Virus record (IMG/VR): IMGVR_UViG_3300022074_000022
DNA: 64,000 bases
Source of the DNA: an uncultured virus (IMG/VR IMGVR_UViG_3300022074_000022)
Taxonomy: Duplodnaviria > Heunggongvirae > Uroviricota > Caudoviricetes
Strand: one strand, 5' to 3'
The notes below the pieces were generated by a model. The model made no database searches. It saw nothing but the letters and a program-made list of their open reading frames with translations, and had not been told where the DNA came from. The position numbers were made by a program, and so were the translations under genes. Of this stretch, positions 1 to 64,000 are shown one piece after another (the first letter of the stretch is position 1; the number at the start of each line of letters is the position of its first letter).

Positions 1-112
1 GCGATAGCCCGTCAATTTCTGCCGCATAAGTATAGTGATTACTTTTGCTGGTCTTAACAGTAATCGGCGGGTTATGTTCTTTATTCTTTTTGTTGGCGCG
101 GATGACGTGCTG
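1..112 (+). repeat. 112-bp exact direct repeat, copy 1
   Basis: Identical to 50811-50922; first mismatch at 113 (g vs a); similarity continues to about 137. Confidence 0.95.
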
Positions 113-137
113 GTTTATGTGAATTCGTTTTTTCATG
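1..137 (-). CDS. Conserved small phage protein, N-terminal part (cut by window edge)
   Basis: MKKRIHINQHVIRANKK..., same as 50710-50946; GGAGAAAAC RBS upstream. Confidence 0.75.
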
Positions 138-169
138 TCGTGTTTTCTCCAAAACAGTGAACCAGCAGA

Positions 170-352
170 CTAGGGATAGTAACCGCCCCGGTCAATAGGC
201 TTTATTTTCCCTGCCTGTTCTTTTAGCCAACAGGACGGACAGCGCAGCAGGCCGCTTTCCTCGACCATGGCGGGTTGGCCGCACCTATCGCACTGGTAAT
301 CCGAATTTAGTGTCGTGCGTTTGTCATTTGTCTTGTGTCGAAGTTTTGTCAA
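170..352 (-). CDS. Small double-CxxC zinc-ribbon protein
   Basis: CDRC...CPSC; homolog at 50982-51170. Confidence 0.75.
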   Translation of the reverse strand: MTKLRHKTNDKRTTLNSDYQCDRCGQPAMVEESGLLRCPSCWLKEQAGKIKPIDRGGYYP

Positions 353-531
353 AACTTAGGCTCCCACAGAATTCCGTTGTGTAGCATGTTTGTCAGACGT
401 CGGGCCTCATTGCGTTGTGCGTTTGTCACTGGTTTGTCAGCCCAGTCCATCTCGTCAATCAGCTTTCGTAGCGCAGACAATTTGTCAGCGACACTGACTA
501 GACGGGGATCGTCTTCTGGCTCAACCCACAT
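349..531 (-). CDS. Hypothetical early protein (unit A only)
   Basis: 60-aa ORF overlapping both neighbours in the operon. Confidence 0.6.
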   Translation of the reverse strand: MWVEPEDDPRLVSVADKLSALRKLIDEMDWADKPVTNAQRNEARRLTNMLHNGILWEPKF

Positions 532-691
532 CGTCAGGCTCTCCCGGTTCGGCGTGATCGTATTGCCACTTGAGTTGCAGTTCGTCGTACAGTTCGATCA
601 CTGTTTCGCCGTGCTTGTCAGTGAACTCTTGGCGCGTCATGTACGAGGCGTCTTCTTCCATTTCGATCAGCCAGTCACCTACTTTACCCAT
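521..691 (-). CDS. Conserved 56-aa early protein (not in ORF track)
   Basis: MGKVGDWLIEMEEDASYMTRQEF...; near-identical homolog at 51163-51333. Confidence 0.8.
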   Translation of the reverse strand: MGKVGDWLIEMEEDASYMTRQEFTDKHGETVIELYDELQLKWQYDHAEPGEPDDVG

Positions 692-1010
692 CTCGTGTCC
701 CTACCTTTCGTTCATAGTTTTCAATGTCACCGATCACGTCATCAATCCTGCCATATGCCAAGTCGAGGTCGCTGTCAATGAGGTCGATGTCTTCCAGAGC
801 GTTCTTTGCCTGTGTCAGGAATGCACGAATGACTGTGGTCTGTGTTAGCTTGGTGCGGTACAGTTCGCCACCACCATAACAGTCGGTACAATAATACATC
901 TTGCCAACAAGTTCACCACCTCGTATGGGGTCTGACACGGCCTCCTCACCCTCGATTTTGCCATAGCCACCGCACGTCCAGCAGTGACAAGATTCAACGT
1001 GGTTTTCCAT
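684..1010 (-). CDS. DnaJ-type zinc-finger protein with helical C-terminus
   Basis: CWTCGGYG and CTDCYGGG; homolog at 51326-51652. Confidence 0.8.
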   Translation of the reverse strand: MENHVESCHCWTCGGYGKIEGEEAVSDPIRGGELVGKMYYCTDCYGGGELYRTKLTQTTVIRAFLTQAKNALEDIDLIDSDLDLAYGRIDDVIGDIENYERKVGTRDG

Positions 1011-1159
1011 CAGCAGTAAATCCTTTCCATGATTCCGTTGAAGGCATGGTATAGCAGCCACGCAAAACAAGCCATACAGGCAAGGCGTATCACGTTATCC
1101 ATGAACGGATCTTTCGCTGGGTCAGTCTCCATCCAGCACGTCAGGATTGTCCTAATCAT
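1010..1159 (-). CDS. 49-aa small membrane protein (not in ORF track)
   Basis: MIRTILTCWMETDPAKDPFMDNVIRLACMACFAWLLYHAF...; homolog at 51652-51801. Confidence 0.75.
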   Translation of the reverse strand: MIRTILTCWMETDPAKDPFMDNVIRLACMACFAWLLYHAFNGIMERIYC

Positions 1160-1343
1160 CTCTTTCTCCCGGCCTGTGACCAATGTCGTGGCTAACGTGA
1201 GTAGTCTTCAACTGGCACACTCTGCGGGACATGATGTCGTTCACCTTTTCCCACGCTTGTTTTTCTGAACCAGCGTCAACGTCGATGGTTAGCTTGCCGT
1301 CAAACGGAACGCAAGTCACTTCGATGTAGAAGCGTTTAGTCAT
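1152..1343 (-). CDS. Hypothetical early protein (unit A only)
   Basis: MTKRFYIEVTCVPFDG..., overlaps both neighbours. Confidence 0.6.
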   Translation of the reverse strand: MTKRFYIEVTCVPFDGKLTIDVDAGSEKQAWEKVNDIMSRRVCQLKTTHVSHDIGHRPGERDD

Positions 1344-1617
1344 GCTCACCCCCGTTGCCTCGTCCCAAGCCACCAAAGTAATTCGGCTTACGCTTGGCCG
1401 TCTCGAACACAGCCAGCGTGATAAACACACCAGCCAACAGGATTGCGTGAACCAGTGCGCTGACTCCAAACACGACAATCGATCCCATCCACGATGAAAA
1501 GATAATACACCACATCCATGCCAACACCTGCATGATCATGTGCCGTGTGTTCGTGTCGGGAATGTTAGACAGCGGGTTCTTTGTGCTGTCCATGATAAGG
1601 CTATACACTCTCTTCAT
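1336..1617 (-). CDS. Membrane protein (about 2 TM segments)
   Basis: Hydrophobic QVLAWMWCIIFS...AILLAGVFITLAVF; homolog at 51794-52075. Confidence 0.8.
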   Translation of the reverse strand: MKRVYSLIMDSTKNPLSNIPDTNTRHMIMQVLAWMWCIIFSSWMGSIVVFGVSALVHAILLAGVFITLAVFETAKRKPNYFGGLGRGNGGEHD

Positions 1618-1912
1618 CGTCGTACCCCTCGCCAAACATCCACACTCGCTCTTCGACAACCTGATTCACTTTATGCGGCTCGTAAGGTTTTTGGAAACCC
1701 CACATGTAAGCCTTCACAGCTTTTCGTCTGCCGGTTATAGGGCTGATCGTCATGTCAAAGATTGTCACTGTCAGAAGGTTATCTTGCAACGGCGTGTATG
1801 TCCCAGACTCAATGTTCTTGTCTACATACTCTTCCATCTGTTCCGGTGTACCTAGACCAATGGTAGCCTGTTCGAACTCTGTGCCTTCGTTTAGTACCGC
1901 AAAATAAGGCAT
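1601..1912 (-). CDS. Hypothetical early protein (unit A only)
   Basis: 103-aa ORF with AGGAGAGG RBS, downstream of a promoter. Confidence 0.7.
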   Translation of the reverse strand: MPYFAVLNEGTEFEQATIGLGTPEQMEEYVDKNIESGTYTPLQDNLLTVTIFDMTISPITGRRKAVKAYMWGFQKPYEPHKVNQVVEERVWMFGEGYDDEESV

Positions 1913-1942
1913 GTGCCTCTCCTTTCATTACGTTGTTCATTA

Positions 1943-1972
1943 GCCATACAGGTATGGACTATATCCTGTCAA
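1943..1972 (-). promoter_or_regulatory. Sigma70-like promoter
   Basis: TTGACA-18-TATGGC; unit B equivalent TTGACA-17-TATGGG at 52591-52619. Confidence 0.6.
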
Positions 1973-1975
1973 CAT

Positions 1976-2014
1976 AAAAAAAGAACGGGACCAGCCCGTC
2001 GACCAGTCCCGCTC
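1976..2014 (-). terminator. Rho-independent terminator
   Basis: GAGCGGGACTGG...CTGGTCCCGTTC followed by T7. Confidence 0.8.
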
Positions 2015-2019
2015 ACTTT

Positions 2020-2175
2020 TTTCAGCACCAACAACACAGCGCCTACAGTGTATCTTTTTCAGTGCGTCCGGTAGATACAAACCGGTGGAGAAGGCCCACG
2101 ACACCAGCGGCCCCGCACTTAGTTACCTTACAAGGTATACCTCTGCCTCACCCTTCTTCAGGGATAATCAGAGTC
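2020..2175 (-). ncRNA. Candidate structured RNA (three-way junction plus pseudoknot)
   Basis: P1 AGTGCG/CGCACT, P2 GGGCC/GGCCT, P3 CCGGT/ACCGG; P3 loop TGTATCT is complementary to downstream AGATACA; flanking hairpins; no tracked ORF. Confidence 0.5.
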
Positions 2176-2216
2176 AGGACAAATAAAACAGACCTCAAAT
2201 ATCCGCAATATGATCG

Positions 2217-2486
2217 TCAGGACACCCCGTAAGGTATGCACAGTTTTACTACGACCTCTCGGTACTGGTCAAGCCATTTTTTACAGTCGGCTTCACTTTT
2301 TCCGACGTAAACCGCAGACCACTTCGGATAATCCACACAATGCTTTGATTTCACAGCGTTTCTATTTGTCTCACCGATTCGCACAGAAGAGACCGGGGCT
2401 ACTATCTCATACCGTCCATCTTTCGATGAAACGTAAGGAACAAGATCATTTCCTTTTCGATCTCTAAATAGTTTAATCTTCCTCAT
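2217..2486 (-). CDS. Conserved hypothetical protein
   Basis: Homolog at 52682-52963 (HCVDYPKW...KLCxPY). Confidence 0.8.
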   Translation of the reverse strand: MRKIKLFRDRKGNDLVPYVSSKDGRYEIVAPVSSVRIGETNRNAVKSKHCVDYPKWSAVYVGKSEADCKKWLDQYREVVVKLCIPYGVS

Positions 2487-2673
2487 TCATATCCTCGTCA
2501 AGAACTTCAATGTAGATGTCGATGGCATCACGAATCAGATCAGCCACAGCGACTTGTCCACGATTTGTCTTCTGTAATCTTTCAGAATGAAAGGCTAATC
2601 TGTCGTACTGCTTTGTAGTCATCAACAGATTGTAGGTCTTTGTATCTTCATGAATCTTGGCCGGTCTTGGCAT
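2473..2673 (-). CDS. Ribbon-helix-helix (CopG/Arc-like) DNA-binding protein
   Basis: KTYNLLMT strand plus VADLIRDAIDIY helix; homolog at 52929-53135. Confidence 0.7.
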   Translation of the reverse strand: MPRPAKIHEDTKTYNLLMTTKQYDRLAFHSERLQKTNRGQVAVADLIRDAIDIYIEVLDEDMNEED

Positions 2674-2791
2674 CTCGTATTTCCCTTTTGGCTTCACGTT
2701 CAGATTTATCACGACGTTTGTTGGGAACTATTCTTTTCCCAAACTTAGGTAACTCTTTAGCTATAGGGTTTATTTTATTTATCTTTTTCAT
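2648..2791 (-). CDS. Small basic protein
   Basis: NPIAKEL...KRIVPNKRRDK; homolog at 53113-53253. Confidence 0.7.
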   Translation of the reverse strand: MKKINKINPIAKELPKFGKRIVPNKRRDKSEREAKREIRDAKTGQDS

Positions 2792-2868
2792 AAATAGGTT
2801 TCCCCTATAGGTTACTTTCTCTATTGGGGTAGCTGATTTGTCAACAGCCGTCAAGCGAAAATATTCGT

Positions 2869-2897
2869 TTGACAGAGATTATCTGTGTTGATAACTT
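2869..2897 (+). promoter_or_regulatory. Promoter of replication operon (divergent region)
   Basis: TTGACA-17-TAACTT; unit B TTGACG-17-TAACGT at 53297-53325. Confidence 0.65.
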
Positions 2898-2934
2898 GTC
2901 GCCCTGTCTTTGACAAAGAACACGGAGAAACAAG

Positions 2935-3741
2935 ATGAGTTCACCTAGCTGGCTTCCGGGCCACGTTGAGTCCCTTGACATACCCGCGTGTACCACCGCT
3001 CGCTACGACTGTCCAGCATGCGGAGGAAAGAACACGTTCAGTGTTACGGACGACGGACATCAGCGGAAGTGGTACTGCTTTCACGCTGACTGTAACGTCA
3101 AGGGATATACTGGCGTCACGTTGACAAAAGAGTACGCCAAGCGGGCTTTCAAGACTCCCGTAAAACAGTCTGCCCCTGATTCCCCCAAATCGACAGACTT
3201 TGTGATGCCGGATACTTTTGTTTCGGTAGGTCGCAGTTTGGATGCGGAGCTATATCTTCGCAGGCACGGTATCCACGAAGCGTATCTCTCTGGTGCTGTC
3301 GATCTACGGTGGGATTTCAAGCGAGGACGCATAGTATTTCTTGTAAAGAACAAAGGTAAAGTCGTAGATGCGGCGGGAAGGTTAGTGCATGGAGTTGGAC
3401 CTAAGTGGTATCGTTACGGTAACAGCCGACATCCTTTTCATTGCGGCACACATGATAGTGCCTTTGTTGTGGAAGATTGCGTTTCTGCTTGCGCTGTTAA
3501 TCCAGTGGCGACGGGGGTAGCCCTCTTAGGGACAAACCTACTTCAGGAACATGTGGACTTCTTGTCAAAGTTTGAGCGTGTTTTTGTGGCGTTAGATAAA
3601 GACGCTACAGACAAAGCCATTGATATGGTTCGCGTGTTGATGCCTGCTGTCCCTACAAAGCTTACTGTTCTGCACACTGATCTCAAGAATATCCAAAAGG
3701 ACGAACGATATGACTTCCTACGATCCCAACTCAATCGATAA
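2935..3741 (+). CDS. DNA primase (zinc finger plus TOPRIM)
   Basis: CPACGG...YCFHADC zinc finger; VVEDCVSA and ALDKDA TOPRIM motifs. Confidence 0.9.
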   Translation: MSSPSWLPGHVESLDIPACTTARYDCPACGGKNTFSVTDDGHQRKWYCFHADCNVKGYTGVTLTKEYAKRAFKTPVKQSAPDSPKSTDFVMPDTFVSVGRSLDAELYLRRHGIHEAYLSGAVDLRWDFKRGRIVFLVKNKGKVVDAAGRLVHGVGPKWYRYGNSRHPFHCGTHDSAFVVEDCVSACAVNPVATGVALLGTNLLQEHVDFLSKFERVFVALDKDATDKAIDMVRVLMPAVPTKLTVLHTDLKNIQKDERYDFLRSQLNR

Positions 3742-4939
3742 ACATATTCTAGGCTTCTGTCTCAGTGCGGAGTTCTTTCTACGAGCTTCGAACACTGTGT
3801 CGAGGGACATGTTCACTCGCGAGATGCGTGACGTTTTCGATGCGATATCTTTTTCGCACACAAAGTATGCCAAAGACTTGACCGTTGGAGAACTGTCTAT
3901 TCTCTTCAACGACCGTAATCCTGCCATGCCGGACTCAAGCCGAGAAAAGGCACAGGAGCTAATCAGTCAGTTGGAGTCGGGTAATCCCGAAAACAGTGAC
4001 CTTCATATGGACATGGTCCGAAACTTTTGGCTGCGTGATCGTGCGCGTCAGATCGGGGAGAAGGCCATTGAAATCTTCACAGGAGAAAGTGAAGAGTTTG
4101 GTGAGCTTCGTAAGATGATCGACGCTGTCGAAGATGGTCGAATATCTGACAAGACCACATACAGTGAGGTGAAAGATGATCTCATTGAACTTCTCGACAA
4201 GCACGGTGGAGACAAAGACTTCCCTTTCGAATTCGACCTGATCCACGAGAAGATTGACGGGCTGGATCGGGGAAATCTGGGAATCATCTTCGCTCGTCCC
4301 GAGGTAGGCAAGACCACCTTCTGTTGTTTCCTTGCCGCGTCGTATGTGCGTCAAGGGTTCAAGGTTGTGTATTGGGCCAACGAAGAGCCAGCCGAAAAGA
4401 TTAAGCTGCGTCTTATACAGAGCTACTTTGCCGTCACACGGCAGGAGTTAGAGGATCGGAAGCACGAGCTTACACAGCGGTACACAGACGAGATAGCGCC
4501 GTACTTTCGGATCATGTCTGCCGTGGGTACATCTATGGAAGAGGCTGATGAGTTCATCAAGCTGAATAAACCAGACATCATCTTTATGGATCAGCTTGAC
4601 AAGTTCCGCATCAACGGTGAGTACAATCGTGGTGACGAGCGGCTCAAGGAGACATATGTTCTTGCGCGGGAGATCGCGAAACGTAACAGTGCCCTTGTGT
4701 GGGCTGTCAGCCAAGCGTCAAACGATGCTCACGACCGTCAATTTATTGACTACTCTATGATGGACAACTCCAAGACCGGTAAAGCCGGAGAGGCAGACAT
4801 CATCATAGGTATCGCTAAGACGGGTGGCAGCGACGTTGAGAATACCATGCGCTTTCTTTGTATCTCAAAGAATAAGCTGAACGGATGGCACGGCGCGATT
4901 AACACGCAGATCGATGTCCAGAAGGGGGTGTATTACTGA
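3710..4939 (+). CDS. DnaB-like (SF4) replicative helicase
   Basis: Walker A ARPEVGKTT, IIFMDQ, AVSQA, SKTGKAGEAD, KNK. Confidence 0.93.
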   Translation: MTSYDPNSIDKHILGFCLSAEFFLRASNTVSRDMFTREMRDVFDAISFSHTKYAKDLTVGELSILFNDRNPAMPDSSREKAQELISQLESGNPENSDLHMDMVRNFWLRDRARQIGEKAIEIFTGESEEFGELRKMIDAVEDGRISDKTTYSEVKDDLIELLDKHGGDKDFPFEFDLIHEKIDGLDRGNLGIIFARPEVGKTTFCCFLAASYVRQGFKVVYWANEEPAEKIKLRLIQSYFAVTRQELEDRKHELTQRYTDEIAPYFRIMSAVGTSMEEADEFIKLNKPDIIFMDQLDKFRINGEYNRGDERLKETYVLAREIAKRNSALVWAVSQASNDAHDRQFIDYSMMDNSKTGKAGEADIIIGIAKTGGSDVENTMRFLCISKNKLNGWHGAINTQIDVQKGVYY

Positions 4940-5517
4940 TGTTAAAGGTTTTGACATTTGACGTTGAGACCACTCATGTTGAGAAGAAGGGCGGGGGTTC
5001 GACTCCTTTGCCGTACTTCGGAAACAATCTTGTGTCGATAGGCTACAAGTGGTTAAACAGTGCGGTGGATTACGACTGTTACTATCACTCCACTCAGCCA
5101 GCAGATGACGGTGCCTTCTTTCGGTTCCAGTCTGCACTACATCACGCGGATATTGTGGTAGGTCACAATCTGAAGTTTGACATTAACTGGATTCGCGAGT
5201 GCGGGTTCGTTTACGATGGAGCGTTATATGATACGATGGTTGCGGAGTATATACTCGCCAAGTCCCAAAGTTGGCCTCTTAACCTTGCTTCTATTGCAAG
5301 GAAGTATGGTGGCACCCAAAAGGAGAAGGACCTTGTTTCGGACTATCTCAAAGATGGTTACACGTTCTACGACATCCCGTGGGAGATCGTTCGAGAATAC
5401 GGAATAGCTGATGTTATGGCTACCGAAGAGATAGCCATAGAACAGTTAAAGATATTTGACACTACGTTTGAGGAGATAATCAGTGAGCCTAGTTCCAACA
5501 CTGAAGCTGTCGCTTGA
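4939..5517 (+). CDS. 3'-5' exonuclease subunit of split DNA polymerase A
   Basis: ExoI DVET, ExoII GHNLKFD, DTMV, ExoIII YGIADV. Confidence 0.9.
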   Translation: MLKVLTFDVETTHVEKKGGGSTPLPYFGNNLVSIGYKWLNSAVDYDCYYHSTQPADDGAFFRFQSALHHADIVVGHNLKFDINWIRECGFVYDGALYDTMVAEYILAKSQSWPLNLASIARKYGGTQKEKDLVSDYLKDGYTFYDIPWEIVREYGIADVMATEEIAIEQLKIFDTTFEEIISEPSSNTEAVA

Positions 5518-7018
5518 GATGACAGACACACTCGCTCGCATTGAGCGGGAGGGTATGCGTGTCAATCTTCACACGCTGAACGAGATTGAGGAGCAGTACA
5601 AGCAGGAGCTTGTTGAGGTTGAGGAAGAGTTGAATCTTATGGCCCGTGAGGCTGTGGGTGACTGGCCTATCAGTCTGACGAGTCCGGATCATCGTTCCAT
5701 GCTGATGTACTCTCGTGTGGTCAAAGATAAGAATCAGTGGAAGGCACTGTTCAATCTTGGCAGTGAGTTGCGTGGTGCCACCATGAAGCCGAAACAGCGG
5801 ACTCGCATGTCGGGTAAACAGTTTCGTAAATCAGTGAGCGATAATACCAAGATATTTTACAAAGCCCGTGGCGAACAGTGCCCTGACTGTAAAGGTCAAG
5901 GCCGCTATCATCCGTTGAAAAAGGACGGTACTGTCGGTAAGGCAGTGCGCGTCTGTAAGACTTGCAGCGGCACAGGCGTAGTATATCACAGCACAGGCGA
6001 GGTCGCCGGATTCAAGATGGTCCCACGCAACGTGCGGGACACTGCTGCTGCTGGCTTCAAGACAGACCGCGAGACTCTTGAGGAACGTGCGCTAGAGCTT
6101 TCGGGAAACGCAAAGGTCTTTGCCGAAAAGTACATACGATACAATGCACTACGCACTTACCTTAACACTTTTGTGGAGGGTATAAAAAACAATGTTGACG
6201 ACAATGGTATCATTCATCCTGAGTTCACTCAGTGCGTTACGGCGACGGGTCGTCTTTCGTCTCGCAATCCTAACTTCCAGAATATGCCTCGCGGCAACAC
6301 TTTCGAAATCCGCAAAGTGGTCGAGAGTCGTTTTTACGGTGGAAAGATTATTGAAGGGGACTACTCGCAGCTAGAGTTCCGTGTGGCAGGCTTTCTTGCA
6401 AAAGATGCACAAGCGTACATAGATGTGCGTGAAGGCACTGATGTCCACAACTTCACTGCTTCGGTCATAGGTTGCAGCCGTCAAGAGGCAAAGGCCCACA
6501 CCTTCAAGCCTCTGTATGGTGGCACCAGCGGCACACCAGCCCAGCAGGAATACTACCGTACATTCAAAGAAAAATACGAACAGGTCACTGAGTGGCACGA
6601 GGAGCTACAGAAGCAGGCTGTAGAGAAAAGGGTTATCACCCTACCCTCTGGTCGTCAGTACGCCTTCCCTGACGCTCGTTGGACGAAATATGGTACAGCT
6701 ACGCATCGCACGTCGATATGTAACTACCCCGTTCAAGGATTCGCCACTGCCGACCTTCTTCCTGCCGCACTGGTTTCGCTACAGAAGATGGTTCTGGATG
6801 CGGAGATAAAGAGTGTGATTTGTAACACGGTGCACGATTCGATTGTGATGGACGCGCACCCAGACGAGTTCGATACCTGTGTCGAGTTGATGAAAACTGC
6901 CATGCTTTCACTGCCGTTTGAGACTATGCGTCGTTATGGTGTCTCATATGACATGCCAGTAGGCATTGAAATTAAAGCAGGAAAAAATTGGCTTGACTTG
7001 GAACAGGTATTTGGATAA
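5483..7018 (+). CDS. Family A DNA polymerase subunit with DnaJ-type zinc-finger insert
   Basis: TATGRLSSRNPNFQN, DYSQLEFR, RQEAKAHTFKPLYG, NYPVQG, VHDS; CPDCKGQG and CKTCSGTG; GAGGAG RBS before GTG. Confidence 0.95.
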   Translation: MSLVPTLKLSLEMTDTLARIEREGMRVNLHTLNEIEEQYKQELVEVEEELNLMAREAVGDWPISLTSPDHRSMLMYSRVVKDKNQWKALFNLGSELRGATMKPKQRTRMSGKQFRKSVSDNTKIFYKARGEQCPDCKGQGRYHPLKKDGTVGKAVRVCKTCSGTGVVYHSTGEVAGFKMVPRNVRDTAAAGFKTDRETLEERALELSGNAKVFAEKYIRYNALRTYLNTFVEGIKNNVDDNGIIHPEFTQCVTATGRLSSRNPNFQNMPRGNTFEIRKVVESRFYGGKIIEGDYSQLEFRVAGFLAKDAQAYIDVREGTDVHNFTASVIGCSRQEAKAHTFKPLYGGTSGTPAQQEYYRTFKEKYEQVTEWHEELQKQAVEKRVITLPSGRQYAFPDARWTKYGTATHRTSICNYPVQGFATADLLPAALVSLQKMVLDAEIKSVICNTVHDSIVMDAHPDEFDTCVELMKTAMLSLPFETMRRYGVSYDMPVGIEIKAGKNWLDLEQVFG

Positions 7019-7021
7019 GAT
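6993..7021 (+). promoter_or_regulatory. Internal promoter for SSB
   Basis: TTGACT-17-TAAGAT; identical hexamers in unit B at 57680-57708. Confidence 0.7.
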
Positions 7022-7056
7022 CAATCTACCACCTGACGAAAAGGAGTTTTAGGATC

Positions 7057-7926
7057 ATGGATGGGACAGACGTAATGGAAGTTGAAGACTTCGGTGCAAT
7101 GGCTACGGCGTTTCGTAACGACGAAGTAGAGGCACTCATGAAAATGACTGGACAGAATGCTGTCCAAAAAGAAAAGGTTGGTCTTCCTCGCCTTAACATT
7201 AACTACGATACCGAAACAGACGACGGCAAGCCGTTGGCTCGCGGTACTTGGAAGATGTATCATGAGGGTAGGTTTATTTACTCAGACAATGTGTCGGTTC
7301 GACCTCTTTTGCGGACTTACGAGTACAGTCTGTGGGACGCAGAGCTTAACGAGGGCCGTGGTGGCTTTGCCGCTAAGTCGGTTCAAAAGACCTCGTTTGG
7401 CGGGACGTTCCCGGATAGCTCGGGAGGCAATAAGTGTGGTCGCCTGACTCGCGATGAAGAGAACGCTTTGGATAAAGATGATCCCGCGTATCTTAACTCT
7501 CGCGCAGTTGTCTGTAATCAGGTCATCTACGGACGCATCTCTGGTGTGTTCAAAGACGCAGAGGGTGTCAAAGTTGAAGTGGCAGAAGAACCAATGATCG
7601 CTTACTTTAAGCGTTCTGGGTTCAAGCCCATCGCAGAATTTATCGATGGCCTGACGAAAAAGAATAAGCTCATGGCACAGTGTGTCATGGACTTGTCTAC
7701 CGCCAAAAATAAGAAGGGCAGCGTGACCTACTGGACTCCAGTTCCTTCTATGGGCGGTACTGTCGCTATCTCAGATAGTGATAAAGACCTCTTTACTCTT
7801 TTTGCGGAGACAGTAAAGGGTCATAATGACAGCGTGATGGCTGATCACCGTGAAGCTTTGAAGTCGATGTCCTCAGATGAAGATGTCGATCTCGCAGCGG
7901 AGTTTGGTGATGCTGACGCTGCTTAA
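7057..7926 (+). CDS. Putative single-stranded DNA-binding protein
   Basis: Position after PolA, acidic C-terminus, homolog at 57743-58615. Confidence 0.6.
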   Translation: MDGTDVMEVEDFGAMATAFRNDEVEALMKMTGQNAVQKEKVGLPRLNINYDTETDDGKPLARGTWKMYHEGRFIYSDNVSVRPLLRTYEYSLWDAELNEGRGGFAAKSVQKTSFGGTFPDSSGGNKCGRLTRDEENALDKDDPAYLNSRAVVCNQVIYGRISGVFKDAEGVKVEVAEEPMIAYFKRSGFKPIAEFIDGLTKKNKLMAQCVMDLSTAKNKKGSVTYWTPVPSMGGTVAISDSDKDLFTLFAETVKGHNDSVMADHREALKSMSSDEDVDLAAEFGDADAA

Positions 7927-8803
7927 AATCCAAGACTTTATGTCGAGGGCACTGCGGGGGGACACTGATGTTCCCCCGTCAGTTCTTGAAGAGTTTGCCG
8001 AAGACTGTAGGGCGTCCACTGCTTCTCAGCTTACACGAGAGAAGCGGAAGTGGCGTCCGCGCATGTCCGGACTCGGACGTCCTATCTGTCAGCAGATACT
8101 AGACAGAGATGGCGTAGAGGAGTCTATGTCATACAACACTCTTTTCCGCTTTCTGTTTGGTGACATTACAGAAAGTATAATCATGCTGATCATGAAAGAG
8201 GCGGGTGTCGAAGTCGTAGACTACCAGAAGGAAGTCGAGCTTGATCTGGGCGGTGTGCGGGTAAGGGGTACGCTTGACGTCATCCTTCGCGACGAGACCG
8301 GACAGGAAAAGGTGTGGGACATTAAGTCTGCAAGCGACTACGCCTTCAAACAGAAGTTCACTGGTTTTGAGGGGTACGAGGGGATCAAAAAGGATGATCC
8401 GTTCGGGTATGTCATGCAGGGCTTTTTGTACTCTGAGGCGTGTGGTCTACCTTTTGGCGGCTGGATTGTGGTCAACAAGTCGAGCGGTGAAGTCGCTGTC
8501 GTTGAGGTTCCAGACTGGTCACAAGACGACAAGGAAGAGTATCTCAAGGAAGCCAAGCGTCGTGTCAAAATGTTGACAGACCCTGCTGCCAAACCTATGA
8601 AGCCTTATCCTGACACGTTTGAAACGTACAAGCGTCAAGGTGAAGTCATTCGTACCGGTAATAAAGTTCTGGCAAAAGAGTGCAACTTGTGCGGGTATCG
8701 TCACCACTGTTGGCCAAACGCAGAGCTTTATCCGAAAGTTACGTCTGCAGCAAAGAATCCGCCGAAGGTGTGGTACACACGTCTAAAGAAGAAGGAACTG
8801 TAA
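7910..8803 (+). CDS. PD-(D/E)XK Cas4/RecB-like exonuclease
   Basis: GTLDV...WDIKSAS, QGFLY, Cys cluster (C...CNLCGYRHHCW). Confidence 0.85.
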   Translation: MLTLLKIQDFMSRALRGDTDVPPSVLEEFAEDCRASTASQLTREKRKWRPRMSGLGRPICQQILDRDGVEESMSYNTLFRFLFGDITESIIMLIMKEAGVEVVDYQKEVELDLGGVRVRGTLDVILRDETGQEKVWDIKSASDYAFKQKFTGFEGYEGIKKDDPFGYVMQGFLYSEACGLPFGGWIVVNKSSGEVAVVEVPDWSQDDKEEYLKEAKRRVKMLTDPAAKPMKPYPDTFETYKRQGEVIRTGNKVLAKECNLCGYRHHCWPNAELYPKVTSAAKNPPKVWYTRLKKKEL

Positions 8804-8807
8804 GCCA

Positions 8808-9188
8808 GTGCCTTACATATTTGTCAGAGACTACTCTCAAGAATTGTTTGAACTCAATGACAGCATGTTTCATCTGATCATTGAATCTCACAAGAAGATA
8901 GGCGGGGAGAGAAAACTAAAGCGCATCAGACAAAGTGATCGCGCTCTTCCGCTTACTTTGCGTGAAGACTTCTCTGAGTTAGGCCATTTGTCTGTGGGCA
9001 CAGAAGCACGAGACATGCGACTCATAGAACAAGAAATTAGTGGAATAAGTAGTGTGTCACAGTCTGGAGCTAATGTATGCGTCCCATTGAGTCCTTTGAC
9101 AAACGAGTTGGACATCCTCGCAAGACTATCCCCGAAGGTCGCGGGGTACGTTCTCAGAAGACTCGGATCAGTAGGAATGGCTCTATGA
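8808..9188 (+). CDS. Conserved hypothetical protein
   Basis: Homolog at 59489-59869. Confidence 0.75.
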   Translation: MPYIFVRDYSQELFELNDSMFHLIIESHKKIGGERKLKRIRQSDRALPLTLREDFSELGHLSVGTEARDMRLIEQEISGISSVSQSGANVCVPLSPLTNELDILARLSPKVAGYVLRRLGSVGMAL

Positions 9189-9565
9189 AAGCTTCTTCGG
9201 CCCGTAAAGCGGGCTTTCGTTCTAATATAGAACTGTCTGTAGCGAGAGCGTTAAAGTCTCTCGGCGTTACATACGAATATGAAAAGCAGAAGCTGACGTA
9301 TATACCGAAGCCTCGCACATATACTCCGGACTTCTTTTTGCCGGATCAGGGAATCTATGTCGAGGTAAAGGGGTACTTTGACAAAGGTGACCGTGTAAAG
9401 ATGCAGTTAATAAAAGAGCAGTTTCCGGATCACGATATACGGATTGTGTTCCAGAATGCTCGGAATAAGATATACAAAGGCAGTAAGACCACCTATGCTG
9501 CTTGGGCTGAACGTCATGGATTCCAGTGGGCGGAAGGCTCTGTGCCAGAGGAGTGGCTGAAATGA
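9185..9565 (+). CDS. T7 endonuclease I-like Holliday junction resolvase
   Basis: FRSNIE, YTPDF, EVKGYF, DIRIVFQ, YAAWAERHGF. Confidence 0.9.
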   Translation: MKASSARKAGFRSNIELSVARALKSLGVTYEYEKQKLTYIPKPRTYTPDFFLPDQGIYVEVKGYFDKGDRVKMQLIKEQFPDHDIRIVFQNARNKIYKGSKTTYAAWAERHGFQWAEGSVPEEWLK

Positions 9566-9924
9566 CATTAGATGAAGAGCGACAGATCGAACAGGCCTCA
9601 CTGCTTCCGGGCAGATACTACATCGTTATGAGGGCTGACGAAGAAGATAACTTTTACATCACGGCGTATGATACGACGGATGAAAAGGAAGAAACTAGGG
9701 AGTATCTGGAGACAGGCGAGGTCATACTCAATGGCCTGATGGAGCTTGTGGAGAGTGACTTTGAGAGGGTGGGAGAGGCAGGCTTGGCTCGTATCTCGTT
9801 CCACACCACAAAAGAATCCATCCTTGAATCTATGCCCGATCCAGAAGACGATAAAGAAAGAGCCTCTATCGAAGAGCTTCCAAACTCTAATATTGTCAAG
9901 GTAACTTTTGGGAGAAAACAGTGA
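9562..9924 (+). CDS. Conserved acidic hypothetical protein
   Basis: Homolog at 60248-60571; ends NIVKVTFGRKQ. Confidence 0.75.
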   Translation: MTLDEERQIEQASLLPGRYYIVMRADEEDNFYITAYDTTDEKEETREYLETGEVILNGLMELVESDFERVGEAGLARISFHTTKESILESMPDPEDDKERASIEELPNSNIVKVTFGRKQ

Positions 9925-10256
9925 TCAAGGAAAACTGGAACTTGAATAACTATCAGATGCAAGCTCGTAAGTTTGCCATCTATCCAGAGCGTATGAAGGT
10001 CGTCTATCCTACTCTAGGTTTGACAGGAGAGGCCGGTGAAGTTGCCGACAAGGTAAAGAAGATTTACCGCGACAACAAGGATGATGCTCTCTTTCGAGGA
10101 GAGATCGCCAAAGAGATTGGGGATGTGTTGTGGTACTGCGCGGTTCTTGCAGAGGATTTGGGGTTTTCACTTCAACAGGTCGCTGAGATGAACATTTACA
10201 AGTTGAAGTGTCGTATGAACAAAGGTACAATCATCGGTCACGGAGATGATCGATGA
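9921..10256 (+). CDS. mazG: MazG-like nucleotide pyrophosphohydrolase
   Basis: GLTGEAGEVADKVKK...KEIGDVLWY. Confidence 0.9.
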   Translation: MIKENWNLNNYQMQARKFAIYPERMKVVYPTLGLTGEAGEVADKVKKIYRDNKDDALFRGEIAKEIGDVLWYCAVLAEDLGFSLQQVAEMNIYKLKCRMNKGTIIGHGDDR

Positions 10257-10558
10257 GACACGAGGAGTACATGAAGAAGATGGCAGAGAACGAAACCATG
10301 GCAAGCCTTCAGAGCATGGCCAATATCGCGTGGGCCAACGGGGAAGCAGACATGGTGCACTCACCGCCGCACTACAATCAGGCAGGGATTGAGTGCATAG
10401 ATGCTATCCGCGCTGCTACAGATGACGGATATGAATACTACCTGCAGGGAAACATAATTAAGTATTTGTGGCGCTACCGATACAAGAATGGTGTCGAAGA
10501 TTTGGAGAAAGCGCAGTGGTACTTGGAGAAGCTTATTGAGGAGAAAAACAGTGAATAA
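10253..10558 (+). CDS. DUF3310 / T7 gp1.7-like nucleotide kinase
   Basis: VHSPPHY...IECIDAI...GNIIKYLWRY.YKNG.EDL.KA.WYL. Confidence 0.85.
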   Translation: MRHEEYMKKMAENETMASLQSMANIAWANGEADMVHSPPHYNQAGIECIDAIRAATDDGYEYYLQGNIIKYLWRYRYKNGVEDLEKAQWYLEKLIEEKNSE

Positions 10559-12479
10559 TATGCTACCCACCCCCTATCAACAATTTATCCATAAGTCCCG
10601 ATATGCGCGGTGGCTTGACAACGAACAGCGTCGTGAGAATTGGGACGAAACAGTGTCTCGTTACACGAGCTTCATGCGTAATCAGCTTCGTGGAAAGCAT
10701 CAGTATGAGCTTTCTGACACTGATCTGTTTGACATCGAACAGGCCATTCTGGGTCAAGAGATCATGCCTTCGATGCGAGCCATGATGACTTCTGGTCCTG
10801 CGCTGGCTCGGGACAATATCTGCGGCTACAACTGTAGCTACATCCCTGTAGATCACCCCCGCTCCTTTGACGAGTGCATGTATATTTTAATGTGCGGCAC
10901 TGGTGTAGGCTTCTCCGTTGAGCGTGAGAACGTGGACAAGCTTCCTGTAATCAGTGACGCGATGCACGACACAGACACTGTAATTAAGGTCGGGGACTCC
11001 AAGCCCGGATGGGCTAAGTCTCTTCGTGAGCTTATCGCACTGCTTTATGCTGGACAGATTCCTATGTGGGACTTGTCAGATGTTCGTGCGTCGGGTGAAC
11101 GCCTCAAGACCATGGGTGGCCGTGCCTCTGGGCCGGGACCTCTCAACGATCTGTTTATGTTCACTGTAGAGATGTTCAAAAAGGCTGCGGGCCGTCGTCT
11201 GTTCCCTATTGAGTGCCACGATCTCATGTGCAAGATTGGCGAAATCGTTGTGGTTGGCGGTGTACGTCGTTCTGCCCTGATCTCTCTGTCTAACTTGAAT
11301 GACGATCAAATGTCACACGCTAAGTCTGGTGCGTGGTGGGAGAACGAGGGGCAACGCGCCCTTGCCAACAACTCAGTGGCCTACAAAGGTAAGCCTGAGA
11401 TGGGTACGTTTATGCGTGAGTGGCTGTCCCTGTACGACTCCAAGTCAGGCGAGCGTGGCATCTTTAATCGTGAGGCTGCTGATGTGCAAGTGGCCCGCAA
11501 CGGTCGTCGTGAGGTAGGTCACATGTGGGGTACAAATCCCTGCTCCGAGATCATCCTACGTCCATATCAGTTCTGTAACTTGTCAGAAGTTGTGGTGCGA
11601 GAAACAGACAGCTTGGATGATCTCAAGCGTAAGGTCCGCCTCGCTACCATTCTTGGTACGATGCAATCCACGCTCACTGATTTCAAATATTTGAGGAAGG
11701 TATGGAAGACAAACACAGAGGAAGAGCGTTTGTTGGGCGTTTCATTGACTGGTATCATGGATCATCCCGTGCTTTCAAAGAACGTGGACTCTCCGCGCTG
11801 GTTGGAAGAAATGCGTCAAGTCGCCGTCGATACAAACAAAGAGTACGCAGACAAGATTGGTATTCCTCAGTCGGCTGCTATCACCTGTGTAAAGCCGTCG
11901 GGTACTGTATCGCAACTGGTGGACGCTGCAAGCGGCATTCACGCTAGGCACAACGACCACTACATTCGTACAGTGCGCGGAGACAACAAAGACCCGCTGA
12001 CACAATTCCTCAAAGAACAGGGTGTGTACAGTGAGCCGTGTGTAATGAAGCCGGACTCGACTACTGTCTTTTCGTTTGCGATGAAGTCGCCTGATGGGGC
12101 AGTCACTCGTGACGCTATGTCTGCTGTCGAACAGCTTGAACTGTGGAAGACTTACGCTCTGCACTGGTGTGAACACAAGCCGTCAGTGACCATCACAGTA
12201 AAAGAAAACGAGTGGATGGAAGTCGGTGCGTGGGTCTACGAAAACTTTGACGTAGCATCTGGTGTCTCGTTCCTTCCACATTCTGATCACACATATCAGC
12301 AGGCTCCGTATCAGGACATCGAAGCTGATGAGTATCTTGAGTGGCAGCTTGAGCGAGGCAGTCTTCAGATCGATTGGGCTGCACTGTCAGAGTATGAGCG
12401 TGAAGATAATACGTCCGGCTCTCGTGAGCTTGCGTGTACGGCTGGCGTGTGTGAAGTGGTAGACCTCAATGCGGCTTGA
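10551..12479 (+). CDS. nrdJ: Class II (adenosylcobalamin-dependent) ribonucleotide reductase
   Basis: YNCSY, GGVRRSA, TNPCSEI, CVKPSGT, C-terminal CTAGVCE; no beta subunit gene. Confidence 0.92.
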   Translation: MNNMLPTPYQQFIHKSRYARWLDNEQRRENWDETVSRYTSFMRNQLRGKHQYELSDTDLFDIEQAILGQEIMPSMRAMMTSGPALARDNICGYNCSYIPVDHPRSFDECMYILMCGTGVGFSVERENVDKLPVISDAMHDTDTVIKVGDSKPGWAKSLRELIALLYAGQIPMWDLSDVRASGERLKTMGGRASGPGPLNDLFMFTVEMFKKAAGRRLFPIECHDLMCKIGEIVVVGGVRRSALISLSNLNDDQMSHAKSGAWWENEGQRALANNSVAYKGKPEMGTFMREWLSLYDSKSGERGIFNREAADVQVARNGRREVGHMWGTNPCSEIILRPYQFCNLSEVVVRETDSLDDLKRKVRLATILGTMQSTLTDFKYLRKVWKTNTEEERLLGVSLTGIMDHPVLSKNVDSPRWLEEMRQVAVDTNKEYADKIGIPQSAAITCVKPSGTVSQLVDAASGIHARHNDHYIRTVRGDNKDPLTQFLKEQGVYSEPCVMKPDSTTVFSFAMKSPDGAVTRDAMSAVEQLELWKTYALHWCEHKPSVTITVKENEWMEVGAWVYENFDVASGVSFLPHSDHTYQQAPYQDIEADEYLEWQLERGSLQIDWAALSEYEREDNTSGSRELACTAGVCEVVDLNAA

Positions 12480-12675
12480 CGTAGCTGACTATATTGAACT
12501 CAAGAACGGCGGCGCTGTCGTCGTCCTTGAGATGGATGAAGAGACTAGAGAAGCCTTGATCTCTGAGGCGTTACAGCGTAGGATCATAGAAGGCTTGGAA
12601 AGGATGCCAGATGTCCCAGAAAAAAACGGACAACTCGACATCGAAGAATACATTGCCCGTGTGGAAGAAGGGTAA
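12469..12675 (+). CDS. Hypothetical protein (unit A only)
   Basis: 68-aa ORF overlapping the RNR stop. Confidence 0.55.
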   Translation: MRLDVADYIELKNGGAVVVLEMDEETREALISEALQRRIIEGLERMPDVPEKNGQLDIEEYIARVEEG

Positions 12676-12760
12676 CGGTTGGATACAACACAATCCACCA
12701 CGAAATCACCCAGCCTATGAAGACTGGGTAAAATTGAGGGAGAAACTCAAGAATGATTGA
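12611..12760 (+). CDS. 49-aa conserved protein (not in ORF track)
   Basis: PVWKKGNGWIQHNPPRNHPAYEDW matches PVWKRGKDWIQFSPPRNHPTHEEW at 63252-63410. Confidence 0.75.
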   Translation: MSQKKTDNSTSKNTLPVWKKGNGWIQHNPPRNHPAYEDWVKLREKLKND

Positions 12761-13268
12761 AGTAGAAATCACAGATGAGATGGTTGTCAACGCAAGAAAA
12801 AAGGCCCGTGAGATGGGCCTGTTGAAAAACTCCATCCGCAGAGGCACAGGCTCTGTGGCTGGCTTCATCGGTGAACAGATAGCGGTTCAGGTTCTGGGTG
12901 GTGAGTGGAACAACACTTACGAGTACGACATGGTTCTTCCAGACGGTACAACTATCGATGTGAAAACAAAAGAGCGTAGCGTGGCACCAAAGCCCCACTA
13001 CGCCTGTTCAGTGGCTAAGTTCAACACTCGTCAAAAGTGCGATATGTACGGCTTTGTCAGTATCCTCAAAGACCATTCAAAAGGGTGGTTCTTGGGGACT
13101 ATCCCAAAGCAGGAGTTCTTTGATTTGGCTGAATCCGTAGAAAAGGGTCAGCACGATCCAGACAACGGATATGATGCCCGTGCTTCCTGCTATAACATCA
13201 GTATAGAGGAGTTACAGAATGTTCAAAGCTATGGTAATGATATGCTTTCTGAACGCGCCTCCGGGTAG
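12753..13268 (+). CDS. Conserved phage protein, possible restriction-endonuclease fold
   Basis: GFIGE...YD...IDVKTK (PD-DxK-like); homolog at 63367-63852. Confidence 0.65.
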   Translation: MIEVEITDEMVVNARKKAREMGLLKNSIRRGTGSVAGFIGEQIAVQVLGGEWNNTYEYDMVLPDGTTIDVKTKERSVAPKPHYACSVAKFNTRQKCDMYGFVSILKDHSKGWFLGTIPKQEFFDLAESVEKGQHDPDNGYDARASCYNISIEELQNVQSYGNDMLSERASG

Positions 13269-13425
13269 TTGTCTCACGTTTGAGGACACTACAGGGCTAA
13301 AAGAAATTAGAGAACACTGCTATGTACGTATGTTGGAGATGGTGGATCAACTAAAAACTATACCCCACCTTATCCCGCCACCGTATAGCGTTGCGTACAA
13401 GTGTGAGGAAGTAGATAGTACATAA
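13219..13425 (+). CDS. Small Cys-containing protein (unit A only)
   Basis: Hydrophobic N-terminus, 4 Cys, coupled stop/start with next gene. Confidence 0.6.
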   Translation: MFKAMVMICFLNAPPGSCLTFEDTTGLKEIREHCYVRMLEMVDQLKTIPHLIPPPYSVAYKCEEVDST

Positions 13426-13637
13426 TGGCTAAAGCCACACTCTTTTCATTCAACATATATCTGCGGCAAGACGGTAACGTAGAGATGGACAAACAATCAG
13501 TTCGACCTGATGAGTTTCAAAAAGAAATGGACGCGGGAATGCCCGATTATGACGGTGCACACTCCATCGCGTCCCTTCTTAGATACGTCAATTCAGTAAC
13601 TGATGAGATGATCGATAAATCATCTAGCTACGTTTAG
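13425..13637 (+). CDS. Conserved hypothetical protein, last gene of replication operon
   Basis: Homolog at 63836-64000. Confidence 0.75.
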   Translation: MAKATLFSFNIYLRQDGNVEMDKQSVRPDEFQKEMDAGMPDYDGAHSIASLLRYVNSVTDEMIDKSSSYV

Positions 13638-13773
13638 ACATAGCCTTTTCGATTGCGATAGCTCTCTTCTTTTCATACTTGGAGAGCTTTCCATCTTTGT
13701 CTAGATCAGCTTTCTTTTTGTCTTTGATCTGTGGTTTACGGGTGTTACTCCCGTTCGCGTATACCTTACTCAT
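13624..13773 (-). CDS. Small basic protein with EF-hand-like loop
   Basis: DLDKDGKLSKYE fits the 12-residue EF loop pattern. Confidence 0.7.
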   Translation of the reverse strand: MSKVYANGSNTRKPQIKDKKKADLDKDGKLSKYEKKRAIAIEKAMSKRS

Positions 13774-13774
13774 T

Positions 13775-16700
13775 TTACCTATCTCCGAAAAGTAGTCCGA
13801 ATCCTTGATCGGTGGCATCAAACGCATTCGGAAGGAAGTTGTCTGTAAGACCGATATCCGAGTCTAGCTGCATCTCTTCCATAGCCGCCTGTACCTCGTC
13901 CTGTGCTATGACACGGTCCACTCTCCGCTCATTGCGGATCAGTTCACGCGATGTTATAGACATAACCAGTGTAGACAGTGTGCGGACATCGGCCTCTGAT
14001 ACCAGCTTGGGATCGTCAAGAAGCAGCAGCATAATCCTGTTGGCTTCTTTGTTTTCAGCCGCCAACTGGAACGCATTCACTTCCATATCCTGCAGCATAC
14101 GGAATGCGAACTCAGCACCAACATATGTTGGGCTGACCATTCCTCGTGCGATGTTGAACGCACGACTGATGATCTCGTTTGGACTGATGCCTCGGACGAT
14201 ACCTTGCGGAGTGAATCTCTCCAGCGAACGACCTTCAGCGTAAACCATCATCTCTGCCATATCCCGCAAGAAGTCGTAGTGATCTTCGTCTTCAAGGACA
14301 AGCTTGAGTGTCTTCTGGATGTTTTTGTCTTCCAGATCGGCAAGCAGTGTTGTGGGGTTCACAAACGTCTTGATGGTCCGCTCTGTACCGTCAAAGTATT
14401 TGTAAGTGCCCTCGGCCCGAGTGCCTGCCCGTGCAAGTATTCCGTTTGTGACCATGTATATTGTGCCACGCTTGAACGACTGCTGGGCTTCTTCTTCAGT
14501 CATGCTCTCGTTCTCACGCATGATACCACGAACGAACCGCTCCCTCATAGCTTCAAAGAGAGTGGCATCGTAGTTCACAACGTAGTTTTCATAGAACTTC
14601 GCCGGGTCCATCGTGTCTGCTGCTTTTTGAAGTGCGTTCACTGCTTTGCCTTCGATGTCGAGAGATTCACGGCCTTCATCAGCGAGTCTGCCGGTACTGC
14701 GATTAAGCTCCTGCATGAAGTCTTCATACGCTTTGCGAGCAGCCGCATCAGTTTCGACAAGCTTGACGATATCGTTCTCCGCTGAGATCATGTCGGCCAT
14801 GTCGAACCATGTAGTGATGGACTCGTTCCCGTCTTTGTCTATAACTTTGATGCGGATTTCGTCTTCCAGATCACGCATGTTTTGAACACGGTTGAAGTTG
14901 TAGTTTCCGGCAACCCCAGACTCGTCCAGTATGGGCTTTCCGAGAGGGTCTAGCTTTATTCTTTGAATGACCTCTTCATTGGTCTGATCACCCCACCGAC
15001 TCTCTATTCCGTTTCTCAGCATCTGGCCGATACGTTTGAAGGTAGCCTCATCGTTGAAGGGAAGCCGCATGTCAAAGACATAGATAGGCTCGTCCCCCTC
15101 AAACTCCACGTCATCCGCCCAATACCTGTTGAACCCATCCATCTCTGCAGAGAACTTTTGAAAATCATCACGATCTCCATAGGCTATAGCCCTGCTGGCC
15201 GATTGTCCAAGATTGTTGTGCCAAGTATCTGGTCTTTCATTGATACCGTATCTACGAGTGTATGTGGACGGCTTCTCAAGTTTAGGCTTAGATGTGGCTG
15301 TTGACACTACATCACCGTAGCTGCCTTCCGACTGGATCGGATCAAACTTTAGCTCTTTATATCGCTTTCTAGTTTCGTTCAGAACATCCTCTGCACCCGG
15401 AATAGCGGATATCTGTCCGTCGATGATTCTCATCAAAGCCAGATATGGCTCTGCCGCAGCGTCACCCTGACTTCTTGCGATACGCTGACCTTCATTACGA
15501 AGGTGCCGGTACATCTCGTCAGCATCAAACGCACCCGCTGCAAACGGATCGAACCGTTCTGCCGTCTCGGCCTGTGACTTATAGAATGCGATAGCTATCT
15601 CTGCGTATGACGCGTCTTCGCCTACAAAGATACCACCATCATCTATGCTTTTATTAGGTACGATTTTTCCATCAGCAGTCTGTACCTCACGAGTGGTAGC
15701 ACGTTGGATGAACTCATCAAAGTTCTCGCCAAAAGCCTTACGAAGATTAGTCTCTGCTATTCTTTCCATGGCCGCACGAGCGTATTTTCCGCTACGACCT
15801 CGGAAGAATGCAGAGTCAGGACCAAAGAACTGTTTAACGCCGCTCTGGCTCATTTCAGACAGACGATTAATCATGTCGTCCATCACGGGAGCCAAATCCA
15901 CTGTTTTGTCTTTGAGAAGCTCATCAGCAGTCTGGTAGACTTGCCGCCCGAGTATCTCAATCTTATCGTCGCGAAGCTCCACTAACTCTTCTGCAAGTCG
16001 TCCAATCTCACGATCATACGCAGGGCTACCTCTAAGGCGTTGTACCTCTTCTACGCGCTTGTCTAGCTGCTGTCCGAGCCTCTGTATGTTATCGACAACG
16101 ATAGCCCGCTGCGCTTCCACACTGTCCGTGGCACCCGGAGTGAGCTTGATCTCAAGATCAACAAGCTCTTTAAGAGTGCCCTTTGCGTCGGGATTACTAG
16201 GGTCCGTCATGACTTGACTTTTGTACATGTCAAGAAGTTCAAGATATTTACGCCTACGATCACCGATCTCGCGATTCAGACCATCTGCTGCTGCATTGAA
16301 GTTCTTGACGTAATCGGCCAGATATCCTGAATCTTTGATATCAACACCGGCCTTTTTACTGAGAAGTTCTTGCAGCTTGTCAACGCCAAGCTTGGCCATC
16401 ATAAGATTGTTTTCAGATCGAAGCTGGACATCCACAGCTTTAGAAAATCTTTTGAAAGTAAACTTTCCGACTTGAGCCTGTTCGATAGCCTGCAAAGGGG
16501 CGAGTCCGGACGCATACGCAAACGAAAGCGAGAAAGCTTCTACAGCGTCGTTGTAAGCTCCCGACTCCCGATCAGCCGCATTGTCAAACTGTTTTAGAAT
16601 TCGCGAGCGAGTTTTACCGTACTGATCTAGGCTCTTGTAGACAGCGTCAAGACCTTCTTCACTAAGATTCTCAAGGATGTTCGCAGCTTTTCCAAAAGCA

Positions 16701-18559
16701 GCCAAATCTTCCGGACTGAGCTTTCTACCGAGAGATTCAGATATATCCTCGTACTTGCGATTGACAACAAGGCCACGCGGAAGAAGATGCAAGTCTTCAA
16801 AGAAACGGGCAGTGGCTACTGCCGCAGGCTTTGCACCCGTGGCTTCAGCCAAACCACCTAAAAGGAGTCCAGTGCCCCGAGCCGCTGGCCGACCAAAGAT
16901 AGCGGTGGCTATGGCACCTACAGCAGCACCCCCTTCAGGAGTCCAGTCTTCACCGAACATTGAGTGCATATTGTAGCCGACGGTCTGTCCTGCAGTGATT
17001 ACCATTTCATCTGCGAATACAGCCCGCTTAAAGGGGTCTTTGGGAAGGAACTTTCCTACACCTTTATTGTAACTCAGTGAGTCGTAGCGATTGTTAAGAT
17101 AGCTACGACGTTCGACGGCCTCTTCAAGAGTCATCTCGACTGGCTTTTTATTAGCACCCAAGACTTTTACCTTTGAAGTACCACGCACCCCATTGGCCTG
17201 TGCTGCCAAAATACTTGTGTCAAGATTCTGTATTTCTTTACTGACTCGTTCAAGAGAACGCTCCCGTTCGACAACAGTCCTTGCGTCGGCAATCTTACCC
17301 TGATAGCCGAACTTTTTGGTGAACATATTACCTATGTCTGCCCGCCACTTTCTGAACGCGTAGCCCCACTGTCCTGCAGTGTTAGCCTTTTCGTAGTTTG
17401 CGAGAGCTACACGCGGAGCTACAGTGAGATCATCACCGCTAATTAGACCCCTTTTCTTCAGGTCCTCGTACTTTGCAAGCTGTCGTTTGCCGAGCTTAAT
17501 GTGACGCCCAGCCAGTACGTTCGATACAAGAGTGTTGGGGATGGCAAAAGAAGCGAACTGTTCAAGGGTACTGAGTTCACCGAATCCGTAGTCGAGGATG
17601 GCGTCTGCAGCGTCGTCAGTAACAAGCGGGATATAAAGACGGTCGCCTGTTTCCTCGTTAAGAAATGGACGATAGTTGTCCATAAACTCGTCTTCGCCGT
17701 ATTTCTCAATGTACTTCTTTATAACAAAGTCGTTAAGGCCGTCTCCGAAAGTCGGGGTGAGGCCGGCATTTTTCATAGCCCTCTTTACACCCGCCATGTC
17801 CTTGGCGATCATAGGACGAACTTTGTTGAATTCGGCAGAGAACGCTTCGTTGAAAGTGGGCGCATCCGGGGCACTGGACCTAGAGGCAGAAATGGCGTTA
17901 GCGAAGGCCGGAGCAAGATACGTAGCGTAGATTCCCGCAGTGGTAGGAAAACGAATACCGTCGCGAATGAAATCTTCAGTATCAAATCCGTACTGCCGAA
18001 GGAAACTGGTCTGATAGTAGTCACTCAAGATTTCTTGAACGCGAGGATCGACCACTTTGCCTTTTATGGCTTCATTCAGACGGATACGATTCTGTGCGTA
18101 CTCAACACCCGCCTCGTACTCCGACTCTCCAAACAGACCTAAGATAGGCTCTCTCTTAGACAGTGCGCCTTCGGGAATATCGACCACTCTTTTTTTAGTG
18201 GTAGGATCGACACGAGTTAGAGGGATGCTTGCGAATTCAGCTTGGCTTTGGGCCTTTCTGTTCTCTTTAGAGATGAGAGAGGACAGATCAGAGATAGCAC
18301 TGGTATCTCCCCTACGCGCCCTGTCAAGAACTTGTGGCCTGATCCGCGTGTCACCTATCGTATCTGATCCGCTGGCAAGAAAGTCTTGAAGCATCAAAGA
18401 CTGTTTTGGTTTTCCAAAATCTCCGGCAGTTTTAGCCTCTTCTTGTACAAGCTCACGAACAGCTTCGTTTGAGGTTCCCGGCAAAGGAACGGAAGAGCCG
18501 AATCCGACTCCCGATACCTGTGCCAAAGGTTCACGCGGCTTATTGTTCTGCTGTTCCAT
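13775..18559 (-). CDS. Large internal virion (ejection) protein
   Basis: 1594 aa, helical, end of late operon (position like T7 gp16). Confidence 0.7.
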   Translation of the reverse strand: MEQQNNKPREPLAQVSGVGFGSSVPLPGTSNEAVRELVQEEAKTAGDFGKPKQSLMLQDFLASGSDTIGDTRIRPQVLDRARRGDTSAISDLSSLISKENRKAQSQAEFASIPLTRVDPTTKKRVVDIPEGALSKREPILGLFGESEYEAGVEYAQNRIRLNEAIKGKVVDPRVQEILSDYYQTSFLRQYGFDTEDFIRDGIRFPTTAGIYATYLAPAFANAISASRSSAPDAPTFNEAFSAEFNKVRPMIAKDMAGVKRAMKNAGLTPTFGDGLNDFVIKKYIEKYGEDEFMDNYRPFLNEETGDRLYIPLVTDDAADAILDYGFGELSTLEQFASFAIPNTLVSNVLAGRHIKLGKRQLAKYEDLKKRGLISGDDLTVAPRVALANYEKANTAGQWGYAFRKWRADIGNMFTKKFGYQGKIADARTVVERERSLERVSKEIQNLDTSILAAQANGVRGTSKVKVLGANKKPVEMTLEEAVERRSYLNNRYDSLSYNKGVGKFLPKDPFKRAVFADEMVITAGQTVGYNMHSMFGEDWTPEGGAAVGAIATAIFGRPAARGTGLLLGGLAEATGAKPAAVATARFFEDLHLLPRGLVVNRKYEDISESLGRKLSPEDLAAFGKAANILENLSEEGLDAVYKSLDQYGKTRSRILKQFDNAADRESGAYNDAVEAFSLSFAYASGLAPLQAIEQAQVGKFTFKRFSKAVDVQLRSENNLMMAKLGVDKLQELLSKKAGVDIKDSGYLADYVKNFNAAADGLNREIGDRRRKYLELLDMYKSQVMTDPSNPDAKGTLKELVDLEIKLTPGATDSVEAQRAIVVDNIQRLGQQLDKRVEEVQRLRGSPAYDREIGRLAEELVELRDDKIEILGRQVYQTADELLKDKTVDLAPVMDDMINRLSEMSQSGVKQFFGPDSAFFRGRSGKYARAAMERIAETNLRKAFGENFDEFIQRATTREVQTADGKIVPNKSIDDGGIFVGEDASYAEIAIAFYKSQAETAERFDPFAAGAFDADEMYRHLRNEGQRIARSQGDAAAEPYLALMRIIDGQISAIPGAEDVLNETRKRYKELKFDPIQSEGSYGDVVSTATSKPKLEKPSTYTRRYGINERPDTWHNNLGQSASRAIAYGDRDDFQKFSAEMDGFNRYWADDVEFEGDEPIYVFDMRLPFNDEATFKRIGQMLRNGIESRWGDQTNEEVIQRIKLDPLGKPILDESGVAGNYNFNRVQNMRDLEDEIRIKVIDKDGNESITTWFDMADMISAENDIVKLVETDAAARKAYEDFMQELNRSTGRLADEGRESLDIEGKAVNALQKAADTMDPAKFYENYVVNYDATLFEAMRERFVRGIMRENESMTEEEAQQSFKRGTIYMVTNGILARAGTRAEGTYKYFDGTERTIKTFVNPTTLLADLEDKNIQKTLKLVLEDEDHYDFLRDMAEMMVYAEGRSLERFTPQGIVRGISPNEIISRAFNIARGMVSPTYVGAEFAFRMLQDMEVNAFQLAAENKEANRIMLLLLDDPKLVSEADVRTLSTLVMSITSRELIRNERRVDRVIAQDEVQAAMEEMQLDSDIGLTDNFLPNAFDATDQGFGLLFGDR

Positions 18560-18562
18560 GTT

Positions 18563-21409
18563 TTACATAGCCTCCACAGGTACAAACTTTCCATTCTCAA
18601 GACGGAACTTACCATCTTCTAGTTCTTGTGATCCACGCTTTTTGATCGGGAATCCTGTGTCGTTACTTCCGGGTCCAGCACGTTGATGTGTCTTAGGAGA
18701 AAACTCTCCTTCGTTAAGGGTCACGTTAGTTTTTGGAGTAAACCCTAAATCGTCTCCCGCATCTGCCTCTGCGCCTGCAGGAAGTTCAGGAGCCGGTGGT
18801 TCTGCGTCCGGAAGAGGACGCGCCCTTGGCCTGCGGTCTGGACCTCTGGCAGCACGAACAGCCCCCTCTTCTGTACCCGATCCCGGTTCGCCCGGAAGGA
18901 TGTCTCCTTCAGGATCGACGGGACGTTGAGGACGCGGCTTTACGCGGCGGCGCGGGTCTCCTCTGCGGGGAACATTTTCTGGATCAAAGATCATACCTTC
19001 TTCGTCCTGTCCTCCACGAAGACCACGAATGATGTCTGCTTCTTCGTCAGTCAGACCGGGGAACTCGCTAAGGTCGCTAGGTCCACTACCTTTCATACCC
19101 ATCAGAGCAGGATCATCAATTCTTTGTGGCTCTGGTCCCGATCCCTTCATACCCATTAGGGAAGGATCATCGATTCTTTGTGGTCCCGATCCCTTCATAC
19201 CCATTAGGGAAGGATCATCGATTCTTTGTGGTCCCGATCCCTTCATACCCATCAGAGCAGGATCATCAGTGCGAATTGGCAGCACCCCTGTTTCCGACGG
19301 ATCAGGCATGCCGGTCTCAGCGTAAGCTTCTGTAGGCATAAGATCAGAAGTGTTTACCAGAGTAAACTTTTTGTTGCCCTGATCGTCCACGACTATAGTC
19401 GAATACTGAGTCTTTCCCTTACTATCCAGCATCTCACCATCATACGAAACGCTGTCGTTGTAGCGCCTGTATACAGCTTGACCAGTTTTAGTGACTAGAT
19501 TAGGCTCTAGCTCTTCAAACATGTATCCGGTAGTGATGTTCGATCCGTCACCAAGTTGTCCTTGACGCAGGATGTAATCGTAAGACACTGCCGCATCAAT
19601 CACTGCTTTTGACTCCGGCGTCATGCGCCTGCCGTCACCTTTACCGTAGTAGGTAAGAACTTGAAGCTTCTTGTAACGCTGTTCAAATTCCTTTGCCACA
19701 ATGCCGATTTTTGCGAGAGCTTGACCTGTGTTGTCAAAGTTACCCATAAGACGCTCTAGCTGCTGTCGAACATCTTGATCCGAAAGACGACCGGACGGGT
19801 CAGCCGCACGAGCCATCTGGAACGCAAGACCAATACGAAGCGACATAAGTTCTGCAAAGGTGACGTCACTTCCTGTGCTGTATTCACTACTTGCGTCCTT
19901 ATCTTTTGCAGCTTGCAGTTGACCTTGAAGTTCTCCAAGGAACTCTGACGTAATGCTTTTAGTGGGGTCCATACCGATCTGGATTGAATCCCTTTGAGCT
20001 TGAGTGAGATTGACCCCGTTAAGAAAGCCCATATCAGTGCCGATATCTACCAAGAATTCCCCGCCAAAACGGAGGACGTCTTTCATCTGCGAATAAGCTA
20101 CAGACTCATCCAACGTCGCTCTTTTCAAGGCCAAATTGTTCAGACCCATCATGACATTGTAGTTGGCATCCCGCTCTGCCTCCATAGATGCAAAGCTGTA
20201 CTTTTGAGATTCTTCAGCACCGTAGTGGATACGGACAACATACTCTTGAGAATTGCCTAGTTGAGATACGGCTTTGAACGAACCACTAAGACGCGGCTTG
20301 TTTCGTTCAATGAAATGCGGATACAGCATGTACACGCCATTTTCAAATGTGCCTGTAGAATTGTACTGATTAAGTGTGTACAACTGTTGTGCGTACTTTT
20401 CTTGGCGGGTTGAGGTGGCGTCACTAACAACACTGTATAGGCCTTTTCCCGGAGCGAGAGCGCCGATTTTAGTAGCGTTTGCACCGAGGGAGATGGAATC
20501 TTCAAAATAGTCAATCTGAGTTTCGCTCGGTATGTTAAACACGTCAATGTTAGCGGCGTAAGCGTCAAAAACAGACTGCGGATCAGCGGCCTTCAACTTA
20601 GTCCCAAGTGCACTGTACGACTGCTCCAAAAGGCCCGGATTATCGGTGCCGTCAAATGTCACAGGACCAATAGCGATCTTCTTTTGACCGTCAACGTCAG
20701 TGACTTCCGCTTTGACTACGCCTAATACGTTCGCATCAGGGGTTTGATTTTTGAACGTCTCTGTGCGGGTCTGATTTGGAGATATAGCCTTGGACTTGTT
20801 CAGCTTTCCAACTTCCTGCCAAGAGTCCCACCACGGCTCAGTTTCTATCGCGAACATAAAGTTTTCTTTACGCTCTGGGCTGTTCAGCATAGCTGTGTCA
20901 TATGCAGCGATGCCTTGATGGATAAGTTGGTTGACAGTGTTGTAGGCGTTTGGATCGGCAATGTACTTCAGACGCGTCATCTCATCGCCCATATGACGAC
21001 CGACTTCAGCGAAGATAGCCCGACCTGTGGCCACATCAATTTTATCAGGACGCTTGATGTTGAACCCGATCTTGTTGTCGCCGCTTCCTACGTAGAACTC
21101 ATACGCAGATACTGCATCCATTGTGGAAGACAGCTTGCCGATATCTAACTCAAGCTCTGGAGACCGTTGGCCTAACAGACCAACACGGGGGCGACCTTCC
21201 ACCTCTTTTCTTGCGCCTACCAACATATCGCGCACAGCATTTACGCCCGTAGCAGACTTTTCATCTGCGGGCTTCATGGCATATTCAGTGAGTAGGGTTT
21301 GAACCGCGTCGATCTTCTGCTGGTCTGTTTGACGCTTTTCGTACTCCCGCTCCATGTTGCGGGTCAAACCACCGATCAAGCCTGTGGCAAAAGCTGCACC
21401 AATACCCAT
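18563..21409 (-). CDS. Internal virion/ejection protein with repeat-rich C-terminus
   Basis: 948 aa; N-terminus MGIGAAFATGLIGG; position in ejection cluster. Confidence 0.65.
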   Translation of the reverse strand: MGIGAAFATGLIGGLTRNMEREYEKRQTDQQKIDAVQTLLTEYAMKPADEKSATGVNAVRDMLVGARKEVEGRPRVGLLGQRSPELELDIGKLSSTMDAVSAYEFYVGSGDNKIGFNIKRPDKIDVATGRAIFAEVGRHMGDEMTRLKYIADPNAYNTVNQLIHQGIAAYDTAMLNSPERKENFMFAIETEPWWDSWQEVGKLNKSKAISPNQTRTETFKNQTPDANVLGVVKAEVTDVDGQKKIAIGPVTFDGTDNPGLLEQSYSALGTKLKAADPQSVFDAYAANIDVFNIPSETQIDYFEDSISLGANATKIGALAPGKGLYSVVSDATSTRQEKYAQQLYTLNQYNSTGTFENGVYMLYPHFIERNKPRLSGSFKAVSQLGNSQEYVVRIHYGAEESQKYSFASMEAERDANYNVMMGLNNLALKRATLDESVAYSQMKDVLRFGGEFLVDIGTDMGFLNGVNLTQAQRDSIQIGMDPTKSITSEFLGELQGQLQAAKDKDASSEYSTGSDVTFAELMSLRIGLAFQMARAADPSGRLSDQDVRQQLERLMGNFDNTGQALAKIGIVAKEFEQRYKKLQVLTYYGKGDGRRMTPESKAVIDAAVSYDYILRQGQLGDGSNITTGYMFEELEPNLVTKTGQAVYRRYNDSVSYDGEMLDSKGKTQYSTIVVDDQGNKKFTLVNTSDLMPTEAYAETGMPDPSETGVLPIRTDDPALMGMKGSGPQRIDDPSLMGMKGSGPQRIDDPSLMGMKGSGPEPQRIDDPALMGMKGSGPSDLSEFPGLTDEEADIIRGLRGGQDEEGMIFDPENVPRRGDPRRRVKPRPQRPVDPEGDILPGEPGSGTEEGAVRAARGPDRRPRARPLPDAEPPAPELPAGAEADAGDDLGFTPKTNVTLNEGEFSPKTHQRAGPGSNDTGFPIKKRGSQELEDGKFRLENGKFVPVEAM
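19080..19268 (-). repeat. Four in-frame tandem repeats of about 48 bp (DDP[AS]LMGMKGSGPQRI)
   Basis: Directly visible; one unit has a 6-bp insertion. Confidence 0.95.
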
Positions 21410-21961
21410 CTACTTTTTCCCCTTCGAATTCAAGAAGTTTTCTTCTTCCGGCGCTTCTGGCGCAGTGCCCTGCCGGATACCTTCGTTGATCTGTTCGCGG
21501 ATAAAGGAGAACATGCCCGGATTGTTTTCTTTCAACATACGGAAGAACGTCTCGTCATCCATCTCATCTTTTGTAAGCTCGTCATCATTCTCAAAGAAGC
21601 GATAAGGAATACCCTCTTCCTCTGCCATGTTTGCGATGTGCAGAGACAGCGGCCCTTTAATCATAAGACCTACGTCCGGACTAAAAGCGCCATTGGAGAA
21701 CTGTTGGAAGACGTAGCCCTCGACCAGTGCCTCGACTGACGCACCAACAAGAAGAAGCTTTATAAGCTCCTGTTTTGTCTTTCTCTGTTCTAGAGAACTG
21801 ACAGCCTCTTCAAAAGCTTGTTCAGGATTTACTACAGTCGGCGGTTGACCCCACGGCCAACGGCTGTTGTCAAGAGTGAGACCGTAGCCCGGAGGAGCCA
21901 TTGCAAACGGGTCTTTTGCCTCGACAGTACCTCTAGCTGGCATACGTTGATCTATCTTCAT
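21410..21961 (-). CDS. Conserved virion-cluster protein
   Basis: PPGYGLT...WPWGQPP; tightly coupled in late operon. Confidence 0.7.
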   Translation of the reverse strand: MKIDQRMPARGTVEAKDPFAMAPPGYGLTLDNSRWPWGQPPTVVNPEQAFEEAVSSLEQRKTKQELIKLLLVGASVEALVEGYVFQQFSNGAFSPDVGLMIKGPLSLHIANMAEEEGIPYRFFENDDELTKDEMDDETFFRMLKENNPGMFSFIREQINEGIRQGTAPEAPEEENFLNSKGKK

Positions 21962-22404
21962 CAGACATTGACCTCCGTCATTTGAACTTTTTGACCTTGT
22001 CCTACAGACCTTGTAGGTTGGACTATGGAGTAACGATCCAACAAGTCTCTGACTTGAGTGTTGCGAGCCGACCTTTGAAGGTTCTCCAGTACACTACGAT
22101 ACAGTGGCATTTGAAACTGGACAGGATCGGTAGGTGCCATAGGCGTAACAGTGCCTACAGCCGTGCCGCGTGTTAGCTCTGTGACGGCTCTGTTTTGTCG
22201 AGGTGCAGGAGCGGCTGTCTGAAAGGGCCGTCTATCTTTGCCCCCTATACCCTGTGCTTCCAAAAAAGCTTTCGCCCCAGAACTGATGAAGCCCTCGGCT
22301 TTACTGGTACTGGTAGATTGACTGGAAGCGGCGGCAGAACCTCCACCACTCGTAGCTCCTGCCACTATTGGCAGTGCGATTGCAAGTATGTTACCTAAGT
22401 TCAT
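21961..22404 (-). CDS. Small internal virion protein
   Basis: Hydrophobic N-terminus, Gly/Ser-rich linker. Confidence 0.6.
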   Translation of the reverse strand: MNLGNILAIALPIVAGATSGGGSAAASSQSTSTSKAEGFISSGAKAFLEAQGIGGKDRRPFQTAAPAPRQNRAVTELTRGTAVGTVTPMAPTDPVQFQMPLYRSVLENLQRSARNTQVRDLLDRYSIVQPTRSVGQGQKVQMTEVNV

Positions 22405-22418
22405 TAGCCACTATCCCC

Positions 22419-23801
22419 TCAATTACCACTATTCGTCGTACCCGCCGCCCAAAGCGCCAGCCAGTTTCCAATGCCCATAGCCAGATTATCTTTCTGTTCC
22501 TGTTGGTACATCTTCTGTGTGTTCGCGAACTCCATAGCCATGATGCCAATTTCATGCTGTCGCTGCAGTGCTGACTCACTCTTTTGGAAGTTCCAAGCTG
22601 CGTTATCGCGGTACATCTGCCACAGATTGTTCAGGGCTGTTTGACTGACGTTCAGCGCGTTTTGTACGTTAATTCTATTGTTTTCGTTTTGAATGGCTGT
22701 GTTCGCTGTATTAACTTCTCTACGCCACTGGACATTTGACTGATCAATGGCGTACTTCATGTTGGCATTGAATTTTTCGCGGGCGTCACGCATAGTCGCG
22801 TTGAATTGACTTTGTGCGTTAGCTTCGCCTACATTGGACTGTTCGATAGCGGCAATACGATTGGCATTAGCTGTCTCTACCTGAGACTCAAGCTCTGCAA
22901 AGAATTCTTCTACTTGAAGCTCATTCTTTGCGTTAAACTGTTTGCGGGCGTTATCTTCGGCAGAATCTTTGAACAGGCCTTGAGTCAATGCGTTGTACTC
23001 AAGTACGTTTGCCTGTTGTTGAGCGTCCATGTTCTTTGTCTCGGTAGCGAGAAGAAGCTGTGCGTTAGTGACGCCAGCCTTCAGACGCGCGTTGAGATTC
23101 GCGGTATCCATAGAAGCTTGTGCAGCGGCATTCTGTAAAGCAGTGCGCTGTCTGTTAGTCAGGTTCGCAAGCTGGATTTTTGAATACGCGTCTGCATCTT
23201 TGGCAGCGATGACAACTCCAGACTCCATGATAGCCTGTGTCATGGCTGCACCCGCCATGGACGAACCGCTAAGTCCTCGTGCCTGCATTACTCCTGCGAC
23301 TTTACGCGCTGCCGGAGATGCCCACGCCGGAAGAGGCTGTCCCTCTTCGATACCAGCTAGAAGCTCAGAAAGCTGGTATTGAACCGTAGCTCTCGGATCA
23401 AGCTCTTCTGTCGCTGCTTCTGCGATTGCACCCGGAGACAGTGTGCCTTCTTCGAAATCTACAGATATGTCCTTGTCGATTTGAGCTACGTCTACGCTCT
23501 TTGTCTCTAGTTCAGGGGATATTGCGGATATCTCATCGATCTGTCCGACCCCTGATGCGGGAGCGGTCGGAACATCGACAGTGAGTCCCGGCATAGTGGT
23601 GTCTACTTGTGCCGTGTCCGCTTGTTCCGCTGTGCCTAGTTGTCCAACATCAACACCGATTTTAGTTCCTGCATCTACTGACGGATCAGGTATTAGGGTG
23701 TCAGTCACTGTCGGAATGGAGGTGGACACATTCCCTGCCTGTTTACCCATTTCCGTCATAAGATCGGAATCAGTATTAATAGCTTTTCCTGTATCTGCCA
23801 T
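22419..23801 (-). CDS. Internal virion/ejection protein (Q/N/A-rich coiled coil)
   Basis: NARKQFNA/NAQSQFNA/REKFNA repeats; late operon. Confidence 0.7.
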   Translation of the reverse strand: MADTGKAINTDSDLMTEMGKQAGNVSTSIPTVTDTLIPDPSVDAGTKIGVDVGQLGTAEQADTAQVDTTMPGLTVDVPTAPASGVGQIDEISAISPELETKSVDVAQIDKDISVDFEEGTLSPGAIAEAATEELDPRATVQYQLSELLAGIEEGQPLPAWASPAARKVAGVMQARGLSGSSMAGAAMTQAIMESGVVIAAKDADAYSKIQLANLTNRQRTALQNAAAQASMDTANLNARLKAGVTNAQLLLATETKNMDAQQQANVLEYNALTQGLFKDSAEDNARKQFNAKNELQVEEFFAELESQVETANANRIAAIEQSNVGEANAQSQFNATMRDAREKFNANMKYAIDQSNVQWRREVNTANTAIQNENNRINVQNALNVSQTALNNLWQMYRDNAAWNFQKSESALQRQHEIGIMAMEFANTQKMYQQEQKDNLAMGIGNWLALWAAGTTNSGN

Positions 23802-23886
23802 ACTTCTGTTTCCTATAGTGAGTGTTCTGGCAACGTCGTCTGGGCCGCCAATAATTCCTCAGTTGTTCTCGGTGGTAAAGCCACAA

Positions 23887-24099
23887 CTACCTAATCCCCA
23901 CAAACACCGATACGACCATAGCCACGACTAAAATCGTACTTCCCATAATCATCGCCTCAAGCCGCCACATGCGTTTGTCCAGAGACTCCAGTTTCTCCTG
24001 TACAGAAGCGTACCGGATTGCACACTCTTTTTCGTGCGCCTCAAGTTCCATCTGAGTTTTAAGAACAGGTTCCATAGATGTCTCTGTAGTTAATTTCAT
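23887..24099 (-). CDS. Small coiled-coil protein with C-terminal TM helix
   Basis: HEKECAIRY...LDKRMWRLE followed by hydrophobic tail. Confidence 0.7.
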   Translation of the reverse strand: MKLTTETSMEPVLKTQMELEAHEKECAIRYASVQEKLESLDKRMWRLEAMIMGSTILVVAMVVSVFVGIR

Positions 24100-24641
24100 T
24101 ATCTCCACCTCGGACCATGAAACCATGCAACCAGTGATTTTCGTGTGCCACCTGTGACCGGAAGAACCCGGTGGCGGAGGTAACTAGGGAACACTAAAAC
24201 TGTGCCTTTGGCCTTTGCGTCAGCCGGTGTCGCACACTCGTCAAACTCAAATGTGCCGCCCTCGTAGTCTTCGGGACCACTAAGCTGGACTGTAATTGAC
24301 AGCTTACGATCTGAGTTTACGGCAGCGTTCCAGTGTATGTCGTGGTGCCAGTCGTAGTGACCGTTTTCTGTCGCGTGATATTCAGTAAACTGCATCTCTG
24401 CATAGTTCATAACATCGACACTAAACGCATTGATGTTGGCCTGTTTGACGTATTCCCAGAGAATATCTCTTACCCATCTGTCGTGAAGCCAGCGCACTGT
24501 ACTGCTTCTGATATCGTTGTTGACTTTTGAGTCACTGAACACTGTCGCATTGACAGGGGGCTGTGCTTCGCCTGCAGAGATAATTTTATCTACCGTGTCA
24601 TCAGAAAGAGTGGATGACCAAAGTTGCCACAAATTTCTCAT
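24099..24641 (-). CDS. 2OG-Fe(II) oxygenase (prolyl-4-hydroxylase/PKHD-like)
   Basis: YDWHHD, RKLSITVQLS, YEGG, VFPS..HRV.PVT.G.R.SLV.W. Confidence 0.92.
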   Translation of the reverse strand: MRNLWQLWSSTLSDDTVDKIISAGEAQPPVNATVFSDSKVNNDIRSSTVRWLHDRWVRDILWEYVKQANINAFSVDVMNYAEMQFTEYHATENGHYDWHHDIHWNAAVNSDRKLSITVQLSGPEDYEGGTFEFDECATPADAKAKGTVLVFPSYLRHRVLPVTGGTRKSLVAWFHGPRWR

Positions 24642-25048
24642 GGTTTTGTAGGCCAAGTAATACCCGTCAACTCTCCCGTGTTAGTGTTTAGTGAGGGTGT
24701 TTGAGTGGTGATATCACGCAACGCTTGGCGGTAGTCTGACTGGGCGGTAGTCATCGTCCTGTCCGGCAAAGCCCACCAGTCTGTTTCCTCAAGACGACGA
24801 TTACGTTCTTCTCTTAACATACGCATGGGTTCCGCGTTTGTAAGTTCTGTCAGCTTTGCAGATACCTGAGACCAAGTAACACCAAAATCATCTGGGTTCG
24901 TACTTTCAATCGCCAACTCTTCACTGTCATACCCAGTAATACGGACAAAACTAGCGTTAAACTCAGCCTCAGTAGTTGGTTCACCATACAGCGACCAACC
25001 TTCGATACCGAGTGCTTCAAGGGCTGTAGCGACATTTACGATTGCCAT
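24638..25048 (-). CDS. Tail fibre assembly chaperone-like protein
   Basis: LREERNRRLEETDWWA...YRQALRDIT...WPTKP. Confidence 0.8.
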   Translation of the reverse strand: MAIVNVATALEALGIEGWSLYGEPTTEAEFNASFVRITGYDSEELAIESTNPDDFGVTWSQVSAKLTELTNAEPMRMLREERNRRLEETDWWALPDRTMTTAQSDYRQALRDITTQTPSLNTNTGELTGITWPTKP

Positions 25049-25059
25049 TTTAGTTCTCC

Positions 25060-26340
25060 TTAACTCGTGACTTCATATATCTTACAGACCGGCTTGGCGT
25101 AGAAACCTTGTGATAGGTTATCAGCCCAACCAAAGAAGTATTTATTGACGCCACCGTTACCCTCGTTTTTGTGATACAAAGCGTAAGTACGGTTACTTGT
25201 GCTTGTCTGACTAGAAGGCACAAGCGCAGTGACAGTTATCATTTCAACGTCATTTTGATCGTGATCTCTATGTCGTGATGTACCATGTGATCCAGAACGA
25301 TTACCTGAAGAGGACAAATTAACATCAAAACCACCTGTAATATCTCTGATCTTAAACGCACCCACCTGTGAATTATTATTACCGCCATAGACAAAAGTAA
25401 ACTCAATAACAAGTGAATTACCTGTGTTCGTACAGGCAATAGTGGTCCTCAATGCTGTTGAGACTTCGCTCCACCCGCCATTTTTTACGATAACGCCGGG
25501 GTTAGGGGAGTTAGTTTCGACCTTTGCAACGCCAATCGTCGGGCCAGTTGGGCCGGTTGGACCTGTGGGACCTGTTGATCCCGCAGGGCCAGTTGGACCC
25601 GGCGGACCTGTCGGACCTGTTGATCCGTTCGATCCTGCTGGCCCGGTAGGTCCAGTAGGTCCAGTAGGCCCCGTGCTTCCGTTACTTCCGGCTGGCCCGG
25701 TGGGACCGGTTGGGCCGGTAGGTCCAGTTGGGCCAGCCAATGCTACATTTGTTACCGTGCCTTTTTCCCAACGAGATTGAGACGCATCGTATACTGGAAT
25801 CAAGTCTCCACCTACAAAACTAGTGTCAGTAGGGAAACTAGTCAGTGAACTACCTACGTTTGAGCTGTCAGTAACGTCTGCCGAAGCTTCAATACCGTTG
25901 AGCTTCGTATGATCTGCGTTCGTAAACACGTTACTATCAGAGGCACTCTCAACAAGGGTTCTGATCTCCGCAGCAGTCTGATCGGCAGTTGCACCAGACT
26001 CAATACCATCTAGCTTTGTGCCGTCAGCGGCTACATCGCGCCCATCTACAGTGCCGCTCACTGTAATGTTTCCTGTAACGCCTACCGCTGCTGTGGAGGT
26101 TAGCCCTGCGACTGTATACGATTCTGTCTCATCTAGTTTAGCTGCAGTTACAGCGTTATCGGCAAGACCTCCCGTATCGATCTTTGGACCTTCACCCGTC
26201 GTGCCGTCGTGACTGTGCCCTGTTGTAGCGTGAAACGCAGCTTGTACTGCGTCAAATTCGCCATCTAAATCAGAAGCGTTAATGACGTTGCCATCTGCAA
26301 TATTATTTGCAGTGTCGTTACGAGTATAGCCTGTACCCAT
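25060..26340 (-). CDS. Tail fibre with collagen-like segment
   Basis: [26 protein letters not shown] fibre motifs; Gly-X-Y run. Confidence 0.85.
25537..25734 (-). repeat. 22 uninterrupted Gly-X-Y triplets (mostly GPT)
   Basis: Counted from the translation. Confidence 0.92.
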
Positions 26341-26343
26341 TCT

Positions 26344-27864
26344 CTATCTCCTCCCGTATGTTGCGAATTCTAACGTCGCAGCATCTACGGTAAATACAGC
26401 GTCTGTGTTTGTGCCTGTTGTCTCATATAGTATTGACACAGTGAATCCCGATCCTATTGTGGGGACTTCAAAGATAGCTTTCTGCTTTGTACCCAAAAGT
26501 GTTGTGCCATAAATGCCGGAACCAAAAGTAGTAGAAACTCCCGCATCAGAGCTTAGTATAGAATCTGGTTGGGGCGAATTTGGCTGATCGAAATCAAACT
26601 TCAAAGAAAACTCCAAATCAAATTCGCCATTTACATCTAGATATGTCGTACCCTTGTATATCGTTTTACGAACCTCTGAATCACCCAAAGGAACGAATGG
26701 AGTGGCAAATGTAGCGACTATATTTGTACCGTCCTGTGTATTACCCTGCTCCATCTGATACACGTATCCATCTTTAGCCGCAAAGTAGATACGTTCCGCA
26801 AACCCATCGTACTCACTGTGAGTGACAACTACGTTAAATCCACGAAGGTCATTCCAAGAGAATCCCTCTTGAAGCTGAGTTCCTGCGATACCCTTTGCAG
26901 CAGAATTTGTGTATGTAGCGTTAAATCCAAATAGTCTGTATTGACTTTTTTCTCTAATAACTGTACTAGAGAATTCAGTGCTACTGGATATTAGGTCAGT
27001 AACCTCAGTCTGAATAGGCTTGGATATGACGGCAAGACTAAAATCCCCAATACGATCTGTGGCAGAAAAGAGACGCAGACCATCCGGCCCCAAGAACATA
27101 ATATCGCCACCAATCTCCTGAATAGTATCTTCGGCCACACATCCCAAATCTTGAGAAACAGACTGCAACTGAAAATCTGCAATACTACTACCAGCGATCC
27201 TGTTAATTGAAGTTTCACTAAAAATAATTAACTGATCACGAAAAACTACCAGCCCAGTAATTGTATCTGCAACATTAATTATACCACCACCACTAGCGGC
27301 TGTAAAGTCGTCATCTTCATAAGGTGCAGAAAAAATGAGATTTGTGCCTTTTCCAAGAAAGACATGATTCTTGAAATTTACAACGTGACTTGCACCAGAA
27401 GTGTCGGACGGGAGGGAGCTTAACTGCGAGAACGTCGTACCGTCGAACCTAAATGGCTTGCCAGTCCCGTCAACGACCATAAGCTTTTCAGTCCCGTCGA
27501 AGTCATATTTGAGGAACCTGATACGACTTGTTCCTCCGAGCGAGACGCCTGCACTGCTGAACGACGCGTTGTCCGTGATTTGTGTCCACCCTGACCCGCT
27601 TGAGCGAAAAAGATCATTACCCCGTGCAGCATAAACATTTCCTCCGTATCGCACGATCCCTCGTACATTACCTGTGTTAGGCAGTGCGTTACTGTCAAAC
27701 TTATCGTATCCTTCAACACGACGATATCCGCCGAAAACAGACGGCTCAAAATTACGTAATATACGGGCGGAGCCGGGAGCCTGTGTTCCCTGCTGATAAG
27801 GAGAAAGGTTCGTAATCAAACCCCCCTTAAATTGAAAGGGATATGTCTGCCATCTATCCGGCAT
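26344..27864 (-). CDS. Tail nozzle / tubular protein B-like
   Basis: Beta-rich 506 aa following the adaptor; NFEPSVFGGYRR, LGCVAEDTIQEIGGD. Confidence 0.75.
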   Translation of the reverse strand: MPDRWQTYPFQFKGGLITNLSPYQQGTQAPGSARILRNFEPSVFGGYRRVEGYDKFDSNALPNTGNVRGIVRYGGNVYAARGNDLFRSSGSGWTQITDNASFSSAGVSLGGTSRIRFLKYDFDGTEKLMVVDGTGKPFRFDGTTFSQLSSLPSDTSGASHVVNFKNHVFLGKGTNLIFSAPYEDDDFTAASGGGIINVADTITGLVVFRDQLIIFSETSINRIAGSSIADFQLQSVSQDLGCVAEDTIQEIGGDIMFLGPDGLRLFSATDRIGDFSLAVISKPIQTEVTDLISSSTEFSSTVIREKSQYRLFGFNATYTNSAAKGIAGTQLQEGFSWNDLRGFNVVVTHSEYDGFAERIYFAAKDGYVYQMEQGNTQDGTNIVATFATPFVPLGDSEVRKTIYKGTTYLDVNGEFDLEFSLKFDFDQPNSPQPDSILSSDAGVSTTFGSGIYGTTLLGTKQKAIFEVPTIGSGFTVSILYETTGTNTDAVFTVDAATLEFATYGRR

Positions 27865-28545
27865 CTAAACCGCCCGTGCGTATACGTTTTCGTTTACAGT
27901 AAGAGTCCGCATATGTTTTACACCATCGTCAAATTTACGAAGGGAAACAGTGGCGGACTCTAAGTTGTCGCGGAACATGTAGGCATAGTACATGGCACCG
28001 TCTACAATTACATGTTTGAATCGAAATGGGATTGAGGGCACATCATCATGCGACTCAAGGTCAGCAGGAAACATGAAAAATTCGTACTCAATTTTGTACG
28101 CTTTATCCGGCATAGGGACGACAATTATATCCCCATCTTGTGAGCGGACGATGTACTCAGGTGCGCTACCACGAGACGACTCTGTTTCAAATTCCTGATC
28201 TATGTATCGATTTATGTACTCTTTGTAACTCATCTGCGGCAGATGCCTGCCTTCGCCCACGCCTAGAGTGGTATTACGAACGAGCCTGACCGTATCAAAA
28301 TCAGTGTGCTTTGCATTCTCGGGAAGAGGATAACGAGACTCGCCAGCCGTCAGGACGATATCATCCATGTTGTGATTAAACGGCCAGTTGAAGTGCTTCT
28401 GGTTAATGTCACGAACAGATGCGTTAACACTGTCTCTGATCTGTGCATAAAAGCCGGTCGCTGTAGCGAAGTTAGAAGAGGTAAGTTCCGTCTCGTTAAG
28501 GCGGCGGCAAACCTCATTTGCGAGGGATAAGAAATTATATGCCAT
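27865..28545 (-). CDS. Head-tail adaptor / tubular protein A-like
   Basis: FLSLANEVCRRLNE, WPF, P.PDKAY. Confidence 0.78.
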   Translation of the reverse strand: MAYNFLSLANEVCRRLNETELTSSNFATATGFYAQIRDSVNASVRDINQKHFNWPFNHNMDDIVLTAGESRYPLPENAKHTDFDTVRLVRNTTLGVGEGRHLPQMSYKEYINRYIDQEFETESSRGSAPEYIVRSQDGDIIVVPMPDKAYKIEYEFFMFPADLESHDDVPSIPFRFKHVIVDGAMYYAYMFRDNLESATVSLRKFDDGVKHMRTLTVNENVYARAV

Positions 28546-28865
28546 CAGTTTTTATTAACCACGCGTATCTTGACTTCTTGTTCACGGACGGTCGCATCAC
28601 TAGCTGTCATGCGACAGATAATCTTATATGTGGTAAAAGCTGTACCGCTGCCAAGGTAGATGGTAGCTACAGTAGTTGTGTTGGTTCGACTGATAAGCTG
28701 TAAACCATTCACTATCTGGCTATTAGACCACGTTTGCAGCGTGTCATTTTCATCAAAAATTTTCCAAACCACAGACGAGATAGTGTCAGTATCTAACGCT
28801 GGACCCCAGTTTATAGAGTAGTCCAACTGATCGTCAGGGTCTTTATCGGGCCATTTCAAAGACAT
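28545..28865 (-). CDS. Small virion adaptor-like protein
   Basis: KDPDDQLDYSINW motif; start set at MSLKWP. Confidence 0.7.
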   Translation of the reverse strand: MSLKWPDKDPDDQLDYSINWGPALDTDTISSVVWKIFDENDTLQTWSNSQIVNGLQLISRTNTTTVATIYLGSGTAFTTYKIICRMTASDATVREQEVKIRVVNKN

Positions 28866-28866
28866 T

Positions 28867-29796
28867 TTATGCTGCCCTTCTTTGATTACTTGTCTGTTTT
28901 GGTTGCACTGTAACCGTGCGCTGTCTACTGAAAGCGTCTGCAGCACCCGTTGGAACAGAGCGTAGCTGCAAAGCTTCTGGGACAACTCTGACGACGTTTT
29001 TTCTGTCGTATGCTGATGCTGTGAAAACAGTGATGGCATTAGAAGGTGCGGGTAGATTCACTGCACTCGTACCGACAACACTCGCGAGCTTTTCAACTAT
29101 GTGAAGAGTGAGAGTGCCTACAGACGTGGTTGCACTGAATCCCGGTATATCTTCCGCAACATTCGGCTTGATAGAACCAAGAGAAAGAGTCCCCCCAACG
29201 CCCACTAGTTCTTTAGAGAAGCTGACAACAGGCTGTACCGCACTTATCGAACCGGTAGCGGATACACCAGAAATCTTTTCTGTTACCTGCGGCTCAACGT
29301 CGTTGATTGCACCTGTTGCAGACACGCCAGCTATCGAAACAGTGACCTGTGGTTCGACAGTGCCTATAGCACCTGTAGCTGAAACACCTGTGAGACCTGC
29401 TGCGGTATTTACAGTCAGAGTACCAATGCTGCCCGTTGCGGATACACCAGAAATCTTTTCTGTAATGTTTACGCTGACAGTACCTATGGCACCTGTCGCG
29501 GATACACTCGCAAGAGATTCATCTACTTGTGGCTCGACGGTTCCTATCGCGCCTGTTGCAGATACGCCTGTCAGACCGGCGGCAGTATTGACCTGCGGGG
29601 TTCCTATCGATCCTGTTGCAGATACACCTACAAGACGTTCGGATATGTCAATTTCAAACCCGTTGATTGCAACAGATTGAACAGACCCTGTAGCAGAGAC
29701 TCCGGTTAATGCAACATTCGGCGATACGACTCCATAAGATGCGGAGCCGTAGGAGCCAGTACCATAAATTGCATCTCCAGAATCGTAAAAGGCCAC
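28867..29796 (-). CDS. Fibre-like virion protein with GVSATG[AS]IG repeats
   Basis: About 10 degenerate repeats of about 21-22 aa. Confidence 0.75.
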   Translation of the reverse strand: MAFYDSGDAIYGTGSYGSASYGVVSPNVALTGVSATGSVQSVAINGFEIDISERLVGVSATGSIGTPQVNTAAGLTGVSATGAIGTVEPQVDESLASVSATGAIGTVSVNITEKISGVSATGSIGTLTVNTAAGLTGVSATGAIGTVEPQVTVSIAGVSATGAINDVEPQVTEKISGVSATGSISAVQPVVSFSKELVGVGGTLSLGSIKPNVAEDIPGFSATTSVGTLTLHIVEKLASVVGTSAVNLPAPSNAITVFTASAYDRKNVVRVVPEALQLRSVPTGAADAFSRQRTVTVQPKQTSNQRRAA

Positions 29797-29808
29797 AGCC
29801 TACCTCCG

Positions 29809-30246
29809 CTACGCGATACGGACTACAGCGTTGGATGCGTCAGCAGTAGGAAATTCGATTGTCAAGTCACCGGCAGTAGCAGACACGGTGCCACCGAAGT
29901 CGATGACACAGATAGCTTTATTAGATGCGGAGGAGTTGTATATGATACAGCCGTCTGTAGAAACAGTGACGTTCGAAAACACTTCGTCAGTAAAATCGAG
30001 AAAGGCAGTCGTGCCGCTCGTGGCGATAGCCGCACCATCTAGATTTTGACCCCCAGCAGAATAGCCAGTGCCGGAAGCTTCATCAGAGTTGCCGGTTACA
30101 TCAGAGTAGTTTGTGGTAGCGGCACCGTATGTACCAGACATGCTGCTCTTAATTAGAGCCAGCTTAATGGTGTGGGTGTCGAGATCGTGTACGCCGCCAA
30201 GAAGTTCGCTCTTGAACGAAGTACACATTGCAGTTGTAATTGCCAT
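29809..30246 (-). CDS. Structural protein
   Basis: MAITTAMCTSFKSELL...IDFGG...F pattern; strong RBS. Confidence 0.75.
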   Translation of the reverse strand: MAITTAMCTSFKSELLGGVHDLDTHTIKLALIKSSMSGTYGAATTNYSDVTGNSDEASGTGYSAGGQNLDGAAIATSGTTAFLDFTDEVFSNVTVSTDGCIIYNSSASNKAICVIDFGGTVSATAGDLTIEFPTADASNAVVRIA

Positions 30247-30261
30247 GAGGTTATCTCCCTG

Positions 30262-30621
30262 TTATCTGGCGGGTTCGTAGAACTCTTCAGCAGCAACGAC
30301 AACTGTCAAAGTGTTAGCCGTGTCTGCTGCTACGATAATTTTATCGCCCTCGTGAATGTAGAGGGGTTTGTCTACAGTGAAAATAGACTCACTACCTTTG
30401 CCGGTTACAGCGTGTCCCGAAAACAGGGTGTGCGTGGTAGTGGTGTCAGCTTCGTAGTATTTCAGAGTGTAGTCTTTGTTACTTGCGTTGTTGTTGCCAA
30501 TCATCAAGTGTTCTACATGTGACGAGAAGTTAGTCGGCACAACGTACACGTCGGTATCGCTCGTGGTCGACAAAGCCGTTGCGTGGGTAACAAATTTCGA
30601 TCCGTTATTAAGTACGGGCAT
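30262..30621 (-). CDS. Beta-rich structural protein
   Basis: 119-aa ORF in late operon. Confidence 0.65.
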   Translation of the reverse strand: MPVLNNGSKFVTHATALSTTSDTDVYVVPTNFSSHVEHLMIGNNNASNKDYTLKYYEADTTTTHTLFSGHAVTGKGSESIFTVDKPLYIHEGDKIIVAADTANTLTVVVAAEEFYEPAR

Positions 30622-30622
30622 C

Positions 30623-30886
30623 TTATCGCGTCTTTCTATATGCGCGTGTCTTCTTAGCTATCTTTTTAGGCTGCTTCGAAACCTGTTTACCAGCCTTCGT
30701 GGCTTTACGCTTCGCGCGAGTCGTAGCAGCGTACTCTTTCGCAGAGAGCGCCTTAATAGCTTTCGCCGGTAGATATCTTTCCCCGGTAGCTTTCGAACCT
30801 TGTGTTGACGGCTTCCCACTTTTGGTGCGCCACTTCTGTTTAGTCCAACTCTTCAAAGAGCGTTGGCTCTTCTTCAGTGCCATCAT
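30623..30886 (-). CDS. Small basic protein (DUF5872-like)
   Basis: SLKSWTKQKWRTKSGK...GERYLP; family recalled, not searched. Confidence 0.7.
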   Translation of the reverse strand: MMALKKSQRSLKSWTKQKWRTKSGKPSTQGSKATGERYLPAKAIKALSAKEYAATTRAKRKATKAGKQVSKQPKKIAKKTRAYRKTR

Positions 30887-31094
30887 CCATCTCCATGCTG
30901 AGTGCAGCTAAAGCGCCCATCTTGTCGTTTGCAGTTACCCACTTTTCAAGTGCAGTGTCCATCTCTTCTAGAATACCCGGATGTTCACCTACACCGACAG
31001 AGTGCTTGGAATAGAGAGAGAATACAAACTCTGCATCCGCCATTTCCGCTGTGTACTTGTGCCTTAACGCTTCAATCGCGAGTTTGTATGACAT
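30840..31094 (-). CDS. Hypothetical protein
   Basis: VGVGEHP motif; own promoter upstream. Confidence 0.7.
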   Translation of the reverse strand: MSYKLAIEALRHKYTAEMADAEFVFSLYSKHSVGVGEHPGILEEMDTALEKWVTANDKMGALAALSMEMDDGTEEEPTLFEELD

Positions 31095-31115
31095 TCCTGC
31101 CCCCTAAATACATCT

Positions 31116-31144
31116 ATTATAACGCTTATTATGATATTTTGCAA
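31116..31144 (-). promoter_or_regulatory. Sigma70-like promoter
   Basis: TTGCAA-17-TATAAT in an AT-rich gap. Confidence 0.7.
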
Positions 31145-31151
31145 GAAAAAA

Positions 31152-31583
31152 CTATAGCTTACCTTCGTGGTGCATCAGCAGGGCTACAAACGCCCCTATG
31201 ATAAGTAGTCCGCATACAAAAAATAGTGTTACAATGGATACTTCTATAATTTTCTTGCGTCTACGGGCTGCGGCTTCTTCAGCTTCTCTTCGTGCTATCC
31301 GCGCCTTAGCCTGAAATCTCTGCCAATCACCCCACAGTCCGGGACGACCGGCATAAATCATAAAAGTCTTTAGCTCCTCTTCACGGGTCCGTATTTCCTC
31401 TAGAGCCATGAATTCTTCTAGATCAGAGCCGCCGCCCTTCTTTTGGGCCTTTTTCTGTAGGTCTTCTTTCGCGCCTACAAATTGTGCGATTGCCTGTCCG
31501 GCAGAGGCTATATCCCTACCGTTTTGGACGGCGGACTTAATAATTTGAAAGGCGCTATTGGCTGCGGCAAGTTCGGCTAACAT
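31152..31583 (-). CDS. Protein with C-terminal TM helix
   Basis: MLAELAAANSAF...; hydrophobic tail. Confidence 0.75.
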   Translation of the reverse strand: MLAELAAANSAFQIIKSAVQNGRDIASAGQAIAQFVGAKEDLQKKAQKKGGGSDLEEFMALEEIRTREEELKTFMIYAGRPGLWGDWQRFQAKARIARREAEEAAARRRKKIIEVSIVTLFFVCGLLIIGAFVALLMHHEGKL

Positions 31584-31777
31584 TAGTACACCTTTATCCC
31601 TGTGCTTTTGTCGACTAGCTTAGGGAGGCAGTATGCCGTCACCTGTTTTCCTTGTTTATGTAAAGTCTGCGCGTACCATACGCACTCGTTCAAGTCTCGA
31701 AAGTACATATCTTTACTGACTTGACGCTTGTCCTCTCCTATGCCAAGAAAGACAAACAGGAGAAAGACGTGCTGCAT
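31583..31777 (-). CDS. Small Cys-containing protein
   Basis: Hydrophobic N-terminus, YFRDLNEC...AYCLP. Confidence 0.65.
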   Translation of the reverse strand: MQHVFLLFVFLGIGEDKRQVSKDMYFRDLNECVWYAQTLHKQGKQVTAYCLPKLVDKSTGIKVY

Positions 31778-31779
31778 AG

Positions 31780-32142
31780 TTAGTCGCGGTAGCCGCCCCC
31801 TGCTTTTTTGTAAGCTGCCGCAACCATCTGGGCTTTACGCGCCGACCATTGTCCCGGACGCCCGCCCTTTCCGCCAGCCTTGATACGGTTGAAAATACGC
31901 TTCCTCAGTCCGGGCTTAGTGTAGTTGCCAGCTTCATTAACTCGACTCTTGCCCTTCGTTTTAGACTTCGACGGTTTGCGAGCTTTTGTAGCCCTGCCAC
32001 CTTTCTTGAGTTCTTGTGCTTCCTCGACGCCTTTAATCTTTCCGGCGTTGGCTGTCGCGTAGAAGACCTGTTCACCCTTCTTGCCCCCGTATGTGCGTTT
32101 CATGGACTGCATGATTTTCTCACCTTTATTTGTTAGAGGCAT
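31780..32142 (-). CDS. Basic protein
   Basis: PLTNKGEKIMQSM...VFYA and NYTKP...GQWSARKAQ...GGGY. Confidence 0.75.
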   Translation of the reverse strand: MPLTNKGEKIMQSMKRTYGGKKGEQVFYATANAGKIKGVEEAQELKKGGRATKARKPSKSKTKGKSRVNEAGNYTKPGLRKRIFNRIKAGGKGGRPGQWSARKAQMVAAAYKKAGGGYRD

Positions 32143-32372
32143 CACGTAATATCGTAAGGATCACCGCGTTCGATGATCTTTATTCCCTTTTTCGAAGGTT
32201 CCATAGGAATACCCTTACCTTTATCTTCCTCCATTTGACGAATACGTCCGGGAAGAGTTCTACGACTTTCTTCAATTTCTCTACGAAACTGCTGGCCTTG
32301 ACCCAGCCTATAATTTCCGGGAACTTCCGCGCTGGATGTTGCACGTCGCCCTCTGCTGTAACCTGTCGTCAT
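32142..32372 (-). CDS. Hypothetical late protein
   Basis: Coupled to lysozyme stop; carries RGRRATSSAE. Confidence 0.6.
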   Translation of the reverse strand: MTTGYSRGRRATSSAEVPGNYRLGQGQQFRREIEESRRTLPGRIRQMEEDKGKGIPMEPSKKGIKIIERGDPYDIT

Positions 32373-32857
32373 TAAAACTCTCCGTTTTTCATTGCGTTTG
32401 AGAGCTTAGTAGCCCGTCGTCCGACCTGTGCCGCCCATCTGGAATCCAACATTTCGATGGACGCGATGCCAAACTTCTGTTCGTGGATCGCACTCCACAT
32501 GTTCTTGAATTTACAGAGGCGTGGCACACCCATATTGAAGGCCATATCCATCAGGATCAGTTGACGTACTGCGTCCAAGTCGTTCACGCACGGGTGTACG
32601 CGGCACAGTTCGTCCTCTACGATCTTGATGTCGTTCATGGCAAGATAACGTGCATCCGCTTCTGTGATACCGTGTTCGTACACGATAGCCATCGACGGAA
32701 TGTCCATGTAATCGAGTTCTTCCTTACTGATCCCCCGGTCTTTCAAATTGCGCCCGATACCAATAGTGTCGATGCCGAGGGAGTCTTGATAAACCGTTAG
32801 AACCATGCCTTCATGTTCAATCAGCTTATCTAGAAAATGCGATGTATTATATTTCAT
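32372..32857 (-). CDS. Endolysin, T4-type (GH24) lysozyme
   Basis: HEG...YQDSLGIDTIGIGRNL, MAFNMG, MLDSRWAAQVGRRA. Confidence 0.93.
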   Translation of the reverse strand: MKYNTSHFLDKLIEHEGMVLTVYQDSLGIDTIGIGRNLKDRGISKEELDYMDIPSMAIVYEHGITEADARYLAMNDIKIVEDELCRVHPCVNDLDAVRQLILMDMAFNMGVPRLCKFKNMWSAIHEQKFGIASIEMLDSRWAAQVGRRATKLSNAMKNGEF

Positions 32858-33063
32858 TTAGATTCGTTCCCCATCCAAATAGCGAAAGCCCCGGTGGCAG
32901 CGCCAACGATGGTCGATACGAACGCGGTTTGCTGTGAGGTGGCGGAGGGTCCGAGCGACATAAACCAGTCACAGACGTTCCACGCCATAAATGTGAATGC
33001 CAACATCATCCCACGGGGAAGTAACTTCCATTTTAGAATGCGTTCAAAAGTAACTTCAGCCAT
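32854..33063 (-). CDS. Small 2-TM membrane protein (holin-like)
   Basis: Two hydrophobic segments, adjacent to endolysin. Confidence 0.65.
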   Translation of the reverse strand: MAEVTFERILKWKLLPRGMMLAFTFMAWNVCDWFMSLGPSATSQQTAFVSTIVGAATGAFAIWMGNESK

Positions 33064-33166
33064 AATACGCCTTCGGTTTATCTCGCTTGTTGAGGTTCTT
33101 CTTGTGCCGTCCCGGACGACAAATCTTCTTCTTGGCCGTGAAAGTGCCTTTTACTTTTATAGCCAT
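33056..33166 (-). CDS. 36-aa basic peptide (not in ORF track)
   Basis: MAIKVKGTFTAKKKICRPGRHKKNLNKRDKPKAYYG fills the gap with coupled start and stop. Confidence 0.55.
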   Translation of the reverse strand: MAIKVKGTFTAKKKICRPGRHKKNLNKRDKPKAYYG

Positions 33167-33549
33167 TATTTCCTTCCAAAGAATTTAGTAGCACTACGAA
33201 CGCCAAATGAGGCAGCAACGATAACCCCCAGAGAATATTGATACCATTCCGGCATAGTGTTGAGTTGTGCGAATCCATTGGCTACTACCTCTTCCATCCC
33301 CGGAATAAACGCCAAAATGAGTGGGATACTGAATAAAATAGTGAGCCACTCGTCTTTCCACGAGTGCTTACTACCTTCAGCCATAGTAATGTCCCAATCA
33401 ATTTCACCCGTAGCCTTCTTTTCCATGATAGTCGCTTCAGCACGAGCCTTAGCGACTTTGGCTCCGGTTTCTGCCTTTGTCTTTTCAACCTTTCCCTCCA
33501 GCCACGTACCCGCAAGCTGAGAGATCGGGCCAATCAGTAGGTTTAACAC
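33166..33549 (-). CDS. Holin-like membrane protein
   Basis: SWKDEWLTILFSIPLILAFIP...PEWYQY...ASFG. Confidence 0.7.
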   Translation of the reverse strand: MLNLLIGPISQLAGTWLEGKVEKTKAETGAKVAKARAEATIMEKKATGEIDWDITMAEGSKHSWKDEWLTILFSIPLILAFIPGMEEVVANGFAQLNTMPEWYQYSLGVIVAASFGVRSATKFFGRK

Positions 33550-33827
33550 TTCCACCTCTTCCTCGCCTGACGAAGACGACTGTTAGGATTCTTTGCAGCT
33601 TTAGGAAACTTCTTCATCTGACCAGCCGAGCGGGCACAAAACGACTTACGACGCTTTGCAGCCGCACTTCCGGGCTTTACTTTGCCTGTAACTGCAGTCT
33701 TGAGTTTGGAGCCGGGGTTCTTCTTGCGATATGCAGCCACCCCGGCCTTAGTCATGCCAGCCCCTGCTTTCGTGGGCCGAAAGTTCTTTTTGTTACGGGC
33801 TGGCATCTTGTCGGCTTTACGTGCCAT
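33543..33827 (-). CDS. Small basic protein (DUF6321-like)
   Basis: NPGSKLK...RRKSFCARS...NSRL...RWKC; family recalled, not searched. Confidence 0.75.
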   Translation of the reverse strand: MARKADKMPARNKKNFRPTKAGAGMTKAGVAAYRKKNPGSKLKTAVTGKVKPGSAAAKRRKSFCARSAGQMKKFPKAAKNPNSRLRQARKRWKC

Positions 33828-33832
33828 TGTGA

Positions 33833-34054
33833 CTATGCCTTTACGAGCTTGTAGCCCTTTGCCTTGGCTGCGGCACGGACTTGTGCAAGAGTCATGGCTG
33901 GCTTTTTAGCTGCCTTCTTCTTGCCGCCCGCTGCACCACCTTTGGCGTAGCCTTTAGACTTCATGGCCATACGACCGCCACGAGCCATACCTTTGGACTT
34001 CATACGACCACCACGGGCCATGCCCTTACTCTTCTTCTTCATCATCATCTTCAT
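33833..34054 (-). CDS. Lys/Met/Gly-rich protamine-like peptide
   Basis: KSKGMARGG twice, KSKGYAKGG; no acidic residues. Confidence 0.7.
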   Translation of the reverse strand: MKMMMKKKSKGMARGGRMKSKGMARGGRMAMKSKGYAKGGAAGGKKKAAKKPAMTLAQVRAAAKAKGYKLVKA

Positions 34055-34718
34055 AATCGCTCTCCGCATAGAGGTTATCAAACACCCGAGCCGTATCACT
34101 CACGTAGTTCGGGTCTTGTTTGGAATGATGGACCCACTGACTAGGTGTAAAGTCTGGGGGGCCTTCTCCTGTCACAAACCAAGCAGGGTTAGTGACTCGC
34201 ACTCGATTGTTGGGGAGGGCGACTATATTGCCCGTCCACTTTCCGGCATCTAAGAGTTCCAAAACATGACTCTGTTTGTGCTGTGCCGGATCGTCTGCTA
34301 CTTCAGTTCCCGTGTAATCTACAGTGAAGTAGTACTTTGCAGGGTAAAATTCCCCGTCTATCTTTGCCAGCCACGGGCAGGGTGTACCTCTGTTGAGTAC
34401 AAATACTGAGTGGTGATGTGACTGACAGTCCCACGGTTGTGCCAGATAAGTAGGTATAGGTTCAGGCCATTCATCTAAAGGCGTGTCCCCTACTAAGGCT
34501 GTGAGGGGCATACGTGCCCACATTGCTCCGCCGTGTACATTCTCTTCTTCTTCACACCCCGTGAATAGAACCTGAAAAGACAGGGTACGCATCGGGAGTG
34601 TTGTAACACCGATCACCATGGCGTGTAGAAATTCACCGTGATATCGATCATGATTTGTTGTGTATTCTTTACGTACCCAAGCTTTGAAGTACGGTACGTT
34701 ACTGGTTATGTAGTTCAT
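34026..34718 (-). CDS. Conserved phage protein of unknown function
   Basis: GGAMWARMP, QPWDC, QHKQSH, ALPNNRVR; acidic tail. Confidence 0.8.
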   Translation of the reverse strand: MNYITSNVPYFKAWVRKEYTTNHDRYHGEFLHAMVIGVTTLPMRTLSFQVLFTGCEEEENVHGGAMWARMPLTALVGDTPLDEWPEPIPTYLAQPWDCQSHHHSVFVLNRGTPCPWLAKIDGEFYPAKYYFTVDYTGTEVADDPAQHKQSHVLELLDAGKWTGNIVALPNNRVRVTNPAWFVTGEGPPDFTPSQWVHHSKQDPNYVSDTARVFDNLYAESDYEDDDEEEE

Positions 34719-34761
34719 CAGGAATGCTCCGTGGAGGTTATATCCCGGCAGGGGATTCCTG

Positions 34762-34818
34762 CATATATCATAAAACAGTAAAAGTGTCAAGGGGGAGTTT
34801 CAAGGCTCCCCCCTGACA
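34762..34818 (-). terminator. Terminator after capsid genes overlapping a promoter
   Basis: TGTCAGGGGGGAG/CTCCCCCTTGACA stem plus T run; its 3' arm begins TTGACA-17-TATATG. Confidence 0.75.
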
Positions 34819-34824
34819 AGTTGA

Positions 34825-35247
34825 TTAGGCGAACGAAGCCGCCGTCTCTGCAGTACCCATCTCTGCAATCACTGCGAACACACGTACCTTACCGTCGAAG
34901 GTTGCCGTGTTGGCAATCAGATCGATGGTGTCGGCAGCGGTGTACAGCTTTGCAGTACCGGCTGCGTTGTTGATCTCGTGGCCGGTAGCAGTACCGTCCA
35001 GAGCGGCAACATACAGATCGTCGTCTGCGTCGTCACCGAGGTCAAGGACCGGCGAACCAGTCGATGCTGCGGTAAGGACTTCCACACCCGCCATGAGGAC
35101 GAGGGTGTTTGCCTTCATTTCGAATACCTCAACGGAATCCGAAGTAGTCAGGCTAGTGGACGAGAAGTCAAGAACGACTTCAACGATCTGCGGCTTAATG
35201 CCAAGAGGGACGCCAGCGACTGCGCCAGTTACGGTATAAGTAGCCAT
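34825..35247 (-). CDS. Capsid decoration/spike protein
   Basis: Directly after MCP, before terminator; LDLGD..DDD.YV. Confidence 0.7.
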   Translation of the reverse strand: MATYTVTGAVAGVPLGIKPQIVEVVLDFSSTSLTTSDSVEVFEMKANTLVLMAGVEVLTAASTGSPVLDLGDDADDDLYVAALDGTATGHEINNAAGTAKLYTAADTIDLIANTATFDGKVRVFAVIAEMGTAETAASFA

Positions 35248-35258
35248 CTAAGCCTCCC

Positions 35259-36209
35259 TTACAGAGTGATAACGGAACGAACGAGAGCTTCCGGGCGAAG
35301 GACTTTACGTCCAAACACATGGAGACCACGAACGATATCGCTAAAGGTTTCAGTCGAACGTACAACCTCGGTCTTCGCGATGTGCGAAGCGGTTGCAGTA
35401 GAGGACATGTGACCGGCGAGGATAGGGAATTCACCCGCACCCAGACCAGTTACGTCAACAGTGTCCGTGCCAGCAGCGTTCATTGCGGTGGACTTGTAAC
35501 AAGCGAAACCGGCAATGTTGCCCTGCATGACAAGGCCGTTACGCAGCGGCGAAGTGCCGTCGCCAGTGACCTGTACTTCTGCGAACTTAGCGCCCGCGCC
35601 AAACAGAGTCTCGTAGAAAGCCGGTGCGGCAACGAACCAGCGATTCTCTTCCGGAACCGACTGATCGTCAAGGGCACGAGCCATCTTGAGCATGATGTTG
35701 ACGAGGTTGTCACCAGTCTGGCCAGTCAGAGGCGAACCAACAGTACCGAGACCAGTTACGGTAGCGGTAGCTGCGCCCGACTCAGACGAAAGGCCTGCGC
35801 CATCAAACATGGCAGTCAGGATATTACCGTCATACTTACGCTTCAGCGAGTATGCACCCGAAGAAGTGGCCAGAGCCTCAAAGTTGACGTGGGACTGACG
35901 CTCTTCAATGTCGTCAATCTTGAACGCAAAAGCATTCGCTTGATCGACGGCCATGGTAGTCTGGTCGTCAGCGAGGTCTTGCGGGTTTACAACAGCACCG
36001 CGAGCATACGAGGAAACCGTAATGGTCGGCTCCTTAATGATGCGAACGGTGTCGCCAAAGTTCTCAATTTCGCCAGCGTAGTCGGTATTCGTGATATCTT
36101 CAGCAACCGAAGCGCGACGGAAGAATTTGAGAACTTTTTGGCTGAAAATTTCCGGCGTAAAGTTACCGGAAGGCAGGTTATTATGACCTGACGCGCTATT
36201 AAAAGCCAT
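35259..36209 (-). CDS. Major capsid protein
   Basis: PEIFSQKVL, ITNTDYAGEI..GDTVRI, DIVRGLHVFGRKVLRPEAL. Confidence 0.9.
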   Translation of the reverse strand: MAFNSASGHNNLPSGNFTPEIFSQKVLKFFRRASVAEDITNTDYAGEIENFGDTVRIIKEPTITVSSYARGAVVNPQDLADDQTTMAVDQANAFAFKIDDIEERQSHVNFEALATSSGAYSLKRKYDGNILTAMFDGAGLSSESGAATATVTGLGTVGSPLTGQTGDNLVNIMLKMARALDDQSVPEENRWFVAAPAFYETLFGAGAKFAEVQVTGDGTSPLRNGLVMQGNIAGFACYKSTAMNAAGTDTVDVTGLGAGEFPILAGHMSSTATASHIAKTEVVRSTETFSDIVRGLHVFGRKVLRPEALVRSVITL

Positions 36210-36240
36210 TAGTTCATCCTTCCTATTTGGAGGTTAGAGT

Positions 36241-37134
36241 TTAGTTGTTGTAGTCAATTCGGCCTTCAGCCCGTGCGGTGTCGAGTTCAGCTTCCATCTT
36301 CTCGAATTCCCACGGCTTCATTTTGCCGATTTCAGAAGCCTTCCAGATTCGTCCATCACCTTTTGCAGAAGAGACTTCCCGTGCTGCGGGTCTAGTCACT
36401 GCCTCTGCGGCAGACGATGATTTCTTAGAAGATTTCTTTTTTAGGCCAGCATCGGCCTTATATAGGTCGATGACCCGTGCTGCCAACTTTGCATCCGTAT
36501 TGTTTTTGTAGATGCCGTCAGCGAGTGACGAGGGCTGATCTTCAAGCCAAGTTAGAAACTTTTCGTCCTGTTTGATATGATCAAAATCAGGATGGAAGTT
36601 AAGAAGTTCTTGATAGGCGTTCTGCTTCTCAAGTTCTTTTTCGCGTTCCTTAATAGTTCCCAACTGTTCGCGAAGCTCAGAAACCTGCGCCTCGGTATGC
36701 AGCGACGAAACAGTTTGCACCACTTCGAACACTTCAGGATACCGTTTTCTAAATTCTTCAATCTCTTCGACAGTGCGTGGTGGAGACATGCCCTGCGGCA
36801 TTTGTGCCGACTGACTGGATGCTCCGCTCTTCAGGCCTTCGATCTCTTGTTTGAATTCAGAAACTTTGGTATCATAATGCTTCTTCAAGTCATCATACCG
36901 TTTCTTGTAGTCGTGGTCGGTTTCTTGTTTTTGTTCTACGAAGCTGGTGCTTTCCTGCGGAGTAGCCTCTTCGGGGTCCGCTTGTTGTGCCTCTACAGCT
37001 TCTTCCGCTTCATCGTCGTCATCATCTTGATAGACTTCGTCACGGTACTTTCCACGATACAGTGCGTCGTTTCCGACAGTGCCGAATGAGTCGTTCGGCT
37101 TATTGGCACGGTGGCCTTTTACTCGTTTTGCCAT
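36241..37134 (-). CDS. Capsid scaffolding protein
   Basis: Acidic, DYKKRYDDLK, HPDF, C-terminal ARAEGRI; upstream of MCP. Confidence 0.82.
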   Translation of the reverse strand: MAKRVKGHRANKPNDSFGTVGNDALYRGKYRDEVYQDDDDDEAEEAVEAQQADPEEATPQESTSFVEQKQETDHDYKKRYDDLKKHYDTKVSEFKQEIEGLKSGASSQSAQMPQGMSPPRTVEEIEEFRKRYPEVFEVVQTVSSLHTEAQVSELREQLGTIKEREKELEKQNAYQELLNFHPDFDHIKQDEKFLTWLEDQPSSLADGIYKNNTDAKLAARVIDLYKADAGLKKKSSKKSSSAAEAVTRPAAREVSSAKGDGRIWKASEIGKMKPWEFEKMEAELDTARAEGRIDYNN

Positions 37135-37149
37135 TTTATTACCTCACTT

Positions 37150-37218
37150 GCGGGGCCACTTGGCTGTGGGTAGCCGCTCCGGTTGTGTCAGGGCCGTGGT
37201 CCACCACGGGTAGCTGAC
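37150..37218 (-). promoter_or_regulatory. Tandem RNA hairpins with CUAC/CC internal loops in the scaffold leader
   Basis: GTCAG-CTAC-CCGTGG-TGGA-CCACGG-CC-CTGAC and GCGG-CTAC-CCAC-AGCCAA-GTGG-CC-CCGC. Confidence 0.7.
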
Positions 37219-40200
37219 GAATCCCTTTTGGGTTTTGGCATCGGTAACTCCATGTCTATGGGCTTATCCGGTTTTGGAAGCTTTGGAAAAGTCATAGGTT
37301 CAGTTATCGATGGGAAATCTTTGTTTTCTGCGTACCAGCTAATCATGCGATCAGCGCGGTTGCGCGTCTGTCTGGCTTTTTCGGACGACTTGCCTCGGAG
37401 GGGCATAATAATGCCGTCGTAAAGAGCGTCGTATGCGTCACCGCCCTGAAAGCCCTTTAAGAAACTGTGTCTAATACTTACGTGTCTGTTCTTACCCTTG
37501 TTACGGAAAGAACCTTCCTTTCCCTTACCCGGCTTAGTCTTGAAATTGCCAACGTAATATTCAGTGAACATAATCGCCTTATCTACAGGATTGTTCGGGG
37601 AAGGGATGTTGTAGCTTTTAAGAAATGCCTCAAACTCTTCGTGCTTTTTACGTTGAACAGTCAGATTTAGTTCTTCAAGAACCTTTTGATCTTTGATAGT
37701 CAAAGGGTCTTTTTTCAGTGCTGCACGGGCTGTCGCACCTGTTTTGGGGACAAACTTACCCTCTTTGTAGTTACCTACATATGGAGTGAGCTTAGACAGC
37801 ATAGTTGTGTTGAGTCCCATCTTCTCCAAATCAGTGATGGAGTGCTGGCCGATATCAAATCCTCGACCAATAGTCACGCCACTCGCATTCGTAGGAACGT
37901 AGCCTGTCTTCCTGTTATCTTCGGCTACTTGAAGGGCGCTTCGTACAGTCTCTTCGTATTGTGTTGGTGCAGGAAGAGGCGTCGAAGGCTTTGCAGCCTC
38001 AATAGGTGGGGCGGGTGGGGCTTGTGGCTTTTCAACAAATCCTTGATTTGTAGCCGGGGCACCGGATACATCAGGCTGTGACTCTTCGTTACCGAAGCCA
38101 AAAAGATTACTGATAAACCCGCCTATCTTGTAGCCAGCCTGTTGTGGGGCAGCTTCACTCTCTTCAATACGCTCCTGTGTCTCCTTTTTACCGCGATTGT
38201 TGATCTTGCGGAGACGGTCGTACCCAATGATGCGAGCCAACTGAGGCGGTATGACTACTTCGCCTCGGGACACTGCTACGTCCACTGCCTTTTCGTAGAC
38301 GGGCCTATCTACTTCAAAAATACCCTGTTCGCGAGCTACGGCGTATGCGTTGATAATCATCTTCTTGATATCTTCGCTACCGGCCTCTTCTACAGCCGCC
38401 GCGTTGATGACAAAGGTGCCTTCTTCAACTTGCATGTCCTTGTCGTCAGCCACCTTTTGACGGTCTGTAAAGCGCGACGGTGGGCCTTCTACAAAGCCAG
38501 CGGGTGTGGCCATAGCTTGACCGCCCTGCTGAAGTCCTACGCGACCACCTTTACGATATCCACCAAAGTTAAAGGAGTAATCCGCCGCGTCCTCGGAACC
38601 ACCAAAGCTCTCCATGATGTCAGCTTCAGCTTGAGCCGCTGAGTAGTCTTCACCTTCATCTTGATTACCGCCGCCTGATGGTTGTGGCATGGTGCTGGGG
38701 ATGTCCTCGGGCGCAGTAACAGGAAGAGACGCTGCCGCTTTCTTGTTATCTTCTTGCATACGGTTGAGTGCGTCACTAAGGAACGTAGCGTTACGGTGCT
38801 TTCCACTAACGGTGCCAAACGCACCCGCTTTAGTTTGGGCCTCTAAAAGTGCATCCTTGAACTGAGATTCTGTGATCCCGTACTGCGATCTTGCAGCGTC
38901 GTAAGCTGCGGCAAACTGTTCGTTCTTTGTGCTTGCAGCACCTGTTAGCTTGGCACCACCACCAAACGTTCCGATAAAATAACCCGTCTCAGAGACGTTG
39001 CCGCCAACACGGAAGGCTGTGTCTGCATCCATCAAGCCCTTCATACCGGTCTTTGACCATGTATTAGTATCGCTGTCGTACTCGTCTTTAAGAGTGCCGG
39101 AGATGAAGCCTTCTTTTGTAGCTTCAATGCCGAGCATCTGCTGCTGCGACATGTTTCCGAGATTACCAGTGTATATGTAGTCTCCGGGCTTACGACTGAT
39201 CATCATGTTGTTGACAGTCATCAGTGCGCCAGCTTTTCCACCAACAAGATTTACAGCGGCTGCATTCTTTGTGTGAAAATTCAGTGCGGCATCAAGTGCA
39301 AAGCCAGCTAGACCAGCGGGGCGAAGAGTAGTCTCTTTTCCAAAAGGAGCCGCTACCTGTTTTCCCATGAGAGTGCCAGCGGCTGTGGCAAGAGTCGGAC
39401 CCATCAGGGCAGAAACGGGAGCCACTAGCCCCTCTTTCTTTACATCCGCTTGGACGCCCGGACCTTTGATGGACCTCATATACTCAGTAACAAAGCTTTC
39501 TGAAAGGTCTTGTGTGCCAGCTTTTTCAAAAGTATCTATGTTAAGCTCAAAGTCACTAGAACCGTCACCGTACTGGAAAGAACGGACATCAAAAGCTGAC
39601 TGTCTGCCCTTCTGTCCAAACGTGTACTGTGTAGGAGAAACTATAGAGTCTTCCCCAGAGCCTACAGGACGAAGAACATCTTGACGAATGACGGTTTCTT
39701 TTTCATCTTCGTCCTCATCTTCATCTTCGTCTACCGTTGTAACATCGACTCCTGTTCCCAAACTGCCGCCGTAAAAATCCACAAAGCCAGAGGCATATTC
39801 TTCTGGAGTGTAAGTACGCTGAGATGTGAAAAATCCACTAGAAGAATTATCTCTGGTTATACCTAGATTAGAACCGTCACCAGCTATACCAAACATGAGT
39901 TGGAATTCAGGTGATTGGGCACTACCCCCTTCTGCCAGTCCTTGACGAAAGTTCGGAGACTCAGGATCAAGCTCAGTTTCAATCCGATTCATGCCCTCCG
40001 CGTAACCAGAGAAGTCATCTACCTCAGACGGCAGTTTCTTTTCTTCTTCCTCTTTACGTCTTTCGTAGTAAGTCGGAGGGGCGGGCTGGGCTTCTATGTA
40101 CGTATTCCGCTCTTGTTGTTTCTGGTACTCACGATTGACAAGACCTTCGCCCGTTGTGTCAGGGGTTCTATACATAGGGGCAGCTTCGCGAATTATTTTT

Positions 40201-40472
40201 CGAAGCAGTGTGTCGTCAAAAGTCTTACCCGCATACCTGTTAGGCTCTGACCCGACCATAGCGCGGGCCGTTCCGTCTGGGTTGAAAAACATATTTCGCT
40301 GCGTGAATACTTCTTCGGCAAGTTCTTTTTGAGTCTTTGTATAGCTATCGTATTCCTCACCCACAATCCGGCGAAGATCATCACTGGTTCGTCCGATTTC
40401 GTCCTTGAGCATCTCTATCCCTTCACGGGTATCTGCAGTACGTTCGGTTATTTGTGGGTTACGAATTGCCAT
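37188..40472 (-). CDS. Large virion protein with C-terminal pesticin-like muramidase domain
   Basis: GYVPTNASGVTIGRGFDIGQ; central GFVEGP...DD...EGTFVINAAAV. Confidence 0.7.
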   Translation of the reverse strand: MAIRNPQITERTADTREGIEMLKDEIGRTSDDLRRIVGEEYDSYTKTQKELAEEVFTQRNMFFNPDGTARAMVGSEPNRYAGKTFDDTLLRKIIREAAPMYRTPDTTGEGLVNREYQKQQERNTYIEAQPAPPTYYERRKEEEEKKLPSEVDDFSGYAEGMNRIETELDPESPNFRQGLAEGGSAQSPEFQLMFGIAGDGSNLGITRDNSSSGFFTSQRTYTPEEYASGFVDFYGGSLGTGVDVTTVDEDEDEDEDEKETVIRQDVLRPVGSGEDSIVSPTQYTFGQKGRQSAFDVRSFQYGDGSSDFELNIDTFEKAGTQDLSESFVTEYMRSIKGPGVQADVKKEGLVAPVSALMGPTLATAAGTLMGKQVAAPFGKETTLRPAGLAGFALDAALNFHTKNAAAVNLVGGKAGALMTVNNMMISRKPGDYIYTGNLGNMSQQQMLGIEATKEGFISGTLKDEYDSDTNTWSKTGMKGLMDADTAFRVGGNVSETGYFIGTFGGGAKLTGAASTKNEQFAAAYDAARSQYGITESQFKDALLEAQTKAGAFGTVSGKHRNATFLSDALNRMQEDNKKAAASLPVTAPEDIPSTMPQPSGGGNQDEGEDYSAAQAEADIMESFGGSEDAADYSFNFGGYRKGGRVGLQQGGQAMATPAGFVEGPPSRFTDRQKVADDKDMQVEEGTFVINAAAVEEAGSEDIKKMIINAYAVAREQGIFEVDRPVYEKAVDVAVSRGEVVIPPQLARIIGYDRLRKINNRGKKETQERIEESEAAPQQAGYKIGGFISNLFGFGNEESQPDVSGAPATNQGFVEKPQAPPAPPIEAAKPSTPLPAPTQYEETVRSALQVAEDNRKTGYVPTNASGVTIGRGFDIGQHSITDLEKMGLNTTMLSKLTPYVGNYKEGKFVPKTGATARAALKKDPLTIKDQKVLEELNLTVQRKKHEEFEAFLKSYNIPSPNNPVDKAIMFTEYYVGNFKTKPGKGKEGSFRNKGKNRHVSIRHSFLKGFQGGDAYDALYDGIIMPLRGKSSEKARQTRNRADRMISWYAENKDFPSITEPMTFPKLPKPDKPIDMELPMPKPKRDSSATRGGPRP

Positions 40473-40689
40473 CGACTTTAACTACTCGCTCATAGTTCGT
40501 CTTCAGTTGTGCCAGCATTTCCAGTAAAGCCAGCTTCCCCTGCGCTTGGCGCAGTTCCGACTCCGATTGTGCCGTTACCACGGCCCGAATCATCGACTCC
40601 CGGAGGTCCGCTAGGTACTCCTCCATTAGGGGCCATTCCTTGTTGTTGAGGAGCGGGGCCAGCTTCCGCGCCTGTTCCTTGTTGAGCAT
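40459..40689 (-). CDS. 76-aa helical protein overlapping the portal 3' end
   Basis: ELRQAQGKLALLEML; AAGGG before ATG; stop overlaps next gene start. Confidence 0.7.
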   Translation of the reverse strand: MLNKEQARKLAPLLNNKEWPLMEEYLADLRESMIRAVVTAQSESELRQAQGKLALLEMLAQLKTNYERVVKVDGNS

Positions 40690-42613
40690 TTGCCATCATC
40701 CCTTGCAGCATCTGTGCGTATACTTGTGCTTCGTTGACATCGTTGACGAGGCTGTCCGGATCAATGTCCTGTGAAATAGCCAGTTCTCTCATAAGGTTCG
40801 GGAGCTTTACAAACGGTGCCAGCATCGGATTGGACACTGTCTGAAGCAGTGAGGTGAGACGCTGTGTGCGTACTTCCTTCTGCATAACCGCTGCTACACC
40901 TCGCGGTTTGATTTCCAGATCACCTTCGACGTCTTCTACATCTTCGTTGAACTGCATGTTCCACTGGAAATACGCTTCACCAATCGTCTTGAGAAGATGG
41001 TCGTCAATGTTCTTGATCACAGTCTTCATAGACAGGCCAGCACTTCCCATCAGCATTGAGAGGCCTGCTGCCGTGCGTCCAGTACCGCTTACACCCGTCT
41101 GCCCGTGCATGATCGACGGGATACCGGTCTCTTCGTCTGCAAGCTGACGGCTGATCTGATACATCTGAATGTTCTCAGGAGCCGTGTTCGGAAACTTGAG
41201 ACCATTAATCGCTGTGCCCGTAACACCAGACTGACGACGGAAAATCTTTCCGGGGAAGATGTCCATGTTCTGTCCGGGGACAAGAGACGCTTCGTCCACA
41301 TCAAAGACAAGGTTGCCAGCGAGAGCGAGATTGTCAATCGCCATACGAACGTGACCGTTCATCAGCAACTGTGCATCTTCCATGTTCTCAGCTACACCTA
41401 CGCCCCAAATCTGATACGGGTTGATCTCAAATGGGAATGCTGCATAGGGTATACGTGCGGGTGTAAACGGATTGACAACGCAGCGAAGAACTTCGTTTCC
41501 ACAGACCCAGACATTCACCTGAAGCTGGTCGAACTCAGACATGTCCTTGGCTTCGTCAAGGCCAACCTCGTATGCGAACTTTGCGTCAAGAACGCCCCAA
41601 TACTCAAGAACCTCAAAGCGATTTTCTTGATAGTATGTCTCAGTCTCATCTTCGCGGATCGTATCTTCGTAATACTTATCCTCGTAGTTAGGACCTTTGG
41701 CTAAGATGTTCTGGATAGCTTCAGCGTCAAAGTGCGGGCGCATGATAAGTGCACGTAACTGCTGGCGATTCATGCGATGGCGTTCGATCACATACTCGCA
41801 ATCCTCAATCGAAGTCGCGGAAGGATCGGGGTGAAAGTCCCAAATAGAAACAGTCTCAATACGAGGTACAGTCTTTTCGTATGGGAGGTACTCTCTTTCG
41901 CCCTGTTCATTTCTCTGCCACTTGTGAATGCGCTTGTAGAAATTGAAGGGGCCTTTTACGATGCCTGTCCCAAGAAGAGCAGACTCAAAAATAGCTTTCC
42001 TAAAGACGTTGACTGCGTTAGTATCAAGTAGCTGATCATGAATCACCTTCTCCATCCGACGAGCTTGTTCTGCCGCAGGCTCAAACTGTGGCTCTCCAAC
42101 ATTCGCCTTTCCGGGAAGGATCATGTCGCCAAACTCTTTTCCATAAGTACCCAGAGAGTGTGGCTGAGAGGCGGACAAGCCGCCGGGAGTAATCTCCCTG
42201 CCGTCTCCGGGGAAGCCATACGGATCAGTTTGATTTGGCATGTCATCGATAGGAGTACGCGCATGGGCGAACTCTTCGATTCCTTCTGGGACGGGTGTAG
42301 ACTCAACTACAATAGGAAACTTTTTGTTGGCAAAAAGAATGTCTACAATTTGTCCATAAGCCGCAAGGACTTTGGTCTTCGTGATTTTGATGAAAACCTT
42401 AGACCTTTCAGAGTCTCTGTACTGTGTGCTTGTGTCGTAGATGCCACGGAAATTCTTATACGCTTGCAGCCATCGCTGTTCATACGCATAGCGTCCGTTT
42501 TCGGAATCTTCAAATTTGGCACGAATGTACCCAGCAAGCCCCGGCATCTTGTCGTCAGGGCTCAGGATAGGTACAGAGGCTTCCTCGTCTGGCTCTAGAA
42601 AATTGTCAGACAT
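40490..42613 (-). CDS. Portal protein
   Basis: 707 aa; RWLQAYKNFRG, ALLGTGIVKG, WGVGVAE, GRTAAGLSML. Confidence 0.88.
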   Translation of the reverse strand: MSDNFLEPDEEASVPILSPDDKMPGLAGYIRAKFEDSENGRYAYEQRWLQAYKNFRGIYDTSTQYRDSERSKVFIKITKTKVLAAYGQIVDILFANKKFPIVVESTPVPEGIEEFAHARTPIDDMPNQTDPYGFPGDGREITPGGLSASQPHSLGTYGKEFGDMILPGKANVGEPQFEPAAEQARRMEKVIHDQLLDTNAVNVFRKAIFESALLGTGIVKGPFNFYKRIHKWQRNEQGEREYLPYEKTVPRIETVSIWDFHPDPSATSIEDCEYVIERHRMNRQQLRALIMRPHFDAEAIQNILAKGPNYEDKYYEDTIREDETETYYQENRFEVLEYWGVLDAKFAYEVGLDEAKDMSEFDQLQVNVWVCGNEVLRCVVNPFTPARIPYAAFPFEINPYQIWGVGVAENMEDAQLLMNGHVRMAIDNLALAGNLVFDVDEASLVPGQNMDIFPGKIFRRQSGVTGTAINGLKFPNTAPENIQMYQISRQLADEETGIPSIMHGQTGVSGTGRTAAGLSMLMGSAGLSMKTVIKNIDDHLLKTIGEAYFQWNMQFNEDVEDVEGDLEIKPRGVAAVMQKEVRTQRLTSLLQTVSNPMLAPFVKLPNLMRELAISQDIDPDSLVNDVNEAQVYAQMLQGMMANAQQGTGAEAGPAPQQQGMAPNGGVPSGPPGVDDSGRGNGTIGVGTAPSAGEAGFTGNAGTTEDEL

Positions 42614-42622
42614 AAGACTTCC

Positions 42623-42847
42623 TTAGTAGTCGCGTTCTTCAGCGAGACGCATGACAGCCGGATCGACAGCAGTTTTATTTTGCTGCTTCGGCATATCTTC
42701 CGTCAGAACACCTGTGACGGCACGAGTGTCAAACTCAAGCCCTTCACGATACAGCTTGTCGGCACCCATCTGATCGTCAACGGACGTTTCGTCCGAAGCC
42801 ATGATGTAGCCTTCGCCCATGTTCAGGTTCTGCATTCTTTCCTCCAT
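42623..42847 (-). CDS. Small acidic late protein
   Basis: 74-aa ORF filling the gap before portal. Confidence 0.65.
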   Translation of the reverse strand: MEERMQNLNMGEGYIMASDETSVDDQMGADKLYREGLEFDTRAVTGVLTEDMPKQQNKTAVDPAVMRLAEERDY

Positions 42848-44853
42848 TAAGGGTTAGGTATAGAGTCTTCTTCGACTTGTTGGTCTGCCGTTATCTGCGG
42901 ACCTGAATAATCTTGAGCGCGTATATTTCTAGCGCGATTTCTTCCGCTGATATTGCCGGTGCGTTCTCCAGATACAATTCCCGGAACAATCATTTCAGCG
43001 GCTACCGCCCCTACTCCACCGATAGCAGGGATAACGCCCCGCTCTCCCGGCTCACGTTCAATGCCAAAGAGGTCTGCAGTAGCCTGCATCCCCTTTTCAG
43101 CGGCGACATCGTAGGGGTCAACTTCATCTTCTTCCAGAAGCGCACGATCTATAAGCGCGCCTGCCAGATCGCCAAGAGGTCCCGGCGCAGCTTTTGCGCC
43201 TGTAGAGATAGTGGCCAGTGCGCCTGCAAGACCGTACTTAGCCAGTTTACCTCTAAGGCCGGAGGTCGGGGTCTCGTCAAGTGGGGGGTTGTCGATTAGC
43301 TCTTGTTCTGCAGCTATCTCGGCCCGCGCTTCTGCGGCAATTTTTTTATTATCTGCAAGCTGACGCTGGCGTCTGCGAATGGCCTCTGGATCAGTCTTGA
43401 TCGGACGCGCTAAACGCGCCGCCTCTTCAGCTTCTTTTTGTTCTTCAAGACGTCCAATGACAATCTCAAGCGACGTCTGTTTCTTCTTTTCTTCAAGCTT
43501 GATTGTCTGTCGCTGTTCTTTTGTGGGCCTCTTGTTCACTGTATTTGGTGCAGGGCCATCAAGAGAACCGATCTCAGTCGGCGTGTTAAAGACGACTTCG
43601 GCATCAACAATTCTAGGGGTAGTCACACCCCTGTTTACAAACAGCGCGTTGATGGTTCCGTGACCACCGTTGATAGCGTCTTTGTGAATAAGTGAATTGG
43701 TAATGGGTCCAATGCGCTTATCTGGGAGAGCGCCAGTATAGTTCTCTTCAAGAATGTCACCAGCGTTGTCTACACCAACACCAGCGTGACCCATCCACGC
43801 CTTTACAGCATCGCGTGGAAATTCGTACTCACGAAGAAGCTGCCGTGCAAGGATTTTACGAATGCTTTTGTGGCTTCCCTGTGCTTTTATGGGAAGCTGA
43901 TCCGCAAACCTTTCCTCTAAGAGAGGACGTACACGGGCATTCCAAAGGCGCTCAACACGAGTTTCAAACTTGAGTCTGTCACCCGCTCTGCCAGCAAAGA
44001 CATTCTTTTTGGATGGGTTCTCTCCCGGAAAGTCCTCGGCCACTCGTGCTTTAGCCTGTTCAACTTTAGCGAAAAGAAACTCGGCAAACTCTCCGGTGTA
44101 CGTAACTTCCGGACGAACCTTGTTGGCTTTCCGTACACCGCGAACTTCTGCGATCATAACACCGTCGCGTTCACCAAAGGTAATGTCGCCGATCTTGAGA
44201 CCGTCTTCACCAATGTTTGAGGCAACGCGCTGACCAGTGTACTTCTCGTAGTAAATATAGTCACGAGCATCTCTATCTACCTCGACCGTGACCATTTTCT
44301 GCTGTTTTTCGTCGTAAATCTCGTAACCCTCGACCCCAAGAGCTTCATCATACAAGGCGTCTAGGTCTTTTGAGAAAATCGTACCCTGCATAGGGTCGGT
44401 GTTACGAGATTGAACACCCACAAGATCGTACAAGGTTTGTGCGATACCGTCGGAACCAGCCAGCTTCGTTGGTACGTTATTTACTTTCGCTACTTTGTTC
44501 TGCGCGATAAATCTATCTTCAAACCAGCCCCACTGCTTCCACCGGTTTGTTCCGGATTCGCTTTTTATCGGATCAAGAGCTTCGTTGAATTCTTTTTTAT
44601 CGTAAATTTCATTGTATGGCAGATCGACATCAATACCCTCATCAATGAGATTAGAAATCAGATTGAGAGTGTTATTGTAATTGTCCTTGCCTTTGTCTTT
44701 TTTATCTGCGATGCTGTTGGCGATGTAAGACAGAGCTTCACGCACAGTGATTTGTCCCGACTGAGACTTTTCAACAAAAGCCGCTTGGGTCAGGTTCACT
44801 GCTTCTTTGAGACCGCGTGGACCTCTAGACTTTGTAGGAGGTGTGGTTGCCAT
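42847..44853 (-). CDS. Tyrosine recombinase-family protein with long C-terminal extension
   Basis: YTGQR...LKIGDI (box I), K, HKSIRK, WMGH, EENY (box II) in canonical order. Confidence 0.72.
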   Translation of the reverse strand: MATTPPTKSRGPRGLKEAVNLTQAAFVEKSQSGQITVREALSYIANSIADKKDKGKDNYNNTLNLISNLIDEGIDVDLPYNEIYDKKEFNEALDPIKSESGTNRWKQWGWFEDRFIAQNKVAKVNNVPTKLAGSDGIAQTLYDLVGVQSRNTDPMQGTIFSKDLDALYDEALGVEGYEIYDEKQQKMVTVEVDRDARDYIYYEKYTGQRVASNIGEDGLKIGDITFGERDGVMIAEVRGVRKANKVRPEVTYTGEFAEFLFAKVEQAKARVAEDFPGENPSKKNVFAGRAGDRLKFETRVERLWNARVRPLLEERFADQLPIKAQGSHKSIRKILARQLLREYEFPRDAVKAWMGHAGVGVDNAGDILEENYTGALPDKRIGPITNSLIHKDAINGGHGTINALFVNRGVTTPRIVDAEVVFNTPTEIGSLDGPAPNTVNKRPTKEQRQTIKLEEKKKQTSLEIVIGRLEEQKEAEEAARLARPIKTDPEAIRRRQRQLADNKKIAAEARAEIAAEQELIDNPPLDETPTSGLRGKLAKYGLAGALATISTGAKAAPGPLGDLAGALIDRALLEEDEVDPYDVAAEKGMQATADLFGIEREPGERGVIPAIGGVGAVAAEMIVPGIVSGERTGNISGRNRARNIRAQDYSGPQITADQQVEEDSIPNP

Positions 44854-46544
44854 TAGTATCCAAAGGTAGCGTCTTGAACCTGATAGACCTGATTCTTAAT
44901 CGCGCCAAGCTGTTGGTGAATAGATGCGTATCCGCTCATCCGCGTCATCATCATGTATCGGAGAGCGTCGTAAGCGTGATCTTCTGCTTTTGTGTCTACG
45001 TCTTCACTGTTCGACTTAGACAGCGGTATGCCTGCAAGCTGTTTGATGATATTCGAACAGGAAGAGAAAATACGCAAACGGGGTTCGCCGGAATACGGCT
45101 CCTTTGCAAGCCGACGATGAACCTCCATCTTTCCTTGAATTCTGTTTCTGTCAGAAGGAGTCCAACGAACTCCTTGACGCATCATTACCTCTGCGATAGA
45201 GGGACCGAAGCCTGTCTTGTTCCAACATGAGGAATCCAAAACAGTGTAGTGGGGGAGTGGGTCTAACTGTTCTGCTTCTAATATTTTATCTGCCAGCTCC
45301 TCTGCTGTCAAGTGTTTTTCGTATAATTCTCTGTATACCCAGATATTATTGTCCCAATCGATTGCGCCCCACAACACGCACGAAGGTGCAGCATATCCAT
45401 AGTCAGCAGCACGGATGCGAGGCCAATTGGTCGGCAACTCAAATGGCTCGACAACATGTCGGCTCCGTGAAAACTCGGGGAAGGCCGCTCCCTCCGCCAC
45501 GTCCCAATCCCCTTCAAGAAGTCTCTTCCGCTCGACTTCTGGGAGCGACCTGAGCATAGCCTCGTACTGGCCGTCTGCAAGCAGGTAGGGATTGTCGGTC
45601 AGCCTTGCCGGTACAAATTTGCGGTAGAACAGGGGCTGACCTGCTTTCTCGTGACCGTCAGGCCACATGAACGGTGTCATTGTATCTATATCGAAGGCAG
45701 GAAAAGGCTTGTTTGGTTCCACGTCGTCGATGTACATCTTCTTGACCCACCAACCACCCACTCCTCCGGGGTTGGCTGTGCAGCGCATGTACAAGTGCTG
45801 CTGGAGTTCATTATCAGTAGAACGAAGGCGAGAACGCAAGTAATCCCAGACATAGGGCGTAGGGTACTGAGTAATCTCATCAATGCCTATCCAGTTGAAT
45901 GCCTGACCTTGAAAGCGAGTTACATCTTTGTCCCGATCCAGATAGGTGAACCAGATCGTAGCACCAGACGGGAACACCCACGTAGACTTCGACTCACGAA
46001 ACTTTGCACCCGGAAAAGCCTTTGTGTAAAGCTGGCGGGACTTGTCAATCAGTTCAGTGAGTTCATCCAGTGTACGACGGAGAAGAAGACCACGATGATT
46101 AGGATTGTGACAGTAACGTAGCGGATCAGCAAGAAGTGCAAAGCTTTTTCCACCACCGGCTGCACCGCCGTAGAGTACATCTCGCTCACCCGCGCTAAGA
46201 AATTCTGTTTGCGGTCCTTCATTCGGCGAGAACACAACCTCGCTTTCACCGACAAGCTCCGAAACTGCGTCAGGTAAAGCATCCAAATCCCCAAGATCGA
46301 TTGTGGCAGAACCGGCTCCTGTAAGAGCTTTTTCCACTTTTCCCACTGTTTTTTCAAGTTCTCTTGCATATCTTCGCTTGTCTTCGGCCTGTTTGGTGGT
46401 TTTGGCTGCTCTTTTCTTAGCTGCGTTGACACGTTTCTGCGCTGCACGTCTTGCACGTTCTTTTGTAGACATCTGATATGTGTCTTTAGGCGCATTAGGG
46501 TCCTTTTTAGGCCTTCCGCGCCGCTTTGGAGTCTCTTCAGACAT
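44853..46544 (-). CDS. terL: Terminase large subunit with basic N-terminal extension
   Basis: YGGAAGGGKS, IGIDE, TANPGG, RLTDNPYL, DYG, EDHAYDALRY. Confidence 0.95.
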   Translation of the reverse strand: MSEETPKRRGRPKKDPNAPKDTYQMSTKERARRAAQKRVNAAKKRAAKTTKQAEDKRRYARELEKTVGKVEKALTGAGSATIDLGDLDALPDAVSELVGESEVVFSPNEGPQTEFLSAGERDVLYGGAAGGGKSFALLADPLRYCHNPNHRGLLLRRTLDELTELIDKSRQLYTKAFPGAKFRESKSTWVFPSGATIWFTYLDRDKDVTRFQGQAFNWIGIDEITQYPTPYVWDYLRSRLRSTDNELQQHLYMRCTANPGGVGGWWVKKMYIDDVEPNKPFPAFDIDTMTPFMWPDGHEKAGQPLFYRKFVPARLTDNPYLLADGQYEAMLRSLPEVERKRLLEGDWDVAEGAAFPEFSRSRHVVEPFELPTNWPRIRAADYGYAAPSCVLWGAIDWDNNIWVYRELYEKHLTAEELADKILEAEQLDPLPHYTVLDSSCWNKTGFGPSIAEVMMRQGVRWTPSDRNRIQGKMEVHRRLAKEPYSGEPRLRIFSSCSNIIKQLAGIPLSKSNSEDVDTKAEDHAYDALRYMMMTRMSGYASIHQQLGAIKNQVYQVQDATFGY

Positions 46545-46546
46545 GT

Positions 46547-46783
46547 TTACGGCTTTTCTGCGCTTCCTGAAGCTTTGCGACCCCTTACAGCCATCTTCAT
46601 ACCGTCGATGTTCTCATATTTCTGTGGTTCTTTGGTCTTTCCCTTTCCAAAAGCCCCCAGAGCATAAGCAGTGAGCATGATTGGACGCGGACCTATGCGT
46701 TGAAACGCCTCAGAGAAGCTCTTTGGCGGCTCTCCTGCGTTAAGATCAGCTTTTGTAAGTAGCTTTCTTTTCTCTTTACCCAT
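46547..46783 (-). CDS. Hypothetical late protein
   Basis: Between terS and terL; ends RGRKASGSAEKP. Confidence 0.6.
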   Translation of the reverse strand: MGKEKRKLLTKADLNAGEPPKSFSEAFQRIGPRPIMLTAYALGAFGKGKTKEPQKYENIDGMKMAVRGRKASGSAEKP

Positions 46784-47180
46784 CGATAATGACCTCGTTC
46801 TTTGGTGGAAGCAGCACGACTCCGTGAACTGCTGTTACGTTGTGGTTTACTTGATCTGGGGCCTTTGCACCTACACGATTAAGTAGTGATTCGGCAGCTT
46901 TGAGACGTAAATCATCACCTCGTTCGGGGGCGGGATTGTCTATTGTCGCTACAAGCCTGTTCGCAGCCTTTAGGGCGTTCATCGAAAGGATGTCTTTTGT
47001 GCGTTCTACGATCTCATCTGCTAAATGTTTACGTAACCACCCTGCAGAACCACGAGAATACCCTGCATCTACGGCTGCAGCAGTGACTTGACCGCCGTTT
47101 TCAAACAGTATGTCAAGGAATTTCTCTTGTTGAGGCGTAAGTTCACGCTCTCTTTTCCGCTGTTGAGGTAAAAGATTCAT
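46776..47180 (-). CDS. terS: Terminase small subunit
   Basis: LTPQQEKFL...AAVDAGYS HTH; AAESLLNRVG; VVLLPPK. Confidence 0.8.
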   Translation of the reverse strand: MNLLPQQRKRERELTPQQEKFLDILFENGGQVTAAAVDAGYSRGSAGWLRKHLADEIVERTKDILSMNALKAANRLVATIDNPAPERGDDLRLKAAESLLNRVGAKAPDQVNHNVTAVHGVVLLPPKNEVIIDG

Positions 47181-47297
47181 CGTTTATACCAGATATAGAG
47201 AGATGTAGGTCGATGTCCCACCGTAGCCACGCCTTTATCGTGTAAAAACAGTGAAGGTGGGAAGGTGTGCTAATGTGTGGAACGAACCTACGCCTAT

Positions 47298-47326
47298 ATT
47301 ATGGGTGTACGGCTTACTTTTGTCAA
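47298..47326 (-). promoter_or_regulatory. Late operon promoter
   Basis: TTGACA-17-CATAAT pointing at terS. Confidence 0.75.
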
Positions 47327-47344
47327 CAAAAAAAATTTTATGGC

Positions 47345-47373
47345 TTGACAGTTTTGAAATTCGACTGTATAGT
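47345..47373 (+). promoter_or_regulatory. Strong sigma70-like promoter, divergent from late promoter
   Basis: TTGACA-17-TATAGT. Confidence 0.8.
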
Positions 47374-47379
47374 AAGGGT

Positions 47380-47450
47380 ACTACCCGCCGGGGAATAACT
47401 ACTCCCACACCACAGATACATTGGGGCACTGTTTTGGTGCCCCCTTTTTT
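47380..47450 (+). ncRNA. Candidate small RNA of about 70 nt
   Basis: Bounded by consensus promoter and terminator; no ATG inside. Confidence 0.55.
47423..47450 (+). terminator. Rho-independent terminator
   Basis: GGGGCAC-TGTTTTG-GTGCCCC-CTTTTTT. Confidence 0.85.
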
Positions 47451-47809
47451 ATGTCTGGCGCACTGTTTTGCCGGGGCGGTATCGATTACTTTCAAAAAAT
47501 AAAATTACGGTCGAGATTACTAGCACATATACCGGTCCCCCGGGTGGCCCATGCGCGCCCCCGCGCGAGGCCCATTTTTTTCTCGGCGAGAATGGCTGCG
47601 GGCTGATCGGCAAAACAGACAACCCCTGAAACCAACAGGAAAGCCCGCCGGACGCATAAGCCGCGCCCGCCCGCCCGTGTATAGAGTTTGCCATGCCGTT
47701 AACTCATAGAGATGTCCGCCGAGATTAGGTGGCATAGCTCACCCCGAACAAAGCTATTCCGGATTTATTTAGCGATTACAGCCCGCCGGGATTAAACCGG
47801 CCCGCGCAT

Positions 47810-47843
47810 AAAAAAAGGCCCGCCGGACTAATCCAGACGGGCC
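47810..47843 (-). terminator. Terminator of leftward early genes
   Basis: GGCCCGTCTGGA-TTAG-TCCGGCGGGCC followed by T7. Confidence 0.8.
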
Positions 47844-47868
47844 AAGGCGGGAGGAAAAGGGTCGGACG

Positions 47869-48108
47869 TTAGGTGTCCAGAGGCGGCTTCACGGTCTCAA
47901 AGCGGTTAAGGCCGTGCTCATATGCGGCATAAGTCCGGGCAGCGTTCAGGATGTCCGGATAATCCCGCTGAAGTACTGCGAGGTGGTAGTCGTCCATCAT
48001 GGCAATCGAAGAATGCAGATTCTCTATGGCGTATTTGAGAGAATTGCGGCGGGTGTCTACCATGCCGGACTGGTCAAGGGCTTCTCTAAAAGAGGTTGGC
48101 GCGTTCAT
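47869..48108 (-). CDS. Hypothetical early protein
   Basis: GGAGAAAAC RBS; followed by terminator. Confidence 0.7.
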   Translation of the reverse strand: MNAPTSFREALDQSGMVDTRRNSLKYAIENLHSSIAMMDDYHLAVLQRDYPDILNAARTYAAYEHGLNRFETVKPPLDT

Positions 48109-48176
48109 GTCTGTTTTCTCCTGTTTCAGACTGTTGGAGCGGGCCAGTAGCGGCCCGCCCCCAATTTATGCCGGAA

Positions 48177-48707
48177 TTACGATCCGGACGCAATACGATA
48201 TATTTTGCGATATCCCGTTTTCCCATAACGAACATTGACCGTCTTCGATTCGATCTCATAACCGTGGTCGGCAAGGTCATACAGATACTGTTGGACGGTG
48301 GACGCTTTGAGCTTCACCAGACCGGCAATGGTCGGCAGCGCGACGAAACGGCCCCGCGACAAGATCGAAACCATCTCCCGGTGCTTCTTCGACATTGGCC
48401 GCTGGTAATTCTTCCAAAAATCCGGATCACTTTTCGGGTGGTTGCGGCCATAGATCGGCATAGGCGTAGCAGATTCACTCCCGGCCACTGGCTCACCGTG
48501 AAGGTCGGTCTGGATCGGCAGCGGCAACAGTTCACTGTTTTCCTTTGGCTCGACGCGCATGAACCCGGCATCGAAAAGCTTCCCGCGTAGCTCGGAAATG
48601 ATCTCATCCCGCAACCGGGCTTCGACGTCTTTTTCGATTTCAGTGACCAGTGACTCGGCAAGCTGACGGATGCGATCTACGTTATTGAAGAGGTTGTTTC
48701 CTGACAT
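48177..48707 (-). CDS. Early protein with putative C-terminal winged HTH
   Basis: LPTIAGLVKLKASTVQQYLYDLADHGYEIE. Confidence 0.65.
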   Translation of the reverse strand: MSGNNLFNNVDRIRQLAESLVTEIEKDVEARLRDEIISELRGKLFDAGFMRVEPKENSELLPLPIQTDLHGEPVAGSESATPMPIYGRNHPKSDPDFWKNYQRPMSKKHREMVSILSRGRFVALPTIAGLVKLKASTVQQYLYDLADHGYEIESKTVNVRYGKTGYRKIYRIASGS

Positions 48708-48803
48708 TTTTGAATCCTTTCTACCAGATGGTAACGATTATCAGGGTTAACAGAAGGCACCAAAGGACCATCCCGACGGTGCGATAGATGGTCAGAAGGA
48801 CGC

Positions 48804-49856
48804 TCATACAAGCGCCCCCACTGACACGGGCTGGCGCTCATAAGACGCCCACAGGTCCGAGGCAGTAAGGTCCCGGACAAGGTCTTCACGCTGGCGTTCA
48901 ACACGATGCGCTGCTGCGCCTGCTGTTGACGTCTTGCGCTCTTTCCCGTCTTCACCAATCCACGTTTGGTCGGTATGGGTCGACCAGTGCGTCAGGGCAT
49001 TGTATGCCGCCCACAGAGTCGGCCCAAGCTCGGGCAGTTCTTCCGTGAAGCGGTGAAGCAGATAGTTGAGGCGCTTAGAGTTGACCGCCGCTTTCTTGCC
49101 GGTTTGAGCCGCTAGGCTGTTATCCTTACAGATCGATTGTGACAAGAGGTCGGAAAAGTCGTTCAGCGACATGGGGCTTCGTGCCCACAGTTTCATCGCG
49201 TCTTTTGACTCATCCCAAAAGGTCAAGCCCGATATAGCTTTCCGGGTCATCGCCTCAGTATCGAGACCGGACGTGTGCTTGCGTTTCTGGTGATACGCCT
49301 TCGAACCACCGAAAACCAAAGTGTTGCGGCACAGGTCACGATAGGCCCCCGAAAACACCTGAAAGGCCCACGTCTTGTTGACGCTGTTGAAGATATCGAA
49401 CCGGCAGCGGACAAGGTCCCGCCCGTCGGCGACCGACTCTTTCATGTCGTTGAAAACGATAGTCCGATGAGCTTTGAGGCCATTTTCGAAAAGCCGGTCG
49501 ACAACCGTCACATTTTCCAGCGGCAGGGTGGACCGGTGAAGCTGCGCCGTCTGTTTAGCGAAAACCCTGTCGTGTGGCTCCAGCTTGTAATCGGCATTGA
49601 CCGGACAGGTCGGCATGACCGAACCGGTGGCTTCGTTATACAGCGCGACGAAACCCGGCATCCGCTCGGCCTCTTCAAACTCGACCTCAGCTAGTCCGGA
49701 CTGGCTCCACGGCACAACGGCCTCAATTGGAATCTTCCGGATTTTGCACATGTCGTCATAAAGAGACAGGTCGTCGATGCTGTCATGCTGATAGGTGATG
49801 GTCTCACCGTTCCGGATAACGCCGGTCGTTTCTTCGGTCTGAATAAGATCAAACAT
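48804..49856 (-). CDS. DUF932-like protein
   Basis: FNS...GAYRDLCRN...RKHT, TLWAAYNALTHWSTH; family recalled, not searched. Confidence 0.75.
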   Translation of the reverse strand: MFDLIQTEETTGVIRNGETITYQHDSIDDLSLYDDMCKIRKIPIEAVVPWSQSGLAEVEFEEAERMPGFVALYNEATGSVMPTCPVNADYKLEPHDRVFAKQTAQLHRSTLPLENVTVVDRLFENGLKAHRTIVFNDMKESVADGRDLVRCRFDIFNSVNKTWAFQVFSGAYRDLCRNTLVFGGSKAYHQKRKHTSGLDTEAMTRKAISGLTFWDESKDAMKLWARSPMSLNDFSDLLSQSICKDNSLAAQTGKKAAVNSKRLNYLLHRFTEELPELGPTLWAAYNALTHWSTHTDQTWIGEDGKERKTSTAGAAAHRVERQREDLVRDLTASDLWASYERQPVSVGALV

Positions 49857-50095
49857 GGTCGTTTTCTCCATTGGTTGTTGGCCGGTCAAAAGCGACCGGT
49901 CCCTGATTCTGGCACGGTTTCTGCAGGATGCAAAGGTTTTTTACCAGACAGGGAAAAAATGACCGGCTGGCCCCGTCGTCTCGCCGCCGATCCGATCCGC
50001 CCGCAAGTCCCGCCCCCGAACAAAAGACAGGAAACCATTAGCGAATCCCCGAGTATTTAGTGTCGCAGTGTTTGCCTGTTGGTGTCAGCCACTTG

Positions 50096-50713
50096 TCAAC
50101 TGATCCCGTGACGGTCACGCCAGACGCGCCAAGTGATCGCCTGTAATTGATAAGGCATGAGGCCAACACGTCGCGCCGCCTCTTCGTACGCGGCTTGAAG
50201 TGCGCGGTATTCACGGACGCCGATGTTTGTCCGGTCGTCAGTGAGGCCGACGCGCTCATCGTAGGCAATGTTTCGCGCGTGGCCGTCGATGGTCACGTTG
50301 AATTCGCCCATGATGTCCATAAAAAAGGACGTGATCTTTTGACCTTTCAGCATACGTTTTGCGCCGTCGTAGTCCGGACGCGCCGCCAAGATATCCCACG
50401 CTTTCGCCTTCATCTTGTTATAGGTCGAGACCTTCACGGAATCGATGCCGTCACCACGCAAGAAAGCGTCTATTAGTGTCGCCGCGTTTGTCACGTTCCG
50501 AGACCATTTGTTATTCGGTGAAAGCGCGGCGATGACTGCCACCACAATATAGACCGCGATGCCATACTTGGCCGCGATATCATGCGCCGCCTTTTGCGCG
50601 TCGGAGTACCACAACAACCCTTCCGCATGCTGCGTTTCGTCGGCGTCACGGTAAACGCTGGTGATGTTGTGAATCATTCTTTCGTGATCAACTAGCGTGG
50701 CCTGCTTTGTCAT
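50096..50713 (-). CDS. Conserved phage protein, possible HhH-GPD glycosylase-like fold
   Basis: WY...IAALSP...W..N, GQKITSF, VTIDGHA, LQAITW. Confidence 0.65.
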   Translation of the reverse strand: MTKQATLVDHERMIHNITSVYRDADETQHAEGLLWYSDAQKAAHDIAAKYGIAVYIVVAVIAALSPNNKWSRNVTNAATLIDAFLRGDGIDSVKVSTYNKMKAKAWDILAARPDYDGAKRMLKGQKITSFFMDIMGEFNVTIDGHARNIAYDERVGLTDDRTNIGVREYRALQAAYEEAARRVGLMPYQLQAITWRVWRDRHGIS

Positions 50714-50946
50714 GCGATTACCTCGCCGGTGTGAATCCAGACTGGCGCGTCGGTTTCAATCCATACGCGCGCACCACAAGAAAGCGGCTTGTCCGGTGAA
50801 TAAACAACAAGCGATAGCCCGTCAATTTCTGCCGCATAAGTATAGTGATTACTTTTGCTGGTCTTAACAGTAATCGGCGGGTTATGTTCTTTATTCTTTT
50901 TGTTGGCGCGGATGACGTGCTGATTTATGTGTATTCGTTTTTTCAT
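50710..50946 (-). CDS. Conserved small phage protein
   Basis: IHINQHVI...YSPDKPLSCGARVWIET. Confidence 0.8.
   Translation of the reverse strand: MKKRIHINQHVIRANKKNKEHNPPITVKTSKSNHYTYAAEIDGLSLVVYSPDKPLSCGARVWIETDAPVWIHTGEVIA
50811..50922 (+). repeat. 112-bp exact direct repeat, copy 2
   Basis: Identical to 1-112. Confidence 0.95.
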
Positions 50947-50965
50947 GATGTTTTCTCCTCATATG

Positions 50966-51003
50966 AAAAAGCCCCGGCAGATTATGGGTAATATCCGCCG
51001 GAG
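50966..51003 (-). terminator. Rho-independent terminator
   Basis: CTCCGGCGGAT...ATCTGCCGGGG-CTTTTT. Confidence 0.65.
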
Positions 51004-51170
51004 TCAATACGCGATATCTTCGCTTTCTGTTTTTTCAGCCAACAAGTCGGACAACGCAGCCCCCCGCCTTCATTCACCATCGCAGGCTCGCCGCAATCAT
51101 CGCACAGATACTCTGGCGATAGTGTCGTCGGCTTGTCACGCTTTTTAGTGTCGCGGCGCTTGTCAGCCAA
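50982..51170 (-). CDS. Double-CxxC zinc-ribbon protein (unit B)
   Basis: CDDC...CPTC; homolog of 170-352. Confidence 0.7.
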   Translation of the reverse strand: MADKRRDTKKRDKPTTLSPEYLCDDCGEPAMVNEGGGLRCPTCWLKKQKAKISRIDSGGYYP

Positions 51171-51333
51171 TGTCGTCAGGTTCACCCGGCTCGGCGTGAT
51201 CGTACTGCCACTTGAGTTGCAGTTCGTCGTAGTGTTCGACAACAGTCTCGCCGTGCTTATCCATGAATTCCCGACGCGTCATATACGATGCGTCTTCTTC
51301 CATTTCGATTAGCCAGTCAGATACTTTACCCAT
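51163..51333 (-). CDS. Conserved 56-aa protein (unit B)
   Basis: Homolog of 521-691. Confidence 0.8.
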   Translation of the reverse strand: MGKVSDWLIEMEEDASYMTRREFMDKHGETVVEHYDELQLKWQYDHAEPGEPDDIG

Positions 51334-51652
51334 CTCGCGTTCCTACCTTTGTCTCGTAGTGTTCAACATCAGCAACCACCTGATCGATCTTTGTGTATAT
51401 CTGATCAAGGTCGCTGTCCATCAGGTCTATGTCTTCTAAGGCGTGTTTTGCCTGTGTGAGGAAGGCACGGATCACCGTCGTCTGTGTGACCTTTGCACGT
51501 AACAGTTCACCGCCACCGTCGCAGTCGTGACAGTGATGGTATTCCTCGACAAGGTCGCCGCCCCGGATCGGATCGGGAACAGCCTGTTCGTACTCCTTCT
51601 TGCCGTAGCCGCCACACTCCCAACAGTGACAAGATTCGACGTGGTTTTCCAT
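51326..51652 (-). CDS. DnaJ-type zinc-finger protein (unit B)
   Basis: CWECGGYG, CHDCDGGG. Confidence 0.8.
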   Translation of the reverse strand: MENHVESCHCWECGGYGKKEYEQAVPDPIRGGDLVEEYHHCHDCDGGGELLRAKVTQTTVIRAFLTQAKHALEDIDLMDSDLDQIYTKIDQVVADVEHYETKVGTRDG

Positions 51653-51801
51653 CAGCAGTAGATCCTTTCCATGATGCCGTTGATCGCGTGCCACATGATC
51701 CACGCGATGCAAGCCATACAGGCGAGGCGTATCACGTTATCCATGAACGGGTCTTTCGCTGGGTCAGTCTCCATCCAGCATGTGAGGATTGTCTTAATCA
51801 T
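51652..51801 (-). CDS. 49-aa membrane protein (unit B)
   Basis: Homolog of 1010-1159. Confidence 0.75.
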   Translation of the reverse strand: MIKTILTCWMETDPAKDPFMDNVIRLACMACIAWIMWHAINGIMERIYC

Positions 51802-52075
51802 GTTCGCCCCCACTGCCTCGTCCCAAGCTACCGAAATACTGCGGCTTACGTTTTGCCGTTTCGAACACAGCCAGCGTGATAAAGATGCCAGCCAACAGGA
51901 TTGCGTGGACAAGCGCACTGATGCCGAACACGACAATCGATCCCATCCACGACGAAAACACGATACACCACATCCACGCAAGGACTTGCATGATCATGTG
52001 ACGTGTGTTCATGTCGGGGATGTTGGACAGCGGGTTCTTTGCGCTGTCCATCACCAGTTGATATAGCCTAGTCAT
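51794..52075 (-). CDS. Membrane protein (unit B)
   Basis: Homolog of 1336-1617. Confidence 0.8.
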   Translation of the reverse strand: MTRLYQLVMDSAKNPLSNIPDMNTRHMIMQVLAWMWCIVFSSWMGSIVVFGISALVHAILLAGIFITLAVFETAKRKPQYFGSLGRGSGGEHD

Positions 52076-52310
52076 CAGTCGGCACCTCTTCTTCGTACAC
52101 ATAGTCACGCCACCACATCTTTTTGCCCTCTTCGTCAACCGGCGGGGTGAACTTAAGCGCGTGGTGCAACAGATGTTGCAGATGCTCTAACTTGCCTACG
52201 TCGGACATCCAAACGTCGTGGCACTCGTGAATCGTGGTGATCATGTTACGCAGATCATTATGTGCCTTCAAAAGCTGTCGGCGGTCGTCGTCTTTTACGA
52301 TTACTTCCAT
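52068..52310 (-). CDS. Hypothetical protein (unit B only)
   Basis: AGGAG RBS; 80 aa. Confidence 0.7.
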   Translation of the reverse strand: MEVIVKDDDRRQLLKAHNDLRNMITTIHECHDVWMSDVGKLEHLQHLLHHALKFTPPVDEEGKKMWWRDYVYEEEVPTDD

Positions 52311-52577
52311 GTGTCAATCTCCTATGTGCTGACGTTGTCACGATCCCATACTAATCTGATAGTTCTTTTACGATTTGGAATACGATTAATGTATCCTCTG
52401 TCTTCAAGACCTACGACAAGTCTGTGTATGCCGGATTTAGAAGCTAAACCCAAAGCCTCTCGCATTTCGTCAAAAGACGGAGACACTTCCCCTTCGCTAC
52501 GGCGTTCTCGCAAAAAGTTAAGAAGCTCTTTCTGTTTCTTTGTAAGCCCATACCTGTTTACCATGTGTCAATCTCCT
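52307..52577 (-). repeat. 17-bp direct repeats (AGGAGATTGACACATGG) flanking the LexA-like gene
   Basis: 52307-52323 is identical to 52561-52577. Confidence 0.9.
52322..52564 (-). CDS. LexA N-terminal DNA-binding domain only
   Basis: [10 protein letters not shown]...[35 protein letters not shown]; no peptidase domain. Confidence 0.88.
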
Positions 52578-52621
52578 TTTTACAACATAACCCATACCGA
52601 TAACAAAAGCACCTGTCAAAC

Positions 52622-52657
52622 AAAAAAACGGGGCCAGTTCGAAAACCAGCCCCGCTT
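52622..52657 (-). terminator. Rho-independent terminator
   Basis: GCGGGGCTGGTT-TTCG-AACTGGCCCCGT plus T run. Confidence 0.85.
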
Positions 52658-52681
52658 GCAGTTTAGGGAGGAGAAAATCCC

Positions 52682-52963
52682 CTACGAGATTGCCACCTCG
52701 TAAGGTACACATAGTTTAAGCACAGGCTCCTTCCATTTGTCAAGCCACATTCTGCAATCCCTGTGATTTTTTCCGACGTATAGTGTCACCCACTTAGGAT
52801 AATCGACACAGTGTCGTGATCGAACAAGCTTCTTGTCAGTCTCCCCCAAACGGACAGAAGACATCGGAGCGATGACCTCGTGTCGTCCCCTTTTCGATAC
52901 GACATGGGGCAGCAGTGCTGTCCCTTTTCTATTCTTGAAAAACTTCATCATCTTCCTCTTCAA
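52682..52963 (-). CDS. Conserved hypothetical protein (unit B)
   Basis: Homolog of 2217-2486; start uncertain. Confidence 0.75.
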   Translation of the reverse strand: MKRKMMKFFKNRKGTALLPHVVSKRGRHEVIAPMSSVRLGETDKKLVRSRHCVDYPKWVTLYVGKNHRDCRMWLDKWKEPVLKLCVPYEVAIS

Positions 52964-53135
52964 ATGCTTCGATGTAAATGTCGATAGCCTCTCTTATGAC
53001 ATCTGACACAGCGAACTGACCCAGAGAACTAAGCTGTCCCTGTTCTGCTATTTCAGATAGCTTCTCATACTGCTCGACCGTCATGAGTAGATTGTATGTT
53101 TTTGTAGGTTCATCAATCTTTGGTGGTCTTGGCAT
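52929..53135 (-). CDS. RHH DNA-binding protein (unit B)
   Basis: Homolog of 2473-2673. Confidence 0.72.
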   Translation of the reverse strand: MPRPPKIDEPTKTYNLLMTVEQYEKLSEIAEQGQLSSLGQFAVSDVIREAIDIYIEAFEEEDDEVFQE

Positions 53136-53253
53136 CTCGTACCTCTTTTGTCACTCGCTTAGCTTCTTTGTCACGACGTTTGTCAGGGACTATCCTTTTA
53201 CCTAAATCTCTTAATGATTTAGCTACAGGATTGTTTCTATTATGTTTTTTCAT
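53113..53253 (-). CDS. Small basic protein (unit B; not in ORF track)
   Basis: MKKHNRNNPVAKSL...KRIVPDKRRDK. Confidence 0.7.
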   Translation of the reverse strand: MKKHNRNNPVAKSLRDLGKRIVPDKRRDKEAKRVTKEVRDAKTTKD

Positions 53254-53350
53254 ATTATACTCCTCCCTCAATATTCGTGTCAATACAAAAATGTCATTGA
53301 CGCATCTCTTACTGTACTGTAACGTGTATGAGATTTCAACATTTGTGAGG

Positions 53351-54148
53351 ATGAAAACTGTGAGTCACTCTTGGCTTGTCGGCTATGTCGAATCACTCGC
53401 CATAACTCCGATGACACAGTATCGATCCGACTGCCCAGTCTGTGATGCGAAGGGAACATTCAGTGTCTCCGATACAGGAACGATGCGTTTGTTTCATTGC
53501 TTTCACGCAGACTGCGGCGTGCGTGGTCGAACTAACACCGTACTATCTCCTGACACAGCACTTGAAGTGTTCAAAAAACGACAAGAGAAAAGTGAGCCGG
53601 ATGCGCCGTTCGAAATCCCTCACACTTTCGTCAGCCTCTCTCGTAAGCTAGAGGCAGAATCGTATGTGAAGAGCGTCAATTCGTACGATGCTTACTTGCA
53701 GGGTCTAGCAGACCTGCGTTACGACTTCAAGAAGAACCGTGTCGCGTATCTGGTGAAGCACGGCGGACGAGTGGTTGACGCAGTAGGAAGGAGTATAAAT
53801 GGGAGCGTTCCTAAATGGTATCGCTACGGAAATAGCGGATACCCTTTTGTATGTGGCACACGATCCACTGCTGTTCTTGTGGAAGATTGCGCTAGTGCTT
53901 GCTGTGTTGCACCGATGCTGACGGGGGTGGCCTTGTTAGGCACGAACCTGTTGCCCCGTCACGTCGATGTCTTGAAGACTTTCGACAGAGTATTTGTGGG
54001 TCTCGACAAGGATGCAACGGACAAGGCGGTTGACATCGTTCGGGTGCTTAGAAATTATGTGCCGACTAAAATCATGGTGCTTCGCACCGACTTGAAAAAC
54101 ATGGAAGGAGAAGACTTACATGAGTTCCTACGATCCTATGTCGATTGA
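53351..54148 (+). CDS. DNA primase (unit B)
   Basis: CPVC...HCFHADC; VEDCASA, LDKDA. Confidence 0.9.
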   Translation: MKTVSHSWLVGYVESLAITPMTQYRSDCPVCDAKGTFSVSDTGTMRLFHCFHADCGVRGRTNTVLSPDTALEVFKKRQEKSEPDAPFEIPHTFVSLSRKLEAESYVKSVNSYDAYLQGLADLRYDFKKNRVAYLVKHGGRVVDAVGRSINGSVPKWYRYGNSGYPFVCGTRSTAVLVEDCASACCVAPMLTGVALLGTNLLPRHVDVLKTFDRVFVGLDKDATDKAVDIVRVLRNYVPTKIMVLRTDLKNMEGEDLHEFLRSYVD

Positions 54149-55349
54149 CAAGCAAGTTCTAGGGTTCTGCCTCACGGCTGAATTCTTTTCTAAGGTCAGC
54201 AACATCGTGACGCGAGATATGTTTATCCGCGAGATGCGTGACGTGTTCGACACGATATCTTTTTCACACACAAAGTACGCGAAAGACCTGACCGTCGGGG
54301 AGTTGTCAACACTCTTCAATGACCGTAACCCGGCTCTGCCTGACAGCAGTCGGGAACGCGCACAAGAACTTATCTTGAGTTTGGAAACGGGCAACCCCGA
54401 CAACATAGAGCTACACATAGATATCGTAAATAACTTCTGGTTGCGTGATCGCGCTCGTCAGATAGGCGAAAAGGCACTGTCAATTTTTACAGGTGAAAGC
54501 GAAGAATTTGGTGAGTTGCGTCAACTTATTGACGCGGTAGAGGACGGTCGGATTTCTGACAAGACCACATACAGTGTCGTAGATGATGACTTGATAGAGT
54601 TGCTAGATAACCACGCGGGACCTAAAGACTTCCCTTTTGAGTTTGACCTGATCCGGGAGAAGATCGACGGCTTGGATCGGGGTAACTTAGGTATCCTGTT
54701 CGCTCGTCCAGAAGTGGGGAAGACCACATTCTGTTGCTTCCTTGCCGCGTCGTACATTCGTCAGGGGTTCAAGGTAACTTACTGGGCGAATGAAGAACCG
54801 GCACCAAAGATCAAACTTCGTATGATTCAGAGTTACTTCGCCATCACGCGGGATGATATGGTGCGAGATAAGGTAGCTCTGTTGGAGCGTTACAAGACCG
54901 AGATAGCACCCTATCTCACCATACTCGACTCTGTGGGCACCTCTATGGAAGAGGTCAGTGAATACGCCAAGCTCAATCGTCCCGACATCATGTTCATGGA
55001 TCAGCTAGATAAGTTTCGCATCGGTGGTGAATACAACCGTGGCGACGAGCGTCTCAAGGAGACATACGTTCTCGCCCGTGAGATAGCTAAGCGTAACGAC
55101 TTACTTGTGTGGGCTGTCAGTCAAGCGTCGAATGACGCACATGACCGTCAATTTATTGACTACTCTATGATGGACAACTCGAAGACTGGTAAGGCGGGTG
55201 AAGCAGATATAATCTTCGGTATCGGTAAGACGGGTTCTAGTGACACAGCCAACATCATACGTCATCTGTGTATATCGAAGAACAAGCTCAACGGCTGGCA
55301 CGGCATGATAAACTCTCAGATCGACATAGATCGCGGAGTTTATTATTAG
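54120..55349 (+). CDS. DnaB-like helicase (unit B)
   Basis: ARPEVGKTT; same length (409 aa) as unit A. Confidence 0.93.
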   Translation: MSSYDPMSIDKQVLGFCLTAEFFSKVSNIVTRDMFIREMRDVFDTISFSHTKYAKDLTVGELSTLFNDRNPALPDSSRERAQELILSLETGNPDNIELHIDIVNNFWLRDRARQIGEKALSIFTGESEEFGELRQLIDAVEDGRISDKTTYSVVDDDLIELLDNHAGPKDFPFEFDLIREKIDGLDRGNLGILFARPEVGKTTFCCFLAASYIRQGFKVTYWANEEPAPKIKLRMIQSYFAITRDDMVRDKVALLERYKTEIAPYLTILDSVGTSMEEVSEYAKLNRPDIMFMDQLDKFRIGGEYNRGDERLKETYVLAREIAKRNDLLVWAVSQASNDAHDRQFIDYSMMDNSKTGKAGEADIIFGIGKTGSSDTANIIRHLCISKNKLNGWHGMINSQIDIDRGVYY

Positions 55350-55621
55350 TGTATTCTGCTTACAAACAACAGCGTCGGAAGCACTGGTTAAATCTTTACA
55401 AGATGAAGAAGCGGTGTCAGAAGTGTGGTTACAACGCCAACCCGTATGCCCTACACTTCGATCACGTTATCTTCCCTAAGTTCATGTCGATATCTAAGAT
55501 GACGAAAAAATATAAATTGACACGGCTGTTCGAGGAGATACGGAAGTGTCAAGTCTTGTGTGCTAACTGTCACGCTGTTAAGTCTTGCACGGACGAGAGG
55601 AGTAAACATGACTACGAGTGA
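55349..55621 (+). CDS. HNH endonuclease (unit B only)
   Basis: CQKCG...LHFDHV...KCQVLCANCH. Confidence 0.85.
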   Translation: MYSAYKQQRRKHWLNLYKMKKRCQKCGYNANPYALHFDHVIFPKFMSISKMTKKYKLTRLFEEIRKCQVLCANCHAVKSCTDERSKHDYE

Positions 55622-56204
55622 CATGAATGTCATCACGTTCGACGTGGAGACGACACACATCGAAAAATCGAGTGGCGGAACTACAGCACTGCCGTACTTT
55701 GGCAATCATCTAGTGTCTATAGGTTATAAGCCTTTGCGAGCTAGTGTAGTGTATGACTGCTACTATCACTCTACAGAAGAGCAAACAGAGGGTGCTTATC
55801 ATCGCTTTCAGGCCATCCTCGACGAGTGCGACGTCTTGATAGGCCACAACATTAAGTTCGACTTGCAGTGGATACGGGCCTGTGGTTTTGAGTACGAGGG
55901 AGATATCTATGATACGATGGTTGCAGAGTATATTCTATCGCGAGGACAGGGCTGGCCTCTTGACCTATCTTCTGTTGCAAGGAAGTATGGTGGAGTGCAG
56001 AAGGAGAAAGACTTGGTTCAGCCGTATCTTGATGCCGGTCACACGTTTTATGAGATACCGTGGGAGATTGTGAAAGAGTATGGTGAGATTGACGTCATAG
56101 CCACAGAGCAAGTTGCTGTGAGTCAACTCGAAGAATTCGAAACTACATTTGAGGAGATATACCGTGTCAAAGAGCCTAGTGCCCACGTTGAAGCTGTCGC
56201 TTGA
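55608..56204 (+). CDS. 3'-5' exonuclease subunit of split PolA (unit B)
   Basis: DVET, GHNIKFD, YGEIDV. Confidence 0.9.
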   Translation: MTTSDMNVITFDVETTHIEKSSGGTTALPYFGNHLVSIGYKPLRASVVYDCYYHSTEEQTEGAYHRFQAILDECDVLIGHNIKFDLQWIRACGFEYEGDIYDTMVAEYILSRGQGWPLDLSSVARKYGGVQKEKDLVQPYLDAGHTFYEIPWEIVKEYGEIDVIATEQVAVSQLEEFETTFEEIYRVKEPSAHVEAVA

Positions 56205-57699
56205 GATGACGAATGTTTTGTCTCGCGTAGAGCGGAACGGACTGCGTATAAATCTTGATACCCTAGAGCAGATCAGGGAAGAGTACACCCGCGAGATGGA
56301 GGAGCTAGAAGAGCGCCTCAATGACATGGCACGAGAAGCTATGGGGGACACGCCTGTGAGCTTGACTAGCCCTGATGACCGCTCGATGCTTCTCTACTCT
56401 CGTAAGGTAAAAGATAAGAAGGAGTGGCGTCGCGTGTTTAACTTGGGCATGGAGCAGCGAGGCGCTACGATGAAACCGAAACAGCGCACACGCATGTCAC
56501 GGGGCGAGTTCAATCAGACTGTGCGTCGGATGACGGACGTCATGTACAAGACACGGGGCGAGCAGTGTCCTAAGTGTGGTGGCTTTGGGCGTGTGTCACC
56601 CACGAAGAAAGACGGCACCCCCGGAAAGGCAATTCGTATCTGTAAGACGTGCGGCGGCACAGGTATACTTTATGTGCCTAGCAATACAGTTGCAGGGTTC
56701 AAGCTGGTGCCTACAGACTCTTATGACGTGGCTACCGCCGGTTTCAAGACAGACAAGAACACACTAGAGATGCGTTCGTCTGACTTGTCAGGTGATGCTT
56801 TGGAATTCGTAACGGCCTACACGCGCTACAATGCTCTTCGCACATATCTCAGCACGTTCGTAGAGGGAATTAAGAATAATGTGGACAAGAAAGAAATCAT
56901 CCATCCGGAATTCATGCAGTGTGTTACGGCGACGGGTCGCCTTTCGAGTCGAAATCCTAATTTTCAAAATATGCCGCGTGGAAATACCTTCGAGATACGG
57001 AAGGTTGTCGAGAGCCGCTTCGAGGATGGCCTCATCGTTGAGGGAGATTACTCACAACTTGAGTTCCGTGTGGCGGGATTTCTAGCGAAGGATGCACAGG
57101 CTTACCTCGACGTCGAAGAAGGCACGGACGTTCACAGTTACACCGCTAGCGTTATAGGCTGCACACGGCAACAAGCCAAAGCTCACACGTTCAAGCCTCT
57201 GTACGGTGGTGTCAGCGGCACAGAGTCCCAGAGACGTTACTACTCCGCCTTCAAGGAAAAGTATGAGGGTGTCACCGAGTGGCACGATAGGCTGCAACGT
57301 GAGGCAGTTGAGAAGAGGTACATCACTCTGCCGTCCGGGCGACAGTACGCTTTTCCTAACGCTCGGTGGACTCACTATGGGACGGCGGTAGGACGCACTA
57401 ACATCTGCAACTATCCGGTGCAGGGCTTTGCCACGGCTGACTTGCTACCGGCAGCGCTCGTCCGTCTAGATAAATTATTTCGTGCTGCGGACTTACGATC
57501 TATCATCTGTAACACCGTACACGATTCGATTGTTATAGACGTGCATCCACAAGAAAAAGACGTATGTATCAAGCTCATGCGTGAGGCTATGCTGTCACTT
57601 CCACGAGAAACTATGGAGCGTTACGGCTTTCGATACGACATGCCGGTTGGTATCGAACTAAAGATAGGTAAAAACTGGCTTGACTTACACGACGTTTAG
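56164..57699 (+). CDS. Family A DNA polymerase subunit with DnaJ-type zinc finger (unit B)
   Basis: Motifs A/B/C; CPKCGGFG, CKTCGGTG; GAGGAG before GTG. Confidence 0.95.
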   Translation: MSKSLVPTLKLSLEMTNVLSRVERNGLRINLDTLEQIREEYTREMEELEERLNDMAREAMGDTPVSLTSPDDRSMLLYSRKVKDKKEWRRVFNLGMEQRGATMKPKQRTRMSRGEFNQTVRRMTDVMYKTRGEQCPKCGGFGRVSPTKKDGTPGKAIRICKTCGGTGILYVPSNTVAGFKLVPTDSYDVATAGFKTDKNTLEMRSSDLSGDALEFVTAYTRYNALRTYLSTFVEGIKNNVDKKEIIHPEFMQCVTATGRLSSRNPNFQNMPRGNTFEIRKVVESRFEDGLIVEGDYSQLEFRVAGFLAKDAQAYLDVEEGTDVHSYTASVIGCTRQQAKAHTFKPLYGGVSGTESQRRYYSAFKEKYEGVTEWHDRLQREAVEKRYITLPSGRQYAFPNARWTHYGTAVGRTNICNYPVQGFATADLLPAALVRLDKLFRAADLRSIICNTVHDSIVIDVHPQEKDVCIKLMREAMLSLPRETMERYGFRYDMPVGIELKIGKNWLDLHDV

Positions 57700-57742
57700 A
57701 TGTAAGATCATTCTACAACCCCTGAACAAAGGAGTATCAGGA

Positions 57743-58615
57743 ATGTTAGGGACAAATATGGTAAATGTTTCGAACGAACTCGATCAGATCGCCGCAGCGT
57801 TTAATAGCGATGATACTGAAAAACTTATGGAACTTACCGGACAAGGCTCCGGTGGTTCTGAGAAGAGCGGTCCTCCACGCTTGAGCATCAACTATGATGT
57901 GGCTACGGAAGACGGCACACCTCTCACTCGCGGTGATTGGAAGATGTATGTCGATGGCCGCTTTATCTTTGCGTCGGAGGTAGTTCTCCGTCCGCTTCTC
58001 CGCATGTTCGAATATAGCGTGTGGGACAACGAGGCTAATGACGGACGTGGCGGGTTCTCCTGCAAGTCAGTCCAGAAGCCTACGTTTTCGGGTGAGTTTC
58101 CTGACACGACGGGTGGCAACAAGTGTGGTCGCCTGTCGCGTGAGGAAGAGGAGAGTCTCGACAAGAACGATCCTCGTCTTTTGGAGTCTCGCTCTGTCGT
58201 ATGTAATCAAGTCATCTACGGACGCATCAGCGGTGACTTCAAAGATGCAGAGGGCAACAATGTTCGTCTGAGTGATGAACCAGTGATTTCGTACTTCAAG
58301 AAGTCTGGCTTCTTGCCCATCTCGAACTTCATCAATGGTCTGGCGAAGCAGCGTAAGCTCATGGCACACTCTGAGATTATGTTGCGTACCGAGAAGCAGA
58401 AGAAGGGTTCAGTGACTTACTGGACTCCACTCCCGACGCTTCACGGGACTACGACTATTAGTGAAGCGGATAAGGAGCTTTTCGGTATGTTCCGTGACAT
58501 GATCGAAAAGCATAACAACGGTGTCATGGCATCCCACAGGGAAGCTACGAAACTGATAGTCGAAAGTAGCGACGCTGATTTGGCATCGGACTTCGATGAT
58601 GCTAACGCTTCTTAG
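57743..58615 (+). CDS. Putative SSB (unit B)
   Basis: Homolog of 7057-7926. Confidence 0.6.
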   Translation: MLGTNMVNVSNELDQIAAAFNSDDTEKLMELTGQGSGGSEKSGPPRLSINYDVATEDGTPLTRGDWKMYVDGRFIFASEVVLRPLLRMFEYSVWDNEANDGRGGFSCKSVQKPTFSGEFPDTTGGNKCGRLSREEEESLDKNDPRLLESRSVVCNQVIYGRISGDFKDAEGNNVRLSDEPVISYFKKSGFLPISNFINGLAKQRKLMAHSEIMLRTEKQKKGSVTYWTPLPTLHGTTTISEADKELFGMFRDMIEKHNNGVMASHREATKLIVESSDADLASDFDDANAS

Positions 58616-59489
58616 AATCCAAGACTTCATGTCGCAAGCTGTGCAGGGGGACACTAACGTCTCCCTGTCCAGCCTTGATGCGTTCGTTGAAGAGTGTAAG
58701 GAAGCAGCAAAACGTCAACTCTCTCGTGAAAAAGGCGACTGGCGCATACGGATGTCAGGCATAGGCAGACCTGTATGTCAGCAAATTCTTGACAAGCGAG
58801 GCATCAAAGAAGAGATGGAATATAATTCTATGTTCCGTTTTCTTTTTGGAGACTTCACTGAATCTATCCTCATGCTTGTTATGCGAGAGGCCGGTGTTGA
58901 TATTGTAGACTATCAAAAATCTGTAGAGCTTGACATAGCTGGTCACAAGGTCAAAGGAACCTTAGACGTTATCATACGTGATGAGGTGGGTATAGAGAAG
59001 GTGTGGGATATCAAGTCCGCTAGCGACTGGGCTTTCAAAAACAAGTTCACAAACTACGGCGGGTATGAGAAGATGAAAGAGGATGATCCCTTCGGTTATC
59101 TGATGCAGGGATTTTTATACTCTGAGGCGTCTGGCCTTCCCTTCGGTGGGTGGATTGTAGTGAATAAGTCTAGCGGAGAAGTGGCTGTCGTCGAGGCAGC
59201 GGACTGGTCCGGTGAAGATAAAAAACACTACTTACAGCTTGCTGAAAACAGAATTCAAATTCTCGTTCAAGACAATCCAGAATTCGTAAGAATAAAAGAT
59301 GTATTTGAGACGCACAAAAAAGACGGCACGGTAGTACGCACAGGTAATAAGGTTCTAACCAGACAGTGTCAGCTTTGTGGTTTTAGGAAACACTGCTGGC
59401 CTGACGCACAGCTTCATGCTCGTGTTACATCCCGCGCCAAAAGTCCCCCTCTTGAGTGGTACTCTAAGTTGAAGATAAAGGAAATGTAA
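58596..59489 (+). CDS. PD-(D/E)XK exonuclease (unit B)
   Basis: GTLDV...WDIKSAS. Confidence 0.85.
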   Translation: MMLTLLRIQDFMSQAVQGDTNVSLSSLDAFVEECKEAAKRQLSREKGDWRIRMSGIGRPVCQQILDKRGIKEEMEYNSMFRFLFGDFTESILMLVMREAGVDIVDYQKSVELDIAGHKVKGTLDVIIRDEVGIEKVWDIKSASDWAFKNKFTNYGGYEKMKEDDPFGYLMQGFLYSEASGLPFGGWIVVNKSSGEVAVVEAADWSGEDKKHYLQLAENRIQILVQDNPEFVRIKDVFETHKKDGTVVRTGNKVLTRQCQLCGFRKHCWPDAQLHARVTSRAKSPPLEWYSKLKIKEM

Positions 59490-59869
59490 TGTCTTTCCTG
59501 TTTATCAACAACTACGATACAGAGCTTCTTGAGATGAACCCGGAAGCTCATCATCTTTATATAGAGTCTCATGTTCAGTTCGGTGGCGAAAGAAAAGTGC
59601 GTCAGTTACGAAACAGTGACAGAGGCTTGCCCCTCACTCTGCGTGATAACTACAGCGACTTAGGTGCGCTATCCTCAAAGACAGAACAGAGAGATATTGT
59701 AGCTGTAGAATCTGAGCTACAAGAAATCGGAGCCGCTTCGAGACGAGGTGTTATTGTATGCGTTCCCCTGACCCCGTTAATCGGAGAGCTTTCAGCTATA
59801 GAAAAACTATCCCCAAAGCTAGGAATGTACGTTCTGCAAAGAATGGCGTCGATAGGAATGAGGCTATGA
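59489..59869 (+). CDS. Conserved hypothetical protein (unit B)
   Basis: Homolog of 8808-9188. Confidence 0.75.
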   Translation: MSFLFINNYDTELLEMNPEAHHLYIESHVQFGGERKVRQLRNSDRGLPLTLRDNYSDLGALSSKTEQRDIVAVESELQEIGAASRRGVIVCVPLTPLIGELSAIEKLSPKLGMYVLQRMASIGMRL

Positions 59870-60255
59870 AAAAAAGTTCTGCACAAAAAGCAGGATACAG
59901 ATCAGCCTTCGAGTTGAACTTAGCTAAGTCTCTTGCTAACAACAATGTTTCTTTTGAATACGAATCTGAGAAACTATCTTATGTTCCCAAGCCTCGTGTG
60001 TACACTCCTGACTTTTACTTGCCGGATCACAGCGTATATATCGAAGCGAAAGGGTACTTCGACAAGAGCGACAGAGTGAAGATGCAGCTTATCAAAGAAC
60101 AGTATCCTGACCTTGATATACGAATCGTATTTTTGAATGCTCGAAACAAGATTTACAAGGGGAGCAAAACCTCATATGGTGACTGGGCAACCCGGCACAA
60201 CTTTGAGTGGGCAGAGAAAAACATACCCGCAGATTGGTACAAAGAAGATGGATGA
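59866..60255 (+). CDS. Endonuclease I-like resolvase (unit B)
   Basis: YRSAFE, YTPDF, EAKG. Confidence 0.9.
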   Translation: MKKSSAQKAGYRSAFELNLAKSLANNNVSFEYESEKLSYVPKPRVYTPDFYLPDHSVYIEAKGYFDKSDRVKMQLIKEQYPDLDIRIVFLNARNKIYKGSKTSYGDWATRHNFEWAEKNIPADWYKEDG

Positions 60256-60571
60256 ACTTGAAATACAGGCGACGATGGAAAAGATGTCGCTTCTACCTGA
60301 CAGGTACTACATCATACTAACACCATCAGGTGAGGGAGAGTTCCGTCTCACCGCGTATGATACGACTGACAATGAATACGAGACGGACGAAGATTTTAAC
60401 GCTGCTTTCATAGTGCAAGAAGGTGTTCTCGCTATGATAAGAGATAAGACCGACGAGATATTCACTGAAGGTGTACACGCTATTCAGGGACAGCTTCTAG
60501 ACGAAGATAAAACCCTGATAGAGAGCATCTCAGAGAATGTAGTGAAAGTAGACTTTGGGAAGAAGCAATGA
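60248..60571 (+). CDS. Conserved acidic protein (unit B)
   Basis: Homolog of 9562-9924. Confidence 0.75.
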   Translation: MDELEIQATMEKMSLLPDRYYIILTPSGEGEFRLTAYDTTDNEYETDEDFNAAFIVQEGVLAMIRDKTDEIFTEGVHAIQGQLLDEDKTLIESISENVVKVDFGKKQ

Positions 60572-60903
60572 TCAAGAACAACTGGAACTTGAATAACTAT
60601 CAGATGCAAGCTCGTAAGTTCGCTATCTATCCAGAGCGCACAAAGATCATCTATCCTGCACTGGGCCTCGCTGGAGAGGGCGGAGAAGTTGCCGACAAGG
60701 TAAAGAAGATTTATCGAGACGGGCGGGATGACGCGAAATTCAAGGGAGAGATCGCGAAAGAGATAGGGGACGTTCTCTGGTATTGTGCGATGCTTGCGGA
60801 AGACTTAGGATTTTCTCTGCAACAGGTTGCGGAGATGAATATCTACAAGTTGCAGCAGCGTAAAGCTCTTGGTACTATTGTCGGCGACGGTGACAACCGT
60901 TGA
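60568..60903 (+). CDS. mazG: MazG-like pyrophosphohydrolase (unit B)
   Basis: GEGGEVADKVKK...EIGDVLWY. Confidence 0.9.
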   Translation: MIKNNWNLNNYQMQARKFAIYPERTKIIYPALGLAGEGGEVADKVKKIYRDGRDDAKFKGEIAKEIGDVLWYCAMLAEDLGFSLQQVAEMNIYKLQQRKALGTIVGDGDNR

Positions 60904-61205
60904 GACATGAGGAGTATATGAGGAAGATGGCAGAGCAAGAAAGCATGGCGAGTATGCAGAGTGCAGCGAATTTAGCGTGGGCTAACGGTCAGGCGGACAT
61001 GGTTCACTCTCCGCCCCATTACAATCAAGCAGGAATCGAGTGTATCGATGCTATCCGCGCTGCTACTGACGGTGGGTATGAGTACTACCTACAAGGAAAT
61101 ATAATTAAATACCTGTGGCGCTATCGTTATAAGAATGGCGTTGAAGACCTAGAAAAGGCAAAATGGTATTTGGAGAAACTCATTGAGGAGACAGAGAATG
61201 AATAA
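60900..61205 (+). CDS. DUF3310 protein (unit B)
   Basis: PPHY...GNIIKYLWRY. Confidence 0.85.
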   Translation: MRHEEYMRKMAEQESMASMQSAANLAWANGQADMVHSPPHYNQAGIECIDAIRAATDGGYEYYLQGNIIKYLWRYRYKNGVEDLEKAKWYLEKLIEETENE

Positions 61206-63126
61206 TATGTTACCTACACCCTATCAGCAGTTTATACATAAGTCACGATACGCACGCTGGCTTGACGACGAGCAGCGCCGTGAGAACTGGGATGAAACTG
61301 TGTTCCGTTACACGGACTTCATGCGTAATCATGTGAAGGACAAGCACAACTTTGAACTGCCGGAGACTGACCTGTTTGAAATCGAACAGGCTATCATTGG
61401 TCAAGAGATCATGCCGTCGATGCGTGCGATGATGACTGCGGGTCCGGCTCTCGCTCGTGACAATATCTGTGGTTACAACTGTAGTTACATACCTGTTGAC
61501 AGTCCTCGTGCTTTCGACGAGTGCATGTATATTCTGATGTGCGGCACAGGTGTGGGCTTCTCTGTTGAACGTGAGAACGTAGACAAGCTGCCTGTCGTCA
61601 GTGACGCGATGCACGACACGGATACCGTGATCAAAGTTGGTGACTCGAAGCCGGGGTGGGCCAAATCTCTCCGAGAACTCATCGGTCTTCTCTACGTAGG
61701 TCAAGTACCGAAGTGGGACTTGTCAGAGGTACGCGCGTCCGGCGAACGCCTCAAGACTATGGGTGGCCGTGCATCTGGTCCGGGTCCGCTCGACGATCTG
61801 TTCAAGTTCACTGTCGAACTGTTCCGTAAGGCTCAGGGCCGTCGCCTCTTCCCGATTGAGTGTCACGACCTGATGTGCAAGATCGGTGAGATTGTCGTGG
61901 TGGGTGGCGTACGTCGCTCTGCCCTCATCTCCCTGTCGAACCTCAACGACGATCAGATGGCACATGCCAAGTCAGGTGCGTGGTGGGAGAACGAGGGACA
62001 GCGTGCCCTCGCTAATAACTCCGTCTCCTACAAAGGCAAGCCTGAGATGGGAACCTTCTTGCGTGAGTGGCTTTCCCTCTACGACTCAAAGTCTGGAGAG
62101 CGTGGTATCTTCAATCGTGAAGCAGCGGACAAACAGGTAGCTCGTAACGGGCGTCGTGAGGCAGGACATATGTGGGGCACGAATCCCTGTTCAGAAATTA
62201 TCTTGCGCCCGTATCAATTCTGTAATCTGTCAGAAGTCGTTGTCCGTGAGAGCGACACACTTGAAGACTTGAAACGAAAAGTCCGTCTTGCTACGATACT
62301 GGGTACTATTCAATCAACTCTAACTGACTTCAAGTATCTGAGGAAGGTATGGAAAAGCAACACGGAAGAAGAACGCTTGTTGGGTGTATCCTTGACTGGT
62401 GTCATGGATCACTCCGTGCTATCAAAGACCGTAGACTCCCCTCGCTGGCTCGAAGAGATGCGCGACGTCGCCGTCACTACAAATCAGAAATATGCAAGTT
62501 TGCTGAGAATCCCCACAAGCGCTGCTATTACGTGTGTCAAGCCGTCGGGTACTGTGTCTCAGTTGGTAGACGCAGCAAGCGGTATCCACGCTAGACATAA
62601 TGATTACTACATCCGCACGGTTCGTGGTGACAACAAAGACCCGCTCACCAAGTTTCTCAAGGAACAGGGTGTGTACTCTGAGTCGTGTGTGATGAAGCCG
62701 GATTCTGTGACTGTGTTTTCATTCGCTATGAAATCACCTGAGTCTGCGGTGATACGCACACAGATGACAGCCATTGAGCAGCTAGAGTTGTGGAAGACGT
62801 ATGCGATTCACTGGTGTGAACACAAGCCGTCTGTTACTATCACCGTGAAAGAACACGAGTGGATGGAAGTCGGAGCGTGGGTGTATGAAAACTTCGACGT
62901 AGCATCTGGTGTTTCATTCCTCCCGCATTCTGATCACACGTACCAGCAAGCGCCGTATCAAGATATCGAACGTGAAGATTATCTTGAGTGGCAGCAAGAG
63001 CGTGGAAAATTAGAGATAGACTGGGCTGCACTTTCTGTGTACGAAAAAGAAGATAACACTTCCGGTTCACGCGAGCTTGCGTGTACGTCGGGTGTGTGTG
63101 AAGTAGTAGACCTCAATGCTGCTTAA
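61198..63126 (+). CDS. nrdJ: Class II ribonucleotide reductase (unit B)
   Basis: TNPCSEI, KPSGT, CTSGVCE. Confidence 0.92.
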   Translation: MNNMLPTPYQQFIHKSRYARWLDDEQRRENWDETVFRYTDFMRNHVKDKHNFELPETDLFEIEQAIIGQEIMPSMRAMMTAGPALARDNICGYNCSYIPVDSPRAFDECMYILMCGTGVGFSVERENVDKLPVVSDAMHDTDTVIKVGDSKPGWAKSLRELIGLLYVGQVPKWDLSEVRASGERLKTMGGRASGPGPLDDLFKFTVELFRKAQGRRLFPIECHDLMCKIGEIVVVGGVRRSALISLSNLNDDQMAHAKSGAWWENEGQRALANNSVSYKGKPEMGTFLREWLSLYDSKSGERGIFNREAADKQVARNGRREAGHMWGTNPCSEIILRPYQFCNLSEVVVRESDTLEDLKRKVRLATILGTIQSTLTDFKYLRKVWKSNTEEERLLGVSLTGVMDHSVLSKTVDSPRWLEEMRDVAVTTNQKYASLLRIPTSAAITCVKPSGTVSQLVDAASGIHARHNDYYIRTVRGDNKDPLTKFLKEQGVYSESCVMKPDSVTVFSFAMKSPESAVIRTQMTAIEQLELWKTYAIHWCEHKPSVTITVKEHEWMEVGAWVYENFDVASGVSFLPHSDHTYQQAPYQDIEREDYLEWQQERGKLEIDWAALSVYEKEDNTSGSRELACTSGVCEVVDLNAA

Positions 63127-63251
63127 TACCGTAACTGAAACTCAAGAAAAAGGAGAGTAGTGATGCTTTTACTAGCTGGACCGTTCATCATCAAGTTCGC
63201 TTGGGCCGTCGCAATTATTGACGCTGGCGCATCCGCAGCAGGAATGAAATA

Positions 63252-63410
63252 GTGAAAAAGAAGACAGAGGCCAAAGATAGCAGGCCCGTCTGGAAGCGGG
63301 GAAAAGACTGGATACAGTTTAGTCCTCCCCGCAACCACCCCACTCATGAAGAATGGAGAAAGATCGTTGATCGAAGTAAAGATAACGCCTCACCTGATAG
63401 AGAGAGCTAA
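63252..63410 (+). CDS. 52-aa conserved protein (unit B; not in ORF track)
   Basis: Homolog of 12611-12760. Confidence 0.72.
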   Translation: MKKKTEAKDSRPVWKRGKDWIQFSPPRNHPTHEEWRKIVDRSKDNASPDRES

Positions 63411-63852
63411 AAAGAAAACTGCCACTGTAGGCGTCCTACAGGGCAGCATCACGGGCAGTAGAAGTCATGTGGTAGGGGCTATAGGCGAGCTTATCGTAGC
63501 AGACGCTACGGGCGCTCTAGAGGCGAATAACAGGGACTACGATCTTTTGCTGGGCGAAAAGCGCATCGACGTGAAAACGAAGCGCTGCAATACCAAGCCG
63601 AAAGATTACTACGACTGCTCTATCGCTGCACACGGCACTAAGCAAGATTGTGATTCATATATCTTTGTTCGCATCACAACGAATATGGATCGTGCGTGGA
63701 TTCTTGGAGAAGTCGATAAGAAAACATTTTATAAAGATGCAGAATTTCACCGTCGGGGTGATATCGATCCGGACAACGGGTTCGTGTTCAAAGCAGACTG
63801 CTACAACCTCCCGATAAATAAGTTGAGTCCTATCTATGAAGCAAGCGGCTAA
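63367..63852 (+). CDS. Conserved phage protein (unit B)
   Basis: Homolog of 12753-13268 (IDVKTK). Confidence 0.7.
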   Translation: MIEVKITPHLIERAKKKTATVGVLQGSITGSRSHVVGAIGELIVADATGALEANNRDYDLLLGEKRIDVKTKRCNTKPKDYYDCSIAAHGTKQDCDSYIFVRITTNMDRAWILGEVDKKTFYKDAEFHRRGDIDPDNGFVFKADCYNLPINKLSPIYEASG

Positions 63853-64000
63853 CCTCTTTCGTCTCGAACTTAATTTACTGCGAGACGGTAACATAGAGAT
63901 CACCTGTGACTCTGTTCGTCCAGAAGACTTCGAACGCTCAATGAATCAAGGGATGCCGGAGTATGAAGGTTCACACTCAGTAGCATCCCTAATTCGTTAC
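63836..64000 (+). CDS. Conserved hypothetical protein, partial (unit B)
   Basis: MKQAANLFRLELNLLRDGNIE...GMPEYEGSHSVASLIRY; homolog of 13425-13637. Confidence 0.75.
   Translation, partial: MKQAANLFRLELNLLRDGNIEITCDSVRPEDFERSMNQGMPEYEGSHSVASLIRY

What the first reader, a model, noticed from the sequence alone, without database searches (positions are those of the whole stretch)
42847..44853. Tyrosine recombinase with an ejection-protein-like tail, coupled to TerL in the packaging operon
Seen: a 668-aa ORF between terL and the portal region, with its start overlapping the terL stop (TAATG). It has tyrosine-recombinase residues in order: TGQR, K, HKSIR, MGH, EENY. About 250 further residues follow: a charged coiled coil, then Gly/Ala-rich hydrophobic helices (KYGLAGALATISTG, IGGVGAVAAEMIVPG). 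Known: phage integrases normally lie by early or immunity genes and end soon after the catalytic Tyr; KxxR in place of HxxR occurs in some protelomerases and topoisomerase IB. Inference: this is a late-expressed, possibly virion-packaged recombinase that resolves concatemers or circularises DNA on entry, not a standard integrase. No other integrase was seen in unit A.
Basis: partly seen in the sequence, partly recalled or inferred. Interest (0 to 1): 0.8.

Follow-up and report, generated by a model that had tools for sequence, protein, structure and literature searches.

The report
Swappable tyrosine recombinase between terminase and portal
An abundant group of uncultured marine phages carries, wedged between its DNA-packaging enzyme and its head portal gene, a fast-changing DNA cutting-and-rejoining enzyme with a long extra tail, which suggests an unknown step in how these phages handle DNA.

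Summary
The ORF (42847-44853, minus strand, 668 aa) is real, under purifying selection, and overlaps both neighbours by TAATG. Alone it matches no Pfam, PHROG, NCBIfam or PDB entry. Its relatives place it in the tyrosine recombinase superfamily. R209, K245, R332 and H356 are invariant and Y372 is kept in 44 of 45 diverse relatives. A profile headed by this protein hits solved XerA, XerD, XerH and Tn1549 Int (best E 3.5e-8).

The window is an uncultured HMO-2011-type podophage. All 106 related contigs that span the terL-portal gap have one 522-851 aa ORF there. These fall into four recombinase families that barely resemble each other by sequence, all with a related tail ending in a G/N-F-L/I/V motif. 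Phages about 99% identical on both sides carry different families, swapped exactly at the start and stop codons. Cultured relatives (HMO-2011, CRP-738, CRP-235) lack the gene and have a canonical integrase elsewhere.

Virion packaging, cyclisation and integration are all untested. The exact-ORF swapping argues against a fixed target site elsewhere in the phage genome, such as 47180-47870. No prophage copies were found.

The parts
42847..44853 (-). Slot gene: 668-aa tyrosine-recombinase-like protein with a C-terminal tail (P0001)
   Evidence: The family is conserved. dN/dS against two relatives is 0.11-0.13. A profile headed by this protein hits solved Xer and Int recombinases.
44269..44853 (-). 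N-terminal domain, residues 1-195; presumed core-binding domain (inferred); invariant E112 and Q148
   Evidence: It is conserved across the family. The profile match to XerA chain 5hxy_A starts at profile position 80. hhalign of family 1 against family 3 covers 20-398. The boundary is approximate.
43618..44268 (-). Catalytic domain, residues 196-412, with R209 (44227-44229), K245 (44119-44121), R332 (43858-43860), H356 (43786-43788) and Y372 (43738-43740)
   Evidence: R209, K245, R332 and H356 are invariant and Y372 is present in 44 of 45 relatives. These residues align with Arg I, Lys, Arg II and His II of XerA and XerD. dN/dS for residues 151-410 is 0.04-0.09.
43264..43617 (-). Linker and charged helical stretch, residues 413-530
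   Evidence: Composition. It is variable in alignment A1.
42850..43263 (-). Gly/Ala-rich segments and C-terminal end, residues 531-668. In most relatives this region ends in a G/N/S-F-L/I/V motif. This protein has DSIPNP where close relatives have DGFIPNP.
   Evidence: The tail HMM hits all four slot families.
44853..46544 (-). Large terminase (terL); its stop overlaps the slot gene start; the C-terminus D-x-[TV]-F-G-Y is the same in every related locus listed
42623..42847 (-). 74-aa acidic ORF (17 Asp+Glu, 8 Lys+Arg). It follows the slot gene in every locus whose contig reaches it, and gave no match in the cultured phage collection.
40490..42613 (-). Portal protein
   Evidence: SU10_portal E 7.5e-29; phrog_332 and phrog_1216
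37188..40472 (-). 1094-aa protein with a lysozyme-like (Pesticin C-terminal) domain at 851-945. Probably an internal virion or ejection protein (inferred). It carries 5 GF[ILV] motifs.
   Evidence: Motif count: 5 observed, reached by 20 of 20,000 shuffles.
46776..47180 (-). Small terminase, first gene of the block
   Evidence: phrog_51 E 7e-7; weak Terminase_2 match
47298..47326 (-). Best sigma-70-like promoter match upstream of terS (TTGACA, 17 nt, CATAAT; 11 of 12)
   Evidence: The total number of promoter-like sites does not exceed shuffles, so this is a consensus match only.

Best explanation
WHAT IT IS (confidence about 0.9). The gene encodes a divergent but catalytically intact member of the tyrosine recombinase (Xer/integrase) superfamily. 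It has an N-terminal domain and a catalytic domain with the Arg-Lys-Arg-His-Tyr set, and it lacks the first His of HxxR. This is fused to a modular tail of about 260 residues. The gene is a fixed occupant of the terL-portal junction in a large uncultured clade of HMO-2011-type marine podophages. There it behaves as an exact-ORF cassette. Four recombinase families and many tail types are shuffled among nearly identical backbones.

HOW IT MOST LIKELY WORKS (inferred; about 0.4). The protein is made with the packaging and head proteins from the same tightly coupled gene block. The tail, with its conserved C-terminal Phe motif, docks it to the head or portal machinery. The enzyme then travels with the packaged genome, or sits at the portal, and acts on DNA at the start of the next infection by cyclisation, integration or another strand-exchange reaction. 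Whole ORFs are exchanged between otherwise identical phages. Its DNA target is therefore more likely to lie inside the cassette or in the host than at a fixed site elsewhere in the phage genome.

Shown: homology, conserved catalytic residues, synteny, coupling, cassette swapping, head-tail shuffling and purifying selection. Inferred: catalytic activity, late expression, virion association and the target.
For: Homology: R209, K245, R332 and H356 are invariant and Y372 is kept in 44 of 45 relatives. Profile A4, headed by P0001, hits solved tyrosine recombinases in 9 of 11 matches at E<=1: XerA-type 4a8e_A E 3.5e-8, XerA 5hxy_A 2.1e-7, Tn1549 Int 8.6e-6, XerD 8.3e-5 and 1.4e-4, XerH 1.4e-3. The Arg I, Lys, Arg II and His II columns are aligned. 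hhalign links family 1 to family 3 at 99.1% (E 9.5e-19), and families 3, 2 and 4 to each other at 94.5-95.8%. PF00589 matches 19 of 36 representatives of families 2-4, 2 of them above the cut-off. Integrase PHROGs match 8 of 12. Distant family 1 members reach 26.6 and 24 bits, and a six-frame search gives 26.3 bits inside the slot ORF. In the ESM Atlas, 23 of 30 named hits are Phage_integrase clusters.

Fixed place and coupling: no other gene order was seen in 57 loci. One ORF of 522-851 aa fills the gap in 106 of 106 loci. The terL stop to slot start spacing is -1 to +5 nt in 85 of 85 distinct loci.

Selection: dN/dS is 0.04-0.09 in residues 151-410 (mostly the catalytic domain) and 0.20-0.22 in the tail.

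Cassette behaviour: mean pairwise identity is 0.81 for TerL and 0.80 for portal, against 0.25 for the N-domain and 0.22 for the tail. The family label needs 22 changes on the TerL+portal tree, against a shuffled mean of 22.7. L029 and L252 are 99.6% and 98.3% identical on the two sides with no similarity across the ORF.

Tail as a separate module: 7 tail clusters hold 2 or more recombinase families, and tails of different families reach 97.5% identity. GF[ILVM] lies in the last 15 residues of 43 of 83 distinct proteins, against a shuffle mean of 0.45. The Phe is invariant in 26 of 26 proteins of families 2 and 4. The same motif is enriched in the neighbouring lysozyme-domain protein. The tail correlates best with portal (rho 0.30).

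Not an ordinary integrase context: the canonical int of this phage group lies upstream of the replication genes.
Against: P0001 alone matches no Pfam, PHROG, NCBIfam or PDB entry. Comparisons with lambda Int, Cre, TelK and the CRP integrases are not significant.

Nothing shows the protein in virions. The tail has no homology to known ejection proteins or to any other gene of the phage. Its hydrophobic stretch is only borderline. This protein and its closest relative lack the terminal Phe. The GF motif is not enriched in the protein annotated after the portal of CRP-738 (2 motifs; 499 of 5000 shuffles reach that count).

The tail-portal correlation is modest and is confounded by linkage. Promoter-like sites are no more frequent than in shuffles. 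The RNA evidence is a few contigs from an RNA library that can hold DNA. No target site was found: no long palindrome, no terminal repeats, no tRNA-like element, and no clear zone of suppressed synonymous change inside the ORF.
Confidence: 0.4

Rival explanations
1. It is an ordinary integrase for lysogeny that replaced the canonical int of the group. It is not virion-associated, and the tail serves regulation or oligomerisation. Its attP would have to lie inside its own ORF, as in SSV-type archaeal virus integrases (recalled).
For: The closest detectable relatives are Xer and integrase proteins. The clade has no other PF00589 gene (0 of 5 near-complete genomes). Cultured relatives that lack the slot gene have a canonical int, and CRP-3 integrates into a tRNA-Met gene (passages of PMC6918029). 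Integrase modules are commonly exchanged among related phages (general knowledge). One family 4 member weakly hits the archaeal phage integrase model PF16795.
Against: The gene sits inside the packaging and head block, with -1 to +5 nt between it and terL in 85 of 85 loci. No non-coding DNA adjoins it. The exact-ORF swap leaves no room for a flanking attP. No tRNA-like fragment is present in unit A. No relative was found in one genome each of 185,579 species, though this was a pattern-limited search. None of the other 54 metagenome contigs exceeds 52,826 bp, which is phage genome size. The longest contigs of the 74 other protein clusters are at most 54,505 bp. The long tail with its conserved terminal motif is not explained.
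Confidence: 0.22
2. It is a packaging-stage enzyme that works beside terminase at the portal and is not packaged. It would resolve multimers or process replication products into packageable units (Xer-like resolution). The C-terminal Phe motif would dock on the portal in the way the TerL C-terminus does.
For: It lies between terL and portal and is translationally coupled. The best solved matches are Xer-type resolvases. The TerL C-terminus D-x-[TV]-F-G-Y is the same in every related locus listed and in CRP-738 and CRP-235, and it resembles the acidic-x-G-F motif of the tails. That TerL C-termini bind portals in T3, T7 and lambda is recalled, not tested here.
Against: A site-specific resolvase needs a cognate site in the phage genome. 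Swapping unrelated recombinase families into 99% identical backbones would break such a pairing unless the site lies in the ORF. The genome already encodes a T7-type endonuclease I. Cultured relatives package without the gene. The motif likeness to TerL is three or four residues and could be chance.
Confidence: 0.13
3. It is an injected counter-defence or host-directed effector: a DNA breaking-rejoining enzyme that acts on host DNA or caps phage DNA ends, and that diversifies in an arms race with host sensors or inhibitors.
For: Divergence is extreme and allele-like between conserved neighbours. Head and tail shuffle independently. The catalytic residues are kept in all families despite the divergence.
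Against: No defence-related homology was seen. PADLOC was not searched. No precedent for a tyrosine recombinase in this role was found in the literature searches. Hypervariability is equally expected for integrases.
Confidence: 0.1
4. It is a selfish recombinase cassette that has invaded the terL-portal junction and gives the phage no benefit.
For: It is absent from cultured relatives, where terL abuts portal. It is exchanged as a discrete unit.
Against: It is never missing within the clade: 106 of 106 loci carry one full-length ORF. It is under purifying selection. It has no flanking repeats or spare DNA, and its start and stop are welded to the neighbours. The tail co-varies somewhat with portal.
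Confidence: 0.05

Closest known systems
Xer-type tyrosine recombinases (archaeal XerA 4a8e and 5hxy; XerD 1a0p; XerH 5jjv)
   Same: These are the best solved-structure sequence matches of the slot-family profile (E 3.5e-8 to 1.4e-3). They share Arg I in a TG-x-R context, the Lys of the beta hairpin, Arg II, G-H and a downstream Tyr, plus an N-terminal domain (the match to 5hxy starts at profile position 80).
   Different: Xer proteins are about 290-360 aa with no tail. They keep the first His of HxxR, are conserved housekeeping enzymes acting at dif-like sites, and are not encoded in phage head modules. Here the first His is absent. In families 2 and 4 the second His is Arg. The His-to-Tyr spacing in this protein is 16, against 10 in distant relatives.
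Tn1549/Tn916-type and phage integrases (PF00589, phrog_1, phrog_216; PDB 6en0, 3nkh)
   Same: They match slot families 2-4 directly and the joint profile.
   Different: No arm-binding or att context was found. P0001 itself does not reach any of these models. The gene position and the tail are unlike known integrases.
Canonical integrase of HMO-2011-type phages (CRP-3, CRP-738, CRP-235, HMO-2011)
   Same: Same phage group and same enzyme superfamily.
   Different: The canonical int is 354-374 aa and lies upstream of the replication module (PMC9038755 and PMC6918029 passages). Profile comparisons show no specific kinship. The two genes were not seen together: there was no PF00589 hit outside the slot ORF in 11 related records, and no slot gene in 3 cultured genomes or in the phage collection.
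Cre of phage P1 (cyclisation recombinase)
   Same: A tyrosine recombinase that can cyclise terminally redundant incoming phage DNA. This is a functional analogy and is recalled.
   Different: Cre is 343 aa, is not in the head operon, is not known to be packaged, and has a fixed lox site. The sequence comparison is not significant.
Protelomerase TelK/TelN
   Same: Similar overall length (TelK is 640 aa) and the same superfamily.
   Different: There is no specific similarity, no large palindrome in unit A and no inverted terminal sequences.
Virion-packaged DNA enzymes and ejection proteins (poxvirus topoisomerase IB, retroviral integrase, N4 virion RNA polymerase, P22 and T7 ejection proteins); all recalled
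   Same: The idea of an enzyme delivered with the genome. Ejection proteins are described as mosaically conserved (abstract of PMC8954989, seen in the listing).
   Different: No homology to any of them was detected, and virion presence is untested.

Membership tests
Tyrosine recombinase superfamily (PF00589-type catalytic domain) | Arg I in a T/S-G-x-R context | tested here: met
   R209 is invariant in 45 of 45 rows of A2 and 42 of 42 of A4. It aligns with the Arg of a-G-L-R in XerA.
Tyrosine recombinase superfamily (PF00589-type catalytic domain) | Catalytic Lys on the beta hairpin | tested here: met
   K245 is invariant in family 1 and present in at least 90% of rows across four families. 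It aligns with the G-G-K of XerA.
Tyrosine recombinase superfamily (PF00589-type catalytic domain) | First His of the HxxR box | tested here: not met
   Position 329 is K, S, T, A or E, and H328 is not conserved. This His is known to be replaced in some subfamilies (recalled), so it does not exclude membership.
Tyrosine recombinase superfamily (PF00589-type catalytic domain) | Arg II | tested here: met
   R332 is invariant in A2 and A4. It aligns with the L-R-H of XerA.
Tyrosine recombinase superfamily (PF00589-type catalytic domain) | His II (or Trp) before the nucleophile | tested here: met
   H356 is invariant in family 1 and aligns with the L-G-H of XerA. In slot families 2 and 4 this position is an invariant Arg.
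Tyrosine recombinase superfamily (PF00589-type catalytic domain) | Tyr nucleophile about 9-10 residues after His II | tested here: met
   Y372 is present in 44 of 45 rows. The spacing is 16 here and 10 in distant members. The Tyr is present in at least 90% of families 2 and 4.
Tyrosine recombinase superfamily (PF00589-type catalytic domain) | Significant sequence match to the family model | tested here: inconclusive
   P0001 alone gives none. The family profile gives E 3.5e-8 to XerA. Slot relatives pass the Pfam cut-off in 2 of 36 cases, and family 1 members reach at best 26.6 bits against a cut-off of 27.1.
Tyrosine recombinase superfamily (PF00589-type catalytic domain) | The fold itself, with a clustered active site | not testable with these tools
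Temperate-phage integrase (functional class) | attP next to the gene; prophages flanked by attL and attR in host genomes | tested here: not met
   There is no flanking non-coding DNA and no tRNA-like element. No copies were found in genome contigs. Contigs never exceed phage size. The searches are pattern-limited, so absence is not proven.
Protelomerase (TelK/TelN) | Specific similarity to Tel proteins; large palindromic target or inverted genome ends | tested here: not met
   hhalign and hmmsearch against TelK are not significant. The longest near-palindromes have arms of 13-21 nt at 71-92%. There are no inverted ends.
Topoisomerase IB | Lys in place of the first His; relaxation without site specificity | not tested
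   No topoisomerase IB sequence was in hand. K329 is present here but not conserved.
Podophage internal virion or ejection protein | Presence in virions; homology to known ejection proteins | not testable with these tools
   There are no proteomics data. No PHROG or Pfam match was found for the tail, and the Atlas gave no usable hit. Only the gene position and a shared short motif with the neighbouring lysozyme-domain protein point this way.

The most novel reading that the evidence does not exclude
These abundant marine phages deliver a ready-made tyrosine recombinase with their DNA. The tail would load the enzyme into the head through the portal or core machinery. After ejection it would recombine the incoming genome, integrating or cyclising it, without new gene expression. 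That would be a phage counterpart of the retroviral integrase or the poxvirus topoisomerase. The exact-ORF cassette would be a self-contained specificity module, with its own site inside the ORF or in the host, kept polymorphic in the population. HMO-2011-type subgroups now called obligately lytic would then have a hidden way of interacting with host chromosomes.
Probability: 0.3. Interest if true: 0.9.

Novelty: new variant of a known kind. Interest (0 to 1): 0.74.

Why it matters
HMO-2011-type phages are described as one of the dominant marine viral groups. Their subgroups IV-X are said to have no identifiable lysogeny genes (passages of PMC9038755). That paper's orthologue table lists a 'phage integrase' only for subgroups I and III.

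This report shows a large uncultured clade of that type in which every genome carries a tyrosine recombinase in an unexpected place, with an unexpected tail. Unrelated-looking versions are exchanged exactly at the start and stop codons between near-identical phages. Such sharp, balanced polymorphism inside the most conserved module of a phage points to strong selection on an unknown DNA transaction. It makes several questions directly testable. Is the enzyme in the virion? What DNA does it cut? Are these phages really strictly lytic? What does the conserved C-terminal Phe motif bind? It also gives a natural set of four diverged recombinase families on one backbone for specificity studies.

Tried and rejected
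- Complex: complex prediction (tail with portal) was unavailable.
- Direct comparisons of the family with single lambda Int and Cre, with a 25-sequence lambda Int family alignment (P 0.002-0.08) and with CRP integrases, Cre and TelK were not significant. The alignment nevertheless put R209, R332 and H356 on lambda R212, R311 and H333.
- A profile search of the 5.8-billion-protein set with A2 brought no bridging integrases.
- Two viral-contig scans seeded with lambda Int and Cre returned only near-identical copies and were wasted.
- Profile A2 against PDB gave only coiled-coil noise from the tail.
- L243 alone against PDB gave nothing, and NCBIfam gave nothing useful.
- The Atlas search with the tail gave no usable hit.
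- The tail HMM and tblastn of 83 tails against the rest of the loci found no second copy of the tail.
- The search for a cis site found no long palindrome, no terminal direct or inverted repeats, no Rfam or tRNA-like match and no significant zone of suppressed synonymous change in the ORF (best 12 of 15 codons against a 38% background, with effectively three sequences).
- The intergenic region 47181-47868 is conserved only in close relatives and looks regulatory.
- RNA evidence: exact contigs at 43095-43260 and 44586-44881 in an oligo-dT RNA library. DNA can be present in such a library, and the second contig has only 28 nt on the terL side, so this is not counted as proof of transcription.
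- Longer, shorter, split or fused forms of the protein were not searched, because the cap on the search for homologous proteins was reached.
- The six-frame PF00589 search of the window's own contig was not possible.
- Earlier findings of this scan: nothing was on record.
Full report
THE OBJECT. The ORF lies at 42847..44853 on the minus strand and encodes 668 aa (P0001). Its ATG shares one base with the terL stop (TAATG). Its own stop shares one base with the ATG of a 74-aa ORF (TAATG). Upstream are the small terminase, a 78-aa ORF and the large terminase (Terminase_6N E 7.2e-9; phrog_979 E 3e-60). Downstream are the 74-aa ORF, the portal (SU10_portal E 7.5e-29) and a 1094-aa protein with a lysozyme-like domain.

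THE GENOME. The window holds one complete genome of about 50.8 kb (unit A, 1-50810) followed by the first 13 kb of a related one. The two align at an offset of about 50.6 kb with 72-96% identity. Unit A has no terminal direct or inverted repeats, and its first bases lie inside a minus-strand ORF, so it looks like a circularly permuted assembly. The gene content matches HMO-2011-type phages: DnaB-like helicase, a split family A polymerase with a DnaJ-type zinc motif, T7-type endonuclease I, MazG, ribonucleotide reductase, SU10-type portal and adaptor, and a collagen-like fibre. This agrees with the description in passages of PMC9038755. The nearest cultured TerL proteins, from HMO-2011-type roseophages, pelagiphages and HMO-2011 itself, are only 47-58% identical.

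THE PROTEIN ALONE IS AN ORPHAN; ITS FAMILY IS NOT. P0001 matches nothing in Pfam, PHROGs, NCBIfam or PDB sequences, and nothing in 50,697 phage records by tblastn. It has 74 relatives at the 90% cluster level, none with a Pfam domain. It has only 33 representatives among 1.84 billion proteins clustered at 50%. In an alignment of 45 diverse members the invariant residues are E112, Q148, T206, R209, K245, R247, F286, P321, R332 and H356. Y372 is present in 44 of 45 rows. The spacings fit the Arg-Lys-Arg-His-Tyr set of tyrosine recombinases: R209 to R332 is 123 residues, R332 to H356 is 24, and H356 to Y372 is 16 here and 10 in distant members. Two distant members gave weak, nearly full-length PF00589 matches (E 0.007 and 0.016). 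In the ESM Atlas, 23 of 30 named hits for residues 140-420 were Phage_integrase clusters at a score of 0.97.

THE DECISIVE LINK CAME FROM THE NEIGHBOURHOOD. All 57 viral contigs found with the family keep the order terS-terL-slot gene-74-aa ORF-portal wherever the contig reaches. I then seeded with the portal instead (80 loci, portal 71-94% identical). In all 106 loci that contain both the terL end and the portal start, a single ORF of 522-851 aa fills the gap. By BLAST of their N-terminal parts these ORFs fall into four groups of 66, 22, 12 and 6 loci. The first group is the P0001 family. The others do not hit its core HMM, or hit it only weakly, but all share hits to its tail HMM.

Of 36 representatives of groups 2-4, 19 match PF00589 at E<=0.05. 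Two are above the curated cut-off (36.5 and 29.5 bits), one more matches PF16795, and 16 match neither. Integrase PHROGs match 8 of 12 representatives, down to E 3e-15, and none of 3 family 1 members. Profile-profile comparison joins family 1 to family 3 at 99.1% probability (E 9.5e-19 over 336 columns). It joins families 3, 2 and 4 to one another at 94.5-95.8%. Distant family 1 members reach 26.6 and 24 bits on PF00589 (5 of 14 hit, none over the 27.1 cut-off). A six-frame search of one record rings inside its slot ORF at 26.3 bits.

A profile of all four families with P0001 as first row hits solved tyrosine recombinases in 9 of its 11 matches. These are XerA-type 4a8e_A at E 3.5e-8, XerA 5hxy_A at 2.1e-7 (starting at profile position 80, so including the N-terminal domain), Tn1549 Int at 8.6e-6, XerD at 8.3e-5 and 1.4e-4, and XerH at 1.4e-3. 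The printed alignments put the family's R209, K245, R332 and G-H356 columns on the corresponding motifs of XerA. Across the four families R209 and R332 are invariant and K245 is kept in at least 90% of rows. In families 2 and 4 the second His is an invariant Arg. I therefore accept the enzyme class without a model.

WHAT SPEAKS AGAINST CLOSER ASSIGNMENTS. Comparisons with lambda Int (alone or as a 25-member family), Cre, TelK and the canonical integrases of CRP-738 and CRP-235 are not significant. Unit A has no long palindrome and no inverted ends, so nothing points to a protelomerase. No topoisomerase IB sequence was available to compare.

A FIXED SLOT WITH SWAPPABLE CONTENT. The distance from the terL stop to the slot start is -1 to +5 nt in 85 of 85 distinct loci, whatever the family. 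In 56 distinct loci the mean pairwise identity is 0.81 for TerL, 0.80 for portal and 0.65 for the 74-aa protein, but 0.25 for the recombinase part and 0.22 for the tail. On a TerL+portal tree the family label needs 22 changes. The least possible is 3, and the shuffled mean is 22.7, with 83 of 200 shuffles as low. The family is therefore distributed as if at random with respect to the backbone.

Pairwise DNA comparison shows why. L029 (family 1) and L252 (family 2) are 99.6% identical up to the slot start codon. They have no detectable similarity across the whole ORF, and they are 98.3% identical from the stop codon on. L048/L296 and L245/L271 behave the same way, L239/L280 share only the last 26 nt, and L257/L263 and L050/L247 share the last 150-200 nt of the tail.

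Heads and tails are also shuffled against each other. The 83 distinct proteins have 30 tail clusters. Seven of these contain two or more recombinase families, and the largest contains all four. A family 2 tail and a family 1 tail are 97.5% identical over 120 residues. The correlation of head identity with tail identity is 0.11.

The gene is nevertheless constrained. Against two relatives, dN/dS is 0.11-0.13 overall, 0.04-0.09 in residues 151-410 (mostly the catalytic domain) and 0.20-0.22 in the tail. This compares with 0.03-0.05 for terL and portal.

THE TAIL. It consists of a charged helical stretch, Gly/Ala-rich moderately hydrophobic segments and an acidic end. Its one strongly conserved feature is a short motif near the C-terminus, G/N/S-F-L/I/V, which is often duplicated. 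GF[ILVM] lies in the last 15 residues of 43 of 83 distinct proteins, against a shuffle mean of 0.45 and a maximum of 3. Many of the rest end in N-F-L or S-F-L. The Phe is invariant in 26 of 26 proteins of families 2 and 4, on a par with the catalytic residues. P0001 and its nearest relative have lost the Phe (DSIPNP against DGFIPNP).

The neighbouring 1094-aa lysozyme-domain protein carries five GF[ILV] motifs in similar contexts, a count reached by 20 of 20,000 shuffles. The protein annotated after the portal in CRP-738, which lacks the slot gene, is not enriched. TerL in every related locus listed, and in CRP-738 and CRP-235, ends in D-x-[TV]-F-G-Y. The likeness of this to the tail motif is an observation only. 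The tail has no other copy in the phage and no hit in any library.

LIFESTYLE CLUES. Cultured relatives (HMO-2011, CRP-738, CRP-235) have terL directly next to portal. CRP-738 and CRP-235 carry a canonical integrase of 354-374 aa at the left end. CRP-3 integrates into a tRNA-Met gene (passages of PMC6918029). PMC9038755 states that subgroups IV-X have no identifiable lysogeny genes. [quoted passage not shown]

In the slot-bearing clade no PF00589 match lies outside the slot ORF in 11 related records. I found no sign of prophages. There was no relative of the family or of this TerL in one genome each of 185,579 species, although these searches rest on a few exact peptide patterns. None of the other 54 metagenome contigs is longer than 52,826 bp. 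No other protein cluster has a contig above 54,505 bp. There is no tRNA gene and no Rfam match in unit A. The stretch occurs in marine, seawater and viral metagenomes of 14 coded studies.

READING. The enzyme class is settled as far as sequence can settle it. All five catalytic positions are kept across four families that have otherwise diverged beyond BLAST recognition, which argues for a working enzyme. The constant position, the welded junctions to terL and to the next gene, and a tail that is modular yet ends in an invariant motif argue that the protein is part of the head and packaging programme. This is unlike the early lysogeny gene of this phage group. The exact-ORF exchange between near-identical backbones is the most informative new fact. 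A recombinase that needed a cognate site elsewhere in the phage genome could not be swapped so freely. Its target should therefore lie within the cassette, in the host, or be recognised by structure.

My best single account is an enzyme docked by its tail to the head machinery and delivered with, or acting on, the packaged genome. This remains an inference (about 0.4). An ordinary integrase with an internal attP (0.22), a packaging-stage resolvase (0.13), an injected host-directed effector (0.10) and a selfish cassette (0.05) remain open.

LITERATURE. Seven full-text searches and the passages and supplement named above turned up no description of a tyrosine recombinase in the terL-portal junction of these or other phages, and none of a virion-packaged phage recombinase. 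The library does not hold most subscription journals, so this is not proof that none exists.

Noticed in passing
window 1-50810 and 50811-64000: The window is one whole phage genome followed by the first 13 kb of a second, related genome (72-96% identical, offset about 50.6 kb; the first 147 nt are 96% identical). Its contig (L304) is 75,512 bp, longer than any other contig of the family. This is probably a chimeric or concatemer-like assembly of two strains joined through the shared stretch.
   Followed up: partly
window 37188-40472 (-): A 1094-aa low-complexity protein right after the portal has a Pesticin/T4-lysozyme-like domain at residues 851-945 and five GF[ILV] motifs (20 of 20,000 shuffles reach five). 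It is probably an internal virion protein with a cell-wall hydrolase.
   Followed up: partly
window 42623-42847 (-): A 74-aa acidic ORF (17 Asp+Glu, 8 Lys+Arg) accompanies the slot gene wherever the contig reaches it. It gave no match in the cultured phage collection. It is far more conserved (mean identity 0.65) than the slot protein, and its identity hardly tracks either part of that protein (rho 0.04 and 0.12).
   Followed up: partly
window 44853-44873 (-), TerL C-terminus: TerL ends in D-x-[TV]-F-G-Y in every related locus listed, and in CRP-738 and CRP-235. It resembles the acidic-x-G-F motif at the end of the slot-protein tails.
   Followed up: partly
loci L243, L252, L226, L254 and others (slot families 2 and 4): In two of the four slot recombinase families the second catalytic His is replaced by an invariant Arg (G-R or W-R before the Tyr). 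I do not recall this as a usual substitution for this superfamily.
   Followed up: partly
window 25532-25747 (-), in ORF 25060-26340: There are 18 overlapping copies of a 9-nt period that encode a collagen-like Gly-X-Y run (Pfam Collagen E 6e-9) in a probable fibre protein. It is followed by a tail assembly chaperone domain ORF and a 2OG-Fe(II) oxygenase ORF (24099-24656).
   Followed up: no
window 19079-19276 (-), in the 948-aa ORF 18563-21409: Four tandem 48-nt (16-aa) repeats, two of them identical, lie inside a large protein with no Pfam match. The next ORF (13775-18559, 1594 aa) also has no match.
   Followed up: no
window 47181-47868: A non-coding stretch of about 690 nt lies upstream of terS. 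It has several GC-rich hairpins followed by T runs on both strands, and the best promoter-like site of the region (47326-47298). It is conserved only in close relatives (82-85%).
   Followed up: partly
window 48804-50713 (-): DUF932 (E 2e-15) and DUF7178 (E 4.6e-45) proteins lie upstream of the packaging block. Their role is unknown.
   Followed up: no
some family 1 relatives (P0026, P0027, P0030, P0063 and others): Some slot proteins carry an extra N-terminal extension of 130-240 residues, of at least two types, with no Pfam match.
   Followed up: no
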